Part shown: piece by piece, positions 1-25,581 of the stretch
How positions within the stretch are numbered: the first letter of the stretch is position 1
Layout of the letters: each line of letters starts with the position of its first letter
Origin: a virus
DNA: 25,581 bases
Reading direction: 5' to 3' (one strand)
UHGV virus genome: UHGV-0343683
Notes under the pieces: generated by a model
The model's input: only the letters and a program-made list of their open reading frames with translations
Told to the model about the DNA's origin: nothing
Database searches by the model: none
Program-made: the position numbers and the translations under genes

Positions 1-376
1 GTTGTTTGCGCTCATGCTCGGTATCAAGTGAATTCACCTGTTTCACAGATGTGAACTCGGTCAAGATTTTACTCTCAGTACGGGTGACTTGTTGAGAGGG
101 TGTAGCAGTTGGAATTCTTTTGCTAGACGCAGCTACAGCCATTTTGCGAGCTTCGGCAGCTCTTTTTCTGGCTATTCCGCGAATACGGACAGCCGTTTTT
201 TTGGGGGCGTGCGAAACCTTTGGCTGAGGTGAAGCTTCGTCAGGAGACTGAACCGGAGTTTCATCGTCCTCCGGCTCAACCTCTTCTGCTAACTGACGGT
301 GTAGGTTGAGGGAATCCTTCAGTCTGCGTGCTACTTCCTGTTTGAAACGGCTGTTAAAATCGTCATCCGATGGCAT
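1..376 (-). CDS. hypothetical protein, partial (C-terminus beyond window edge); acidic/basic low-complexity N-terminal region
   Basis: ATG at 376 (reverse strand) lies 10 nt downstream of the ImmA stop; frame stays open to position 1 (translation MPSDDDFNSRFKQEVARRLKDSLNLHRQLAEEVEPEDDETPVQSPDEASPQPK...). Not in the ORF track because it runs off the window. No family recognised. Confidence 0.4.
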   Translation of the reverse strand, partial: MPSDDDFNSRFKQEVARRLKDSLNLHRQLAEEVEPEDDETPVQSPDEASPQPKVSHAPKKTAVRIRGIARKRAAEARKMAVAASSKRIPTATPSQQVTRTESKILTEFTSVKQVNSLDTEHERKQ

Positions 377-385
377 TTTAAAGCG

Positions 386-874
386 TTACCCCAACCTCAA
401 GTTCTTTAAACGATAAGTCATCGCATCGTCAGATACGCCAAAATAATGCGCCATTATATAACTTGGTTGACCGTCAGCGTGCAGTTTTCTGACCTCATCT
501 ACCGGCATCAGAAGTTCTGCTGCGAACTTGTTTGCAAAAATTTCATCAGGATGCGTTCCGGCGCTTGCGGTTTCGCCACGTAAATCAACGTACTCATATT
601 CATCGCTATGCGATGCTTGCCGGGCGATGTAATGCCCCAACTCATGCCCACATGAAAAACGTTGACGAACTTTGTTGTCATCACTGTTTAGAAAGATCGC
701 TGGATCTTGATCTTTTTGTTTAATCAGTGCGCCAGAAACTTTCCCAGGAAGATCGGTAATAAAAACATCTAATCCCATGTCGTGAGCAATTTTCGCTGGA
801 TCAACAGGGAAACCACGCCCGCACCAGAACGTGTCCAGCACTCGCCGGGCGTGCTCTCTTGGGTTGGTAGCCAT
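386..874 (-). CDS. ImmA/IrrE family (COG2856-like) zinc metallopeptidase
   Basis: 162 aa with HEXXH motif (CGHELGHY) in the characteristic RQRF-x-x-x-HELGH context; GGAGG Shine-Dalgarno upstream of ATG at 874. No XRE/HTH partner immediately upstream (about 400 bp non-coding). Confidence 0.8.
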   Translation of the reverse strand: MATNPREHARRVLDTFWCGRGFPVDPAKIAHDMGLDVFITDLPGKVSGALIKQKDQDPAIFLNSDDNKVRQRFSCGHELGHYIARQASHSDEYEYVDLRGETASAGTHPDEIFANKFAAELLMPVDEVRKLHADGQPSYIMAHYFGVSDDAMTYRLKNLRLG

Positions 875-1250
875 AGCTCCTCCAGTTACTGCATTACGAT
901 TATTGGTTGAAATATAGACAGCATGTTCCGTACCACATTCCTGTAAAAGTGCAAATTCTGCACTTCTGGTACGATATTAACTGTTAGTAGTAAAGTCTTC
1001 CAGATAAATCACTTTAAAATCTTGTGAATTGCTTGCTTTTTACGCTGTATTGTGGATGGTTCAATGTTTCCAGTAAAAACATACATGATAATCATGAGTT
1101 TAGTGTTTTTTTAGGCGTCTATATGTTTCTGGAAAATACAGGTCTAACCTGATCTTATCGTTGAGATTTTTTGTACTCAGTATGCGTGAACGATTCGACC
1201 AGGTGACTGTGTACGTGAAGAAGACCGCCCTTAATATTTTAAATGTGCAA

Positions 1251-1266
1251 CCCCTCAGAAGAGGGG
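1251..1266 (-). terminator. putative hairpin (cccctc-agaa-gagggg) just downstream of the 77-aa minus-strand gene
   Basis: 6-bp GC-rich stem, 4-nt loop, 7 nt after the stop codon at 1273; trailing U-tract is weak. Confidence 0.3.
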
Positions 1267-1272
1267 CTACTC

Positions 1273-1506
1273 TCACTTCTGCAGTATCTCGCCAATACCT
1301 GCCAGATTCTCGTCCATCTTGTCACCGTTTTCGATAAGGATGGAGTTGAGCCGATTCAGTTGCATAGCAATTTCAAGTTTGATTAAGGTATCCACCGATA
1401 CACCAGTTTCTTTTGCTAACTTAGTAAGAGCCGCAGCTCGATTGGCTAAATTAAAATCATCGAACTCATAACGACTTCTGCACGGCTGGTTGCCTAACGT
1501 ACCCAT
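1273..1506 (-). CDS. small HTH-like protein (putative transcriptional regulator), 77 aa
   Basis: ORF with AGGAA Shine-Dalgarno 4 nt upstream of ATG; helix-turn-helix-like segment LTKLAKETGVSVDTLIKLE; divergent from the 1750 gene. Confidence 0.5.
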   Translation of the reverse strand: MGTLGNQPCRSRYEFDDFNLANRAAALTKLAKETGVSVDTLIKLEIAMQLNRLNSILIENGDKMDENLAGIGEILQK

Positions 1507-1749
1507 AGTGATTCCTCATGATATAAAGACCCAACAATATAAATTACCAGGCACATCATAAGATAGGGTTCCAGCCCATATTTTCAAATATTTGCAAGTA
1601 TCACCGTTCAGTCTAAAAAGTTGGATGATGATTTAACGAGCCATAACAAAACCCTGCCTCGGAGGTTTTTTCTTTTTTATAGAACTCAGCGGCGTGAAAA
1701 CGAATAATAAATTGTGCAAATAGTGCAGTTTTTATTATTCGAGGTAATT

Positions 1750-2391
1750 ATGAAAACCTTCTATGAGGACTGGCCTGAAACTTTCGTTAGCCGGTTAGAT
1801 ATGTTACGGGCGTTGGATGATCGCGGTTCGACCCGGAGGCTCTATCTTGAACGGACCGGGGCAATATTTGACGCTCTGGCAGAAGAGATACGTACAGTCG
1901 TTGCCGGGCATCCTGAAATCGACGTGAGTGAACTTGATATCGGGCCGCTGTATCGCTATTACAAACGTGGAGAAAAGGGGAATCCGCTGGCTGACTTACT
2001 TATTGAGTTGGCTCCACCAACTTGTGAACGGGTTCGTATATCTCCTGAAGTGTACATAATCCCGTATCTGTTTTTTGCACTGTTGATAGCGCAAGGCGCT
2101 GACAACGATGCCCGCGATTTTTTCAATATGATGATGCGACCGTTAATCATCGCCTACCGTTTCAAACAACTGGCGCGATACCTGGGAACAAAGGGCGGAG
2201 GACGACCACAGCACAGATTAAAAAGCGAAGCCATTGAACTGGCTGATCGTTTTTTTACTGAAAACCCGACAGCGCCATTATCGCGTGGCGTGCAATACAT
2301 ATCCGGTATTTTTGTGGCGAAATACTCTGACCCACCTGCAGCGTCGACGATTAGAAAATGGTTAATTCCAATTTACAGGAGTGATAAATAA
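1750..2391 (+). CDS. hypothetical protein, 214 aa, unknown function
   Basis: ATG at 1750 preceded by GAGGT (4-nt spacer); the track ORF begins at GTG 1714 but lacks an RBS there. No family recognised. Confidence 0.6.
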   Translation: MKTFYEDWPETFVSRLDMLRALDDRGSTRRLYLERTGAIFDALAEEIRTVVAGHPEIDVSELDIGPLYRYYKRGEKGNPLADLLIELAPPTCERVRISPEVYIIPYLFFALLIAQGADNDARDFFNMMMRPLIIAYRFKQLARYLGTKGGGRPQHRLKSEAIELADRFFTENPTAPLSRGVQYISGIFVAKYSDPPAASTIRKWLIPIYRSDK

Positions 2392-2398
2392 TGACCAT

Positions 2399-2447
2399 AA
2401 ACGGTTTAATCCCCTATAAAACCGTTTAATAAAATTCACGACGTGAA
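2399..2447. promoter_or_regulatory. paired palindromes: inverted repeat AAACGGTTT/AAACCGTTT (2399-2407 and 2419-2427) and TTCACG-a-CGTGAA (2435-2447)
   Basis: Read directly; located between the stop of the 1750 gene and the SOS-box promoter. Candidate operator(s) or weak terminator. Confidence 0.35.
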
Positions 2448-2484
2448 TATAATTGTTCATTATTCCCTCATTGTATTTGGCGTT

Positions 2485-2522
2485 ATGACAAATGCCATAA
2501 AATACTGTATAAATATACAGGT
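2485..2522 (+). promoter_or_regulatory. sigma70-like promoter (-35 ATGACA 2485-2490, 17-bp spacer, -10 TATAAA 2508-2513) overlapped by a LexA SOS box (2503-2522)
   Basis: tactgtataaatatacaggt matches the LexA consensus TACTGTATATATATACAGTA at 17 of 20 positions, with the CTGT-N8-ACAG core intact; the box overlaps the -10 and start region. Confidence 0.65.
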
Positions 2523-2542
2523 TGTGGCATTGGGGGGAAGAC

Positions 2543-2722
2543 ATGAATATTCAAGAATCTATAGGCGAACTACCGGAAACATGCCGGGCTGTTATCAAGC
2601 GTAAGGACGGACACATCGTTGGTGTGCGTGTTCTGACCGATGATGAGCGGATTGCCAGCCTGATGGCGTTTCTCGAGTTGGCAGAAATAGCTGGATATAC
2701 TATTACACCCCCTGACGCGTAA
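2543..2722 (+). CDS. small SOS-box-associated protein, 59 aa (putative LexA-regulated regulator or antirepressor-like; function unknown)
   Basis: ATG at 2543 preceded by a G-rich Shine-Dalgarno; about 20 nt downstream of the LexA-box promoter. The track ORF starts at TTG 2522. Confidence 0.55.
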   Translation: MNIQESIGELPETCRAVIKRKDGHIVGVRVLTDDERIASLMAFLELAEIAGYTITPPDA

Positions 2723-2799
2723 AACACGGTATAATATCGGTGCTGGATTGAACACCCGGCACCATTTTCTGAACACTGCCGCGCCACCTGGAGTTAACC

Positions 2800-3396
2800 A
2801 TGGCGCAGCATTCATTTATCAGGGTATCCGGCGGTTCGCTAATACCCGCGACACCAGACACGCAACGCTGGTTGACTGAACGAGTCAAACCAGGTGCTGT
2901 TGTGTATGCAGATTTCAAACAGGCGCGTAATCCCGCGTTTCATCGTAAATTTTTCTCACTTCTCAACCTGGGCTTTGATTACTGGCATCCGTCCGGAGGG
3001 GCTATTTCTCCTGCGGAGCGCGAACTGGTTCACGGCTACGTTAAGTTACTGGCGTATTACGGTGGACACGGTGATGTCATGGCAGAGCTGGCTGATCAGT
3101 ATCTTCTCGATGAGTCGGAAAAGCGCGCGGGGAGTATCAGTGCGGTGAAGTCGTTCGAGGCGTTTCGCGCATGGGCGATTATGGAAGCTGGGTTTTATGA
3201 CGTTCATCAGATGCCAGACGGCAGTTTGATGCGCGTACCTCGTTCAATCTCGTTTGCAGCGATGGACGATCTTGAGTTCGGTCAACTGTATTCAGCCGTT
3301 TTAGATGTGCTGTGGAATTATATTTTGTTCCGCACATTTGCCTCTCAGGAGGCCGCTGAAAATGCCGCCGCGCAGCTGCTGGATTACACATCATGA
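2800..3396 (+). CDS. DUF1367 family phage protein
   Basis: 198 aa; motif FKQARNPAFHRKFFSLLNLGFDYWHP, typical of the lambdoid prophage DUF1367 family as remembered; GGAG Shine-Dalgarno 7 nt upstream. Confidence 0.65.
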   Translation: MAQHSFIRVSGGSLIPATPDTQRWLTERVKPGAVVYADFKQARNPAFHRKFFSLLNLGFDYWHPSGGAISPAERELVHGYVKLLAYYGGHGDVMAELADQYLLDESEKRAGSISAVKSFEAFRAWAIMEAGFYDVHQMPDGSLMRVPRSISFAAMDDLEFGQLYSAVLDVLWNYILFRTFASQEAAENAAAQLLDYTS

Positions 3397-3686
3397 AAAA
3401 AATCGACCTGAGAAAAGCTGCACGCAGTCGCGCTTGTACTGTGCGTATCCCCGGTGTGTGCAATCACAATCCTGAAACCAGCGTACTGGCTCATTATCGT
3501 CTCGCCGGAACGTGCGGCACAGCCATCAAACCTCACGATATGCAGGGCGCTATCGCCTGCAGTGCGTGTCACGATGCCATCGACGGACGTACAAAAACGG
3601 ATTACGAGCACGACTCATTGTTGTTGATGCACGCTGAGGGAGTTTTCAGAACACTGGCTATCTGGCGCGATGAGGAGTTTATCTGA
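3393..3686 (+). CDS. YbcO-like DUF1364 protein (putative zinc-binding nuclease-like)
   Basis: 97 aa; RIPGVCNHNPETSVLAHYR ... CSACHDAIDG resembles the DLP12 YbcO family; start overlaps the upstream stop (ATGA). Confidence 0.65.
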   Translation: MKKIDLRKAARSRACTVRIPGVCNHNPETSVLAHYRLAGTCGTAIKPHDMQGAIACSACHDAIDGRTKTDYEHDSLLLMHAEGVFRTLAIWRDEEFI

Positions 3687-4357
3687 TGAGTAACGAGTAT
3701 TTATTGGAATATACCCGCATAAAACTGCGCGCTGCATTGCGGGATTTGTCTGGTGGTTCTAAGGGGCAACTGGAAGCATTGTGTGAGCACCCACCGGCAG
3801 ACAAAAACGCATACCCACGCAAACATATTCACCGTGTGCAGCTGGAGGACCGGACCGTTGATGCTCTGGTTACGCCAGTTTACGCTCTGGAAAGTTTCAG
3901 CAGACGTCGCCCCGCGCCGCCGATGAGTGATTTTGAATTTGCTGATTCATCCTGGCGGCGTTCTGTGAACTCGCTGGATGCAAGTCAGCAAGCGTGGTTG
4001 CGTTATTGCTACGGTGGTAACCTGGCATTCAAACACCAAACAGCTATTTGTGAGGCTGTCTGGAGTCGCTATAAAGGAAACATCCCCGCGTCAACTCAGA
4101 GAAAAGTAGTTAAGCGCCTGCTTTCGTTGGTGTGGTTGTCCGTGCAGGCGGTCGCAGCAGCAAATAAACGCGAGGATTTTAAGGAGATGGCCGGATCTAC
4201 CCTAGCAGGAATGCTGTCGGTTTCTCGTTCCACCTGGTGCGAAACATACTCCCTGCACTGGGTAGGAATGAAAGAGGCGGTGAGAGCACTTGATGAAGTG
4301 GCACTTCTTGCAACTTTGCATCATTATCAGAACCATTTAGACGACGTTTGCGTATAA
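3686..4357 (+). CDS. putative late-gene antiterminator (Q-like) or hypothetical protein
   Basis: 223 aa; assignment mainly positional (after DUF1367/YbcO, directly before a TATAAT plus intrinsic terminator and the lysis cassette); ATGA overlap with the upstream gene. Sequence family not firmly recognised. Confidence 0.4.
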   Translation: MSNEYLLEYTRIKLRAALRDLSGGSKGQLEALCEHPPADKNAYPRKHIHRVQLEDRTVDALVTPVYALESFSRRRPAPPMSDFEFADSSWRRSVNSLDASQQAWLRYCYGGNLAFKHQTAICEAVWSRYKGNIPASTQRKVVKRLLSLVWLSVQAVAAANKREDFKEMAGSTLAGMLSVSRSTWCETYSLHWVGMKEAVRALDEVALLATLHHYQNHLDDVCV

Positions 4358-4454
4358 TGCTTGCAAAAACGAACAAAATAGGCCATATTTGACGCTAATT
4401 TGGTATGTTGCCAAATTTCTAAGAACCTCGCCACGGCGGGGTTTTGTCGTTTCT
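4353..4454 (+). promoter_or_regulatory. putative late promoter/leader with tR'-like intrinsic terminator
   Basis: Perfect TATAAT at 4353-4358 overlapping the Q-like stop (no good -35); hairpin cctcgcc-ac-ggcgggg at 4426-4441 followed by ttttgtcgtttct, 16 nt before the holin ATG. Confidence 0.4.
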
Positions 4455-4469
4455 GAATCAGGAAAAATC

Positions 4470-4853
4470 ATGTCTGAACCTCTAACCGCTGGCGTTGCTG
4501 CTGGCTCGGCGGGGGTGACGTTTGCTGCGTTATTTCCTGAGGCAACACCTGCAGTGATGATCTGTGCGCTGGCAGGCGCAGCTCTCTATGTGTTGTCGTC
4601 CGGGCAGCATCGATTCTGGAAGCAGGTTATTTTCGCACTCATTTCGTTTGTTGGCGGTGTGTATTGCGCTGAGACAGCGTCAGCCATCATTACCGGTATT
4701 CTGAACGCGGTGCTGAGTCACCTGAACCCTCCCGTAACAGTAAAAGTCTCTCCCGCCATTGGTGCACTGGTTGCATCAGTAATCAGCGTTACATCACTGT
4801 TGCGGATCATGTCACAAGCTCGTTTATGGAAATCAGATAAGGGGATGAAATAA
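4470..4853 (+). CDS. putative holin (multi-pass membrane protein)
   Basis: 127 aa with hydrophobic segments; first gene after the terminator; AGGA upstream of ATG 4470 (track ORF from 4389 reads through the terminator, so 4470 is preferred). Confidence 0.6.
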   Translation: MSEPLTAGVAAGSAGVTFAALFPEATPAVMICALAGAALYVLSSGQHRFWKQVIFALISFVGGVYCAETASAIITGILNAVLSHLNPPVTVKVSPAIGALVASVISVTSLLRIMSQARLWKSDKGMK

Positions 4854-5125
4854 TGACCCTGCACTCTGTCCTCATCAATGCCAATGCAATTATTTGTCTG
4901 ATGTTGGCACTACGGTTGATGTTTTTTCAAAAAACAGGCCGCTATCGTTTTTTCATCTCACTAACTGCTTACCTCGCGATTCTGTCTGCTGCGTGGATAG
5001 CCCTACGAATTTTTTACGGGAAATATACGCAGGTTGATCCCGCAGAGTTCTTTCTCAACCTCACCATCTGTATTGCTGTCTGGCGGGCACGAGGGAATAT
5101 TTCAAAAATAACAGGAGACAGGTAA
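4853..5125 (+). CDS. small membrane protein (second holin or antiholin-like)
   Basis: 90 aa, three hydrophobic stretches; ATG overlaps the upstream stop (TAATG). Confidence 0.5.
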   Translation: MTLHSVLINANAIICLMLALRLMFFQKTGRYRFFISLTAYLAILSAAWIALRIFYGKYTQVDPAEFFLNLTICIAVWRARGNISKITGDR

Positions 5126-5604
5126 TGACGGATCCTAAATGGCTAATCGAGGCTCGAAAAAACCTCGGCATTCGGGAAATGAAAGGGAAGCAACATGCTG
5201 CAGAAATTGTGCAGTACTGGAAAGATATCAAACGCGGCGGCATTAAGGATGACGAAACACCGTGGTGCGCTGCTTTCACCGGGGCAATGCTGGAACGTGC
5301 GGGTATTCGCTCAACGCGTTTTGAGTCTGCGAATTCTTATCTCGATTGGGGTAATGAACTGAAGGAACCCGCCTATGGATGCATTGCTATTCTGTCTCGG
5401 TCTGGCGGTGGTCACGTCGGCTTTGTTGTCGGGAAAAATGCCGCCGGGGATTTAATGATTTTGGGGGGCAACCAGGCAGATGAAGTAAATATCAAAGCTT
5501 TTCCTCGTTCCCGCGTAACAGGCTACCGCTGGCCAGCAGGTCAAACGGATGTTCCACAATCACTTCCATTGGTGAATGCTGAGAAATCTATCTCAGAAGC
5601 GTAG
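5125..5604 (+). CDS. putative endolysin, CHAP/NlpC-P60-like peptidase (TIGR02594-like)
   Basis: 159 aa; candidate catalytic Cys (TPWCAAF) and His (GGGHVGFVVG); coupled start (TAATG) after the membrane proteins. Confidence 0.6.
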   Translation: MTDPKWLIEARKNLGIREMKGKQHAAEIVQYWKDIKRGGIKDDETPWCAAFTGAMLERAGIRSTRFESANSYLDWGNELKEPAYGCIAILSRSGGGHVGFVVGKNAAGDLMILGGNQADEVNIKAFPRSRVTGYRWPAGQTDVPQSLPLVNAEKSISEA

Positions 5605-5611
5605 GTAAAAC

Positions 5612-5806
5612 GTGAAAAAACTTCTCTTAGCTGTCGCGTTCTTCACGCTGGCAGGCTGCACACATTCGACATACACCGAAGCGACTCGCGCTGACGGCAG
5701 CAGTATTAAACACGTGATGATCGCGCCGGGTACGAAGATTACTACTGCGAACGGTGGTTGTATTGATTCAACCGGGGCAGAGGCTTCATGCCTTGGTGGA
5801 AAATAG
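5612..5806 (+). CDS. small lipoprotein (possible lysis accessory or moron)
   Basis: GTG start with AGGT Shine-Dalgarno; signal peptide with lipobox LAGC (MKKLLLAVAFFTLAGC); 64 aa, not proline-rich, no C-terminal TM segment. Confidence 0.5.
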   Translation: MKKLLLAVAFFTLAGCTHSTYTEATRADGSSIKHVMIAPGTKITTANGGCIDSTGAEASCLGGK

Positions 5807-5827
5807 GGTAATTTACTTTAACGAGAG

Positions 5828-5851
5828 GCCGCCTTTTTGTTTTAAGGCGGC
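5828..5851. terminator. hairpin between convergent genes (gccgcctt-tttgtttt-aaggcggc)
   Basis: 8-bp stem with T-rich loop between the lipoprotein gene (+) and the 86-aa gene (-); flanking U-tracts weak. Confidence 0.35.
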
Positions 5852-5865
5852 ACACATTCAACAGA

Positions 5866-6126
5866 TTAAGGTAACTGATTTGACCATTTTGTTGCGCGCC
5901 AGTTGTTCTGAACCATAATCTTCTGAAGTATCTCATCTGAAGGCTCTGCTTCGCCGCTTAGCCATTCTCTTAAAGTTGAACAATTTAGATAAGAGGAGTT
6001 CGCACGATAAAAAGATACGATGGCGTCCTCTGATAACTTCTCAGGAAACTTTTTTGGGTCAGCTTCTTTTAATATTACGCTCATTAAGGCTTCAATTTTT
6101 TCTCTGTTCATTTTTTGCGTTCTCAT
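5866..6126 (-). CDS. hypothetical protein, AT-rich reverse-strand moron
   Basis: 86 aa ORF (start may instead be the ATG at 6111), opposite in orientation to all flanking late genes, visibly more AT-rich than its neighbours; sits where lambdoid phages carry morons (lambda bor position). No Shine-Dalgarno found. Confidence 0.45.
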   Translation of the reverse strand: MRTQKMNREKIEALMSVILKEADPKKFPEKLSEDAIVSFYRANSSYLNCSTLREWLSGEAEPSDEILQKIMVQNNWRATKWSNQLP

Positions 6127-6354
6127 GGTTGTTGTTTTTCTGTAATGATATCAATAAGTTCAAGATATATACATATATGGAAAACTTGTTCGGTAGTCTA
6201 TCGATACAGCACAAAAGGATGGCTCGCTGCCAAAGTGAAAGCTTACGCTGATAATCAGATACACAAAGCTGATGTATGCAAACAAGTACGCCGCGAGGCT
6301 ACAGTTGAGTTTGATGAACCTGATGCGAGCCCCTAATTCCTGTCCTGAAAGGGA

Positions 6355-6479
6355 GATAGCCCCCTGGTCGCGGGTCCTTTCCGAAATCCAAAACACCGAG
6401 GGTCGGTAGACGCGCAAAAACTCGCTCGTTTTTAGTATTTTTTCATTTTGGGTATTTCCGGTTCCGGTGAGGATTTTTA
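6355..6479 (+). other. putative cos region (cosN-like and cosB-like sites)
   Basis: gtcgcgggtcc at 6367-6377 resembles the lambda cosN-proximal CTCGCGGGTTTTCGC as remembered; tttccgg motifs downstream resemble Nu1-binding R sites; lies directly upstream of the small terminase gene. Confidence 0.3.
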
Positions 6480-7046
6480 ATGGCAAGTCAGGCTGAGGTT
6501 GCAGCACATTTACTGCTATCTGATCGTCGTCTGCGCGATCTCGCAAAACTTCCGGGAGCACCAGTCCCACAAGGACGTGGTGATTGGGAGCTAGACGCAT
6601 GGCGCCATTTTTATATTCGTTATCTCCGGAGCAATAGACGCGACACAACTAGTAATGACGAACCGGAAGCGGGGGACAATTCTCCCGAAAAAAATCGCGA
6701 GCAGTGGCTGAAAAATGAGGAACGACAGGAGCGAATCCTGATGGCACGAGTAAAACGCCGCATTCTCGCTAAACGCTACGCGCCAATTGAATTAATTAGC
6801 GTCGCTGTATCTCGCGTCGCCGTTGAATTACGTACCCGCGTCGAGTCGTGGCCACCACGCCTGAAAAAGGTCTGGCCGGAGATGCCGCAAGAGGCGAGCA
6901 GTGTATTACGAGAGGAGCTGGCGATAGCCTTAAATGAGTTGTCAGACATACGAATCGACTTCAGCGATTACGATGTCAGCGATATCGAACGCGATCTCGA
7001 CAGGGTTGAATCCCTTGCGCGTGACGATACCGATGACGGGTGTTGA
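6480..7046 (+). CDS. terminase small subunit (lambda Nu1-like)
   Basis: 188 aa; N-terminal region resembles the lambda Nu1 winged-HTH region; immediately upstream of and overlapping the large terminase gene. Confidence 0.65.
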   Translation: MASQAEVAAHLLLSDRRLRDLAKLPGAPVPQGRGDWELDAWRHFYIRYLRSNRRDTTSNDEPEAGDNSPEKNREQWLKNEERQERILMARVKRRILAKRYAPIELISVAVSRVAVELRTRVESWPPRLKKVWPEMPQEASSVLREELAIALNELSDIRIDFSDYDVSDIERDLDRVESLARDDTDDGC

Positions 7047-8895
7047 GTGGGCTGATAAATATTTTTATCTCCCTGAGGGCTCCAGCCACATCGCTGGGCA
7101 CTGGACGACTCAGCCGGTCCAGGTAGTGATGCTCAATATGATGACGAACGACGCGATAAAAATCGTGTCTGTTCGCAAATCAGCTCGTCTCGGTTATACA
7201 AAAATACTCGTCGCGGCGCTGCTCTATTTCGCTGAGCACAAAAAACGTAGTGCCGTGGTCTATCAGCCTATCGATGACGAATCGGATGGATTTGTCGCCG
7301 ACGAGGTTGACCCCGCTATCGCCGAAATGCCAGTGATTCAGAAAATTTTCCCCGACTGGGATAAAAGCAACGAGCGTAACAATCTCCAGCGTAAAGAAAT
7401 GAGCGGCGCGATTCTTGATTTTCGCGGCGCGAGTGCACCAGGAAATTTCCGGCGACTAACGAAACAGGTTGTCGAGGGTGACGAAGTTGACGGCTGGCCG
7501 CTGGAAGTTGCCAAAAAAGGCAAAGGCGAGGGCTCGCCCATCGAACTGGCGCTCGTTCGAATTAAAGGGGCAGCGTACCCGAAGGCGATTTTTGGTTCGA
7601 CGCCGACCGTTACCGGCAAAAGTCATATCGAAATGCTCGAAGACGCTGCCGATCTGACGTTTCGTTTTTACCTGACATGTCCGCATTGTGGCGAGGAGCA
7701 GGTCCTGGTATTTGGTTTCGACGGTATCGAATACGGCCTCAAATGGGATAACAGCCTGCAGACCAATGAGGCGAAATCGTCGTCCGCGTATTACCAGTGC
7801 TGCCACTGCCCGGAACATTTTTACTATCGCGATCTCGAAAAAATGGAGTTCGGGGGGCGCTGGATAGCCGAGGACTGCACCTGGACCCGAGACGGCATTC
7901 ATTTTTTTGATCATGACGGTGGCGTCGTTCGCGCGCCGAAACACGCTGCGATCGTGATAAACGCCCTGTATTCACTAAACCTCGATGGATGGGGCGAGAT
8001 TGTCAGCGAGTGGCTGAAAGCGAAAGGCGACCCGCTCAAGGAAAAGACGTTTCATAACACGACGCTCGGCGAACTCTGGAGCGACGTGGCCAGCGAGCAG
8101 CTGGAGCACGATATTCTGGTTAATCGCCGGGAAAAATACGCCAGCCAGGTTCCTGACGGTGTTGTTTATATAACCGGCGGCATCGACTCTCAGACGTCCG
8201 GGCGCTACGAGTGTTATGTGTGGGGCTGGGGAGCCGAGGAGGAGTGCTGGCTGATTGATAAAACAATCGTCCTCGGTCGCTACGACGAGGAGGACACGCT
8301 GCAGCGCGTCGACGGAGTGATTCGCAAACAATACCGGCGCAGCGACGGGACCACAATCGGCGTCAGTCGCTGGGCGTGGGATACCGGTGGTATAGATGCG
8401 CAGGTCGTTTATAACCGCTCGCTGAAACTCGGTCCGCTGTGGGTCATTCCAATCAAGGGCGCGAGCTCATACGGCCAGCCGGTCGTAAATATGCCTCGTA
8501 CCCGTAACGCGAATAAAGTGTATTTGTCGTTGATTGGGACAGATACAGCGAAAGACCTGCTCGCAATGCGCCTGCAGCTGGAACCCGACTCCAAATCGGC
8601 GACACCAGGTGCGATTCATTTTCCCAACGACGACGAAATATTCAGCACGACAGAGGCAAAACAGCTCGTCTCCGAGGTTCTGATCCCGAAACTCATTAAC
8701 GGTCGCGTCGTTTATCGTTGGGACAACCAGGGCCGGCGAAATGAGGCGCTCGACTGCTGGGTGTACGGACTGGCAGCGCTGCGTATCAGTAAAATTCGTT
8801 TCCAGCTCAATCTCGAGACGCTCGCTGAGCAACGGAAAAAATCACAAAACAAACTGTCTCTCGAGGAGATGGCCAGAATGCTCGGAGGGAGCTAA
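6973..8895 (+). CDS. terminase large subunit (lambda gpA-like)
   Basis: Strong similarity to lambda gpA along the whole length (VEWAD, CPHCGEEQ, KTFHNTTLGELW, VIPIKGAS, GTDTAKD, NEALDCWVYGLAALRIS). Start uncertain: 6973 best matches the lambda N-terminus; the track uses 6934 and 7033 is also possible. Confidence 0.9.
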   Translation: MSAISNAISTGLNPLRVTIPMTGVEWADKYFYLPEGSSHIAGHWTTQPVQVVMLNMMTNDAIKIVSVRKSARLGYTKILVAALLYFAEHKKRSAVVYQPIDDESDGFVADEVDPAIAEMPVIQKIFPDWDKSNERNNLQRKEMSGAILDFRGASAPGNFRRLTKQVVEGDEVDGWPLEVAKKGKGEGSPIELALVRIKGAAYPKAIFGSTPTVTGKSHIEMLEDAADLTFRFYLTCPHCGEEQVLVFGFDGIEYGLKWDNSLQTNEAKSSSAYYQCCHCPEHFYYRDLEKMEFGGRWIAEDCTWTRDGIHFFDHDGGVVRAPKHAAIVINALYSLNLDGWGEIVSEWLKAKGDPLKEKTFHNTTLGELWSDVASEQLEHDILVNRREKYASQVPDGVVYITGGIDSQTSGRYECYVWGWGAEEECWLIDKTIVLGRYDEEDTLQRVDGVIRKQYRRSDGTTIGVSRWAWDTGGIDAQVVYNRSLKLGPLWVIPIKGASSYGQPVVNMPRTRNANKVYLSLIGTDTAKDLLAMRLQLEPDSKSATPGAIHFPNDDEIFSTTEAKQLVSEVLIPKLINGRVVYRWDNQGRRNEALDCWVYGLAALRISKIRFQLNLETLAEQRKKSQNKLSLEEMARMLGGS

Positions 8896-9128
8896 TGACG
8901 TCGCGCGAGGTTTTAACAGAACGACTGCTGGAAGCGGAAATCGCTCTGCACAAATTATTAACGGGTAAATCGACCGTGTCGCTGTCTCACGGCGATTCAG
9001 CAGGAAATAACCGGAGCTATCAATACTCGCAGGCGAGTATTGAGCAGCTCCGAACGTACATTATCGAGCTGAAATCACAGCTCGGTCTGAGTACGGGACG
9101 CCGTCGGCCCGTGGGAGTTCGATTATGA
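8895..9128 (+). CDS. head-tail joining protein (lambda gpW-like)
   Basis: 77 aa; alignable to lambda gpW (ALHKLLTGK ... QLRTYIIELKSQ ... RRRP); overlaps the stops of the flanking genes. Confidence 0.8.
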   Translation: MTSREVLTERLLEAEIALHKLLTGKSTVSLSHGDSAGNNRSYQYSQASIEQLRTYIIELKSQLGLSTGRRRPVGVRL

Positions 9129-10804
9129 CTGCTCCGCAGCAGCTGCTCGGGCCTGACGGTAAAACGCCACTACGCCGTTACGCGGGGTATAACGGCGGCG
9201 GTCCCGGTTTCGGTGGCCAGCTGATTGACTGGAACGCACCACAGCAGAGCGCCGACGCAGCACTGTTGCCGAATTTTTATCGCGGTAACGCGCGAGCAGA
9301 CGATCTCGTTCGCAATAACGGCGTCGCGTCGAACGCCGTGCAGCTGCACCAGGATCATATCGTCGGCAATCTGTTTAAGTTGAGTTATCGCCCTAACTGG
9401 CGTTACCTCGGCATATCTCGCGAGGACGCCAGGGCGCTGGCGCGTGACGTCGAGGTAGCGTGGACTGAATACGCCGAGGACCCTCACTGCACGATTGATA
9501 TCGAGCGGAAACGGACGTTCACAATGATGATCCGCGAGGGCGTGGCTACTCACGCTTTCAACGGTGAAACCTGCGTACAACCAGTCTGGGAGAGTAGTGC
9601 CGGCAGCGTTTTTCGGACGCGATTCAAAATGGTCTCACCGAAACGGATTCGAAATCCGGGTTACGCAGCTGACACTCAATTTCGCCGCGCCGGTGTTGAT
9701 ATCGATAAAAACGGGGCCGCGGTCGGGTACTGGATAGCCGAGGATACTTACCCTCTCGGCGGAGTCGGTAAATGCCGGCGTATCCCAGCACAGCTCAGCA
9801 GCGGCAGACACGCATTCATCCACATATTCGAGCCGCTCGAGGACGGACAGACCCGCGGGGACAATATTTTTTACAGCGTCATGGAGCGCCTGAAAATGCT
9901 CGACACACTGCAGCAAACACAACTGCAGAGCGCCATTGTGAAGGCGATGTATGCCGCGACAATCGAATCAGAGCTTGTAAACTGAGTTTGTCGCCGGGAT
10001 GCAGGTGGGGAACTTTCACACCACCGAGCTTGATATTTGCGCCGTTGTAGTACGTCACGTAACTCTGAATAAACGAATTCAGCGGGTTCGAGTCGATATC
10101 AGTACCCGCGCCGGCGATATATTCAAACGCCTGCTGGCTGTCGAGCTCTGATTCGATTGTCGCGGCATACATCGCCTTCACAATGGCGCTCTGCAGTTGG
10201 TGGTGTGAAAGTTCCCCACCTGCATCCCGGCGACAAACTCAGTTTACAGACCGCTCAGAATGCTGATGCTGGTTTTAGTTCACTGGAAAAATCACTCCTG
10301 CGTTACGTTGCAGCTGGCGTTGGCGCGTCATACGAAGAACTTAGCCGGGACTACAGCCAGGTCAGTTACTCCAGCGCCCGGGCCAGTGCTAACGTCAGCT
10401 GGCGATTTTTCATGGGGCGTCGACGTTTTATCGCCGCGCGACAGGCGTCGCTGATGTTCTGCTGCTGGTTTGAAGAGGCGCTGGCACGCGGAATTATCAC
10501 CCTGCCACGCTCAGCTGTCCGGTCGTTTTATGAGGCGCGGAACTCCTGGACGAACGCGCTCTGGATCGGCGCTGGTCGCATGGCGATTGATGGGCTGAAA
10601 GAGGTTCAGGAGAGCGCCATGCGCATCACAACTGGCCTCAGCACGTATCAGAACGAACTGGCGCTGCAGGGACAGGATTACGAGGAGGTTATGGAGCAGC
10701 AGGAATACGAAATTCAGCGCCGGCGTGAAATGGGGCTGAGCGAACCGTCATGGTCTGTATCTCACCCCTCAAATACCAACGATAACGGCTGGGGAGGTAA
10801 CTGA
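9125..10804 (+). pseudogene. portal protein (lambda gpB-like), split by an inverted duplication
   Basis: N-terminal 286 aa (9125-9985) end at a stop created at the rearrangement; the C-terminal part (in frame from 10199 to 10804) has no start; the missing middle is encoded antisense at 10026-10143. Confidence 0.85.
9920..10248. repeat. inverted duplication inside the portal gene: a (9920-9975) repeated inverted at 10144-10199; c (10199-10248) repeated inverted at 9976-10025
   Basis: Verified base by base: observed order is a, rc(c), rc(x), rc(a), c where the intact gene would read a-x-c. Confidence 0.9.
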
Positions 10805-12111
10805 TGCCGTGGAACAATTTTCCGCACCTCGCCGCCAGGGCGTTCAATCAACCGCTTTTGCTGGAGCCCACCTACGCGCGGGTATTTTTTTCGGCGCTGA
10901 GCGACCGGTTCGGTACCGGGCGACTGATTGATACAGCGTCTGGAGAGGTAATGAACAGCGACGAAATGAACGCGCTCGCGATGGGGTGGGACAGCAGCGA
11001 GCGAACACGCCAGAAATCGTATCGCGTGGAGCGTGGTATAGCCGTTCTGCCGGTTACCGGGACGCTGGTTCATAAATTGGGTTATATCAACCCAGTTAGC
11101 GGGATGAGCGGTTACAACGGAATCGCAAAACGCCTGCAGCAGGCGATTTCTGATCCCGATGTAAGAGGGGTCCTGCTTGATATTGACTCCCCTGGCGGTG
11201 AAGTCGCCGGCGCGTTTGATACTGCTGATTTAATCGCCCGGGCGCGAGAGCAAAAACCTGTGTGGGCGCTGGCCAGCGATACGGCCTGCAGCGCTGCCTA
11301 TTTGCTGGCGTCAGCGTGTTCGCGCCGGCTGATAACGCAGACAGGCACAGTTGGTTCAATCGGTGTCCTGATGGCTCACCGCTGCGTCGAAAAAGCGCTG
11401 GAGATTGCTGGCGTCGACGTGACGCTGATTTACGCCGGCGCGCACAAAGTTGACGGGAACCCGTATTCCCAGCTGCCAGGCGACGTTCGCGACGAATTCC
11501 AGCTGAGTATTAACAGCACGCGCGAGCAGTTCGCGCAAAAAGTCTCGGATTATACCGGGCTGAAAAAATCCAGGGTGCTGGCCACGGAAGCTGCAGTATT
11601 TATCGGCGCGGACGCGATTAAATCTGGTCTCGCTGATCAACTCGTTAATTACGCGGACGCTATCGCAGTGATGGCCGACGCACTGAAACCAAAAATGGAG
11701 CGCTTTATGTCTGGTACAGAAACCACGGCGGAGACCACGACCACAGAACAAACCGCGACCACGACTACTGTCGCGCAGGTTGAGTTTAACACGGAGCAGA
11801 TTCGCGCGGACGCCGCATCAAGCGAACTGGCGCGTGTGATGGCCATCATCAATTGTCCCGAAGCTGTTGGGCGCGAGGCGCAGGCAAAAGCGCTCGCTGG
11901 CGTCCCCGGGATGACGGTCGGGCAGGCGCAGGTAGTCCTCGCTGCAGCACCTAAAACGGCGCAGGCGCGGACAGAAACGGCGCTCGATACACTAATGAGC
12001 ACTGAATCACCAGCGACTATTCAGGATGCTGGCAGTACTACGGCAACAGGAACAACCGCAAACGTCTCGATGCTGGTTGCTGCAGGGCGTTCAATTTTAG
12101 GGGATGAATAA
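10804..12111 (+). CDS. prohead protease / minor capsid protein C (lambda gpC-like, S49 peptidase family)
   Basis: 435 aa; S49/SppA-like region (GVLLDIDSPGGEVAG, SAAYLLASAC) and Thr-rich linker, like lambda gpC; ATG overlaps the portal stop. Confidence 0.85.
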   Translation: MPWNNFPHLAARAFNQPLLLEPTYARVFFSALSDRFGTGRLIDTASGEVMNSDEMNALAMGWDSSERTRQKSYRVERGIAVLPVTGTLVHKLGYINPVSGMSGYNGIAKRLQQAISDPDVRGVLLDIDSPGGEVAGAFDTADLIARAREQKPVWALASDTACSAAYLLASACSRRLITQTGTVGSIGVLMAHRCVEKALEIAGVDVTLIYAGAHKVDGNPYSQLPGDVRDEFQLSINSTREQFAQKVSDYTGLKKSRVLATEAAVFIGADAIKSGLADQLVNYADAIAVMADALKPKMERFMSGTETTAETTTTEQTATTTTVAQVEFNTEQIRADAASSELARVMAIINCPEAVGREAQAKALAGVPGMTVGQAQVVLAAAPKTAQARTETALDTLMSTESPATIQDAGSTTATGTTANVSMLVAAGRSILGDE

Positions 12112-12440
12112 TGACTACAGAAACGTATAGCCCGGACGATTTTATTCTTGGGCCTGACCTTGTTGTCACGACCGTCGGTCATTTTCAGGGCGGGATCAAC
12201 GTACCCCGGCTGACACCGATTATGCTCGACGCTACTGTCGGGACGTTTAAGGTTTGGGACGGCTCAGTCGGTAAAGCTATTGGCCTCACTGCCACCGCAG
12301 TTAATACTGGCTCCAGTTCTGCAGACTGCTCGTACTATAAATCAGGCTCGTTCCGTTACACGGCGATTAACTGGGGTACGGTTACCGACGTAGCTAAACG
12401 CAAATCAGCATTTGCGGGTACGCCGATCAGCGTCGGCTGA
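12111..12440 (+). CDS. head decoration protein (lambda gpD-like)
   Basis: 109 aa; alignable to lambda gpD (PIMLDATVGTFKVWDG ... YKSGSFRY ... SAFAGTPISV). Confidence 0.8.
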   Translation: MTTETYSPDDFILGPDLVVTTVGHFQGGINVPRLTPIMLDATVGTFKVWDGSVGKAIGLTATAVNTGSSSADCSYYKSGSFRYTAINWGTVTDVAKRKSAFAGTPISVG

Positions 12441-12458
12441 TAGCAAAAAACTCAAAAC

Positions 12459-12483
12459 AAGCCGCCTCCGGGCGGTTTTTTTA
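12459..12483 (+). terminator. intrinsic terminator after the decoration gene
   Basis: Stem gccgcc/ggcggt with loop tccg (12461-12476) followed by a 7-T run (12477-12483). Confidence 0.55.
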
Positions 12484-12498
12484 TAACAGGATATATAA

Positions 12499-13533
12499 AT
12501 GAGCGATTCGTTTACTACGTCAGAACTGATTACCGCGACACAGCAGGTATTTAAGTTCAATCCGTTGTTTTTAAAGCTGTTTTTCCGTGAGACCTACACG
12601 TTTACGAGCGAAGAGGTTTTTCTGGATAAAATCCCGGGAAAAGTGAACATGGCCGTGTACTGCGCGCCGATGATCACCGGCAAAGTTGACCGCACTCGCG
12701 GCTATTCAACGAACCATTTCAAACCGGGTTACACGAAACCCAAGCACACGATCAATCCGAATATGAGCATCAAGCGCGCAGCCGGTGAGCAGATTGGCCA
12801 GCCGGAAACGCCGGTCGAACGTCGTGCAAAAATCATCATGCAGAACCTGCTTGATGAGGAACTGAGCATCAGCCAGCTCGAAGAGTTCCAGGCGGTACAG
12901 GCTGTTCTGTACGGTAAATACACTGTTTCCGGCAGCAATATCGAGACCTATGAGATCGACATGAGCCGCAGCGCGACGAATAACGTCACTCAGTCCGGTT
13001 CGACAGCCTGGTCGACTCAGGACGCGGAAACGTATGACCCGAGCGACGATATTGAATCCTACGCGGACCTCGCCTCCGGTGCGGTTAACGTGATCATCAT
13101 GGATGGTAAAGCCTGGAAGCAGTTGAAGCGTTTTAAAAAATTCTGGACGGCACTGGATACGCGCCGTGGCTCAAACAGCCAGCTCGAGGTCGCGCTGAAA
13201 AACCTGGGCGACGTTGTCAGCTTTAAAGGCTACTACGGCGACACTGCGCTGTTTGTCTACAAAGGGCAATACCTCGACCCGGTAACAGACACTGAAACGC
13301 GTTATATGCCGGATAACACGATGATCCTTGGCAACACAAAAAACCGCGGGCTCCGCACTTATGGCGCAATTCAGGACGAAGACGCGCTGAAAGAGGGTAT
13401 TTCCGAAGCGACGCGCTATCCAAAAGTCTGGACCACTACCGGTGATCCGGCAGTGACGCAAACAATGACGCAATCCGCGCCAGCAATGGTCCTCACGGAC
13501 GCCGACGCGTTCGTTGTCGTAAAAATCGCGTAA
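12499..13533 (+). CDS. major capsid protein (lambda gpE-like)
   Basis: 344 aa; similar to lambda gpE throughout (FKFNPLFLKLFFRE, PGYTKPKH, RRAKIIMQNL, TRRGSNSQLE, LRTYGAIQD, YPKVWTTTGDPA). Confidence 0.9.
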   Translation: MSDSFTTSELITATQQVFKFNPLFLKLFFRETYTFTSEEVFLDKIPGKVNMAVYCAPMITGKVDRTRGYSTNHFKPGYTKPKHTINPNMSIKRAAGEQIGQPETPVERRAKIIMQNLLDEELSISQLEEFQAVQAVLYGKYTVSGSNIETYEIDMSRSATNNVTQSGSTAWSTQDAETYDPSDDIESYADLASGAVNVIIMDGKAWKQLKRFKKFWTALDTRRGSNSQLEVALKNLGDVVSFKGYYGDTALFVYKGQYLDPVTDTETRYMPDNTMILGNTKNRGLRTYGAIQDEDALKEGISEATRYPKVWTTTGDPAVTQTMTQSAPAMVLTDADAFVVVKIA

Positions 13534-13556
13534 GAGTCGAAAGGCTCTTTTTTGTT
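13533..13556 (+). terminator. intrinsic terminator after the major capsid gene
   Basis: Stem agagtc/ggctct with GAAA loop, followed by tttttgtt; starts at the last base of the gpE stop codon. Confidence 0.55.
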
Positions 13557-13567
13557 AAGGAATCAAC

Positions 13568-13987
13568 ATGAGCACAAAAACAGAATTGCTGGCGCGTATT
13601 GACGATCTGAGCGCTCAGCTCGGTCGCGAATTACCGCGCAGCGGGACTATTGCGGAACTGGAATCAATCGTTGCCGGCGCTGAGTCAGAGCTCGATATTC
13701 TGAACGAGCAATCCGGTGACGCGGGAGGCATCGAGATTACAGTGAATACTGCGTCCGGGACCGATAATGAACTCGCTCAATCAATCGCGAGCGCTATCGT
13801 TTCACAGTCACAAGAGCAGGAGCTCGCACCGGCTACGCGCCGCGTCAAGTTGCGTAACACGCTGGACGTTTATCACTACGTGAACGGGCGTCGCGTTCGC
13901 GAGATTGTTGCCGCAGGCCGTGAAATTGTTGTTGATTCACCGGAGGTCGCAGACCTTATCGCAGCTGATCACGTTTACGCTCTATGA
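13568..13987 (+). CDS. DNA packaging protein (lambda gpFI-like)
   Basis: 139 aa; N-terminus MSTKTELLARIDDLSAQLGRELPRSGTIAELE parallels lambda FI; AAGGA Shine-Dalgarno upstream. Confidence 0.65.
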   Translation: MSTKTELLARIDDLSAQLGRELPRSGTIAELESIVAGAESELDILNEQSGDAGGIEITVNTASGTDNELAQSIASAIVSQSQEQELAPATRRVKLRNTLDVYHYVNGRRVREIVAAGREIVVDSPEVADLIAADHVYAL

Positions 13988-14364
13988 GCTACTACGATGA
14001 CCTCCGGGCCGGCGACGAGGAGATGATCCGTGAGTGGGGACGGCCCGTTAAATTACGCGGTAAAACCGACCCCATTATCGCTATTTTCAACGAGCCTTAC
14101 GCGCGCGTTGACGTTCCTCACGCTGGTTTTATTACCGGTACAGTAACGAGCCTGACGGCGCTCTCGGACGACGTCGCTGGCGTTGTTGCGCGTGACGTCG
14201 TCCAGGTTCCAAAGCAGCGCAGCATCGAACCTGACGGCTCTGTTACCTGGTCTGGCTGGACCGATTACGTGGTTAAAGAGCCTCAACCTGATGGCACAGG
14301 GCTCACGAATATTTTTTTAGAGCCTCACACGTCCAGCGAAAACAGCGAGTATTCAAAATACTAA
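13984..14364 (+). CDS. head-tail joining / head completion protein (lambda gpFII-like)
   Basis: 126 aa; position and size match FII, sequence similarity weak; ATGA-coupled to FI. Confidence 0.5.
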   Translation: MSYYDDLRAGDEEMIREWGRPVKLRGKTDPIIAIFNEPYARVDVPHAGFITGTVTSLTALSDDVAGVVARDVVQVPKQRSIEPDGSVTWSGWTDYVVKEPQPDGTGLTNIFLEPHTSSENSEYSKY

Positions 14365-14385
14365 GTGGGACCTCGGTCCCACTTA
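14362..14385. repeat. 24-bp perfect palindrome (taagtgggacc-tc-ggtcccactta) at the head/tail module boundary
   Basis: 11-bp arms with 2-bp spacer, overlapping the FII stop codon and ending 10 nt before the next gene's GTG; no downstream T-tract. Confidence 0.85.
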
Positions 14386-14395
14386 AGGGGGAACC

Positions 14396-15076
14396 GTGGC
14401 CGATTTACGTAGTAACGCGCAGATGTTCGATATCGATGTTTCGGCGCTGGAGCAGCTCAGAGTCGAAATCAGCGCGACGCAACATCAAATGTTAATGGTA
14501 TACAACAGGGCGCTGAACCGAACTGCAAAACATATGCACCGAATTTCAGCAGGAATGATTTTGACTGCACTGGCAGCTAAAAATCATAAGGCCGTAGATA
14601 AACGAATCAAGCCGTTCATTAAGCGCCGTAATTTTACAAAAGAAGGGGCAGGAGACCTGAGCAGCGCCAAGCTCTGGTACGGTCTGAATGATTTCCGGGT
14701 ATCTGAGCTAAAGGGGCGATTACAAAATCCACGGAGGCAAAAACAGCCTCGCGATCTTGAGACCGGCCTGTTTTTGAAAACCAAAAAAGGCGCTAGAGGG
14801 GCAACTTTTACACCCAAAAGTGCAGGGCTGGCGATGATGAGTTGGCCCGATTCATTCGTAGCGAAACGCTACGGTGCGAAAAGTGTCTGGATTCGACTGG
14901 ATCGCGGAGGAATCGAAGAGGCTCGCGTACCTGTGCACGACGCGCTGGAGGATGCTATCGATGATTATATTTTTGAAAACATTGGCCCTGTTTTTATGGG
15001 CTTTTTTGAGAAAGATTTGCGCGGTCGCGTGAAAGGTAATGTCCACGTAGACCCAAAAACAGGTAAACGATTATGA
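14396..15076 (+). CDS. hypothetical structural protein (possible neck or tail completion protein)
   Basis: 226 aa; GTG start with AAGGGGGAA Shine-Dalgarno; inside the late structural operon, coupled to the next gene. Function inferred from position only. Confidence 0.45.
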   Translation: MADLRSNAQMFDIDVSALEQLRVEISATQHQMLMVYNRALNRTAKHMHRISAGMILTALAAKNHKAVDKRIKPFIKRRNFTKEGAGDLSSAKLWYGLNDFRVSELKGRLQNPRRQKQPRDLETGLFLKTKKGARGATFTPKSAGLAMMSWPDSFVAKRYGAKSVWIRLDRGGIEEARVPVHDALEDAIDDYIFENIGPVFMGFFEKDLRGRVKGNVHVDPKTGKRL

Positions 15077-15609
15077 GCGGACTGGATGCATTTGACGAAT
15101 ATCTTGATCGCGTTAAAGGCGCGGTTTTACAAATACCGTTCATCAAAACATTCGGAATTTATCCGGAAATTCCGGCTGGATTTGAAACGCCAGCTCTGTT
15201 CCTGGAAATCAGCAACTGGTCACAGAGTGACGAATCGGTTCCAGGCTCAATTCAGTCAGTCGAGCTGTCGTGTAATTTGTATTTGCTGCGTGAATTTGCA
15301 GCTGATCAGTACGGACTGAAATCGCAGAATGCAGCGCTCTATATGACGAGCTGGATCAATGGGCGAATGTTCGGTCCCGGAACTAAACCGGCAAAATTCA
15401 GCGACGCGGAACCGTGCGACTGGATTAAAAACGGGCAGTCAGTCGGTTCGCATTCAGTTCAGTGCGTGTCGTTCACGCAGGTTGTAGGCGTTGGTCCAGA
15501 TATTTTCGATTATCCCTCACAGGGGACCCTGAAAAATATATACGTCGGAATAGCACCAGATATCGGCGCAGAACATGAGGGCGACTATTATGGCCCAATC
15601 GGACGATGA
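15073..15609 (+). CDS. hypothetical structural protein (possible tail completion protein)
   Basis: 178 aa; ATGA overlap with the upstream gene; directly precedes the baseplate genes. Function inferred from position only. Confidence 0.45.
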   Translation: MSGLDAFDEYLDRVKGAVLQIPFIKTFGIYPEIPAGFETPALFLEISNWSQSDESVPGSIQSVELSCNLYLLREFAADQYGLKSQNAALYMTSWINGRMFGPGTKPAKFSDAEPCDWIKNGQSVGSHSVQCVSFTQVVGVGPDIFDYPSQGTLKNIYVGIAPDIGAEHEGDYYGPIGR

Positions 15610-16492
15610 ATATGCTGCAGCGGAGAACGCGCGCAGGCTGCGTGACGCAGTTAAACGCGGCACGATAGCTGCAGTTAAAATGAATCCTCCACGCTGCCGA
15701 GTCTCATTTGGTGGCGAACACCAGTCAGGCTGGCTGCAGTGGTTTACTCACGCCACCTCAGAACGCGTCGACTGGAGCGCACCATCAGTGGGCGATCCCG
15801 TTACTGTTGTTTCTGAGGGTGGGGATACGCGGAACGGTGTAGTTATGCTCGGGCTGCACATTGACGACAAAGCTCCGCCAAGCAATGACCCCCATGATCA
15901 TGTCACTGCATACTGTGACGGGGCTACGATGACGTATAACACAAAAAATCACACTCTGACATGGCAGGGCGTACCGGACGGCGTGGTAAAAATACTCGGT
16001 GAGTCTGAAATAGAAATATTTGGACGCGCAGATGTTACTATTAATAGCGAAAATGTAGTTAATATCCATGGTGGGAAATTAATTAACGCAGACGCTGATA
16101 TTATTAATGTCACAGCGACAGATACAATTAACGCACATGCTGATTTAGTGAACGTTATAGCAACGAGTTCTGTTAGTGTTACTGCTGCGAACAGAATATC
16201 GCTGACAGCTCAAACAATCAGCGCGTGGGCTCCGGGTGGTATAACACTAGCTGGTCCAACGCATATTACCGAGACATTAGTAGTAGATAAATTAGCGACA
16301 TTCCGTAACGATATTTCTGTCACTGGAGATAACGGTGGAACAGGTAATATCACAACTCGCGGTAGTGTGTTAGCAGGGCAAGAGGTGCAGGACCGACAAG
16401 GCACAATAACTGAAGTCCGCACAACGTATAACGGACACACTCATATATGTCCGGACGGGGAAACTCAACAACCGAACCAACCAATGGCGTAA
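15590..16492 (+). CDS. baseplate spike / assembly protein V (P2 gpV-like) with extended beta-helix C-terminus
   Basis: N-terminus matches P2 gpV (RGTIAAVKMNPPRCRVSFGG ... WLQWFTH ... WSAPSVGDPV); C-terminal repetitive segment and apex-like NGHTH; GAGGG Shine-Dalgarno 8 nt before ATG 15590 (track start 15575). Confidence 0.8.
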   Translation: MAQSDDEYAAAENARRLRDAVKRGTIAAVKMNPPRCRVSFGGEHQSGWLQWFTHATSERVDWSAPSVGDPVTVVSEGGDTRNGVVMLGLHIDDKAPPSNDPHDHVTAYCDGATMTYNTKNHTLTWQGVPDGVVKILGESEIEIFGRADVTINSENVVNIHGGKLINADADIINVTATDTINAHADLVNVIATSSVSVTAANRISLTAQTISAWAPGGITLAGPTHITETLVVDKLATFRNDISVTGDNGGTGNITTRGSVLAGQEVQDRQGTITEVRTTYNGHTHICPDGETQQPNQPMA

Positions 16493-16494
16493 AG

Positions 16495-16836
16495 ATGCTT
16501 GGAATGGACCGTAACACCGGTAAACTTTTATCGGGGACTGATCACATTCGTCAGTCTATCGTTGATATTTTAACGACCCCGCTGGGGACGCGTGTAATGC
16601 TGCCGGAATATGGCAGCAAATTATTTGATCTTGTTGATAATCCCACAGATCCGTCGCTTGCTATGCGAATAATCATGGAAAGCGCTGGCGCAATAGCACG
16701 ATGGGAACCACGCGTCAGAATTGACAGAATAAATGTGTTAGCAGTGGATATCGGGAAAATAACAATATTAATTATCGCAACAGATATCGAAACACAACAG
16801 CGATTAGAGTTTAATAATATGGAGCTGATATTTTGA
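16495..16836 (+). CDS. baseplate wedge protein W (P2 gpW-like, gp25-like)
   Basis: Aligns to P2 gpW (LGMDRNTGK ... IRQSIVDILTTPLGTRVMLPEYGS ... ARWEPRV); ATG 16495 lies just after the gpV stop. Confidence 0.85.
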   Translation: MLGMDRNTGKLLSGTDHIRQSIVDILTTPLGTRVMLPEYGSKLFDLVDNPTDPSLAMRIIMESAGAIARWEPRVRIDRINVLAVDIGKITILIIATDIETQQRLEFNNMELIF

Positions 16837-17753
16837 TAACATCAACAGTTCAGAATTCGATAGTGAAAACTATTGATATGAGTCTGCTGCCGCCGCCAGC
16901 ATTCGTTAAAACCCCGTTATTTTCAGATGTTAAATCTAATCTACTGTCAGAGCTGCAGATATTATATCCACAATTTAACGCACTCCTGGAGTCAGACCCG
17001 GCCGTTAAACTGCTGGAAATAGTTGCATACAGAGAAATCATTATTACAGCTCGGGTAAATCAGGGGATGCTCGCTGTATTGCTCGCGTTTGCAAAGGGGA
17101 GTGACCTCGACCAGATTGGCGCTAATTTTGACTGCCTGCGGCTGTTGATAACGCCAGCTAATCCCGATGTAATTCCCCCGACTGAGGCTGTTTACGAGAG
17201 TGACGACGAGTATCGACACCGAATACAGCTATCATGGTATGCGCGGAATACTGCCGGCAGTACGAACGCCTATAACTATTTCGCGCTGTCGAGTGATCCC
17301 GACGTTCTGTCAGCTCAGGCGTACGGCCCGCCGGTGACCCAGCCTGGATACGTCGATATGTATGTCTTGTCGCGAACCGGCGACGGCACTCCGCCTCAAT
17401 CACTACTGAATACAGTGAATGCGGCCCTGTCTCCTGACGATACTCGACCGCTGACTGATTTCGTGACTGTAAAACCTGCGTCGAACCTGAATTACCGGGT
17501 TGAGGCCGTTATCGTAGCCGGGCTCGGACCCGACCAGAACGTTTTGCTTAACGGTGCTCAGAGCGATTTGGCGATATATGTGGATACGCAACATAAAATC
17601 GGAGCGACGGCAGCTCTGTCAGGAATTTACGACGCGATACATCGTGACGGCACTGAACGTGTGATTCTGATATCGCCAACAGAGGATGTGATCGCTGGCG
17701 TCGGGCAGGCTCCGTACTGCACAGAAATCAAACTCAGCGTGCAAATGGGGTAG
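16833..17753 (+). CDS. baseplate assembly protein J (P2 gpJ-like)
   Basis: 306 aa; similar to P2 gpJ (KLLEIVAYRE, IGANFDCLRLLITPA, IPPTEAVYESDDEYRHRIQ, SGIYDAIH); ATGA-coupled. Confidence 0.9.
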   Translation: MITSTVQNSIVKTIDMSLLPPPAFVKTPLFSDVKSNLLSELQILYPQFNALLESDPAVKLLEIVAYREIIITARVNQGMLAVLLAFAKGSDLDQIGANFDCLRLLITPANPDVIPPTEAVYESDDEYRHRIQLSWYARNTAGSTNAYNYFALSSDPDVLSAQAYGPPVTQPGYVDMYVLSRTGDGTPPQSLLNTVNAALSPDDTRPLTDFVTVKPASNLNYRVEAVIVAGLGPDQNVLLNGAQSDLAIYVDTQHKIGATAALSGIYDAIHRDGTERVILISPTEDVIAGVGQAPYCTEIKLSVQMG

Positions 17754-17755
17754 CC

Positions 17756-18382
17756 ATGACAAGTCAAAGCGTACTGCCTCCGAACGCAATAACCCCTGAG
17801 AGGGCGCTTGAGGTTGTTTTATCTCACGTCGGCGATCTGCCTGGCGATATTCGAATTATTAAAAATCCCGATTTGTGCCCTGCAAATCTGTTGCCGTGGC
17901 TGGCGTGGGAGTACGCGGTCACCTACTGGAACCCCGACTGGAGTGAGCAGCAAAAACGCGAAATTATTAAAGCAGCTGCGTGGCAGAATAAGCACCGCGG
18001 AACGCGTGGAGCTGTTGAACGAGCGTTATTAACTGTTGGCTTTGAGAGCAAAATGAGAGAGTGGTTTGAAGCCACGCCCAGGGACGACCCGTATACATTC
18101 GCAATTAAAATATATCTGCTAAAAAGCATGGGGTTAGATTTAGAACTATTGAATACATTTATTGCACAAATATTTGATGCAAAAAATTGTCGTTCCTTAT
18201 TAAAAGAAATAAATTTCGAAACGGGTGTCGATGGTGAGTTTTTTATAGCCGGTACACCTTACGCGAAAATAGGCGTAAACGTCCCAGCAGACGGCGACGG
18301 CGGTGTAAAAATTAACGGCGGGCTATATATATCGGGCTCACCAATTGTTAGTTTAAATGTGGAGATAGGGCCAAATGGCTGA
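17756..18382 (+). CDS. baseplate protein I (P2 gpI-like, tail protein I)
   Basis: 208 aa; NPDLCPANLLPWLAWEY motif as in P2 gpI. Confidence 0.85.
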   Translation: MTSQSVLPPNAITPERALEVVLSHVGDLPGDIRIIKNPDLCPANLLPWLAWEYAVTYWNPDWSEQQKREIIKAAAWQNKHRGTRGAVERALLTVGFESKMREWFEATPRDDPYTFAIKIYLLKSMGLDLELLNTFIAQIFDAKNCRSLLKEINFETGVDGEFFIAGTPYAKIGVNVPADGDGGVKINGGLYISGSPIVSLNVEIGPNG

Positions 18383-19559
18383 AAATAAAATTTACGCAGT
18401 ACTGACAGACCGTGGCGCACAACTTGAAGCCGCTGCGCTGGCATCGGGTGTACCCGTGGTGCTGAATAAATTCGTTATTGGCGACGCAAACGGAAACGAC
18501 GACGTAACACCGGACCCGGCACGAACTGCATTAATTCACGAGACGTATCGTGGGGATATTAAATCCGCAGAAAATAGCGGTAACCAGGTTATCTTTACAC
18601 TTTACGTACCGCCAGACACTGGGGGCTATACTATCCGTGAGGTGGGGATATTAACAGATAAAGGCGAGCTGTACTCTGTGGCGCGCTCGCCGGACATTTT
18701 AAAACCTACGGACAGCAACGGTGCGCTGATTTCAATCACGTATAAATACACACTCGCGGTGTCCAGCACATCTACGGTTAATGTTGTAGTATATGACAAC
18801 TACGTAACTCCCGAGGAAGCTGACAAAAAATATTTGCAGATAAGTAAAAACTTATCTGAAATTCCCGCAAATGGTGAAACTGCTCAGCAGGCTGCGCGGA
18901 AAAATATTGGTATAGATGGGGACGTTGCATATAGAGATAAGGGTAATGCATTTACTCATCCAAATACTTTTAAAGATGATGTGATTTTTGAAGACGTTTT
19001 ATCCTCTAAAAAACAAATAAATATAAACAAACCGGGCACTGATTTGACGTTGTTTTCATTTGCTGGTTTATCAGATGTGTCGGGCGATTATTTAGATTTT
19101 TCGACCCGTGGAGAAAACAATCAGAAGGTTTTTTATAGATTACGCGGAGTTCACTATGATGGCCTGGTGTTACTGTGCGGCGGGCAGACGTATAAATACT
19201 GGAATGAGGCTAATCTTAAACCGGTTAAAACGATTAACGGGGAGTCGCCGGATGAAAATGGCAACATAGATATAAGTCTTTCACCGGACCCATCACCGGA
19301 AATAGGTGTTGTTGGCGCGGTTGGTACTTATGCGCTTGTCGCTATTAATCATGCACCACAAATACTCCCGGGCTCCATATGGGCTGGAGGGGATTTATAT
19401 TACGCTAGTATAAATAATACCGGTTCATATAACACGGATATTGCCACAAAACCATTTTATGACACACCACTTATTGGCTCATGGCGAGCCATGGCGTATT
19501 CACCCGGTGGAGTCGGTGATATTGGGACTGCCTGTTTTTTAGCTATTAGGATTGCGTAA
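18375..19559 (+). CDS. tail fibre protein (P2 gpH-like N-terminal domain, divergent C-terminal domain)
   Basis: 394 aa; N-terminus parallels the P2 H N-terminal region (LIHETYRGDI, REVGILTDKGELYSVA); ATG overlaps the gpI stop. Confidence 0.75.
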   Translation: MAENKIYAVLTDRGAQLEAAALASGVPVVLNKFVIGDANGNDDVTPDPARTALIHETYRGDIKSAENSGNQVIFTLYVPPDTGGYTIREVGILTDKGELYSVARSPDILKPTDSNGALISITYKYTLAVSSTSTVNVVVYDNYVTPEEADKKYLQISKNLSEIPANGETAQQAARKNIGIDGDVAYRDKGNAFTHPNTFKDDVIFEDVLSSKKQININKPGTDLTLFSFAGLSDVSGDYLDFSTRGENNQKVFYRLRGVHYDGLVLLCGGQTYKYWNEANLKPVKTINGESPDENGNIDISLSPDPSPEIGVVGAVGTYALVAINHAPQILPGSIWAGGDLYYASINNTGSYNTDIATKPFYDTPLIGSWRAMAYSPGGVGDIGTACFLAIRIA

Positions 19560-19948
19560 TGATAAGCGTTGATTCATTTAGAAAAATAACAAACCCTGTT
19601 TTTAATGACGAGCATGGGTTATCTATAAATATTATTTGCGATATTGACGGGATTGGAAACGACATTCCATTCACCGCAATGAAAAATGATTGCGAGGAAC
19701 ACGGTAGGGTTTTATATGAAAGAGCGCTGAGCGGGGATTATGGGAGCATTTCTAAATTTGTAAAAAAAGAGCAGACGCAAAAACTCCAGACTACATTACG
19801 GACTGTTGGCGATCTGTCAATTGAGGCATTCTCAATTCAGTGTGCAGTAGATGCCGGAACCGCATCTGACGCGCAAATCGAAAATTTGGCCGAGCTTAAA
19901 GAAGCAATAGCGACGCGAATTGGTGAAAATAGAGAAGGAATAAAATGA
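19559..19948 (+). CDS. putative tail fibre assembly chaperone (Tfa / gpG-like)
   Basis: 129 aa directly after the fibre gene; C-terminal region resembles the lambda Tfa C-terminus; TAATG coupling. Confidence 0.55.
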   Translation: MISVDSFRKITNPVFNDEHGLSINIICDIDGIGNDIPFTAMKNDCEEHGRVLYERALSGDYGSISKFVKKEQTQKLQTTLRTVGDLSIEAFSIQCAVDAGTASDAQIENLAELKEAIATRIGENREGIK

Positions 19949-21447
19949 GCGTAACTAATTTTTTACACGGTATTCGCACGCTCGAATACGACGACGGCAC
20001 AAAAGAGATCAACACAGTAGATATTTCCGTGATTGGGATTGTTGGTACTGCTCCCGATTCCAGCTACCCAACTTGTGCATCACTATTATGGGGATCAGAG
20101 CTCGCAGACAATCTTGTTGAGTTTTCGACTGTCATGCCAGGGGCCGACGGAAACAACTGGATTGTTGAAATTGTTGATTTGGGAATTAACGGGAATGTAG
20201 CAACTCCAGGATACAGCACACTGCCCGACGGTTCGAGAAAATTAACAATGATCACGGACGGTGCCATGACCCCGTCAAAAATGTACGATCAGAACCAGCA
20301 GTATAAAGAAGGACTCCAGATTGGAGAATATATTAACGTCACATTCGGTGGTGATCACGCAGGAACGGGGACTGTATTCGCGCTCCCCCCAACAAATTTA
20401 TCCGGTGGTAAAGACGAATCGTTCAAATATAATGTTCCGACGTTAATTGCAGGCAGTCAAAAAAAAGCTGGATTGCTCGGTGGGTCTGGAACCCTTCCTC
20501 CCGCTGTATCTGAAATACTAAATCAGGAGGATGCCATTATTGTTGTTGTCCGCGTCGAAGAGGACAGCGACGAAACAAAAATGCGGCAGAACGTCGTTAA
20601 CGGGATTAACGCATTGTTGACGTCTGCGCAAATAAATCAAGTAACGCCGAGAATTTTAATCGCTCCAGATTATAGTGCTAACGATTATATTGCAGAACAA
20701 CTTGAAGTGGTGACAAATAAATTACGAGGCGTTGGATATATCGATTCACCGCGAGGCGCTACGCCTGCTGACGTTGTAAATCGTCGTCAGAGGTACGGCG
20801 GCAGAATGGAAATTCTGCGCCCTCGTGTTTATTCTACGAGTGATGTTAGTGGTTTATCTCGTCCGTATTCAGCTATCGCTGCTGGTTTACGAGCCAGAAT
20901 TGATAACGAAAAAGGGTTTTGGTGGAGCAAATCGAATCAAAATATCTACGGAATTACAGGACTCGAACAAGTCGATGATTTTATAATCGGTGAAACGAAC
21001 TGCACAGCAAATCTGCTGAACGCCAGCCAGGTCAGCACAATTATTCGCTATGATGGATTCAGACACTGGGGTAACTATCTGTGTAGCCTCAGTCCCCAAT
21101 GGTCCTTTGAATGCGTTCGTCGGACAGCTGACGTAATTGAGGATTCAATAGCCCGGGCAATGATGACCGATTTTATTGATCGCCCGATAGACCTGCACCT
21201 CGGAACAGACGTTGTAGAGTCGATAAACGCGTATCTGCATAAATTAGAGGAGCAGGGCGCGATTAACGGAGGACGGGCGTGGTTAGATGAAGAGTTAAAT
21301 ACAAAAGAAAGTCTGGCCGCTGGTAATCTTTATATTAATGTTGACTTTGGACCGAAATCCCCGGCACAAACAATTACGTTAATGTACCGCATTAATAATG
21401 ATTACACAGTTGAAGCTCTGGCCTCTCTTTTTAAAGAAACAGTCTAA
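19945..21447 (+). CDS. contractile tail sheath protein (P2 gpFI-like)
   Basis: 500 aa; size and position before the tube gene; ATGA-coupled to the upstream gene. Confidence 0.8.
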   Translation: MSVTNFLHGIRTLEYDDGTKEINTVDISVIGIVGTAPDSSYPTCASLLWGSELADNLVEFSTVMPGADGNNWIVEIVDLGINGNVATPGYSTLPDGSRKLTMITDGAMTPSKMYDQNQQYKEGLQIGEYINVTFGGDHAGTGTVFALPPTNLSGGKDESFKYNVPTLIAGSQKKAGLLGGSGTLPPAVSEILNQEDAIIVVVRVEEDSDETKMRQNVVNGINALLTSAQINQVTPRILIAPDYSANDYIAEQLEVVTNKLRGVGYIDSPRGATPADVVNRRQRYGGRMEILRPRVYSTSDVSGLSRPYSAIAAGLRARIDNEKGFWWSKSNQNIYGITGLEQVDDFIIGETNCTANLLNASQVSTIIRYDGFRHWGNYLCSLSPQWSFECVRRTADVIEDSIARAMMTDFIDRPIDLHLGTDVVESINAYLHKLEEQGAINGGRAWLDEELNTKESLAAGNLYINVDFGPKSPAQTITLMYRINNDYTVEALASLFKETV

Positions 21448-21464
21448 TAATCTGGAGAATTGAT

Positions 21465-21977
21465 ATGGCAGATAGTAACACCTATCGTGCATTTGCGTTG
21501 TTCGTCCAGGGAGAACGAGTTTTAAATTGCACTGAATACACTCCCGTCGATATGAAAATAATCGAAGATGATTTTAAGACGGGCGCTATGGATACAGCTA
21601 TCACTCTGGACGGGGGAATGGAGAAAATGTCAGCCAGTTTTAAAGTCTCTGGCTCCGATTCTGGTGTGATGGGGTATTTGGGATTAATACCAGGTGCTAA
21701 AACAAGGTTCGAAATTCGAAGTGCATATACTGACAATTACGGTGTCAATTTTGAACGTATTGATACATATGAGGGGCTTATTACGGCGATTACTGATGAC
21801 GCGCAGGGGACTGATTCAAAATCAGCAGTTGGGCAATCAGTAACGATTGCGCCGAGCTATTATAAACGAGTTCAAAATGGAAAAATTATTTACGAGATTC
21901 ATCCTGCAAAAATGAAACGAGTAATTAATGGTGTTGACGTTCTTGCGGGCGTTGCTCGTATTCTCCATGTATATTAA
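21465..21977 (+). CDS. tail tube protein (P2 gpFII-like)
   Basis: 170 aa; C-terminus (YEIHPAKMKRVINGVDVLAGV) resembles the P2 FII C-terminus; follows the sheath gene. Confidence 0.8.
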   Translation: MADSNTYRAFALFVQGERVLNCTEYTPVDMKIIEDDFKTGAMDTAITLDGGMEKMSASFKVSGSDSGVMGYLGLIPGAKTRFEIRSAYTDNYGVNFERIDTYEGLITAITDDAQGTDSKSAVGQSVTIAPSYYKRVQNGKIIYEIHPAKMKRVINGVDVLAGVARILHVY

Positions 21978-21989
21978 AAGGCAAATAAA

Positions 21990-22271
21990 ATGGAATCATT
22001 ATTAGACAGTATGACTATTACGCTCTCTCGCCCGTTTATTATTAAGGGGGAGAGCCGCGATACAATTACTATTCGCGAACCAAAATTACGCGACCGCATT
22101 ATGTTCAGTAACGATAAAAGTGGTCTTGAAGAGCGGACAGCGACAATGCTGGCGCGCCTGGCAAATCTGGAGCGTGAGGATTTATATGCACTGCCTGCGT
22201 GCGATTACGATCAAATGGAGGCCGCATTTAACGAACTGGTAAAGCCTCCGAAAGACCGACATCAGATATAG
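21990..22271 (+). CDS. tail assembly chaperone (P2 gpE-like); probable E/E' frameshift pair
   Basis: 93 aa directly upstream of the tape measure gene; the -1 frame is open from 22232 to 22402, overlapping the tape measure start, as for P2 E'. Confidence 0.6.
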   Translation: MESLLDSMTITLSRPFIIKGESRDTITIREPKLRDRIMFSNDKSGLEERTATMLARLANLEREDLYALPACDYDQMEAAFNELVKPPKDRHQI

Positions 22272-22379
22272 TTATTCTGATTCCGTTTATTGCGAAAAAA
22301 CTTGCCATCCCGCCCGATACGCAAATGGACCTGCCGTACCGGGTTTTTAATTTCTATGTAAACGAGGTCATGAAAATCG

Positions 22380-24020
22380 ATGGCTATTTCTCAAAACTTT
22401 AAAACGCAGGTTGTATTCGGTGGGCGAATAGACCCGTCGTTTCGTCGCGGTACAACAGAACTCAATGATGCGATTCGGCAGACGTCGTCTACTGTCGGGA
22501 AATTAACGAAAAGTCAGGATAAATTAAAAGACAAAATCGCAGCAATGAAACTGGCAGGTAAAGACGTTTCTGATTTATCTGCTCAGTATCAAAAGCTGGA
22601 CCGTCGAATAAAAGCGACAACGCAGGACCAGGAGGCGCTGAATACTCAACTTGCTAAAAAACAGCGGCTGGAGAAGTGGACGGGTCGCGCAAAAGGAGCT
22701 GCAAAATGGGGCGGACGAGCCGCCGCAGGTGCGGTGAGGGCTACGGGGCGGGGTATCAAATGGGGGACACTTGGCGCGGCAGGGCTCATTGGCGGTGCTG
22801 CAGCTGGTGCGCTGGCAATGAATGCAGAGACGTCAGAAAAACTCGGTCTGGCGAAGTCCTACGGCGTTGGCGTCGAAAAATACGCTGCGTGGGAAAATAT
22901 TGGTAAAGCCGCGGGCCTGAACGGCGAAAATATCGGGGATTTGTCTGAAGAACTTACAAATAAAATCGGCGAAATCGGAAACGAAAAAAGCCTGAATCCC
23001 ATGTTATTTCAAATTGGCCTGACGAAAAAACGAATGGCTGGCTGGGATCGGGAAAAACAGTTTAATGAGGTTATGCGTCGCATCTCTGAAATGAAAGATG
23101 AGAAGCAAGCGGCGAGCCTCGCTGACCAGCTCATGGGGGGCGAGGCTAATAAGATCATGACGTATATGAAGGCGACGGGTAAAAGCTGGGAACAGACAAT
23201 GTCTGACGCGCAAAAGTCGAATTTGTTAACAAAAGAGGGTGCGGAAGGGGCGGCGCGTGCGCATGTATCAGTGACAAATCTGTGGGGCTCTATTACGTCG
23301 GGACTTGCAGATACACTCGGTAAAATCGGGGGGGAACTCGCGCCGACGTTTGACTCAGTACGTGAAACATTTACATCCTGGTTTAAGGATAATCAGGGTG
23401 GTTTTGTCAGCACAATTACTGAGTGGGTAAAACCAGAAAATATGAAAAAAATGTGGGATGGCATCGTCAATTTTGGAGAAGGTTGCGTCAAATTCGGGAA
23501 GATTATATGGGCTGTCGTAAAGAAACTGGAGTGGCTTATTCCGGATGAAAAATCAGATGAAGAACAGAAAACTTATAATGACGAATATAATCGGGCATAT
23601 CAAGAGTTTATGGATTCGGGAGGTAAATATTCACCGAACGCTGGATTGACTGCTGATAATATTGCGAAGGCAAAAGCCGAAGAGGCTGTCGAAAATATGC
23701 GGCATCCAGAACGGCAAGAACAGGCAAAATCTCAGGCAGAATCAATGCTCGCGTTTGTTAATCCATTATCCGGGATGGTAAATAAAAATACCGCGCCTGC
23801 AGCACTGGATTCGTCGACGTTAAATATTGATACGTTGAAGCAGGCAGTCTCGACACCTGCGCCGGAGCAAAACAATAAAATCGAAATCAATATTGTCGGT
23901 GCGACAGATCCGCAGTCAATACAACAATCTGCAGCGTCGGGGGTGCTCGATGGACTGAGACAGGCTGCGAGTTCGTACAATCGTGGCGCGATGTTTGATA
24001 AACCAGCTGCGGCGGGGTGA
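22380..24020 (+). CDS. tail tape measure protein (P2 gpT-like)
   Basis: 546 aa; Gly/Ala-rich membrane-like segment (GRAAAGAVRATGRGIKWGTLGAAGLIGGAAAGA), extended helical character, positioned between the chaperone and gpU. Confidence 0.8.
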   Translation: MAISQNFKTQVVFGGRIDPSFRRGTTELNDAIRQTSSTVGKLTKSQDKLKDKIAAMKLAGKDVSDLSAQYQKLDRRIKATTQDQEALNTQLAKKQRLEKWTGRAKGAAKWGGRAAAGAVRATGRGIKWGTLGAAGLIGGAAAGALAMNAETSEKLGLAKSYGVGVEKYAAWENIGKAAGLNGENIGDLSEELTNKIGEIGNEKSLNPMLFQIGLTKKRMAGWDREKQFNEVMRRISEMKDEKQAASLADQLMGGEANKIMTYMKATGKSWEQTMSDAQKSNLLTKEGAEGAARAHVSVTNLWGSITSGLADTLGKIGGELAPTFDSVRETFTSWFKDNQGGFVSTITEWVKPENMKKMWDGIVNFGEGCVKFGKIIWAVVKKLEWLIPDEKSDEEQKTYNDEYNRAYQEFMDSGGKYSPNAGLTADNIAKAKAEEAVENMRHPERQEQAKSQAESMLAFVNPLSGMVNKNTAPAALDSSTLNIDTLKQAVSTPAPEQNNKIEINIVGATDPQSIQQSAASGVLDGLRQAASSYNRGAMFDKPAAAG

Positions 24021-24445
24021 CAATGAGTGATGCAATAAACGGTGCTGAGGATATCATGCTCGGCCTGGGTGATTTCATTTTTGCTATATCAACAGTAGCG
24101 TACAACAAACTGCAACGTAGTGACGCCTGGCGCTGGGCTCAGCAAACACGATTCGGGAAAAACGACGCGTTGCAGATAACCGGACGACCGAACCCCACAA
24201 TTACTATCGATGGAAAGATAAACGCTTTATTTCTTGACGGGTGCGGCGTCGGCCTGTTGACAGATTTGCGAGCGCTCGGGAACACGGGAGAACCCCAGCA
24301 GCTAGTGCTGGGGACCGGGGAGGTGAAAGGGTACTGGGTGCTGCGAGAACTAACTGAAACGCAAAACAGCTTTTTGATGGGCGGAACACCTAAATCGCAG
24401 GACTTTTCACTCACGCTCGAATATTATGGAGCTTCGCTAGATTAA
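24017..24445 (+). CDS. tail protein U (P2 gpU-like)
   Basis: 142 aa; N-terminus (LGLGDFIFAISTVAYNKLQRS) parallels P2 gpU; ATGA-coupled to the tape measure gene. Confidence 0.75.
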   Translation: MTMSDAINGAEDIMLGLGDFIFAISTVAYNKLQRSDAWRWAQQTRFGKNDALQITGRPNPTITIDGKINALFLDGCGVGLLTDLRALGNTGEPQQLVLGTGEVKGYWVLRELTETQNSFLMGGTPKSQDFSLTLEYYGASLD

Positions 24446-24618
24446 TACAAAATCAAGCGCTACCAGAGCACTTAACAAGTATAAAAATAATAAAAAAAAC
24501 TACGAACATAAATGTAAAACAACCTGATGGTATTTTTTTTGACGCCGAAATACTAATACCTCTCCGACTACTAAAATTAATTCTCATTATGAAATCCTTT
24601 TAATTAATGGGGCCCCAA

Positions 24619-24831
24619 ATGATTACATACACTACACGGGACGGTGACCGTCTCGATCAGATCTGCCTTGCGGTCTACGGGAGAGCGTCAAAAACGACAG
24701 AGACTGTTTTATATCAGGTTTCGAATTACGGCGTAACGGATATGTGTGCCGTGTTTCGTGCTGGAGAAAAAATTGTTTTACCAGATATCGAACCAGAGCC
24801 GGTTAAAAAAGAAACGCAATTATGGGATTGA
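24619..24831 (+). CDS. tail protein X (P2 gpX-like, LysM-like)
   Basis: 70 aa from ATG 24619; aligns to P2 gpX (DGDRLDQICLAVYGR ... ETVLYQ ... QLWD). Track ORF starts at 24607. Confidence 0.8.
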   Translation: MITYTTRDGDRLDQICLAVYGRASKTTETVLYQVSNYGVTDMCAVFRAGEKIVLPDIEPEPVKKETQLWD

Positions 24832-24834
24832 TGA

Positions 24835-25554
24835 ATGAGTGATTACGTAAATACTGGCGTGGAGGCGTGGAAACCTAATTTTTATATATCTGCTGATAAT
24901 AAAAACATCACGGATAAAATAAGAAAAGGTTTGATCAATATCACGCTGACAGATTACGGCGGCTCCAGTAAACAGACAGACGAACTCCGCGTAGCAATAG
25001 TTTCTGAAACTCTGAAAATTCCGGCCCGCGGAGTAAAAATCAGTATTGGGCTCGGTTTCGGTAATCAGATAATTGATAAAGGGATATACATCGTTGACGG
25101 TGCTAGCAGTGGCGGTGAACCCCGGGTAGTTGATTTCACAGCAAAAGCGGCTCCGATGAACGCAGCAAAAGGATCTCCGACAGTTCAGAGCAAAAAGACT
25201 CGTTCCTGGAGCGACGTCACTGTCAGCGATATCGTTGCGACAATAGCGAGCGATAATGGGCTAAAACCACGCGTATCAAAGCGGTTTGCAGACAATGTTA
25301 TCACGCAACTCGATCAGGTCGGCGAGTCAGATATGCACCTGATGTCGCGGCTCGCAACGAGATTCGATGCGGTGAGTAAACCCGCGGGCGGGTACTGGAT
25401 ATTCCTGCCGCGCGGCGCGGGCGAATCTGTTAGCGGTGCTCCGCTCCAGCACTACACGCTAACTCGTCGTGATAACTCCAACAGGTTTTGTAGCACAACC
25501 GACAAGAGCAAGCACAATCCCACAGGCAAGACCATTTTTAACGACCATGTTTGA
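24835..25554 (+). CDS. tail protein D (P2 gpD-like, late control D family), apparently C-terminally truncated
   Basis: 239 aa versus roughly 390 aa remembered for P2 gpD; strong similarity through RSWSDVTVSDIVATIASDNGL ... ESDMHLMSRLATRFDAVSKPAGGYWIFLPRG, then the last 20 or so residues diverge before the stop. Confidence 0.7.
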   Translation: MSDYVNTGVEAWKPNFYISADNKNITDKIRKGLINITLTDYGGSSKQTDELRVAIVSETLKIPARGVKISIGLGFGNQIIDKGIYIVDGASSGGEPRVVDFTAKAAPMNAAKGSPTVQSKKTRSWSDVTVSDIVATIASDNGLKPRVSKRFADNVITQLDQVGESDMHLMSRLATRFDAVSKPAGGYWIFLPRGAGESVSGAPLQHYTLTRRDNSNRFCSTTDKSKHNPTGKTIFNDHV

Positions 25555-25581
25555 AAACTCCCAATATTAAAAATATGTCAG

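What the first reader, a model, noticed from the sequence alone, without database searches (positions are those of the whole stretch)
1..1272. Lone ImmA/IrrE-type metallopeptidase on the opposite strand without its usual HTH partner
ORF 386-874 (minus) has the HEXXH signature of the ImmA/IrrE (COG2856) protease family, which normally sits immediately downstream of an XRE-family repressor that it cleaves. Here about 400 bp upstream is non-coding, and the only nearby HTH-like gene (1273-1506) is separated by its own hairpin. Instead the protease is followed 10 nt later by a gene (376 to beyond position 1) with an acidic and then basic low-complexity region. The genes point against the rest of the late region, suggesting an inserted accessory module. 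It may be a non-canonical repressor-cleaving induction circuit or a protease-based sensor or defence module.
Basis: partly seen in the sequence, partly recalled or inferred. Interest (0 to 1): 0.55.

Follow-up and report, generated by a model that had tools for sequence, protein, structure and literature searches.

The report
Prophage RosmerTA-type protease plus membrane toxin
The "lone" ImmA-type protease is the first gene of a portable two-gene cassette whose second gene encodes a small membrane protein. Both are relatives of a toxin-antitoxin phage-defence pair (RosmerTA) already shown to work in Gordonia phage Kita, so this is an unannotated member of a known kind.

Summary
ORF 386-874(-) is a 162-aa Peptidase_M78 protein (HELGH at 632-646). 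No XRE gene is beside it, 398 nt upstream are non-coding, and a second gene starts 9 nt downstream.

That gene runs past the window's left edge. In E. coli SK1144 it encodes 201 aa: an N-terminal helix, a variable acidic/basic linker, and a very conserved C-terminal two-helix membrane hairpin.

Protease and membrane protein are adjacent in all 20 distinct loci examined, in otherwise unrelated contexts. The 77-aa "HTH-like" gene is not conserved with them.

The protease is 43% identical (E 1e-41) to RmrA of Gordonia phage Kita. A 253-member profile of the membrane protein hits Kita RmrT at 34 bits. The Kita pair is a validated RosmerTA system: membrane-depolarising toxin, HTH-less M78 antitoxin, narrow anti-phage defence.

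Best reading: a prophage-borne RosmerTA-type toxin-antitoxin/defence cassette, present in about 8% of complete E. coli genomes. It is not a repressor-cleaving induction circuit.

Toxicity, neutralisation and defence are inferred, not tested here. Novelty: new member of a known kind.

The parts
386..874 (-). rmrA-like gene: a 162-aa single-domain Zn metallopeptidase (Peptidase_M78, ImmA/IrrE type), the predicted antitoxin. HELGH is at 632-646 and the candidate third Zn ligand E111 at 542-544.
   Evidence: - Pfam E 7.7e-18.
- PADLOC capP 2.4e-25 and RmrA 5.8e-12, peptidase part only.
- 43% identity to Kita RmrA YP_009301393, E 1e-41.
- Catalytic residues conserved.
- AF2 pLDDT 91; Foldseek hits CapP and IrrE.
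377..385 (-). 9-nt spacer between the protease stop and the start of the membrane-protein gene. The two genes are tightly linked and probably co-transcribed.
   Evidence: - Sequence.
- The equivalent gaps in related loci range from under 10 nt to about 130 nt.
1..376 (-). First 125 codons of the rmrT-like gene, which is 201 aa in full and continues 229 nt left of the window. The window holds the N-terminal helix, the acidic/basic linker and the start of the conserved juxtamembrane motif. The two-helix membrane hairpin (aa 144-197) is outside the window.
   Evidence: - Full gene from L001 14771-15376.
- Family alignments A1-A3.
- Hydropathy and AF2 helices 119-164 and 172-197.
- The family HMM hits Kita RmrT at 34.3 bits; hhalign probability 82%.
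875..1180 (-). Upstream leader and presumed promoter region that travels with the cassette in Escherichia. It is nearly identical in E. whittamii as far as about 1150-1180. It contains the inverted repeat GTGCA-N5-TGCAC at 949-963. No convincing sigma-70 promoter or LexA box was found.
   Evidence: - Alignment A4.
- Promoter scans.
- LexA scan.
- RNA fold z = -1.9.

Best explanation
**What it is.** Genes 386-874(-) and 376..(-229)(-) form a self-contained, horizontally mobile two-gene cassette of the RosmerTA kind, of the Gordonia-phage-Kita type (NetFlax RmrA-D25 / RmrT-D5).

**The toxin (inferred from Kita RmrT).** The downstream 201-aa protein is a small inner-membrane protein.
- Its N-terminal ~140 residues face the cytoplasm.
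- It ends in a two-helix hairpin, with both ends predicted on the cytoplasmic side.
- When free, it depolarises and permeabilises the membrane and stops growth.

**The antitoxin (inferred).** The upstream 162-aa M78 zinc protease keeps the toxin in check. This is most likely done by binding and/or cleaving its cytoplasmic part. The conserved 'SLDP...LKK-Y' juxtamembrane segment or the variable linker are the candidate sites.

**Defence (inferred).** Infection by a sensitive phage would disable or outrun the protease. The toxin would then collapse the membrane potential and abort the infection. This would protect the lysogen population and also stabilise the prophage.

**Shown here:** domain identity, conserved catalytic residues, membrane topology, strict gene linkage, and homology of both proteins to the validated Kita pair.

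**Inferred only:** toxicity, neutralisation, proteolysis of the toxin, defence, and the trigger.
For: 1. **The protease is an intact M78 enzyme.**
   - Pfam E 7.7e-18.
   - H77/E78/H81/E111 are conserved in 98-100% of 119 homologues.
   - The model has pLDDT 91 and matches the CapP/IrrE peptidase plus HTH-like subdomain.
2. **The partner is a membrane protein.**
   - Two hydrophobic helices, with a K/R-rich flank before TM1 and a KRK tail.
   - AF2 helices 119-164 and 172-197 at pLDDT 82-86.
   - The hairpin is the most conserved part of the family.
3. **Linkage is strict.** The protease sits immediately upstream of the membrane protein in every locus examined.
   - 11 viral contigs and 3 genomes.
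   - 6 distant loci at 50-56% protease identity.
   - The flanks are otherwise unrelated: nin region, tail/baseplate genes, satellite-like primase-integrase islands, a Methylobacter chromosome, and next to ars genes.
4. **Homology to a validated system.**
   - The protease matches Kita gp32 (RmrA-D25) at 43% identity, E 1e-41.
   - An HMM of 253 family members hits Kita gp33 (RmrT-D5) at 34.3 bits, bias 0.0.
   - Two unrelated small TM proteins encoded next to other ImmA genes score about 0 bits.
   - hhalign gives probability 82%, E 1.1e-5.
   - Gene order is the same, and Kita RmrA likewise has no HTH.
5. **What is published for Kita (PMC10440598).** RmrT-D5 depolarises and permeabilises the membrane. 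RmrA neutralises it partially. The pair gives narrow-spectrum defence against BASEL myoviruses.
6. **The antitoxin role fits other Rosmer systems.**
   - A delta-rmrA mutant could not be transformed.
   - rmrA is essential in three Pectobacteriaceae.
   - Here, the one disrupted copy seen has IS1 in the membrane-protein gene with the protease intact.
Against: - No experiment exists on this pair.
- The toxin homology is remote, about 30% identity over 64-86 mostly hydrophobic residues. It rests on profile methods.
- PADLOC has no RmrT model that matches it, and its RmrA models match only the peptidase part.
- How any RmrA neutralises its toxin is unknown. In Kita neutralisation was incomplete, and AlphaFold could not model the complex.
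- No promoter was identified upstream.
- The prophage repressor is a 130-aa XRE protein without an S24 domain. A trans-acting ImmA role therefore cannot be formally excluded.
Confidence: 0.75

Rival explanations
1. ImmA/ImmR-like induction switch acting in trans. The protease cleaves the prophage's own short XRE repressor (L001 4939-5331, about 10 kb away) or the 77-aa protein, to trigger induction. The membrane protein would tether or regulate the protease.
For: - The prophage repressor is 130 aa with HTH_3 only and no S24 autocleavage domain. That is ImmR-like in size and domain.
- The protease is ImmA-sized and of the same Pfam family.
Against: - No XRE gene is adjacent in any of 20 distinct loci.
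- The pair sits in unrelated elements, and in a Methylobacter chromosomal site without phage genes.
- The 77-aa gene is missing from the E. whittamii locus, whose protease is 99% identical. It has no significant HTH hit.
- The prophage carries an ORF6N-domain gene. I know this domain from phage antirepressors, so it may offer another induction route, but I did not test that.
- No LexA box lies upstream.
- Both genes are homologous to a validated TA pair.
Confidence: 0.07
2. CapP-like DNA-damage sensor. The protease senses single-stranded DNA and cleaves a repressor to switch on a neighbouring immune operon.
For: - The best PADLOC hit is capP, 2.4e-25.
- The best PDB sequence and fold match is CapP 7T5T.
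Against: - At 162 aa the protein covers only positions 3-151 of the 242-position capP model, and TM-score normalised to CapP is 0.40. The C-terminal GAF domain that forms the ssDNA groove is absent.
- There is no CapH-like HTH gene and no CBASS or other operon downstream.
Confidence: 0.03
3. The direction of control is reversed. The membrane protein is made as an inactive pro-toxin, and the protease is the infection sensor that activates it by removing the cytoplasmic N-terminal region. This is a protease-gated abortive-infection effector rather than a toxin-antitoxin pair.
For: - The N-terminal helix and long disordered linker precede a highly conserved effector hairpin.
- The protease's catalytic residues are strictly conserved.
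- Neutralisation in Kita was only partial.
Against: - In Kita the toxin alone is toxic, and the protease reduces toxicity.
- rmrA is essential or cannot be deleted in other Rosmer systems.
- The N-terminal region is poorly conserved and almost absent in many family members of 100-120 aa.
Confidence: 0.1

Closest known systems
RosmerTA of Gordonia phage Kita: RmrA-D25 (gp32, YP_009301393) and RmrT-D5 (gp33, YP_009301394). Ernits et al., PNAS 2023, PMC10440598.
   Same: - Two adjacent genes in the same order, on a temperate-phage genome.
- A single-domain Peptidase_M78 protein without HTH, 43% identical to the window's protease.
- A small partner with an acidic, disordered N-terminus and a C-terminal membrane hairpin sharing the motifs NG-FI and EV-GL---T--LF (34-bit profile match).
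   Different: - The host clade is Proteobacteria rather than Actinobacteria.
- The toxin is longer (201 versus 119 aa), with an extra N-terminal helix and a basic low-complexity linker.
- Toxin identity is only about 30% over the hairpin.
- The E. coli pair has no functional data.
Canonical RosmerTA (Millman et al. 2022; the PADLOC RmrA/RmrT models) and the related Xre-peptidase component of PD-lambda-2 (Vassallo et al. 2022).
   Same: - An M78 Zn-peptidase antitoxin paired with a variable toxin of unknown fold.
- A role in phage defence.
   Different: - The PADLOC RmrA profiles are 357-400 positions long, and NetFlax describes D25 proteins as often carrying a small N-terminal HTH. Here the protein is 162 aa and has no HTH domain.
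- No PADLOC RmrT model matches the membrane protein.
ImmA/ImmR (ICEBs1, phage phi105), IrrE/DdrO and CapP/CapH protease-repressor pairs.
   Same: - Same peptidase fold and HEXXH+E zinc site.
- The C-terminal HTH-like helical subdomain of IrrE and CapP is present.
   Different: - No adjacent repressor substrate.
- No GAF domain.
- The conserved partner is a membrane protein rather than a DNA-binding protein.

Membership tests
RosmerTA, Kita type (RmrA-D25 / RmrT-D5) | One gene encodes a Peptidase_M78 (ImmA-like) protein homologous to a validated RmrA | tested here: met
   - Pfam PF06114 E 7.7e-18.
- BLASTP to Kita gp32: 43% identity over 157 aa, E 1e-41.
- The paper's supplement names gp32 as RmrA-D25.
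RosmerTA, Kita type (RmrA-D25 / RmrT-D5) | The adjacent gene encodes a small toxin with a C-terminal membrane region, homologous to RmrT-D5 | tested here: met
   - Two TM helices by hydropathy and AF2.
- The 253-sequence family HMM scores Kita gp33 at 34.3 bits, E 8.7e-13 for the single comparison, while control TM proteins score about 0 bits.
- hhalign probability 82%.
- The homology is remote but consistent.
RosmerTA, Kita type (RmrA-D25 / RmrT-D5) | A conserved two-gene neighbourhood that moves as a unit between unrelated contexts (the NetFlax criterion) | tested here: met
   The two genes are adjacent in all 20 distinct loci. Protease identity runs from about 50% to 100%, and the flanks are unrelated.
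RosmerTA, Kita type (RmrA-D25 / RmrT-D5) | The toxin arrests growth or depolarises the membrane, and the peptidase neutralises it | not testable with these tools
   - Shown only for the Kita pair.
- Indirect support here: the single disrupted E. coli copy has IS1 in the toxin gene with the protease intact.
RosmerTA, Kita type (RmrA-D25 / RmrT-D5) | Confers anti-phage defence | not testable with these tools
   Shown for Kita, against some BASEL myoviruses, and for other Rosmer systems.
Canonical RosmerTA (Millman 2022 / PADLOC models) | RmrA is a fusion of an N-terminal XRE HTH with the M78 peptidase (PADLOC profiles of 357-400 positions) | tested here: not met
   - The protein is 162 aa.
- PADLOC RmrA hits cover only the peptidase part of each profile, for example positions 166-266 of 363.
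- Pfam finds no HTH.
- Kita RmrA also lacks it.
Canonical RosmerTA (Millman 2022 / PADLOC models) | The partner matches a known RmrT model | tested here: not met
   The 201-aa protein has no PADLOC RmrT hit at E <= 1.
ImmA/ImmR (and IrrE/DdrO) protease-repressor module | An XRE-family repressor substrate is encoded next to the protease | tested here: not met
   - None in the window, in L001, or in any related locus.
- The nearest XRE gene is the prophage repressor, about 10 kb away.
ImmA/ImmR (and IrrE/DdrO) protease-repressor module | The protease cleaves the repressor to induce the element | not testable with these tools
   This needs biochemistry and induction assays.
CapP/CapH | The M78 domain is followed by a GAF domain that forms the ssDNA-binding groove | tested here: not met
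   - The 162-aa protein ends after the HTH-like subdomain. It matches capP profile positions 3-151 of 242 and 7T5T residues 79-152 of 291.
- TM-score normalised to CapP is 0.40.
CapP/CapH | An adjacent CapH HTH repressor and a regulated immune operon | tested here: not met
   Neither is present in the locus.

The most novel reading that the evidence does not exclude
The M78 protease is a truly proteolytic antitoxin. It would continuously clip the cytoplasmic juxtamembrane segment or linker of a pore-forming two-helix toxin, so that loss of protease activity during infection is what arms the pore. This RmrT-D5-like family has at least 1,480 clusters at 50% identity and no Pfam or PADLOC model. 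It would then be a large, currently invisible class of protease-guarded membrane effectors carried by prophages, satellites and chromosomal islands across Proteobacteria and Actinobacteria.
Probability: 0.3. Interest if true: 0.55.

Novelty: new member of a known kind. Interest (0 to 1): 0.3.

Why it matters
- **It resolves an annotation puzzle.** "Orphan" ImmA/IrrE proteases with no HTH partner can be the antitoxin half of a RosmerTA-type module. Its toxin is annotated only as a hypothetical protein.
- **The cassette is common in E. coli.** It is in about 8% of complete genomes (431-452 of 5,426), including O25b:H4-ST131 strains. It could affect phage susceptibility, which is relevant to phage therapy, and prophage stability.
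- **The toxin family is large and unmodelled.** It has at least 1,480 clusters at 50% identity, and the Pfam and PADLOC libraries searched here have no model that matches it. Scans relying on those models would miss these systems.
- **It offers a tractable model.** It is an E. coli-native version of a system so far studied only from an actinophage. That would help answer how an M78 protease neutralises a membrane toxin and what triggers release.

Tried and rejected
- **The 77-aa gene as HTH partner.** No significant HTH hit. It is absent from E. whittamii and from every divergent locus. Rejected.
- **An apparent natural fusion of protease and membrane protein (P0212).** The DNA shows an in-frame TGA between the two ORFs that the gene caller read as Trp. 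It is an artefact, not a Rosetta-stone fusion.
- **Upstream genes of distant loci as a third component.** They are unrelated to each other.
- **RNA element in 875-1272.**
  - No Rfam match in window 1-3000, which covers this gap.
  - No LexA box.
  - No good sigma-70 promoter.
  - The leader fold is unremarkable, z = -1.9.
  - No credible small ORF.
- **Direct family searches with the membrane protein.**
  - Pfam, NCBIfam and PADLOC gave nothing.
  - PHROGs gave only a family of unknown function, phrog_5346.
  - tblastn against sequenced phages gave no match.
- **Foldseek of the membrane-protein model against BFVD.** Nothing below E = 1. A helical hairpin is too simple for fold search.
- **Block alignment for modelling protease and toxin as one chain.** MAFFT misaligned the toxin N-termini onto the protease, so I dropped it. 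The tool reports no contacts anyway.
- **Genome-contig scan.** It returned only 3 loci, because the collection holds one genome per species.
- **Literature searches.** Searching the three RefSeq accessions found no paper.
- **The E101 clpP-linked TA of Rousset et al.** It has the toxin gene first and is a different Rosmer type, so I use it only as background.

Full report
**Where the window comes from**

Window 1-2400 is 100% identical to a prophage in E. coli SK1144 and to hundreds of other complete E. coli genomes. It matched 452 of 5,426 genomes, always once and always on the chromosome. In the annotated locus (L001 coordinate = window coordinate + 15,000) the order is:
- integrase;
- a 130-aa XRE repressor, then cro and replication genes;
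- an accessory stretch: an ORF6N gene, an LprI-like gene and an AT-rich 232-aa gene;
- the two genes of this finding on the minus strand;
- a 77-aa gene, a 213-aa gene, ninB, Q, lysis genes and the morphogenesis genes.

**Checking the observation**

ORF 386-874(-) encodes 162 aa.
- It matches Pfam Peptidase_M78 (E 7.7e-18).
- The HELGH motif is encoded at 632-646.
- H77, E78, H81 and E111 are conserved in 98-100% of 119 homologues.
- The AF2 model (pLDDT 91.4) matches CapP 7T5T, IrrE/PprI and an M. tuberculosis regulator over the peptidase plus the following HTH-like helices. It lacks their C-terminal domain.

The 398 nt upstream (875-1272) hold no credible ORF, no Rfam match, no LexA box and no good sigma-70 promoter.

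The downstream gene starts 9 nt after the protease stop and leaves the window. In full it is 201 aa, built as follows:
- an N-terminal helix (aa 4-32);
- an acidic then basic low-complexity linker;
- a conserved juxtamembrane helix;
- two hydrophobic helices (about aa 144-164 and 172-197), with K/R on both cytoplasmic sides.

**What travels with the protease**

Close relatives of the protease in viral contigs (77-100% identity) all come from contigs that also carry a relative of the membrane protein (42-100% identity). The membrane-protein gene always lies immediately downstream. The same holds in E. whittamii, Leclercia and Buttiauxella genomes.

A second tier of protease homologues (50-56% identity) comes from Pectobacterium, Silvimonas, Salmonella, Methylobacter and metagenomes. 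These again have a 115-164-aa gene downstream, separated by under 10 nt, that is clearly homologous in the hairpin.

The flanks differ completely from locus to locus:
- the nin region;
- tail or baseplate genes;
- primase-AlpA-integrase islands;
- next to ars genes;
- between a PAPS-reductase gene and a GTPase gene in Methylobacter.

Upstream neighbours are unrelated to each other. The 77-aa gene is found only in the E. coli version. It is missing from E. whittamii, although that protease is 99% identical.

The unit of inheritance is therefore the two-gene cassette, with about 300 nt of leader in Escherichia. An exhaustive profile search finds 1,480 clusters (at 50% identity) of the membrane protein at E <= 0.001, nearly all 100-200 aa.

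**Identification**

The membrane protein has no Pfam, NCBIfam or PADLOC match. The protease hits PADLOC capP and, more weakly, many RmrA models, in every case only over the peptidase part.

A tblastn of the protease against sequenced phages gave Gordonia phage Kita gp32 and its relatives as the best non-Escherichia hits (44% identity).

Kita gp32 and gp33 are the RmrA-D25 and RmrT-D5 pair characterised by Ernits et al. (PMC10440598; accessions confirmed in the supplement). That paper reports:
- the toxin's C-terminus is membrane-localised;
- its expression rapidly depolarises and permeabilises the membrane;
- the M78 protein neutralises it, incompletely;
- the pair gives narrow defence against BASEL myoviruses.

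Comparison with the pair in this window:
- Kita RmrA is 178 aa with only a Peptidase_M78 domain. A missing HTH is therefore normal for this subtype.
- BLASTP of the two proteases gives 43% identity, E 1e-41.
- The toxins align over the juxtamembrane segment and hairpin. hhalign gives probability 82%, E 1.1e-5.
- An HMM of 253 family members scores Kita RmrT at 34.3 bits with zero bias.
- The small TM proteins encoded next to the ImmA homologues of Che9c and a P2-like phage score about 0 bits.
- Gene order and spacing are the same.

**Mechanism**

*Shown here:*
- an intact, conserved zinc-protease site;
- a cytoplasm-facing N-terminal region tethered by a highly conserved hairpin;
- tight genetic coupling between the two genes.

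*Inferred from Kita and other Rosmer systems:*
- The membrane protein is the toxin or effector.
- The protease is the antitoxin.
- Delta-rmrA could not be transformed.
- rmrA is essential in three Pectobacteriaceae.
- ClpP is needed in another Rosmer type.

One observation in E. coli fits this. The one disrupted copy I saw has IS1 truncating the toxin gene, with the protease gene intact.

Three things remain open: how the protease neutralises the toxin, whether it cleaves it, and what releases it during infection. I favour proteolysis or binding at the conserved juxtamembrane motif.

**Rivals**

- *Trans-acting ImmA/ImmR switch.* This is the main alternative, because the prophage repressor is short and lacks an S24 domain. 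The portability of the pair, its strict link to the membrane protein and the absence of any adjacent HTH argue against it.
- *CapP-like sensor.* It fails on the missing GAF domain and the missing CapH gene or regulated operon.
- *Reversed logic, in which the protease activates a pro-toxin.* It cannot be excluded, but it is disfavoured by the Kita toxicity data and by family members that have almost no N-terminal region.

**Dead ends**

- An apparent protease-toxin fusion protein (P0212) turned out to be a TGA stop read as Trp.
- Fold search with the membrane-protein model was uninformative.
- The full list is under Tried and rejected.

**Verdict**

It is an unannotated E. coli prophage member of the RosmerTA (Kita D25/D5) toxin-antitoxin/defence family. 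It is a new member of a known kind and of moderate-to-low interest. The main value is for annotation and as a tractable E. coli model.

Noticed in passing
L001 11349-11426 (about 3.6 kb left of the window); also L014 9121-9203 and L028-L031: A 78-nt relic of the last ~25 codons of an RmrT-like gene lies between the ORF6N and LprI-like genes. It is 89.7% identical to the 3' end of the intact gene. It looks like a recombination scar from another copy of the cassette, and it explains the second match per genome.
   Followed up: partly
L001 13610-14308 (+), left of the window: A 232-aa protein with one N-terminal TM helix sits in a 31-33% GC island. It has a weak PADLOC hit to a DRT-associated TM protein (RTasTM, 1.8e-5) and belongs to phrog_5606. 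It may be another defence or accessory gene beside the cassette.
   Followed up: no
window 1273-1506 (-) and hairpin 1251-1266: The 77-aa gene (phrog_5550) has its own GC-rich hairpin. It has no significant domain hit (MerR, E 0.13). It is present in the E. coli versions of the locus and replaced by other DNA in E. whittamii. It appears to be an independent accessory gene of unknown function.
   Followed up: partly
window 949-963 (within the leader 875-1180): A perfect inverted repeat GTGCA-N5-TGCAC sits inside a larger imperfect repeat (CGTACCA...TGGTACG, about 928-972), 75-100 nt upstream of the protease start. It could be an operator or a leader hairpin. The overall fold is not exceptional (z = -1.9).
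   Followed up: partly
L044 (E. coli AR_451, NZ_CP030337) 1099-2362: IS1 is inserted in the RmrT-like gene, truncating it to 171 aa and removing the second TM helix. The protease gene is intact.
   Followed up: yes
L001 4939-5331 (-): The prophage's CI-like repressor is only 130 aa, with HTH_3 and no S24 peptidase domain. The prophage also carries an ORF6N-domain gene at L001 10535-11323. How this prophage is induced is not obvious.
   Followed up: partly
L043 (P2-like NC_070905) 2489-3665; L042 (mycobacteriophage Che9c) 2417-3312: Other phages carry a stand-alone ImmA-like protease (37-45% identical) followed by a small membrane protein unrelated in sequence to RmrT-D5. This suggests partner swapping among M78-plus-small-TM-protein cassettes. 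In the P2-like phage the pair sits within the last 1.5 kb of the genome record.
   Followed up: partly
window 650-652 (codon C75 of the protease): A cysteine two residues before the HELGH motif (S-C-G-HELGH) is conserved in 94% of 119 homologues. Whether it relates to the zinc site, in the way of CapP's 'cysteine switch', is unknown.
   Followed up: no
L045 529-1365 (Logan contig SRR18106136_125226): The database protein P0212, which looks like a protease-toxin fusion, comes from a gene call that read an in-frame TGA as tryptophan. Under table 11 these are two ORFs 4 nt apart.
   Followed up: yes

What the first reader, a model, noticed from the sequence alone, without database searches (positions are those of the whole stretch)
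2399..2722. Near-consensus LexA box over the promoter of a 59-aa ORF
tactgtataaatatacaggt (2503-2522) matches the E. coli LexA consensus at 17 of 20 positions with the CTGT-N8-ACAG core intact, and it overlaps a -10 TATAAA and the likely start of a promoter (-35 ATGACA, 17-bp spacer). The first gene downstream is a 59-aa ORF (2543-2722, MNIQESIGELPETCRAVIKRKDGHIVGVRVL...) with no family I can assign. Two further palindromes (2399-2427 and 2435-2447) sit just upstream, suggesting layered control. In Gifsy, Fels-2 and 186-type prophages, LexA-repressed small genes encode antirepressors (Tum-like); this could be a new member or a different SOS-triggered effector.
Basis: partly seen in the sequence, partly recalled or inferred. 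Interest (0 to 1): 0.6.

Follow-up and report, generated by a model that had tools for sequence, protein, structure and literature searches.

The report
SOS-controlled prophage antirepressor gene
A strong LexA (DNA-damage repressor) binding site sits on the promoter of a real 59-residue gene that is a short relative of the known Gifsy/Qin prophage antirepressors GfoA and Rem, so this E. coli prophage most likely wakes up after DNA damage by the already described "LexA controls an antirepressor" route rather than by repressor self-cleavage.

Summary
TACTGTATAAATATACAGGT (2503-2522) is by far the best LexA site in the window (25.8 bits; next best 10.8). It overlaps a -35 ATGACA / 17 nt / -10 TATAAA promoter, 20 nt upstream of the 59-aa ORF (2543-2722).

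The ORF is a real gene (dN/dS about 0.17). It belongs to PHROG 340 together with two experimentally proven antirepressors, Salmonella Gifsy-1 GfoA and E. coli Qin Rem. It occupies the gfoA/gftA slot directly upstream of the irsA-like DUF1367 gene.

In 97 of 106 distinct related loci (proteins 29-100% identical) a LexA box of at least 15 bits lies upstream of the start codon, in most of them 14-24 nt away.

The prophage's own repressor, outside the window, is a 130-aa HTH-only protein homologous to GtgR and DicA, with no self-cleavage domain.

Best reading: a LexA-repressed small antirepressor that triggers induction. It is a new, shorter, dinI-less member of a known kind, not a Tum relative.

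Unexplained extras: a covarying RNA hairpin with an invariant YUGAACA loop downstream of the gene, and conserved palindromes upstream.

The parts
2398..2428 (+). Two copies of the near-palindrome TAAAC(G/C)GTTTA about 20 bp apart. Together they can form a 10-bp AT-rich hairpin just after the stop of the upstream gene (1714-2391).
   Evidence: RNA fold dG -9.2. In relatives L015-L017 the left copy changes from G to C, so the two copies become direct repeats and the long stem gains a mismatch. The motif is absent from the immunity region. Function not established: a weak terminator or insulator, as described upstream of the Gifsy LexA boxes (PMC3121763), or a protein-binding site.
2426..2453 (+). 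Promoter-like TTAATA / 16 nt / TATAAT whose spacer holds the palindrome TTCAC-N3-GTGAA (2435-2447).
   Evidence: 10 of 12 match, although the region as a whole has no excess of promoter-like sites. The palindrome arms are invariant while the centre varies in six related sequences. The palindrome occurs only once in the prophage. Function unknown.
2485..2490 (+). -35 hexamer ATGACA of the putative SOS promoter.
   Evidence: Read. Invariant in relatives 75-98% identical.
2508..2513 (+). -10 hexamer TATAAA, 17 nt after the -35 and inside the LexA box.
   Evidence: Read. It is TATAAA or TATATA in relatives. In more distant family members the -10 (TATATA or TATAAA) abuts the 5' edge of the box instead.
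2503..2522 (.). LexA box TACTGTATAAATATACAGGT.
   Evidence: A box of at least 15 bits is present upstream of the homologous ORF in 97 of 106 distinct loci, against 0.0045 expected per 310 nt elsewhere in the same loci.
2532..2540 (+). Ribosome-binding site GGGGGGAAG, ending 2 nt before the ATG.
   Evidence: Read. G-rich or GAGG-type sites lie at the same place in relatives and before gftA in Gifsy-2.
2543..2722 (+). 59-aa antirepressor-like gene (WP_001025459.1), a member of PHROG 340 and a short homologue of GfoA and Rem.
   Evidence: dN/dS 0.17-0.20, with substitutions concentrated at third codon positions. AlphaFold model pLDDT 90.4: helix, beta-hairpin, helix.
2739..2763 (+). Conserved RNA hairpin GGTGCUGG-a-UUGAACA-c-CCGGCACC with an invariant YUGAACA loop.
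   Evidence: dG -14.4. Covariation score 0.421 against 0.208 in shuffles (0 of 500 reach it) and at most 0.161 with slid partners; CG/UA, UA/CG and GC/AU swaps occur. The same element follows gftA, gfoA and rem. No Rfam match.
2769..2775 (+). Second copy of CTGAACA, 21 nt after the first, in the leader of the DUF1367 gene.
   Evidence: Present as CTGA(A/G)CA in most related loci.
2800..3396 (+). DUF1367 gene, the homologue of Gifsy irsA (STM1020/STM2620) and the conserved downstream neighbour.
   Evidence: Pfam DUF1367 E 6e-78. 56% identical to Gifsy-2 STM1020, E 5e-82. Lies 60-87 nt downstream of the small ORF in almost all related loci.

Best explanation
The 59-aa ORF encodes a small antirepressor of the GfoA/Rem family, and its promoter is shut by host LexA.

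In a lysogen, LexA occupies the box at 2503-2522, which covers the -10 hexamer, so the gene is silent.

DNA damage activates RecA and LexA cleaves itself. The promoter then fires from a start site I infer to lie near 2520, giving a leader of about 22 nt, and the protein is made.

The protein binds the prophage's lysogenic repressor. That repressor is a 130-aa HTH-only GtgR/DicA-type protein encoded about 12 kb upstream, outside the window, and it cannot cleave itself. Binding takes it off its operators, the early operons are derepressed and the prophage is induced.

Shown here by computation: the strength and family-wide conservation of the LexA box, the overlap with a conserved promoter, purifying selection on the ORF, homology to two experimentally proven antirepressors, the shared genomic slot, and the non-cleavable type of repressor.

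Inferred, not shown: LexA binding, SOS induction of the transcript, physical binding of this protein to this repressor, and induction of this prophage.
For: - LexA site: 25.8 bits against 10.8 for the next best site in the window; 0 of 100 shuffles give a hit with up to 3 mismatches.
- Conservation: 97 of 106 distinct loci encoding family members carry a box of at least 15 bits upstream of the start codon, 14-24 nt away in most, against a background of 0.0045 per 310 nt. These loci hold 62 distinct proteins, 29-100% identical to the window protein, and 46 distinct box sequences.
- Real gene: dN/dS 0.17-0.20, with position-wise changes of 8:5:22.
- Family: PHROG 340, E 1.6e-20 for the ORF, 4.4e-21 for Rem and 7.6e-21 for GfoA. 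hhalign of the family alignment against GfoA gives E 6e-11, probability 97%, and against Rem E 4.4e-7, probability 93%. BLASTP of the ORF against GfoA gives E 6e-10.
- Identity of GfoA: fixed by matching the cloning primers pp866/pp867 of Lemire et al. 2011 to the TTG-start 82-aa ORF between dinI and irsA.
- Published function: GfoA binds GfoR and removes it from DNA and is LexA-controlled (PMC3121763). Rem derepresses DicA-controlled dicBp 165-fold (PMC10448788).
- Synteny: Gifsy-2 reads LexA box, dinI, gftA, irsA. The window reads LexA box, ORF, DUF1367, and that DUF1367 protein is 56% identical to Gifsy-2 irsA.
- Repressor: WP_000853106.1 is 130 aa with an HTH_3 domain only and no peptidase domain. 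It is 33% identical to GtgR (E 5e-23) and 31% to DicA (E 1e-15) over the full length.
- Domain context: the PHROG 340 domain also forms the C-terminus of an ORF6N 'anti-repressor' protein in the same prophage.
Against: - There are no experimental data for this gene or this prophage. I found no paper on it.
- The protein lacks the roughly 23 N-terminal residues (an extra hairpin) present in GfoA and Rem.
- There is no dinI gene in the operon, unlike all Gifsy loci.
- Similarity to the third proven antirepressor, GftA, is not significant.
- The prophage carries two other PHROG 340 domains without LexA boxes, so which one is the cognate partner of the repressor is not settled.
- Rem, the closest E. 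coli K-12 relative, has no LexA box.
- An ImmA/IrrE metallopeptidase gene (386-874) offers, in principle, another way to inactivate an HTH repressor.
- The LexA PWM rests on boxes I recalled from memory, although the consensus search made with the tool agrees with it.
Confidence: 0.72

Rival explanations
1. The protein is an SOS-induced antirepressor, but its main target is the repressor of another, co-resident prophage (crosstalk). This prophage's own repressor would be handled by one of the two other PHROG 340 proteins or by another route.
For: Gifsy and Fels-1 antirepressors act on non-cognate repressors (PMC3121763). The same prophage has two further PHROG 340 domains. Family members without LexA boxes sit in the left operons of CI-type Stx phages, as FsoA does in Fels-1.
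Against: Only the window gene carries the LexA box and the conserved Gifsy slot. A non-cleavable repressor needs an SOS-linked inactivator, and this is the only LexA site in the 25.6-kb window. A 76%-identical variant of the ORF is found with the identical repressor in another strain.
Confidence: 0.1
2. The LexA-controlled promoter exists mainly to transcribe the downstream nin-region genes (DUF1367, YbcO-like nuclease, Q antiterminator) after DNA damage. The small ORF would be a leader peptide or an accessory product.
For: All downstream genes as far as Q are on the same strand with overlapping stop and start codons. The DUF1367 gene follows the small ORF in nearly every locus. Lemire et al. 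describe dinI-antirepressor-irsA as one LexA-regulated operon.
Against: The ORF is under purifying selection and is homologous to proven antirepressors. In Gifsy-2, gftA alone suffices for induction, and deletions of dinI or irsA had no effect (PMC3121763). A conserved hairpin lies between the ORF and DUF1367 and may limit read-through.
Confidence: 0.07
3. The protein is a different SOS effector, for example a modulator of RecA like DinI, a toxin or a cell-division inhibitor, and has nothing to do with repressor inactivation.
For: Prophage LexA-controlled small genes include dinI homologues. There is no Pfam or NCBIfam family and no solved structural relative.
Against: No similarity to DinI (no Pfam hit). 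Significant homology to GfoA and Rem. The three Gifsy-slot ORF classes are all found at this position.
Confidence: 0.07
4. The LexA-like sequence is a chance palindrome and the ORF is not expressed.
For: AT-rich intergenic DNA often contains palindromes. CTGT-N8-ACAG alone is expected 0.21 times per window.
Against: The full 20-mer is never reached in shuffles. The box is kept in 97 of 106 distinct loci while the surrounding sequence and the protein diverge to about 30% identity. dN/dS is 0.17.
Confidence: 0.02

Closest known systems
GfoA / GfhA, the LexA-controlled antirepressors of Salmonella Gifsy-1 and Gifsy-3 (Lemire, Figueroa-Bossi and Bossi 2011, PMC3121763)
   Same: Homologous sequence: same PHROG 340; BLASTP E 6e-10; 33% identity over 51 residues, including the C-terminal ...GY.(V/I)TPP motif. 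A LexA box lies on the promoter. The gene sits outside the immunity region, directly upstream of the irsA/DUF1367 gene. It is followed by the same YUGAACA hairpin. The partner repressor is a short, non-cleavable HTH protein.
   Different: 59 aa rather than 82 aa, lacking the N-terminal roughly 23 residues. ATG rather than UUG start. No dinI gene between the LexA box and the antirepressor, so the box is 20 nt from the start codon. In this clade the box overlaps the -10 hexamer.
Rem of the E. coli K-12 Qin cryptic prophage, antirepressor of DicA (Ragunathan and Vanderpool 2023, PMC10448788)
   Same: Same PHROG 340 (E 4.4e-21 against 1.6e-20). hhalign E 4.4e-7. The partner repressor is of the same family (DicA is 31% identical to this prophage's repressor). 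The same hairpin lies downstream.
   Different: Rem is 83 aa and has no LexA box upstream (best site 3.4 bits). Its inducing signal is unknown. The gene downstream of rem is ydfU, not a DUF1367 gene.
GftA of Gifsy-2 (and FsoA of Fels-1)
   Same: Same slot between the LexA box/dinI and irsA. Similar size. A GGGGGG-type ribosome-binding site. Same downstream hairpin.
   Different: Sequence similarity is not significant (BLASTP gives none; hhalign probability 4-6%; PHROG 4847 rather than 340).
Tum of coliphage 186 (and AntC of N15)
   Same: Works alike: a LexA box overlapping the -10 of a dedicated promoter (p95) drives an antirepressor that blocks CI binding to DNA.
   Different: No detectable homology (hhalign probability 0.4%). 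Tum is 146 aa and is fused to a DinI-like half. It belongs to a P2-like phage, not a lambdoid one.

Membership tests
GfoA/Rem-type small antirepressors (PHROG 340) | Sequence homology to GfoA | tested here: met
   PHROG 340 E 1.6e-20 for the ORF and 7.6e-21 for GfoA. hhalign E 6e-11, probability 97%. BLASTP E 6e-10. GfoA was identified through the published primers.
GfoA/Rem-type small antirepressors (PHROG 340) | Sequence homology to Rem | tested here: met
   Rem falls in PHROG 340 with E 4.4e-21. hhalign E 4.4e-7, probability 93%.
Gifsy-type LexA/antirepressor induction module | LexA box on the promoter of the antirepressor transcription unit | tested here: met
   The box is conserved in 97 of 106 distinct loci.
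Gifsy-type LexA/antirepressor induction module | Gene lies outside the immunity region, downstream of the replication genes and upstream of the irsA homologue | tested here: met
   Prophage map. The DUF1367 protein is 56% identical to STM1020. Gifsy-2 map.
Gifsy-type LexA/antirepressor induction module | dinI homologue as first gene of the operon | tested here: not met
   No DinI-like ORF within 900 nt of any family locus. The box is 20 nt from the start codon.
Gifsy-type LexA/antirepressor induction module | Lysogenic repressor is short (about 130-150 aa), similar to the CI N-terminal domain, and has no self-cleavage domain | tested here: met
   130 aa with HTH_3 only. 33% identical to GtgR (E 5e-23) and 31% to DicA (E 1e-15).
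Gifsy-type LexA/antirepressor induction module | Antirepressor binds the repressor and releases it from the operator; expression alone induces the prophage | not testable with these tools
   Needs pull-down, EMSA and ectopic expression. The structure tool takes single chains from this window only.
Gifsy-type LexA/antirepressor induction module | Protein accumulates after DNA damage in a LexA-dependent way | not testable with these tools
   No expression data are available in the tools, and no paper was found.
GftA/FsoA family (PHROG 4847) | Sequence homology to GftA | tested here: not met
   BLASTP finds no alignment. hhalign probability 6% and 4%. GftA against PHROG 340 gives E 0.23.
Tum (phage 186) family | Sequence homology to Tum, including the DinI-like C-terminal half | tested here: not met
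   hhalign probability 0.4%. No DinI Pfam hit.
Large Ant / ORF6N / KilA-N antirepressors | ORF6N, Bro-N or KilAC domain | tested here: not met
   No Pfam domain in the ORF. Only the C-terminal approximately 40 residues of the prophage's ORF6N protein resemble it.
E. coli LexA regulon operator | CTGT-N8-ACAG core with an AT-rich spacer, scoring within the range of known boxes, and overlapping a promoter | tested here: met
   Binding itself was not tested.

The most novel reading that the evidence does not exclude
The hairpin with the invariant YUGAACA loop (2739-2763) and its second CUGAACA copy (2769-2775) follow every antirepressor gene of this kind that I examined: gftA, gfoA, rem, this ORF and dozens of others. 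The stem covaries.

They could form an undescribed cis-acting RNA element that decides whether the SOS transcript stops after the antirepressor or reads on into the DUF1367/nuclease/Q genes, or that is bound by a phage or host factor.

Together with the dinI-less 59-64-aa 'minimal' antirepressors, this would define a distinct, widespread variant of the Gifsy induction module.
Probability: 0.25. Interest if true: 0.5.

Novelty: new member of a known kind. Interest (0 to 1): 0.3.

Why it matters
About 8% of complete E. coli genomes (445 of 5,426, many of them ST131 clinical isolates) carry this exact module. It therefore probably decides whether DNA-damaging antibiotics such as fluoroquinolones induce this prophage.

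The work assigns a testable function to a 'hypothetical protein' and to PHROG 340, which is listed as of unknown function. It links GfoA and Rem to a large set of 59-64-aa proteins sitting directly behind LexA boxes in prophages related to enterobacterial lambdoid phages. This bears out the 2011 prediction that antirepressor-mediated induction is common in E. coli.

The principle itself is not new. The only items that go beyond the literature I could search are the minimal dinI-less architecture and the conserved downstream hairpin.

Tried and rejected
- Pfam and NCBIfam gave nothing for the ORF.
- The word-indexed protein search found only relatives at least 73% identical. The exhaustive profile search was needed to reach 38 representatives.
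The single genome-contig scan returned one locus. Single-protein viral scans with P0008 and P0009 found nothing. Subfamily alignments worked.
- My first two locus pipelines mis-set start codons, because one query carried a false N-terminal extension translated through the LexA box. They undercounted boxes and were corrected.
- Rfam found nothing relevant in 2200-3000.
- Homology to Tum and to GftA was tested and rejected.
- I tested whether the upstream palindromes are operators of the prophage repressor. The motifs are absent from the immunity region.
- I looked for repressor/antirepressor co-variation through a strain with a 76% variant of the ORF. The repressor there is identical, so the comparison is uninformative on specificity.

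Full report
**Context**

The window is the right half of a lambdoid prophage of E. coli. The 501 bases around the finding are at least 99% identical in 413 of 5,426 complete E. coli genomes and are present in 445, always on the chromosome. They also occur in the GenBank record of phage vB_EcoM-705R4.

In strain SK1144 the prophage sits next to a tRNA-Leu gene. Its gene order is:
- integrase and an early-left block
- a 130-aa HTH repressor
- a Cro/YdaS-like gene and a YdaT-like gene
- replication genes
- a block of accessory genes
- the region of the finding
- DUF1367, a YbcO-like nuclease and antiterminator Q
- lysis genes, terminase and head genes

Pfam and PHROGs confirm DUF1367, YbcO and Q immediately downstream, and an ImmA/IrrE peptidase upstream on the other strand.

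**The observation**

The sequence TACTGTATAAATATACAGGT lies at 2503-2522.
- It is the only match with up to 3 mismatches to TACTGTATATATATACAGTA in 25.6 kb. None of 100 dinucleotide-preserving shuffles gave any match.
- It is the only CTGT-N8-ACAG in the window.
- A weight matrix built from 31 E. coli SOS boxes that I recalled from memory scores it at 25.8 bits. That places it among the stronger known boxes. The next best site in the window scores 10.8.

The -10 lies inside the box.

The ORF runs from ATG 2543 to TAA 2720-2722 behind GGGGGGAAG, and RefSeq annotates it (WP_001025459.1) as hypothetical. Both upstream palindromes exist.

**Is the ORF a gene?**

Against variants that are 75-76% identical at the protein level, nucleotide changes fall 8:5:22 on codon positions 1:2:3. 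dN/dS is 0.17-0.20.

An exhaustive profile search found 38 cluster representatives, most of them 55-66 aa. They align over the whole length, with a conserved ...G(R)xVxxxxxGxxxSxRxL..DEHIASL..F.ELA..AGYTI.P pattern.

AlphaFold gives a confident model (pLDDT 90.4): a short helix, a beta-hairpin and a second helix. I found no solved structural relative.

**What family is it?**

Pfam and NCBIfam are silent. PHROG 340, listed as of unknown function, matches at E 1.6e-20.

Rem of the K-12 Qin prophage was shown experimentally to relieve DicA repression (PMC10448788). It matches the same PHROG at E 4.4e-21 and aligns to the family profile at E 4.4e-7.

To test the Gifsy link I fetched 80 Salmonella-type loci through the Gifsy-2 DinI protein. 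I then read the small ORFs between dinI and the irsA homologue. There are three classes:
- GftA.
- An 82-aa TTG-start ORF. It matches the published gfoA cloning primers pp866 and pp867, so it is GfoA. It hits PHROG 340 at E 7.6e-21, the family profile at E 6e-11 with probability 97%, and the window protein directly at E 6e-10, 33% identity over 51 residues.
- A 79-aa ORF, which is also related to the family (E 4.9e-8).

GftA itself is not significantly similar. Phage 186 Tum is unrelated.

The window protein corresponds to the C-terminal roughly 55 residues of GfoA and Rem. It lacks their extra N-terminal segment.

**Position**

Gifsy-2 reads terminator-like palindrome, LexA box TACTGTGTTTATATACAGTG, dinI, gftA, irsA homologue STM1020.

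The window reads palindromes, LexA box, 59-aa ORF, DUF1367. That DUF1367 protein is 56% identical to STM1020 (E 5e-82). The spacer between the small ORF and the DUF1367 gene is recognisably homologous too.

The ORF therefore occupies the antirepressor slot. The difference is that no dinI gene precedes it.

**Conservation of the LexA box**

I collected 131 loci that encode family members and have enough upstream sequence, from IMG/VR contigs and phage records.
- After removing duplicates, 97 of 106 carry a box of at least 15 bits within 300 nt upstream. The gap between the box and the start codon is 14-24 nt in 89 of them.
- Elsewhere in the same loci, such sites occur 0.0045 times per 310 nt.
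- The 97 loci hold 62 distinct proteins, 29-100% identical to the window protein, and 46 distinct box sequences.
- The loci are related prophages and not independent samples. Even so, the box persists while the protein and its flanks diverge widely.

In most subfamilies the promoter is TTGCAC / 17 nt / TATATA with the box abutting the -10. In the window's clade the box overlaps the -10. Many homologues start with GTG or TTG, as reported for gftA and gfoA. One example is phage vB_SmeS_BUCT708, with LexA box, a 63-aa homologue (40% identical) and then DUF1367.

The exceptions are instructive:
- Rem.
- One small group (L126-L128) and L123.
- Two paralogues in this same prophage.

**The partner**

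The prophage repressor WP_000853106.1 is 130 aa and has only an HTH_3 domain. It aligns over its full length with GtgR (33% identity, E 5e-23) and DicA (31%, E 1e-15).

It has no S24 peptidase domain, so RecA-stimulated self-cleavage is not expected. An antirepressor is the known solution for this repressor class (PMC3121763).

**Mechanism**

LexA bound over the -10 keeps the gene off. After DNA damage LexA cleaves itself and the short-leader mRNA is made. The 59-aa protein binds the repressor and removes it from the operators. For GfoR/GfoA this complex appears to be a heterotetramer. The early operons are then derepressed.

Only the sequence-level steps are shown here. Binding and induction are inferred from homology. 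I put this at about 0.72.

The rivals are listed separately with lower weights: a crosstalk antirepressor aimed at another prophage, a promoter that mainly serves DUF1367...Q, an unrelated SOS effector, and chance.

**Upstream palindromes**

The first 'palindrome' is really two copies of TAAAC(G/C)GTTTA about 20 bp apart. In relatives L015-L017 a G-to-C change turns them into direct repeats and adds a mismatch to the long stem.

The second, TTCAC-N3-GTGAA, keeps its arms while its centre varies. It lies in the spacer of a promoter-like TTAATA / 16 nt / TATAAT.

Neither motif occurs in the immunity region. They may be insulating terminators, as Lemire et al. noted upstream of the Gifsy boxes, or binding sites for an unknown protein. 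'Layered control' is possible but unsupported.

**Downstream hairpin**

Between the ORF and DUF1367 lies GGTGCTGG-a-TTGAACA-c-CCGGCACC (2739-2763, dG -14.4).

In 46 distinct sequences the loop YTGAACA is invariant. The set includes those after gftA, gfoA (whose UGA stop lies in the loop) and rem. The inner five stem pairs are at least 89% paired, with CG/UA, UA/CG and GC/AU swaps and G-U wobbles that fit only the + strand. The covariation score is 0.421, against 0.208 in shuffles (0 of 500 reach it) and at most 0.161 with slid partners.

A second CTGA(A/G)CA follows 21-24 nt later. Most relatives have no U-tract after the stem, and Rfam has no match. I cannot say what the element does.

**Verdict**

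The element is a new, shorter, dinI-less member of the known Gifsy/Qin class of small antirepressors under LexA control. It is analogous, but not homologous, to Tum. Its novelty is modest. The hairpin and the palindromes are the only unexplained features.

Noticed in passing
window 2739-2775 (also L003 11715-11735, L004 downstream of rem, L150 at the end of gfoA): A conserved hairpin with an invariant YUGAACA loop and a covarying stem, plus a second CUGA(A/G)CA copy 21-24 nt later. It sits between every antirepressor-type gene examined and the next gene. It is not in Rfam and usually has no U-tract.
   Followed up: partly
window 2398-2453: Two TAAAC(G/C)GTTTA near-palindromes about 20 bp apart, and a TTCAC-N3-GTGAA palindrome inside a promoter-like TTAATA / 16 nt / TATAAT. 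The arms are conserved in close relatives and the motifs are absent from the immunity region.
   Followed up: partly
window 386-874 (- strand): An ImmA/IrrE (Peptidase_M78) metallopeptidase gene in a minus-strand accessory block, far from the immunity region. In other mobile elements proteases of this family cleave HTH repressors, so it is a conceivable second route to derepression, or part of a toxin-antitoxin or defence cassette.
   Followed up: no
window 2767-2799: A CRISPR array of E. coli strain 48 (NZ_CP166879.1) contains a 33-nt stretch 100% identical to this segment (hit H31). A 2025 paper reports 28 spacers from urological E. coli matching phage vB_EcoM-705R4, which is this prophage (PMC12736100).
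   Followed up: partly
L002 about 4742-4960 and L002 5236-6024 (same prophage, about 4-5 kb upstream of the window start): A second stand-alone PHROG 340 protein that is not annotated in RefSeq (E 5.2e-21), and an ORF6N 'anti-repressor' whose residues 197-238 match PHROG 340 (E 4.2e-12). Neither has a LexA box. This suggests that PHROG 340 is a portable repressor-binding module.
   Followed up: partly
L214 (E. coli HCP5S3_I2) 15142-15321 compared with window 2543-2722: The promoter-plus-ORF module is mosaic. A variant with dS about 0.7 (76% amino-acid identity, differences concentrated in the N-terminal half) sits between flanks that are 94-99% identical, and it is paired with an identical repressor protein.
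   Followed up: partly
L019 3456-3689, L020 3477-3659: Stx-converting phages and phage ASU11 carry family members in the early-left operon next to full-length CI-type repressors. They have no LexA box and so resemble FsoA of Fels-1.
   Followed up: no
window 1714-2391 and 1273-1506 (- strand): Two conserved phage ORFs of unknown function (PHROG 5215, E 1e-150; PHROG 5550, E 1e-55) flank the module upstream.
   Followed up: no

What the first reader, a model, noticed from the sequence alone, without database searches (positions are those of the whole stretch)
5866..6126. AT-rich reverse-strand moron between the lysis cassette and cos
An 86-aa ORF on the minus strand, visibly more AT-rich than its surroundings, sits between the lysis genes and the putative cos site. 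This is the slot lambda uses for bor, but the protein has no signal peptide and no family I can assign (MNREKIEALMSVILKEADPKKFPEKLSEDAIVSFYRANSSYLNCSTLREWLSGEAEPSDEILQKIMVQNNWRATKWSNQLP). The opposing orientation and foreign composition are typical of lysogenic-conversion or defence morons.
Basis: partly seen in the sequence, partly recalled or inferred. Interest (0 to 1): 0.4.

Follow-up and report, generated by a model that had tools for sequence, protein, structure and literature searches.

The report
Small XRE-like moron gene beside cos
A real, conserved 81-codon accessory gene sits backwards at the end of the late operon of an E. coli ST131 prophage; it encodes a small soluble protein that loosely resembles a phage repressor DNA-binding domain, and its function is unknown.

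Summary
The ORF is real and its description is accurate. It lies on the minus strand, has 38.6% GC against about 50-53% in the flanks, and sits between the lysis genes and a cos site I place at about 6400. The true start is the second ATG, giving 5866..6111 and 81 aa rather than 86.

It is under purifying selection (dN/dS 0.05-0.27) and matches PHROG 5191 (function unknown) over its full length. The family is rare: Escherichia, one Citrobacter and a few metagenome contigs. In every prophage where the packaging genes are still present, it is antisense to the late operon and is the gene nearest the packaging module. This holds across three unrelated terminase types, and the gene is exchanged independently of its flanks. 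That is moron behaviour.

An AlphaFold model (pLDDT 87) is a four-helix bundle. Its structural neighbours are almost all XRE/Cro-type HTH domains, but no match is significant and Pfam HTH_3 is below cutoff.

There are no hits to defence models, no signal peptide and no partner gene. My best reading is a separately transcribed moron encoding a non-canonical XRE-like regulator made while late transcription is silent. The function is untested. This is an ordinary kind of element and of modest interest.

The parts
5866..6111 (-). Coding sequence of the 81-aa protein (MNREKIEAL...SNQLP) including the stop codon. This is the conserved form of the gene.
   Evidence: ORF. Homologues all start at this ATG. 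dN/dS 0.05-0.27. PHROG 5191, E = 9.5e-62. AF2 pLDDT 86.9.
6112..6126 (-). Five extra in-frame codons (MRTQK) of the mechanical 86-aa ORF. These are most likely 5' UTR, not coding.
   Evidence: The first ATG is out of frame in L010, L002 and L012, is absent from distant homologues, and has no SD in front of it.
6121..6124 (-). Shine-Dalgarno-like GAGA, 9 nt upstream of the ATG at 6111.
   Evidence: Read from the sequence. GGAG occurs at the same spacing in L017 and L019.
6145..6153 (-). Candidate extended -10 promoter element TGATATCAT (TG-n-TATCAT) with a poor -35 (TGTATA). It would place the transcription start near 6138. Inferred only.
   Evidence: Own scan. TG-n-TAT..T is retained at -39 to -41 in all E. 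coli-lineage variants. The tool's consensus scan found no minus-strand promoter.
6112..6260 (.). AT-rich (35.6% GC) non-coding stretch upstream of the gene. It belongs to the same low-GC block.
5828..5851 (.). GC-rich hairpin (GCCGCCTT, 8-nt loop, AAGGCGGC) between the convergent lipoprotein gene and this gene. It has no U-tract on either strand. It may be the moron's terminator or an RNA-stabilising stem.
   Evidence: -16.7 and -16.1 kcal/mol, z = -3.7 and -4.1. It stays attached to the gene's 3' end in variants where the downstream neighbour differs.
6400..6411 (+). Candidate cosN (GGGTCGGTAGAC). It makes this gene the last gene at the right end of the virion DNA, reading inward. Context, not part of the gene.
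   Evidence: Records of Aeromonas phages with a homologous terS region begin or end exactly here.
6480..7046 (+). Nu1-like small terminase gene, divergent from the gene in question. Context.
   Evidence: phrog_57, E = 3e-39, over residues 1-185.
5612..5806 (+). 64-aa lipoprotein gene, the last gene of the lysis cluster and convergent with the gene in question. Context.
   Evidence: Lipobox LAGC. Only weak lipoprotein or spanin hits.

Best explanation
The feature is a moron: a small, horizontally mobile accessory cassette. It consists of an AT-rich leader with a probable weak extended -10 promoter, an 81-codon gene and a GC hairpin. It is inserted antisense at the very end of the late-operon accessory slot, next to the packaging module.

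The product is a soluble cytoplasmic four-helix protein derived from, or convergent on, the XRE/Cro-C1 helix-turn-helix fold. It departs from that fold in three ways: a long H1-H2 loop, a 6-residue rather than 3-4-residue H2-H3 linker, and a conserved Trp/Arg tail in place of helix 5.

Because the gene opposes Q-antiterminated late transcription, it can only be expressed efficiently while the late operon is silent. That most likely means in the lysogen. There it most likely acts as a small sequence-specific DNA-binding regulator of host, own-prophage or incoming-phage genes, which benefits the lysogen.

Shown: the gene is real, selected and mobile, and the slot, orientation, composition and fold class hold. 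Inferred: the promoter, the timing of expression, DNA binding and the target.
For: **Real and selected.** dN/dS is 0.05-0.27. Ten diverged sequences align over their full length with 16 invariant positions.

**Mobile and dispensable.**
- The gene is at 33-41% GC in every context, against 45-56% in the flanks.
- It is absent from L025, which has the same Q and lysis module but a P27-type packaging module.
- Between L017 and L021 the protein is 81.5% identical while flanking proteins are 13-56% identical. Between L019 and L020 it is 82.7% identical (dS 1.8) while backbone proteins are 94-98% identical.
- Insertions and deletions occur only on its 3' side. The distance to terS is fixed at 369 nt in the E. 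coli lineage.

**Same slot and orientation in every intact context.** These are lambda Nu1-type, Terminase_2 and HNH plus Terminase_4 packaging modules.

**Retained in decayed prophages.** It is intact in two apparently decayed prophages, L021 and L036. This fits a benefit to the host.

**Fold.** The AF2 model has pLDDT 86.9 and pTM 0.77. The top 50 Foldseek hits in both PDB and BFVD are almost exclusively XRE-type HTH domains: CI and C2 repressors, C-proteins, HigA and HipB. Pfam HTH_3 scores E = 0.014. The motif W-L-x-G-x-x-E-P-S-D-E-x-L aligns with QWERSETEPNGENL of P22 C2.

**Stand-alone and cytoplasmic.** There is no signal peptide or membrane segment, and no co-oriented partner gene in the window. 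The hairpin is stable.
Against: - No XRE match is significant: Foldseek E is at least 0.18 with TM 0.4-0.58, the hhalign P-value is 0.015 over 30 columns, and HTH_3 scores 15.8 bits against a cutoff of 23.
- The H2-H3 linker is longer than in a canonical HTH, and P0010 has a further 4-residue insertion there.
- Net charge is not conserved; pI ranges from 5.1 to 9.1.
- No conserved operator-like palindrome lies upstream. The TGATATCA palindrome is lost in close variants.
- The promoter is only a candidate and is not shared with the other lineages.
- I found no expression data.
Confidence: 0.5

Rival explanations
1. Immediate-early 'first-in' gene. In the cos phage the gene is the last gene at the right DNA end, about 290 bp inside cosN, with its promoter nearest the end and reading inward. 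By established lambda biology the right end is packaged last and injected first. The gene would therefore be transcribed by host RNA polymerase as soon as DNA enters. Its product would neutralise a host defence or regulator by protein binding, as an anti-defence or takeover factor.
For: - Position and orientation relative to cos.
- The gene is always the one nearest the packaging start in cos, HNH-cos and pac phages.
- Slot neighbours in other phages include known anti-defence sponges: an Acb2/Tad1 hairpin in L019 and Sequestin PF21825 in L017 (Sequestin function from bioRxiv 10.1101/2025.07.12.664507). L002 carries a weak Lar-like ORF.
- The protein is small, its charge varies and its HTH is non-canonical.
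Against: - Those anti-defence neighbours lie in the late-operon orientation, not antisense.
- The gene stays intact in decayed prophages, which argues for a function in the lysogen.
- In headful phages the injected end is permuted.
- There is no similarity to any known anti-defence protein and no expression data.
Confidence: 0.15
2. Defence or superinfection-exclusion moron that acts through protein-protein contacts rather than DNA binding. The XRE-like scaffold made in the lysogen would bind a component of incoming phages or satellites, such as a repressor, antirepressor, small terminase or HNH protein, and block their development.
For: - Moron features as above.
- The near-cos or near-packaging slot is a known home of prophage defence genes. 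This is established knowledge for P2 old and for lambda bor at the same slot. P2-like hotspots are described in bioRxiv 10.1101/2021.01.21.427644, which was listed but not read.
- Subfamilies of the protein track packaging-module type in the small sample.
- Alleles are swapped between otherwise near-identical phages (L019 against L020). This is typical of arms-race loci.
Against: - No PADLOC hit.
- dN/dS is low rather than diversifying.
- The sample of contexts is small, and no partner has been identified.
Confidence: 0.15
3. Accessory factor of DNA packaging or cos recognition, or a regulator of the packaging genes, needed by the phage itself.
For: In all intact contexts the gene is divergent from, and next to, the first packaging gene. 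The intergenic distance is 55-137 nt in pac and HNH phages and 369 nt, including cos, here.
Against: - The gene is present in only 1 of 50,697 phage records.
- It is absent from L025.
- The three terminase types it accompanies are unrelated.
- Its antisense orientation prevents co-expression with late genes.
Confidence: 0.05
4. XRE-type antitoxin or controller protein of a two-gene module.
For: Structural neighbours include HigA, HipB and the C-proteins of restriction-modification systems.
Against: The gene is monocistronic. A hairpin follows the stop codon directly, and no co-oriented ORF is conserved across contexts.
Confidence: 0.03
5. Chance ORF or non-coding spacer.
For: The first-stage reader raised this as the outcome that would refute its interpretation. 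The ORF is short and lies in an AT-rich intergenic-looking stretch. Nothing else here supports it.
Against: The probability of being stop-free is 0.004. Selection is purifying and homologues reach down to 36% identity over the full length. The fold is confident. There is no Rfam match.
Confidence: 0.01

Closest known systems
Lambda bor (and morons in general, as defined for HK97/HK022 by Juhala and Hendrix)
   Same: It occupies the same slot, after the lysis genes and before cos, and has the same antisense orientation to the late operon. Its composition differs from the flanks. It is dispensable and patchily distributed.
   Different: Bor is an outer-membrane lipoprotein. This protein has no signal peptide or lipobox and gives no Bor family hit. 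Expression in the lysogen is documented for bor but untested here.
XRE/Cro-C1 HTH domains (Pfam HTH_3, PF01381), for example the N-terminal domain of P22 C2, 434 Cro, restriction-modification C-proteins and HigA/HipB antitoxins
   Same: Size is about 70-80 aa. The protein is an all-helical bundle with the same helix order. The helix 3, loop, helix 4 motif G-x3-P-S-x3-L matches, and the best local alignment is to P22 C2.
   Different: All matches are sub-threshold. The H1-H2 loop is 13 residues and the H2-H3 linker is 6-10 residues. Helix 5 is replaced by a conserved W-R-x3-W-S tail. Charge is not conserved.
PHROG 5191 (function unknown)
   Same: Full-length match over 1-86 of 86 positions, E = 9.5e-62. 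This is its family.
   Different: The PHROG profile uses the 86-aa start. The conserved protein has 81 aa.
HK97 gp15 and P2 old/tin type prophage exclusion morons
   Same: These are single small accessory genes carried in a late-region or cos-proximal slot of a temperate phage. This comparison rests on established knowledge and is an analogy only.
   Different: There is no sequence or fold relationship. gp15 is a membrane protein, whereas this protein is soluble. No exclusion phenotype has been tested.

Membership tests
Moron (autonomous accessory gene in a phage late region) | Present in some but not all otherwise related phages, inserted between conserved modules | tested here: met
   Absent from L025, which has the same lysis module. 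Present in three unrelated backbones. Identity is decoupled from the flanks.
Moron (autonomous accessory gene in a phage late region) | Nucleotide composition distinct from neighbouring genes | tested here: met
   GC 0.33-0.41 against 0.45-0.56 in all seven contexts.
Moron (autonomous accessory gene in a phage late region) | Own promoter and terminator | tested here: inconclusive
   A stable hairpin follows the stop codon but has no U-tract. Only a candidate extended -10 element was found, and it is conserved only within the E. coli lineage.
Moron (autonomous accessory gene in a phage late region) | Expressed from the repressed prophage | not testable with these tools
   No transcript data were found for this gene.
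XRE/Cro-C1 HTH (Pfam HTH_3, PF01381) | Sequence match at or above the Pfam gathering score | tested here: not met
   15.8 bits against a cutoff of 23, E = 0.014. Only 3 of 10 family members match at all.
XRE/Cro-C1 HTH (Pfam HTH_3, PF01381) | Five-helix lambda-repressor-like fold with a canonical helix-turn-helix | tested here: inconclusive
   Foldseek neighbours are nearly all XRE domains, but E is at least 0.18 and TM is 0.4-0.58. The model has four helices and a long H2-H3 linker. The hhalign P-value is 0.015 over 30 columns.
XRE/Cro-C1 HTH (Pfam HTH_3, PF01381) | Sequence-specific DNA binding | not testable with these tools
   No conserved operator-like repeat lies upstream.
Lambda Bor lipoprotein | Signal peptide with lipobox; Bor family match | tested here: not met
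   No hydrophobic N-terminus. No Bor hit in Pfam or PHROGs.
PHROG 5191 | Full-length profile match | tested here: met
   E = 9.5e-62 over 1-86 of 86 positions.
Known anti-phage defence systems (PADLOC-DB 2.0) | Match to any defence protein model | tested here: not met
   0 families at E up to 0.1.
Type II toxin-antitoxin (XRE antitoxin) | Co-transcribed toxin gene next to it | tested here: not met
   The gene is monocistronic and a hairpin follows the stop codon. No conserved same-strand neighbour exists.

The most novel reading that the evidence does not exclude
The gene is positioned to be the first gene transcribed after injection. It is always the gene nearest the packaging start, and so lies at the last-packaged, first-injected DNA end. 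It always reads inward from that end, in cos, HNH-cos and pac phages alike. Its XRE-like product would be a new immediate-early anti-defence or host-takeover factor of temperate enterobacterial phages. That would explain the positional rule better than chance moron insertion does.
Probability: 0.12. Interest if true: 0.6.

Novelty: new member of a known kind. Interest (0 to 1): 0.27.

Why it matters
The gene belongs to the highly conserved prophage that marks the pandemic E. coli ST131 clone. By gene order this prophage is 's2-ST131' of Tantoso et al. 2022 (PMC9205054). The locus (the 901-bp stretch 5600-6500 that contains the gene) is present in 444 of 5,426 complete E. coli genomes. Any lysogen phenotype, such as phage resistance or regulation of host genes, would therefore be epidemiologically widespread. 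More generally, the gene is a clean example of an antisense accessory gene tied to the boundary between the lysis and packaging modules across unrelated terminase systems. As it stands it is one more conserved hypothetical moron, and there is no evidence for an unusual mechanism.

Tried and rejected
**Searches that found nothing above threshold**
- Pfam, NCBIfam and PADLOC gave nothing above threshold.
- PDB sequence searches with the single protein and with the family profile gave only noise: Cadmus, TIP60 and PDCD5 at E of 0.24 or more.
- The exhaustive HMMER search of 1.84 billion representatives gave four genuine diverged relatives (36-53% identity), two fragments of the close Escherichia form, and three repeat-protein artefacts (P0011-13), which I discarded after reading them.
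- Rfam found no RNA family in 5500-6700.

**Family breadth**
- The phage collection holds one record carrying the gene, whichever family member is used as the query.
- The GTDB species representatives gave only E. whittamii. The first attempt with alignment A1 failed for lack of a conserved stretch.
- The metagenome scan added no new context.

**Structure and profile tests**
- The single-sequence AF2 model was poor (pLDDT 64), and its fold search was superseded by the model built from the alignment.
- hhalign against a mini-alignment of P22 C2, dh434 and ImmR gave a marginal, partial match.

**Regulatory elements**
- The palindrome TGATATCA upstream was considered as an operator. I rejected it because close variants lose it.
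- The tool's sigma-70 scan found no minus-strand promoter.

**Literature**
- Searches for the accessions, the phage name or the PHROG id gave nothing relevant.
- The LF82 moron transcriptome paper (PMC9928086) could not be linked to this gene.
- The accessions were not in the supplements of the ST131 paper. The gene was identified there by gene order only.

Full report
**Observation**

The window carries a minus-strand ORF at 5866..6126 of 86 aa. Upstream in the late-operon direction lie a Q antiterminator gene, two holin genes, a TIGR02594/CHAP endolysin gene and a 64-aa lipoprotein gene. Downstream lie a Nu1-like small terminase gene (phrog_57), a lambda gpA-like large terminase gene and head genes.

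The ORF has 38.6% GC (GC3 37.8%) and its leader has 35.6%. Its neighbours have 50-54% and the window as a whole 49%. Aeromonas phage records with a homologous terS leader begin exactly at window position about 6401, where the sequence reads GGGTCGGTAGAC. The cos site is therefore about 290 bp from the gene's start codon, and this gene is the terminal gene of the virion DNA's right arm.

**Start codon**

The 81-aa form (5866..6111) is the real one.
- All diverged homologues start at the equivalent Met.
- In variants L010, L002 and L012 the upstream ATG is 16-17 nt away and so out of frame.
- A GAGA motif lies 9 nt before the second ATG, matching GGAG at the same spacing in L017 and L019.
- No SD precedes the first ATG.

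**Is it a gene?**

Yes. At this GC the chance of 81 stop-free codons is 0.004. Nei-Gojobori dN/dS is 0.16-0.27 among most of the Escherichia variant pairs compared, rising to 0.49 and 0.75 in two pairs that differ at only 3 and 8 nt. It is 0.12 for L017 against L021 and 0.05 for L019 against L020, where dS is 1.8.

The protein matches PHROG 5191 (function unknown) end to end at E = 9.5e-62. Every source calls it 'hypothetical protein'.

**Distribution**

The window is 100% identical to Escherichia phage vB_EcoM-705R4. The locus (window 5600-6500) is found in 444 of 5,426 complete E. coli genomes, mostly ST131, and 417 of them are at least 99% identical.

By gene order the prophage is the 's2-ST131' prophage described as ST131-specific by Tantoso et al. 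2022. There the gene corresponds to SY51_RS10655, listed as a hypothetical protein (PMC9205054, supplement).

Outside Escherichia the family is rare.
- It occurs in one of 50,697 phage records.
- It occurs in one of 185,579 species representatives, E. whittamii.
- Among 5.8 billion protein clusters and 1.84 billion representatives there are about ten clusters: Citrobacter freundii, an unnamed enterobacterial assembly and metagenome contigs, at 36-56% identity.

**Context rule**

In every informative context the gene is antisense to the late operon and is the gene closest to the first packaging gene, even though the packaging systems are unrelated.
- Lambda Nu1/gpA type here, with 369 nt to terS and cos in between.
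- Terminase_2/phrog_51 in L017, L021 and L038, with 64-65 nt between.
- HNH plus Terminase_4 (HK97-like) in L019 and L020, with 55-137 nt between.

The lysis side is variable. Other accessory genes sit there:
- an Acb2/Tad1-hairpin protein gene and a DUF1378 gene in L019;
- a Sequestin gene in L017 (an anti-Thoeris sponge; bioRxiv 10.1101/2025.07.12.664507);
- a DUF4145 gene in L038;
- a 1-1.2 kb insert in many Escherichia variants, carrying an ORF with a weak Lar-like hit.

Within the Escherichia lineage the gene-to-terS distance is fixed, and all length variation is 3' of the gene's hairpin.

**Mobility**

L025 has the same Q, holin, endolysin and lipoprotein module (90-100% identity) but a P27-type packaging module, and it lacks the gene.

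L017 and L021 share the gene at 81.5% identity while their flanking proteins are 13-56% identical. Conversely, L019 and L020 have 94-98% identical backbone proteins but only 82.7% identity in this gene, with saturated dS. The gene is therefore exchanged independently of its surroundings.

It is AT-rich in all seven contexts. In two contexts, L021 and L036, the prophage appears decayed: packaging and structural genes are missing and host genes lie close by. The gene is still intact in both. This is weak evidence (n = 2) for a benefit to the host.

**Cassette anatomy**

Directly after the stop codon lies a GC hairpin at 5828-5851 (-16.7 and -16.1 kcal/mol; z = -3.7 and -4.1). It stays with the gene when the downstream neighbour changes. 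It has no U-tract, so it is not a canonical intrinsic terminator.

Upstream, the only promoter candidate is an extended -10 element, TGATATCAT, at 6153-6145 on the minus strand. It is retained as TG-n-TAT..T in all Escherichia variants. It has a poor -35 and no counterpart in the other lineages. The promoter is inferred, not shown. There is no Rfam match in the region.

**The protein**

It has no signal peptide or membrane segment. With a 10-sequence alignment, AlphaFold2 gives pLDDT 86.9 and pTM 0.77. The model has helices at 2-14, 28-37, 44-52 and 59-68, followed by a tail carrying the invariant residues R72, W76 and S77.

Foldseek against PDB and BFVD returns almost only XRE/Cro-C1 HTH domains: an XRE regulator from Mycobacterium smegmatis, EspR, HigA2, BldD, ClgR, TP901-1 CI, P2 C, C.BclI, and viral CI and HTH_XRE proteins. 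None is significant; the best E-values are 0.42 (PDB) and 0.18 (BFVD), with TM 0.4-0.58.

Pfam HTH_3 matches residues 45-65 at E = 0.014, below the gathering score, and only in the three closest members. A profile-profile test against P22 C2, dh434 and ImmR aligns only helix 3, loop, helix 4 (P = 0.015). The motif WLSGEAEPSDEIL parallels QWERSETEPNGENL of P22 C2.

The protein departs from the canonical domain in four ways: a 13-residue H1-H2 loop, a 6-10-residue H2-H3 linker, no helix 5, and a pI that varies from 5.1 to 9.1. I therefore call it XRE-like but do not file it as a member of the family.

**Interpretation**

The moron reading is well supported. How the product works is inferred. An antisense gene inside a Q-antiterminated operon can be expressed well only when that operon is silent. 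The fold class points to DNA or repressor-type interactions.

My best estimate, at about 0.5, is a lysogen-expressed small regulator. The rivals are:
- an immediate-early 'first-in' factor at the first-injected DNA end (0.15);
- a protein-binding exclusion factor (0.15);
- a packaging accessory (0.05);
- an antitoxin (0.03);
- a chance ORF (0.01).

None of the known defence models matches.

**Novelty**

The kind of element, a moron in the bor slot encoding an XRE-like small protein, is familiar. The family is already catalogued as a PHROG of unknown function. What is new here:
- the corrected start codon;
- the fold assignment;
- the strict positional and orientational rule across three terminase systems;
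- evidence of exchange independent of the flanks;
- the link to the ST131-signature prophage.

Interest is modest.

Noticed in passing
window 5612-5806 (+): A 64-aa lipoprotein gene (MKKLLLAVAFFTLAGC...) directly follows the endolysin gene, and no Rz-type i-spanin ORF is visible. It has only noise-level family hits and travels with the lysis module; it is present in L025, which lacks the moron. It could be an orphan o-spanin-like or Bor-like surface lipoprotein.
   Followed up: partly
window 6480-7046 (+) against RefSeq L003 4142-4447: RefSeq/PGAP annotates the small terminase as a 306-nt 'hypothetical protein'. The 188-aa ORF matches phrog_57 terS over residues 1-185, so the RefSeq call is probably truncated at the N-terminus.
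   Followed up: partly
window 6400-6480: A candidate cosN (GGGTCGGTAGAC) and the terS leader are about 78% identical to the left end of Aeromonas phage phiARM81ld and relatives. This is a conserved cos and terS leader shared between Escherichia and Aeromonas phages.
   Followed up: partly
window 386-874 (-): An ImmA/IrrE-type metallopeptidase gene with a strong PADLOC CapP-like match (E = 2.4e-25) lies at the left edge of the window. Its XRE partner was not identified within the window.
   Followed up: no
L002 3170-3738 (also L008, L009, L011-L015, L023): Many Escherichia variants carry a 1-1.2 kb insert between the lipoprotein gene and the moron's hairpin. It holds a 92-aa ORF and an antisense 97-aa ORF. 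The latter has a sub-threshold Lar (restriction alleviation) hit, E = 1.4e-5.
   Followed up: partly
L010 about 6244-6260: One viral contig has an ~85-nt deletion between two GTTGAAT repeats. It removes the hairpin and the 3' end of the lipoprotein gene but leaves the moron ORF intact.
   Followed up: no
L019 6469-6708; L017 7107-7301; L038 1036-1719: In other phages the same slot between lysis and packaging genes holds an Acb2/Tad1-hairpin protein gene, a Sequestin (PF21825) sponge gene and a DUF4145 protein gene. The slot looks like an anti-defence and accessory hotspot in lambdoid enterobacterial phages.
   Followed up: partly
whole window: By gene order the window corresponds to the 's2-ST131' prophage reported as specific to pandemic ST131 and interpreted there as a tailocin-like element (PMC9205054). 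The window clearly also encodes terminase, portal and capsid genes, so it is a complete myovirus-type prophage rather than a tailocin.
   Followed up: partly

What the first reader, a model, noticed from the sequence alone, without database searches (positions are those of the whole stretch)
9920..10248. Portal gene split by an inverted duplication
The lambda-gpB-like portal reads normally to 9975, then the sequence becomes the reverse complement of downstream portal sequence. Observed order is a (9920-9975), rc(c) (9976-10025), rc(x) (10026-10143), rc(a) (10144-10199), c (10199-10248), where the intact gene would be a-x-c. The 118-bp middle segment x is therefore present only in antisense, and the minus-strand ORF 9879-10181 encodes recognisable portal sequence (AMYAATIESELDSQQAFEYIAGAGTDIDSNPLNSFIQSYVTYYNGANIKLGGVKVPHLHPGDKLSLQ). 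Replacing the block with a-x-c restores one in-frame portal of about 525 aa. This cannot arise from a simple inversion between one repeat pair; it looks like a fold-back or template-switch rearrangement, or an assembly chimera. As assembled the prophage lacks a functional portal, while every other head and tail gene appears intact.
Basis: seen in the sequence. Interest (0 to 1): 0.7.

Follow-up and report, generated by a model that had tools for sequence, protein, structure and literature searches.

The report
Mis-oriented block splitting prophage portal gene
A 224-base piece of an E. coli prophage's portal gene lies backwards between duplicated flanks in this one sequence only, which is most likely a joining error made during sequencing or assembly; the underlying gene is an ordinary, intact lambda-type portal.

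Summary
Window 9976-10199 is the perfect reverse complement of portal nucleotides 796-1019. It lies between a forward copy of its first 56 nt (9920-9975) and a forward copy of its last 50 nt (10199-10248). Topologically this is a 'dupINVdup' (ABC -> A C'B'A' C). Restoring a-x-c gives a 524-aa lambda-gpB-type portal, base-for-base identical to the gene in about 430 complete E. coli genomes (ST131-type prophage). Otherwise the window has no mismatch to those genomes over about 25.4 kb. Neither novel junction occurs in 5,426 complete E. coli genomes, IMG/VR, GTDB representatives, JGI metagenomes or any fetched locus. The junctions are blunt (0 and 1 nt overlap). A third private blunt inversion junction lies at 25480|25481. 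The window's last 101 nt, a standard Illumina read length, are reverse-complemented sequence from 532-633 bp downstream, and they hold the window's only private mismatch. I therefore judge the block most likely (about 0.65) a mis-join of genuine sequence pieces in the wrong orientation, not a property of the phage. A genuine private mutation (about 0.25) cannot be excluded without the reads. Either way it is a singleton in a decaying prophage, so interest is low.

The parts
9125..9985 (+). N-terminal portal fragment as assembled: 286 aa, made of 284 native residues followed by V-N and a stop
   Evidence: ORF list; Pfam PF05136 profile positions 3-246 of 354, E=5e-61; 100% identical to the reference up to 9975
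9920..9975 (+). Segment a, forward copy (portal nt 796-851, codons 266-284). It contains the only long exact block (35 nt, gene nt 799-833) shared with a paralogous lambdoid portal gene in the same genomes
9976..10199 (-). 224-nt block that is the exact reverse complement of portal nt 796-1019: rc(c) 9976-10025, rc(x) 10026-10143, rc(a) 10144-10199. Segment x (codons 284-323) is present only in this orientation
   Evidence: 224/224 identity to the minus strand of the references
9975..9976 (.). Junction J1: end of a joined to the reverse complement of the end of c; 0 nt overlap
   Evidence: absent from all collections searched
10198..10200 (.). Junction J2: reverse complement of the start of a joined to the start of c; 1 nt overlap (G at 10199)
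   Evidence: absent from the complete E. coli genomes, IMG/VR and all fetched loci
10199..10248 (+). Segment c, forward copy (portal nt 970-1019, codons 324-340)
10157..10804 (+). C-terminal portal fragment (open from TTG 10157 or GTG 10205; native portal sequence from 10199 to the stop)
   Evidence: Pfam PF05136 profile positions 276-354, E=1e-22
9879..10181 (-). Minus-strand ORF (100 aa) created by the inverted block; its first ~69 residues are portal codons ~272-340
25481..25581 (-). Terminal 101 nt of the window: reverse complement of reference sequence 532-633 bp downstream of the colinear end (junction J3 at 25480|25481, 0 nt overlap). It holds the window's only private mismatch (C at 25515). 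Same signature as J1 and J2

Best explanation
The block is not a feature of the phage. It is a private mis-join in this one sequence. Genuine portal sequence (a-x-c, 224 nt) was placed in reverse orientation between pieces that overlap it by 56 and 50 nt. This duplicated both overlaps as inverted repeats and left two blunt junctions. The most specific version (inference, from my own knowledge of sequence handling) is that read pairs entered the assembly as fused R1+R2 strings in raw orientation, for example archive spots dumped without splitting. Each such string joins plus-strand sequence to reverse-complemented sequence one insert length away, with no homology at the join. With 101-nt reads, J1, J2 and J3 would correspond to fragments of 269, 275 and 734 bp. 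Shown: the structure; its uniqueness; the blunt junctions; the recurrence of the same junction type at the window's end, with a 101-nt tail and a private mismatch. Inferred: that the cause is handling of the sequence and not a mutation, and which handling step was responsible. On this reading the real prophage carries the ordinary intact portal.
For: (1) Singleton. 60-70-nt probes across J1 and J2 are covered at 80% or more in 0 of 5,426 complete E. coli genomes, although 440 of them hold both halves of the J1 probe separately. J1 was also absent from IMG/VR, the GTDB representatives and the JGI metagenomes, and J2 from IMG/VR. The colinear a|x junction is found in 7 IMG/VR contigs as a positive control. 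The truncated products are not on record among 153 billion gene positions or 15 billion proteins. (2) No divergence. Window 1-9975, the 224-nt block and 10199-25480 match H105 and AR_0081 with 0 mismatches and 0 gaps, so the event has no age. (3) Blunt junctions. The overlaps are 0, 1 and 0 nt. That is typical of random joins (P=0.60) and atypical of polymerase mis-priming: 93.5% of proximal inverted MDA chimeras show at least 2 nt of complementarity (PMC1855051; calculation), and about 85% of short-range replication U-turn inversions in plastids show microhomology (PMC4417113). (4) A second event of the same kind in the same 25.6 kb. J3 at 25480|25481 is also absent from all collections searched. 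It is followed by exactly 101 nt, a standard Illumina read length, that run to the last base of the window. Those 101 nt hold the only base in the window that no complete genome shares (best identity 99.0% in all 433 genomes). The chance that a single private mismatch falls there is 0.004. (5) The region is hard to assemble. Two independent metagenome scaffolds have N-gaps inside x, and segment a contains the only long exact repeat (35 nt) shared with a paralogous portal gene in the same genomes.
Against: No reads are available, so nothing shows directly that the junctions are absent from the DNA. The source of the window is unknown, and I cannot show that the window's end is a contig end; if the window was cut arbitrarily, the 101-nt length is a coincidence. 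A clean two-junction structure that returns to the forward strand and keeps everything downstream colinear is also exactly what a genuine dupINVdup mutation looks like. Under the fused-read model, two independent chimeric reads must both survive assembly within 224 nt, and the implied insert sizes (269, 275 and 734 bp) are uneven. Most assemblers would discard singleton junction k-mers. The block itself carries no sequencing error. A mismatch near a breakpoint can also be produced by error-prone repair synthesis.
Confidence: 0.65

Rival explanations
1. A genuine, very recent mutation in the sequenced isolate. It would be a dupINVdup-type complex rearrangement made in one replication event by two template switches: the nascent strand leaves the template at the end of a, copies the opposite strand from the end of c back to the start of a, then returns at the start of c. 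Alternatively, two pairs of staggered nicks with ~50-nt 5' overhangs were filled in, and the 224-bp fragment was flipped and re-ligated. The portal is then a pseudogene and the prophage cannot build heads.
For: The topology is exactly that of the dupINVdup class of CNV-flanked inversions (PMC5338099). All four breakpoints lie within 224 nt, a distance compatible with events inside one replication fork. Everything outside the block is colinear and in frame. Prophage decay at this locus is real in other samples: an IS inserted at portal nt 960-964 (L003), a nonsense codon 315 (L004), IS1 in the baseplate V gene of H105 and ISEc53 in AR_0081.
Against: There is 0 and 1 nt of junction homology where template switching usually leaves more. 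From established knowledge, E. coli lacks Ku/LigD end joining, so a blunt flip-and-ligate route is very inefficient. The arrangement is a singleton among about 440 complete genomes carrying this prophage and has zero accompanying divergence. A second private blunt inversion junction 15 kb away, with a 101-nt tail, would require a second rare event in the same strain.
Confidence: 0.25
2. An in-vitro amplification chimera. The sample (single cell, virome or low-biomass metagenome) was amplified with phi29 polymerase, and displaced 3' ends re-primed on nearby displaced strands. This gave inverted junctions that became dominant locally and were then assembled.
For: 85% of MDA chimeras are inverted joins, most less than 10 kb apart, with preferred distances around 80 and 250-300 nt (PMC1855051 and PMC9984789). 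The distances here are 168, 174 and 633 nt, and there are three such junctions in 25.6 kb.
Against: Proximal inverted MDA chimeras show at least 2 nt of complementarity in 93.5% of cases, with an overlap peak at 5-8 nt. All three junctions here have 0-1 nt (P about 3e-4 if independent). There is no evidence that the sample was amplified.
Confidence: 0.07
3. A programmed or recombinase-driven invertible segment (Hin/Gin/Cin/Pin-type switch, shufflon, or homologous recombination between pre-existing inverted repeats) that toggles portal expression.
For: None beyond the presence of inverted repeats around an inverted segment.
Against: The inverted repeats are products of the event, not its substrate: the reference gene has single copies of a and c. 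The two repeat pairs are unrelated to each other and interleaved. The content is not conserved (+105 nt). No recombinase is annotated in the corresponding region of the references. 0 of about 440 genomes with this prophage show the other orientation. The 'inverted' state has no reading frame.
Confidence: 0.01

Closest known systems
dupINVdup (inversion flanked by inverted duplications), a subclass of complex structural variants catalogued in human genomes (Collins et al. 2017, PMC5338099)
   Same: Identical topology, ABC -> A C' B' A' C: the middle is inverted, both flanks are duplicated in inverted orientation, and there are two novel junctions.
   Different: The human cases are kilobases to megabases long and were validated in DNA. 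This one is 224 bp, in a bacterial prophage, seen in a single unverified sequence, with blunt junctions.
Tandem inversion duplication (TID) of Salmonella/E. coli (Kugelberg et al. 2010, recalled from memory; cited in PMC4417113)
   Same: A central inverted copy lies between direct copies, and the model involves strand switching. After junction deletions a TID can reduce to a structure like this one.
   Different: TIDs triplicate the selected region, start at short quasi-palindromes and are found under selection for gene dosage. Here nothing is triplicated, x is single-copy, there is no quasi-palindrome at the switch points and no plausible selection.
Inverted chimeras of multiple displacement amplification (Lasken and Stockwell 2007, PMC1855051)
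   Same: Local inverted joins with an intervening deletion, at distances of a few hundred nucleotides, several per tens of kilobases.
   Different: Those junctions nearly always show 2-21 nt of complementarity. The three here show 0-1 nt.
Bacteriophage lambda portal protein gpB (PDB 8k38; Pfam PF05136)
   Same: The restored protein aligns to gpB over residues 6-510 (E=6e-220) and sits in the lambda gene order: terminase, gpW, portal, S49 protease/scaffold, decoration protein, major capsid protein.
   Different: As assembled, the gene is in two fragments and codons 284-323 are present only in antisense.
DNA-invertase switches (Hin, Gin, Cin, Pin)
   Same: An inverted segment bounded by inverted repeats.
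   Different: There are no shared recombination sites, no invertase, the content is not conserved and no second orientation is found in relatives.

Membership tests
Lambda-family portal protein (Pfam PF05136 Phage_portal_2) | One polypeptide matching the profile end to end | tested here: not met
   As assembled there are two fragments covering profile positions 3-246 and 276-354, and the missing part is encoded on the other strand. The restored a-x-c gene does meet it: positions 3-354 of 354, E=8e-91.
Lambda-family portal protein (Pfam PF05136 Phage_portal_2) | Close homology to the solved lambda gpB portal, and the lambda head-gene order | tested here: met
   8k38 chain A, E=6e-220, residues 6-510. 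The gene lies between the gpW gene and the S49 peptidase gene.
dupINVdup complex rearrangement | Middle segment inverted, both flanking segments duplicated in inverted orientation, exactly two novel junctions | tested here: met
   definition in PMC5338099
dupINVdup complex rearrangement | The arrangement exists in the DNA molecule (spanning reads, doubled depth over the duplicated flanks, PCR) | not testable with these tools
   No reads or sample are available. Indirect evidence argues against it: the junctions are private and a similar junction with a 101-nt tail lies at the window's end.
Replicative template switch (FoSTeS/MMBIR, quasi-palindrome switching, U-turn) | Microhomology between the leaving 3' end and the new template at each junction | tested here: not met
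   0 nt at J1, 1 nt at J2 and 0 nt at J3. This is the distribution expected of random joins. It is not an absolute criterion, because a minority of genuine events are blunt.
MDA inverted chimera | Inverted join of segments less than 10 kb apart | tested here: met
   The distances are 168, 174 and 633 nt.
MDA inverted chimera | At least 2 nt of complementarity at the junction (93.5% of proximal inverted chimeras) | tested here: not met
   0, 1 and 0 nt
Site-specific invertible segment (Hin/Gin/Cin/Pin, shufflon) | One pair of cognate inverted recombination sites flanking the segment, with content conserved on inversion | tested here: not met
   There are two unrelated, interleaved repeat pairs that are absent from the ancestral gene, and 105 nt are gained.
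Site-specific invertible segment (Hin/Gin/Cin/Pin, shufflon) | A recombinase gene nearby, and both orientations present among relatives | tested here: not met
   No recombinase is annotated in the corresponding reference region. The inverted form is found in 0 of about 440 genomes.
IS- or transposon-mediated inversion | An element copy and target-site duplications at the junctions | tested here: not met
   Every base of 9920-10248 is portal sequence. There is no foreign DNA at any junction.

The most novel reading that the evidence does not exclude
The arrangement is real: a de novo 224-bp dupINVdup with blunt junctions in an E. coli ST131 prophage, perhaps accompanied by a second event 15 kb away. 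This would mean that a bacterium without classical end joining can make microhomology-independent, multi-breakpoint inverted rearrangements of the kind catalogued in human genomes, here resolved to the base pair.
Probability: 0.2. Interest if true: 0.4.

Novelty: not a real feature. Interest (0 to 1): 0.13.

Why it matters
If it is an artefact, as I judge most likely, the practical lesson is about data hygiene. An annotation pipeline would call this portal a pseudogene and the prophage defective, although about 430 complete genomes carry the identical gene intact. Interleaved perfect inverted repeats, blunt junctions, no divergence and a read-length inverted tail at a sequence end together make a recognisable sign of mis-oriented joins. 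If it is real, it would be a tidy base-pair-resolved bacterial example of a rearrangement class known mainly from human genomes. It would still be a singleton loss-of-function event in a prophage that is already decaying through IS insertions and nonsense mutations in other strains.

Tried and rejected
(1) I looked for the same junctions elsewhere: complete E. coli genomes, the phage collection, IMG/VR, GTDB representatives and JGI metagenomes. There were no hits. The colinear control found 7 contigs. (2) I tried to find the source assembly through exact truncated products. The 286-aa, 215-aa, 100-aa and 97-aa products are not on record. The 199-aa and 130-aa C-terminal fragments are on record, but all 8 contigs carry other lesions: an IS insertion, a nonsense codon, N-gaps or frameshifts. 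(3) I tested whether the breakpoints coincide with repeats shared with paralogous portal genes, which would suggest a graph tangle. The result is only partial: a contains the one 35-nt exact block (gene nt 799-833), the edges do not coincide, and c has none. (4) I considered 'unsafe unitig' errors at coverage gaps (PMC9528984) and rejected them, because they need a shared (k-1)-mer at the join and these joins are blunt. (5) I tested whether the window's first base lies at a repeat boundary, which would support the window being a short-read contig. It does not: the second copy ends about 150 nt earlier and is only 87% identical. (6) I had taken the vB_EcoM records as evidence that the intact prophage makes particles and withdrew this. 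They are PHASTER predictions from draft assemblies. (7) The a|x breakpoint falls at the cut position of a SacI site (GAGCT^C). The other three breakpoints show nothing comparable, so I treat it as chance. (8) A literature search for unsplit or fused read pairs causing misassembly found nothing usable, so that part of the explanation rests on my own knowledge.

Full report
OBSERVATION. The region holds two perfect inverted-repeat pairs, 9920-9975/10144-10199 (56 nt) and 9976-10025/10199-10248 (50 nt), which interleave and share base 10199. Nothing else in the window comes close; the next best inverted repeat is 28 nt at 75%. Chance expectation for such repeats is about 1e-22 or less. Read as a whole, 9976-10199 is a 224-nt block that is the exact reverse complement of a-x-c. 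It is preceded by a second, forward copy of a and followed by a second, forward copy of c, giving U-a-[c' x' a']-c-D. Turning the block round and removing the duplicated flanks gives a 1575-nt ORF with no internal stop.

WHAT THE GENE IS. The restored gene is base-for-base identical to the annotated portal CDS (WP_000126513.1) of E. coli H105 and to that of record ON470624. Its 524-aa product matches Pfam PF05136 end to end (E=8e-91) and the solved lambda portal gpB over residues 6-510 (8k38, E=6e-220). That exact protein is on record on at least 1000 contigs. The gene lies in lambda order, after the terminase and gpW genes and before the S49 protease, decoration and major capsid genes. Contractile-tail genes follow. 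In H105 the complete element is about 43 kb and is integrated beside tRNA-Leu, with integrase, repressor, helicase, Q and lysis genes. The window covers its right-hand 25.5 kb. As assembled, the portal is split into a 286-aa N-terminal fragment (284 native residues followed by V-N and a stop) and a C-terminal fragment. Codons 284-323 are present only in antisense.

COMPARISON WITH RELATIVES. About 440 of 5,426 complete E. coli genomes carry this prophage, many of them recognisably ST131 strains, and about 428 match at 99% identity or more. In all the best matches the portal spans 1575 bp and is colinear. Window 1-9975, the 224-nt block (on the opposite strand) and 10199-25480 match H105 and AR_0081 with no mismatch and no gap. 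The only other differences are an IS1 in H105 and an ISEc53 in AR_0081, both of which the window lacks. An IS-free version exists in ON470624. Probes across J1 and J2 are covered at 80% or more in none of the 5,426 genomes, while 440 genomes hold the two halves of the J1 probe separately. Exact-match scans for J1 found nothing in IMG/VR, the GTDB species representatives or the JGI metagenomes, and a scan for J2 found nothing in IMG/VR. The colinear a|x junction is found in 7 IMG/VR contigs, so the scan can detect this prophage. The truncated products are not on record. Two shorter C-terminal fragments are on record, but all eight contigs carrying them have other lesions: an IS inserted at portal nt 960-964, a nonsense codon 315, scaffold N-gaps or frameshifts. 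The arrangement is therefore a singleton with no divergence around it.

A SECOND EVENT OF THE SAME KIND. The window's last 101 nt (25481-25581) are the reverse complement of reference sequence lying 532-633 bp beyond the colinear end at 25480. This junction, J3, cuts the gene-D-like tail gene. It has no overlap, no recombinase is annotated nearby, and it is absent from all complete genomes, IMG/VR, the GTDB representatives and the JGI metagenomes. These 101 nt hold the only base in the window (C at 25515) that no complete genome shares; all 433 matching genomes are 99.0% identical. The chance that one private mismatch falls in that stretch is 0.004. 101 nt is a standard Illumina read length, and the stretch runs exactly to the window's last base.

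MECHANISM. Topologically the portal event is a dupINVdup, an inversion linking two flanking duplications. That class is attributed in human genomes to replicative template switching or to synchronous repair of several breaks (PMC5338099). Three routes could write it. (i) A genuine double template switch. (ii) A genuine excision with staggered nicks, fill-in, flip and ligation. (iii) A tiling of three overlapping sequence pieces in which the middle one is laid down in the wrong orientation. Junction homology helps to discriminate. The overlaps are 0, 1 and 0 nt, which is what random joins give (P=0.60 for all three being 1 nt or less). Polymerase mis-priming leaves homology: 93.5% of proximal inverted MDA chimeras have at least 2 nt, with a peak at 5-8 nt (PMC1855051 and PMC9984789), and about 85% of short-range U-turn inversions in plastids show microhomology (PMC4417113). 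Blunt in-vivo joining is inefficient in E. coli, which lacks Ku/LigD (established knowledge). Errors that arise in a de Bruijn graph at coverage gaps need a shared (k-1)-mer at the join and so cannot create blunt junctions (PMC9528984). The junction sequence must therefore have come from chimeric input strings or from a step after assembly.

MOST LIKELY EXPLANATION. The simplest single cause for three private, blunt, local, inverted junctions, one of them followed by a read-length tail carrying a single-read-quality error, is that sequence pieces were concatenated in raw orientation. The most specific version is read pairs entering the assembly as fused R1+R2 strings. With 101-nt reads the three junctions imply fragments of 269, 275 and 734 bp. 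This last step is inference from my own knowledge. The literature search for it found nothing usable.

ASSEMBLY DIFFICULTY IN THIS REGION. Two independent metagenome scaffolds have N-gaps inside x. Segment a contains the only long exact block (35 nt) that this gene shares with a paralogous lambdoid portal gene in the same genomes.

WHAT REMAINS OPEN. I have no reads, do not know the source, and cannot show that base 25581 is a contig end. The window's first base is not at a repeat boundary, which neither supports nor contradicts that. A clean, frame-preserving two-junction structure is also what a real dupINVdup looks like. The fused-read model needs two chimeric strings to survive assembly within 224 nt. 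I put the artefact reading at about 0.65 (plus about 0.07 for an amplification chimera), a genuine private mutation at about 0.25, and a programmed inversion at about 0.01. The inverted repeats are products of the event, not its substrate; no recombinase is annotated; the content is not conserved; and no relative has the other orientation.

SIGNIFICANCE. Either way the finding is minor. The portal is an ordinary lambda-type gene that is intact in hundreds of genomes, and the prophage decays by ordinary routes in other strains (IS1, ISEc53, an IS in the portal, a nonsense codon). The records named vB_EcoM-... that carry the colinear gene are PHASTER predictions from draft assemblies, not sequenced virions, so even the intact prophage's ability to make particles is not documented here. 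Mapping the reads or a single PCR would settle the question.

Noticed in passing
window 25480-25581: A third private inversion-type junction. The last 101 nt of the window are the reverse complement of reference sequence 532-633 bp downstream. The join is blunt, the stretch holds the window's only private mismatch (C at 25515), and it cuts the gene-D-like tail gene. It is absent from 5,426 complete E. coli genomes, IMG/VR, the GTDB representatives and the JGI metagenomes.
   Followed up: yes
window ~2509-2516 and ~16181-16189 (empty sites); L002 4017-5901 and L001 ~17585-18352: Insertion polymorphisms in the same prophage. ISEc53, together with a ClbS/DfsB gene, is inserted between early genes in AR_0081-type genomes. 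IS1 is inserted in the baseplate V gene in H105-type genomes. The window has neither, like record ON470624. All 15 best-scoring complete genomes carried one or the other.
   Followed up: partly
L003 162-1817 (Logan ERR9845976), portal nt 960-964: An independent, genuine-looking disruption of the same portal gene. A DDE-transposase IS of about 1.66 kb is inserted 5 nt before the x/c boundary, with a 5-bp duplication.
   Followed up: partly
L004 (ENA ERZ27254725), portal codon 315; L018/L019 (AP022360, AP026518): A 93%-identical variant of the portal has a premature stop in segment x. Two chromosome-level GenBank assemblies have frameshifted copies that are called as several small ORFs.
   Followed up: partly
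L005 661-670 and L006 657-666: Two unrelated metagenome scaffolds have 10-N gaps at the same place inside segment x of this portal, which suggests the spot is a recurrent assembly break point.
   Followed up: no
window 9923-9957 (portal nt 799-833); L009 1235-2836: The only long exact match (35 nt) between this portal and a paralogous lambdoid portal (65% identical overall, opposite chromosomal orientation in SK1144) lies inside segment a, in the conserved LQSAIVKAMYAATIESEL motif.
   Followed up: partly
L001 1288-1320 (about 180-210 nt upstream of window base 1): A 33-nt perfect match to an annotated CRISPR array of E. coli 23CRST027 (NZ_AP045789.1 3326140-3326172), that is, a spacer against this prophage family.
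   Followed up: no
L007 24345-25389 (window ~24835 onwards): In the reference records the P2-gpD-like tail gene is annotated as two separate ORFs (a 774-nt ORF plus a 165-nt 'Gene D protein' fragment). The tail module may therefore already be impaired in all carriers.
   Followed up: no

What the first reader, a model, noticed from the sequence alone, without database searches (positions are those of the whole stretch)
25459..25581. Tail gene D appears truncated and abuts the start of a lost lipoprotein gene
The gpD homolog ends after 239 aa, far shorter than the roughly 390 aa I remember for P2 gpD, and its last 20 or so residues lose similarity. On the opposite strand, a good GGGAG Shine-Dalgarno precedes an ATG at 25548 that opens a classic lipoprotein signal peptide (MVVKNGLACGIVLALVGCATKP, lipobox LVGC) but stops after 29 codons inside antisense gpD. 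That is the signature of a deletion joint fusing truncated gpD to the 5' end of an unrelated minus-strand lipoprotein gene. Together with the broken portal, it suggests a decaying, defective prophage.
Basis: partly seen in the sequence, partly recalled or inferred. Interest (0 to 1): 0.45.

Follow-up and report, generated by a model that had tools for sequence, protein, structure and literature searches.

The report
Strand-flip breakpoint at contig end
The "truncated tail gene D next to a lipoprotein stub" is a point 101 bases from the end of the sequence where it jumps to the opposite strand of the phage's own next gene. No other genome shares this join, so it is most likely an assembly or sequencing chimera and not biology.

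Summary
The described ORFs are there. D is a 239-aa ORF (24835-25554). A 29-codon minus-strand ORF (25548-25459) has a GGGAG ribosome-binding site and an LVGC lipobox.

It is not a deletion joint. The window is an E. coli ST131-type prophage next to yecA. It is 100% identical to strain 4/4 over all 25,256 collinear bases.

At 25480|25481 the sequence switches strand. The last 101 nt are the reverse complement of the 5' UTR and first 23 codons of the phage's own lipoprotein gene (139 aa, phrog_890). In 430 complete genomes that gene sits intact on the same strand as D, 166 nt after D's stop.

The junction is blunt, with no inverted repeats. It is absent from 5,426 complete E. coli genomes, three contig collections and the gene-position index. 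The terminal 101 nt hold the window's only private mismatch.

A second strand-flip lesion, equally unshared, breaks the portal gene (9976-10199).

My estimates are:
- technical chimera or misassembly at a contig end, about 0.6
- genuine private local inversion, about 0.3

Separately, 364 of 433 carrier genomes have a real +1 A frameshift that cuts D to 257 aa, against 347 aa when intact. So the lineage's D gene really is decaying, through a different lesion that lies beyond the window.

The parts
24607..24831 (+). Tail protein X gene, intact. It sits immediately upstream of D.
   Evidence: Pfam PF05489 Phage_tail_X, E 2.3e-15. RefSeq annotates it as 'tail protein X' in relatives.
24835..25480 (+). 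Native part of the gpD-like baseplate hub gene: codons 1-215 plus the first base of codon 216.
   Evidence: 100% identical to E. coli strain 4/4 and SK1144 up to 25480. The full-length 347-aa homolog hits phrog_52 'tail protein' over residues 6-347 (E 2.7e-94) and the R2 pyocin hub 6u5h_C (E 2e-22).
25480..25481 (.). Strand-switch breakpoint. It is blunt (0 nt microhomology) and has no flanking inverted repeats.
   Evidence: blastn against the reference: 10199-25480 matches L002 16481-31762 on the plus strand, and 25481-25581 matches L002 32394-32294 on the minus strand. No inverted repeat of 20 nt or more occurs in window 24000-25581, and none sits at the wild-type breakpoints among the 25 longest pairs listed.
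25481..25554 (+). Non-native 24-codon tail and TGA stop of the chimeric 239-aa D ORF. It is read from the antisense of the lipoprotein gene start.
   Evidence: Native D continues ...RRDNS-SWGYSRNG..., whereas the window reads ...RRDNS-NRFCSTTD...
25481..25548 (-). Codons 1-23 of the phage lipoprotein gene (signal peptide, lipobox LVGC), inverted relative to every relative. It carries a private I12V change at 25515.
   Evidence: Matches L001 7446-7513, the start of WP_001296152.1 (139 aa; phrog_890 'lipoprotein', E 2.5e-52). The mismatch at 25515 is not found in any of 433 genomes; the best identity is 99%.
25459..25480 (-). Foreign tail of the 29-codon stub: the third base of codon 23 (25480), six codons (GVITTS) and the stop, all read from antisense D.
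25549..25581 (-). Native 5' UTR of the lipoprotein gene, with the GGGAG Shine-Dalgarno at 25558-25562. The window ends here, exactly 101 nt after the breakpoint.
   Evidence: Identical to L001 7413-7445.
9920..10248 (.). Second lesion of the same kind, inside the portal gene. The reference order a-x-b becomes a | b' x' a' | b. Window 9976-10199 is the reverse complement of reference 16307-16530. This creates perfect inverted repeats of 56 nt and 50 nt and splits the portal gene.
   Evidence: No complete E. coli genome has it contiguous, and it is absent from IMG/VR.

Best explanation
The end of the window is a strand-switch (inversion-type) junction, not a deletion joint. The plus strand follows the gpD-like hub gene to codon 215 (25480). 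It then continues with the reverse complement of a segment that normally lies 532-632 nt further downstream. That segment is the 5' UTR and first 23 codons of the phage's own lipoprotein gene, which is normally on the same strand as D.

Reading D through that antisense sequence gives 24 foreign residues and a stop, hence 239 aa. Reading the other strand gives the lipoprotein start followed by 6 foreign codons and a stop, hence 29 aa. These steps are shown directly by the sequence.

Inferred: the junction most likely arose technically. A chimeric molecule or read, or a misjoin, was incorporated at the low-support end of a contig. The similar zigzag in the portal gene would come from the same process. 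On this reading, the truncated D and the lipoprotein stub are not features of a replicating genome.

The real state of D in this lineage is either intact (347 aa) or, in most carriers, frameshifted to 257 aa.
For: 1. Collinearity. The window matches the ST131-type prophage next to yecA. The only breaks are at 9975/9976, 10199 and 25480/25481.
2. The wild-type arrangement (D, then a 166-nt spacer, then the lipoprotein gene on the same strand) is contiguous in 430 complete genomes. It also occurs in 6 IMG/VR contigs.
3. The window's junction is contiguous in 0 of 5,426 genomes. It is absent from viral, genome and metagenome contig collections. The chimeric 239-aa protein is not in the gene-position index.
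4. The reciprocal junction expected for a simple inversion is absent from all three collections.
5. The window is 100% identical to strain 4/4 over 1-9975 and 10200-25480, each as a single perfect alignment. The single mismatch sits inside the terminal inverted 101 nt, and no genome shares it. That is 1 in 101 against 0 in 25,256, as expected for a poorly supported read tip.
6. The inverted piece is exactly 101 nt long and ends the sequence. That is a common read length, so this is a hint only.
7. A second lesion of the same kind, also unshared, lies in the same 25.6 kb.
8. All three junctions are blunt (0, 1 and 0 nt microhomology) and lack inverted repeats or recombinase sites. No ordinary E. 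coli recombination pathway explains them.
9. Nearby inverted chimeras are a documented amplification artefact. In MDA, 85% of chimeras are inverted, close segments are favoured, and about one occurs per 10-22 kb (PMC1855051). The window has 3 junctions in 25.6 kb.
Against: - No reads are available, so the artefact is inferred and not shown.
- The contig runs straight through the portal zigzag. In a well-covered assembly that means the rearranged path dominated the reads.
- The portal structure a | b' x' a' | b is exactly what a genuine staggered-break inversion produces (PMC1885836).
- Classical MDA mispriming shows at least 2 bp of complementarity in 93.5% of proximal inverted chimeras. Here all three junctions have 0-1 nt, so that specific artefact mechanism fits poorly.
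- The window's own source may be masked in the collections, so absence there only rules out independent occurrences.
Confidence: 0.6

Rival explanations
1. This is a genuine private rearrangement in the source strain. One or two recent local inversions arose by staggered breaks or replication template switching. One inverted part of the portal gene with 56-nt and 50-nt flanking inverted duplications. The other inverted a segment starting in D codon 216 and ending in lipoprotein codon 23, roughly 632 nt or a larger zigzag. Both inactivate virion genes of an already decaying prophage.
For: - The portal lesion has the exact a | b' x' a' | b architecture of staggered-break inversions (model in PMC1885836).
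- The contig is continuous across it.
- If the D event carries an inverted duplication at least as long as the assembler's k-mer, a de Bruijn assembler would stop a fixed distance after the junction. That would fit the abrupt end 101 nt later (inference).
- The lineage shows real decay elsewhere: the D frameshift in 364 of 433 carriers, plus IS1 and ISEc53 insertions.
Against: - It needs two independent events of a rare type in a prophage that otherwise has zero differences from strain 4/4.
- Neither event occurs in any of about 430 carriers or in the contig collections.
- The reciprocal junction was not found.
- Blunt junctions without microhomology have no ordinary mechanism in E. coli, which lacks NHEJ (established knowledge).
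- The only private base change sits in the 101-nt tip.
Confidence: 0.3
2. One reading: a deletion fused truncated D to the 5' end of an unrelated minus-strand (host) lipoprotein gene whose body was lost.
For: D is cut short, and only the first 23 codons of a lipoprotein gene are present in the window.
Against: - The lipoprotein gene is a phage-family gene (phrog_890).
- In 430 genomes it lies on the same strand as D, directly downstream.
- A deletion cannot reverse its orientation, and the joined segment's far end, not its near end, abuts D.
- The window ends before any 'lost' body could be assessed.
Confidence: 0.02
3. A programmed invertible DNA switch (Hin/Gin/Cin- or Fim-type) flips a segment containing the lipoprotein gene's promoter and start.
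For: The junction is of inversion type, and the segment would include the lipoprotein gene's 5' region.
Against: - No inverted repeats sit at the two boundaries.
- No recombinase is annotated nearby.
- 0 of 433 carrier genomes are in the flipped state.
- The flip would destroy two coding sequences.
- The portal lesion cannot be explained this way.
Confidence: 0.01
4. D is naturally short in this phage family and ends at this point.
For: None beyond the ORF itself.
Against: - Relatives continue in frame to 347 aa, and the phrog_52 alignment runs to residue 347.
- The common short allele ends at 257 aa because of a frameshift, not at 239.
- Residues 216-239 are antisense lipoprotein sequence.
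Confidence: 0

Closest known systems
Proximal inverted chimeras from amplification or library preparation (MDA chimeras, PMC1855051; strand-split artefact reads, PMC6344851)
   Same: Two nearby segments from opposite strands of the same locus are joined, with jumps of 168, 175 and 632 nt. The density of about one junction per 8.5 kb is of the same order as the reported one per 10-22 kb. Such junctions are private to one data set.
   Different: Those artefacts usually show at least 2 bp of complementarity at the junction (93.5% of proximal inverted MDA chimeras). All three junctions here have 0-1 nt. Whether the source DNA was amplified is unknown.
Staggered-break inversions with flanking inverted duplications (Drosophila; Ranz et al. 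2007, PMC1885836)
   Same: The portal lesion has exactly the a | b' x' a' | b layout, with 56-nt and 50-nt inverted duplications. The D junction has the orientation expected for one end of such an event.
   Different: That class was described for large eukaryotic chromosomal inversions, not for 100-600-nt events in a bacterial prophage. The second end of the D event is outside the window.
P2 gpD / R-type pyocin baseplate hub ('late control D', Pfam PF05954)
   Same: The gene follows tail protein X at the end of a P2-like tail cluster. The full-length homolog matches phrog_52 and the R2 pyocin hub chain 6u5h_C.
   Different: The Pfam score (22-24 bits) is below the gathering cut-off of 30.1. 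The window copy keeps only 215 of 347 native residues.
Natural pseudogenisation of this same prophage in ST131 genomes
   Same: D is truncated in most carriers, at 257 aa. IS1 and ISEc53 insertions occur in tail and head genes.
   Different: Those lesions are a +1 A frameshift and IS insertions shared by many genomes. The strand flips seen in this window are not among them.

Membership tests
gpD-like baseplate hub (Phage_GPD, PF05954 / phrog_52) | Sequence match to the family profile | tested here: met
   The full-length relative (347 aa) matches phrog_52 at E 2.7e-94 over residues 6-347 and PDB 6u5h_C (R2 pyocin) at E 2e-22. Pfam PF05954 gives only 22-24 bits against a cut-off of 30.1, so Pfam alone is inconclusive.
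gpD-like baseplate hub (Phage_GPD, PF05954 / phrog_52) | Position at the end of a P2-type tail cluster, directly after tail protein X | tested here: met
   The order is sheath, tube, assembly protein, a 546-aa protein in the tape-measure position (RefSeq 'hypothetical protein'), an unnamed 'phage tail protein', X, D.
gpD-like baseplate hub (Phage_GPD, PF05954 / phrog_52) | Complete coding sequence | tested here: not met
   Only residues 1-215 of 347 are native. The rest is antisense lipoprotein sequence.
Bacterial lipoprotein (phrog_890) | Signal peptide with a lipobox [LVI][ASTVI][GAS]C | tested here: met
   MVVKNGLACGIVLALVGC carries lipobox LVGC, read directly from the sequence.
Bacterial lipoprotein (phrog_890) | Mature domain present | tested here: not met
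   The window holds 23 native codons. The 139-aa reference copy matches phrog_890 over residues 4-139 (E 2.5e-52).
Deletion joint | Both flanks keep their relative orientation and the intervening DNA is missing | tested here: not met
   The right flank matches the reference on the minus strand, and its distal end abuts D (genomes).
Programmed invertible segment (serine or tyrosine invertase switch) | Inverted repeats or recombination sites at both boundaries | tested here: not met
   No inverted repeat sits at L001 6881/6882 or 7513/7514. Microhomology is 0 nt.
Programmed invertible segment (serine or tyrosine invertase switch) | Both orientations present among carriers, with an adjacent recombinase | tested here: not met
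   430 genomes are wild type and 0 are flipped. No recombinase lies between the tail genes and yecA.
MDA-type inverted chimera | Inverted orientation of two segments less than 10 kb apart | tested here: met
   Jumps of 168, 175 and 632 nt onto the opposite strand. Criteria from PMC1855051.
MDA-type inverted chimera | At least 2 bp of complementarity at the junction (93.5% of proximal inverted cases) | tested here: not met
   Overlaps are 0, 1 and 0 nt.
MDA-type inverted chimera | Junction supported by a minority of reads, with the source DNA amplified | not testable with these tools
   No reads or sample metadata are available.
Staggered-break inversion | Inverted duplications of the breakpoint regions flanking the inverted segment | tested here: inconclusive
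   Met for the portal lesion, with 56-nt and 50-nt perfect inverted repeats. It cannot be assessed for the D junction because the window ends 101 nt after it.

The most novel reading that the evidence does not exclude
Both lesions are genuine in vivo products of a homology-independent, staggered-break (or double template-switch) local inversion process. It recently knocked out the portal and baseplate hub genes of an ST131 prophage, leaving inverted duplications of 50-56 nt. That mutational class is essentially undescribed at this scale in bacteria.
Probability: 0.25. Interest if true: 0.3.

Novelty: not a real feature. Interest (0 to 1): 0.08.

Why it matters
Mainly as a caution. A truncated ORF abutting an antisense gene start near a contig end looks like a decay scar, but here it is a strand flip that no other sequence shares and is probably technical. 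It should not be annotated as a D pseudogene or as a lost lipoprotein gene.

The biologically real point is modest and visible in public genomes. This lambda-head, P2-tail prophage next to yecA in ST131-type E. coli carries a frameshifted D gene (257 aa) in about 84% of carriers, and IS insertions in some. So the lineage is eroding, by lesions other than the ones in this window.

If the strand flips were real, they would be a small example of homology-independent local inversion in a bacterium.

Tried and rejected
- I searched for the junction 29-mer in IMG/VR, GTDB genome contigs and JGI metagenome contigs, with 0 hits. The reciprocal junction of a simple inversion also gave 0 hits. The wild-type junction served as a positive control and gave 6 IMG/VR hits.
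- I looked up the chimeric 239-aa D and the 286-aa portal fragment in the gene-position index. Neither is on record, so the source contig could not be identified.
- I tested whether the left end of the window sits at a repeat boundary, which would point to a well-covered isolate assembly breaking at repeats. It does not: bases 1-101 and 102-400 are single-copy in 431 genomes.
- I looked for inverted repeats or hix/gix-like sites at the breakpoints and found none. The invertase-switch idea was rejected.
- I considered random blunt ligation of fragments. It was rejected because three jumps of no more than 632 nt are far too local for intermolecular ligation (inference).
- I considered classical MDA mispriming as the specific artefact. 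It is weakened by the lack of microhomology.
- I considered read pairs joined without reverse-complementing the second read. This would give blunt junctions, with implied inserts of 269, 276 and 733 nt for 101-nt reads. It fits the geometry but cannot be tested without reads.
- Pfam and NCBIfam gave only sub-threshold hits for D and nothing for the lipoprotein. PHROGs and PDB were informative.

Full report
**What is in the sequence**

The plus strand carries a tail-protein-X gene (24607-24831; Pfam Phage_tail_X, E 2.3e-15). A 239-aa ORF follows at 24835-25554.

On the minus strand an ATG at 25548 opens MVVKNGLACGIVLALVGCATKPVGVITTS, which stops after 29 codons. A GGGAG at 25558-25562 lies 9 nt upstream of that ATG.

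**Where the window comes from**

The last 982 bases match 456 complete E. coli genomes. The match always stops at window 25480, and the final 101 bases match a separate place in the same genomes. Four GenBank 'phage' records behave the same way. These are prophage regions that include yecA.

I fetched the region from strain SK1144 as L001 and L002. It is a prophage with lambda-like head genes and a P2-like tail cluster:
- head genes: terminase, gpW, portal, S49 peptidase, decoration protein, capsid, FI
- tail cluster: baseplate V/W/J/I, sheath, tube, a 546-aa protein in the tape-measure position (RefSeq 'hypothetical protein'), an unnamed 'phage tail protein', X, D

After D comes a 139-aa hypothetical gene, then the chromosomal genes yecA and tyrP.

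**The breakpoint**

blastn of the whole window against L002 gives four pieces:

| Window | Reference L002 | Strand |
|---|---|---|
| 1-9975 | 6388-16362 | plus |
| 9976-10199 | 16530-16307 | minus |
| 10199-25480 | 16481-31762 | plus |
| 25481-25581 | 32394-32294 | minus |

In the reference, D runs 31117-32160 (347 aa). The 139-aa gene runs 32327-32746 on the same strand.

The window's last 101 nt are therefore the reverse complement of the 33-nt 5' UTR and the first 68 nt of that gene. This segment normally lies 532-632 nt downstream of the point where D is interrupted.

D residues 1-215 are native. Residues 216-239 are antisense lipoprotein sequence. The 29-codon ORF is 23 native codons plus 6 codons of antisense D.

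This is a strand switch. It is not a deletion.

**Identity of the two genes**

The full-length D homolog matches:
- phrog_52 'tail protein' over residues 6-347 (E 2.7e-94)
- the R2 pyocin hub chain 6u5h_C (E 2e-22)
- Pfam Phage_GPD, below threshold at 22-24 bits against a cut-off of 30.1

The 139-aa protein matches phrog_890 'lipoprotein' end to end (E 2.5e-52). It is a phage family gene, not a host gene.

**Is the junction shared by anything else?**

No.
- A query spanning the junction is contiguous in 0 of 5,426 complete genomes. 433 of them hold the two halves separately.
- The wild-type arrangement across both breakpoints is contiguous in 430 genomes.
- The junction 29-mer is absent from IMG/VR, GTDB genome contigs and JGI metagenome contigs.
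- The reciprocal junction of a simple inversion is also absent.
- The wild-type junction is found in 6 IMG/VR contigs, which serves as a positive control.
- The chimeric 239-aa protein is not in the gene-position index.

**Anatomy of the junctions**

The D junction has 0 nt of microhomology. There are no inverted repeats at the two wild-type sites. No recombinase is annotated nearby.

The portal lesion replaces the reference order a-x-b (56, 118 and 50 nt) with a | b' x' a' | b. This creates perfect 56-nt and 50-nt inverted repeats and adds 105 nt net. Its junctions have 0 and 1 nt of microhomology. The portal is split into a 286-aa fragment and a C-terminal fragment.

The portal lesion is also absent from all complete genomes, from IMG/VR and from the gene index.

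**Clues about origin**

The window is a perfect match to strain 4/4 (NZ_CP023826.1) over 1-9975 and over 10200-25480. Each is a single alignment whose bit score equals that of a perfect match.

The only base not explained by any genome is 25515, inside the terminal inverted 101 nt. That is 1 mismatch in 101 nt against 0 in 25,256 nt, which suggests the tip has weaker support than the rest.

The tip is exactly 101 nt long and the sequence ends there. The left end of the window lies in single-copy sequence. The sequence therefore looks like a contig from limited coverage and not one bounded by repeats.

Nearby inverted joins are a known class of technical chimera. In MDA, 85% of chimeras are inverted, proximity is favoured, and one junction occurs per 10-22 kb (PMC1855051). 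However, that mechanism usually leaves at least 2 bp of complementarity, which is not seen here.

A geometry that does give blunt junctions is a read pair joined without reverse-complementing the second read. For 101-nt reads the implied inserts would be 269, 276 and 733 nt. This is speculation that only the reads can test.

**The case for a real event**

The contig runs straight through the portal zigzag. The a | b' x' a' | b layout is what staggered-break inversions leave behind (PMC1885836). A long inverted duplication at the D event would also make a de Bruijn assembler stop shortly after the junction.

Against this:
- Two such rare events would have to occur in a prophage that is otherwise identical to a sequenced strain.
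- Blunt joins would have to form in an organism without end joining (established knowledge).
- The private mismatch sits in the tip.

I put the technical explanation at about 0.6 and a real private inversion at about 0.3.

**What is truly true of D in this lineage**

In strain 4/4 and in the GenBank prophage records, D is annotated at 774 nt, or 257 aa. An extra A (ACAGG to ACAAGG) at codon 257 shifts the frame. The remaining 90 codons are intact in the +1 frame.

A 71-nt probe carrying the insertion is at least 99% identical in 364 of 433 carrier genomes. The other 69 fall in the band expected for the allele without the extra A. The two listed rows from that band both annotate an uninterrupted D-family protein.

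Some genomes also have:
- IS1 at the X/D boundary
- ISEc53 in the terminase/portal region

So the prophage is eroding in nature. These lesions lie outside what the window shows, or are absent from it.

**Verdict**

The deletion-joint and lost-host-gene interpretation is not supported. The feature is a strand-flip breakpoint that no other sequence shares, 101 nt from the end of the sequence, and is most likely technical. Interest is low.

Noticed in passing
window 9920-10248: The portal gene is broken by a zigzag. Window 9976-10199 is the reverse complement of reference 16307-16530, giving the layout a | b' x' a' | b with perfect 56-nt and 50-nt inverted repeats and a net gain of 105 nt. It is not found in any complete E. 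coli genome, in IMG/VR or in the gene index.
   Followed up: yes
L010 3504 (strain 4/4); L001 7004 (SK1144); lies beyond the window's right end: A natural +1 A frameshift (ACAGG to ACAAGG) truncates the D gene to 257 aa in 364 of 433 carrier genomes. The intact 347-aa allele is the minority (e.g. SK1144, SA186, Z247).
   Followed up: yes
window 25515: This is the only base in the window not matched by any complete genome. It changes lipoprotein signal-peptide residue 12 from Ile to Val and lies inside the inverted terminal 101 nt. The other 25,256 collinear bases are identical to strain 4/4.
   Followed up: partly
L009 1508-2513 (E. coli TUM2367, NZ_CP135697.1): In several ST131 genomes an IS1 sits between a truncated tail protein X gene and D. 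In others an ISL3-family ISEc53 is inserted in the terminase/portal region. These are real, shared decay lesions of the same prophage.
   Followed up: partly
L011 (ON470624.1, 'Escherichia phage vB_EcoM-705R4'): GenBank 'complete genome' phage records of 19.9-27.1 kb are segments of this prophage. The one examined (ON470624.1) begins with the chromosomal gene yecA and carries the frameshifted D split into two CDSs. They look like predicted prophage regions, not packaged genomes.
   Followed up: partly
window 24446-24606: A 160-nt AT-rich gap with runs of A and T lies between the 142-aa tail protein gene just upstream and tail protein X. One GenBank phage record annotates a small minus-strand ORF there. 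I did not examine it for promoters or terminators.
   Followed up: no
window 1-25480 overall: The prophage is a mosaic. It has lambda-type head and packaging genes (terminase, gpW, portal, S49 protease, decoration protein, capsid, FI) joined to a P2-type contractile tail cluster. It is integrated next to yecA in about 8% of complete E. coli genomes.
   Followed up: partly
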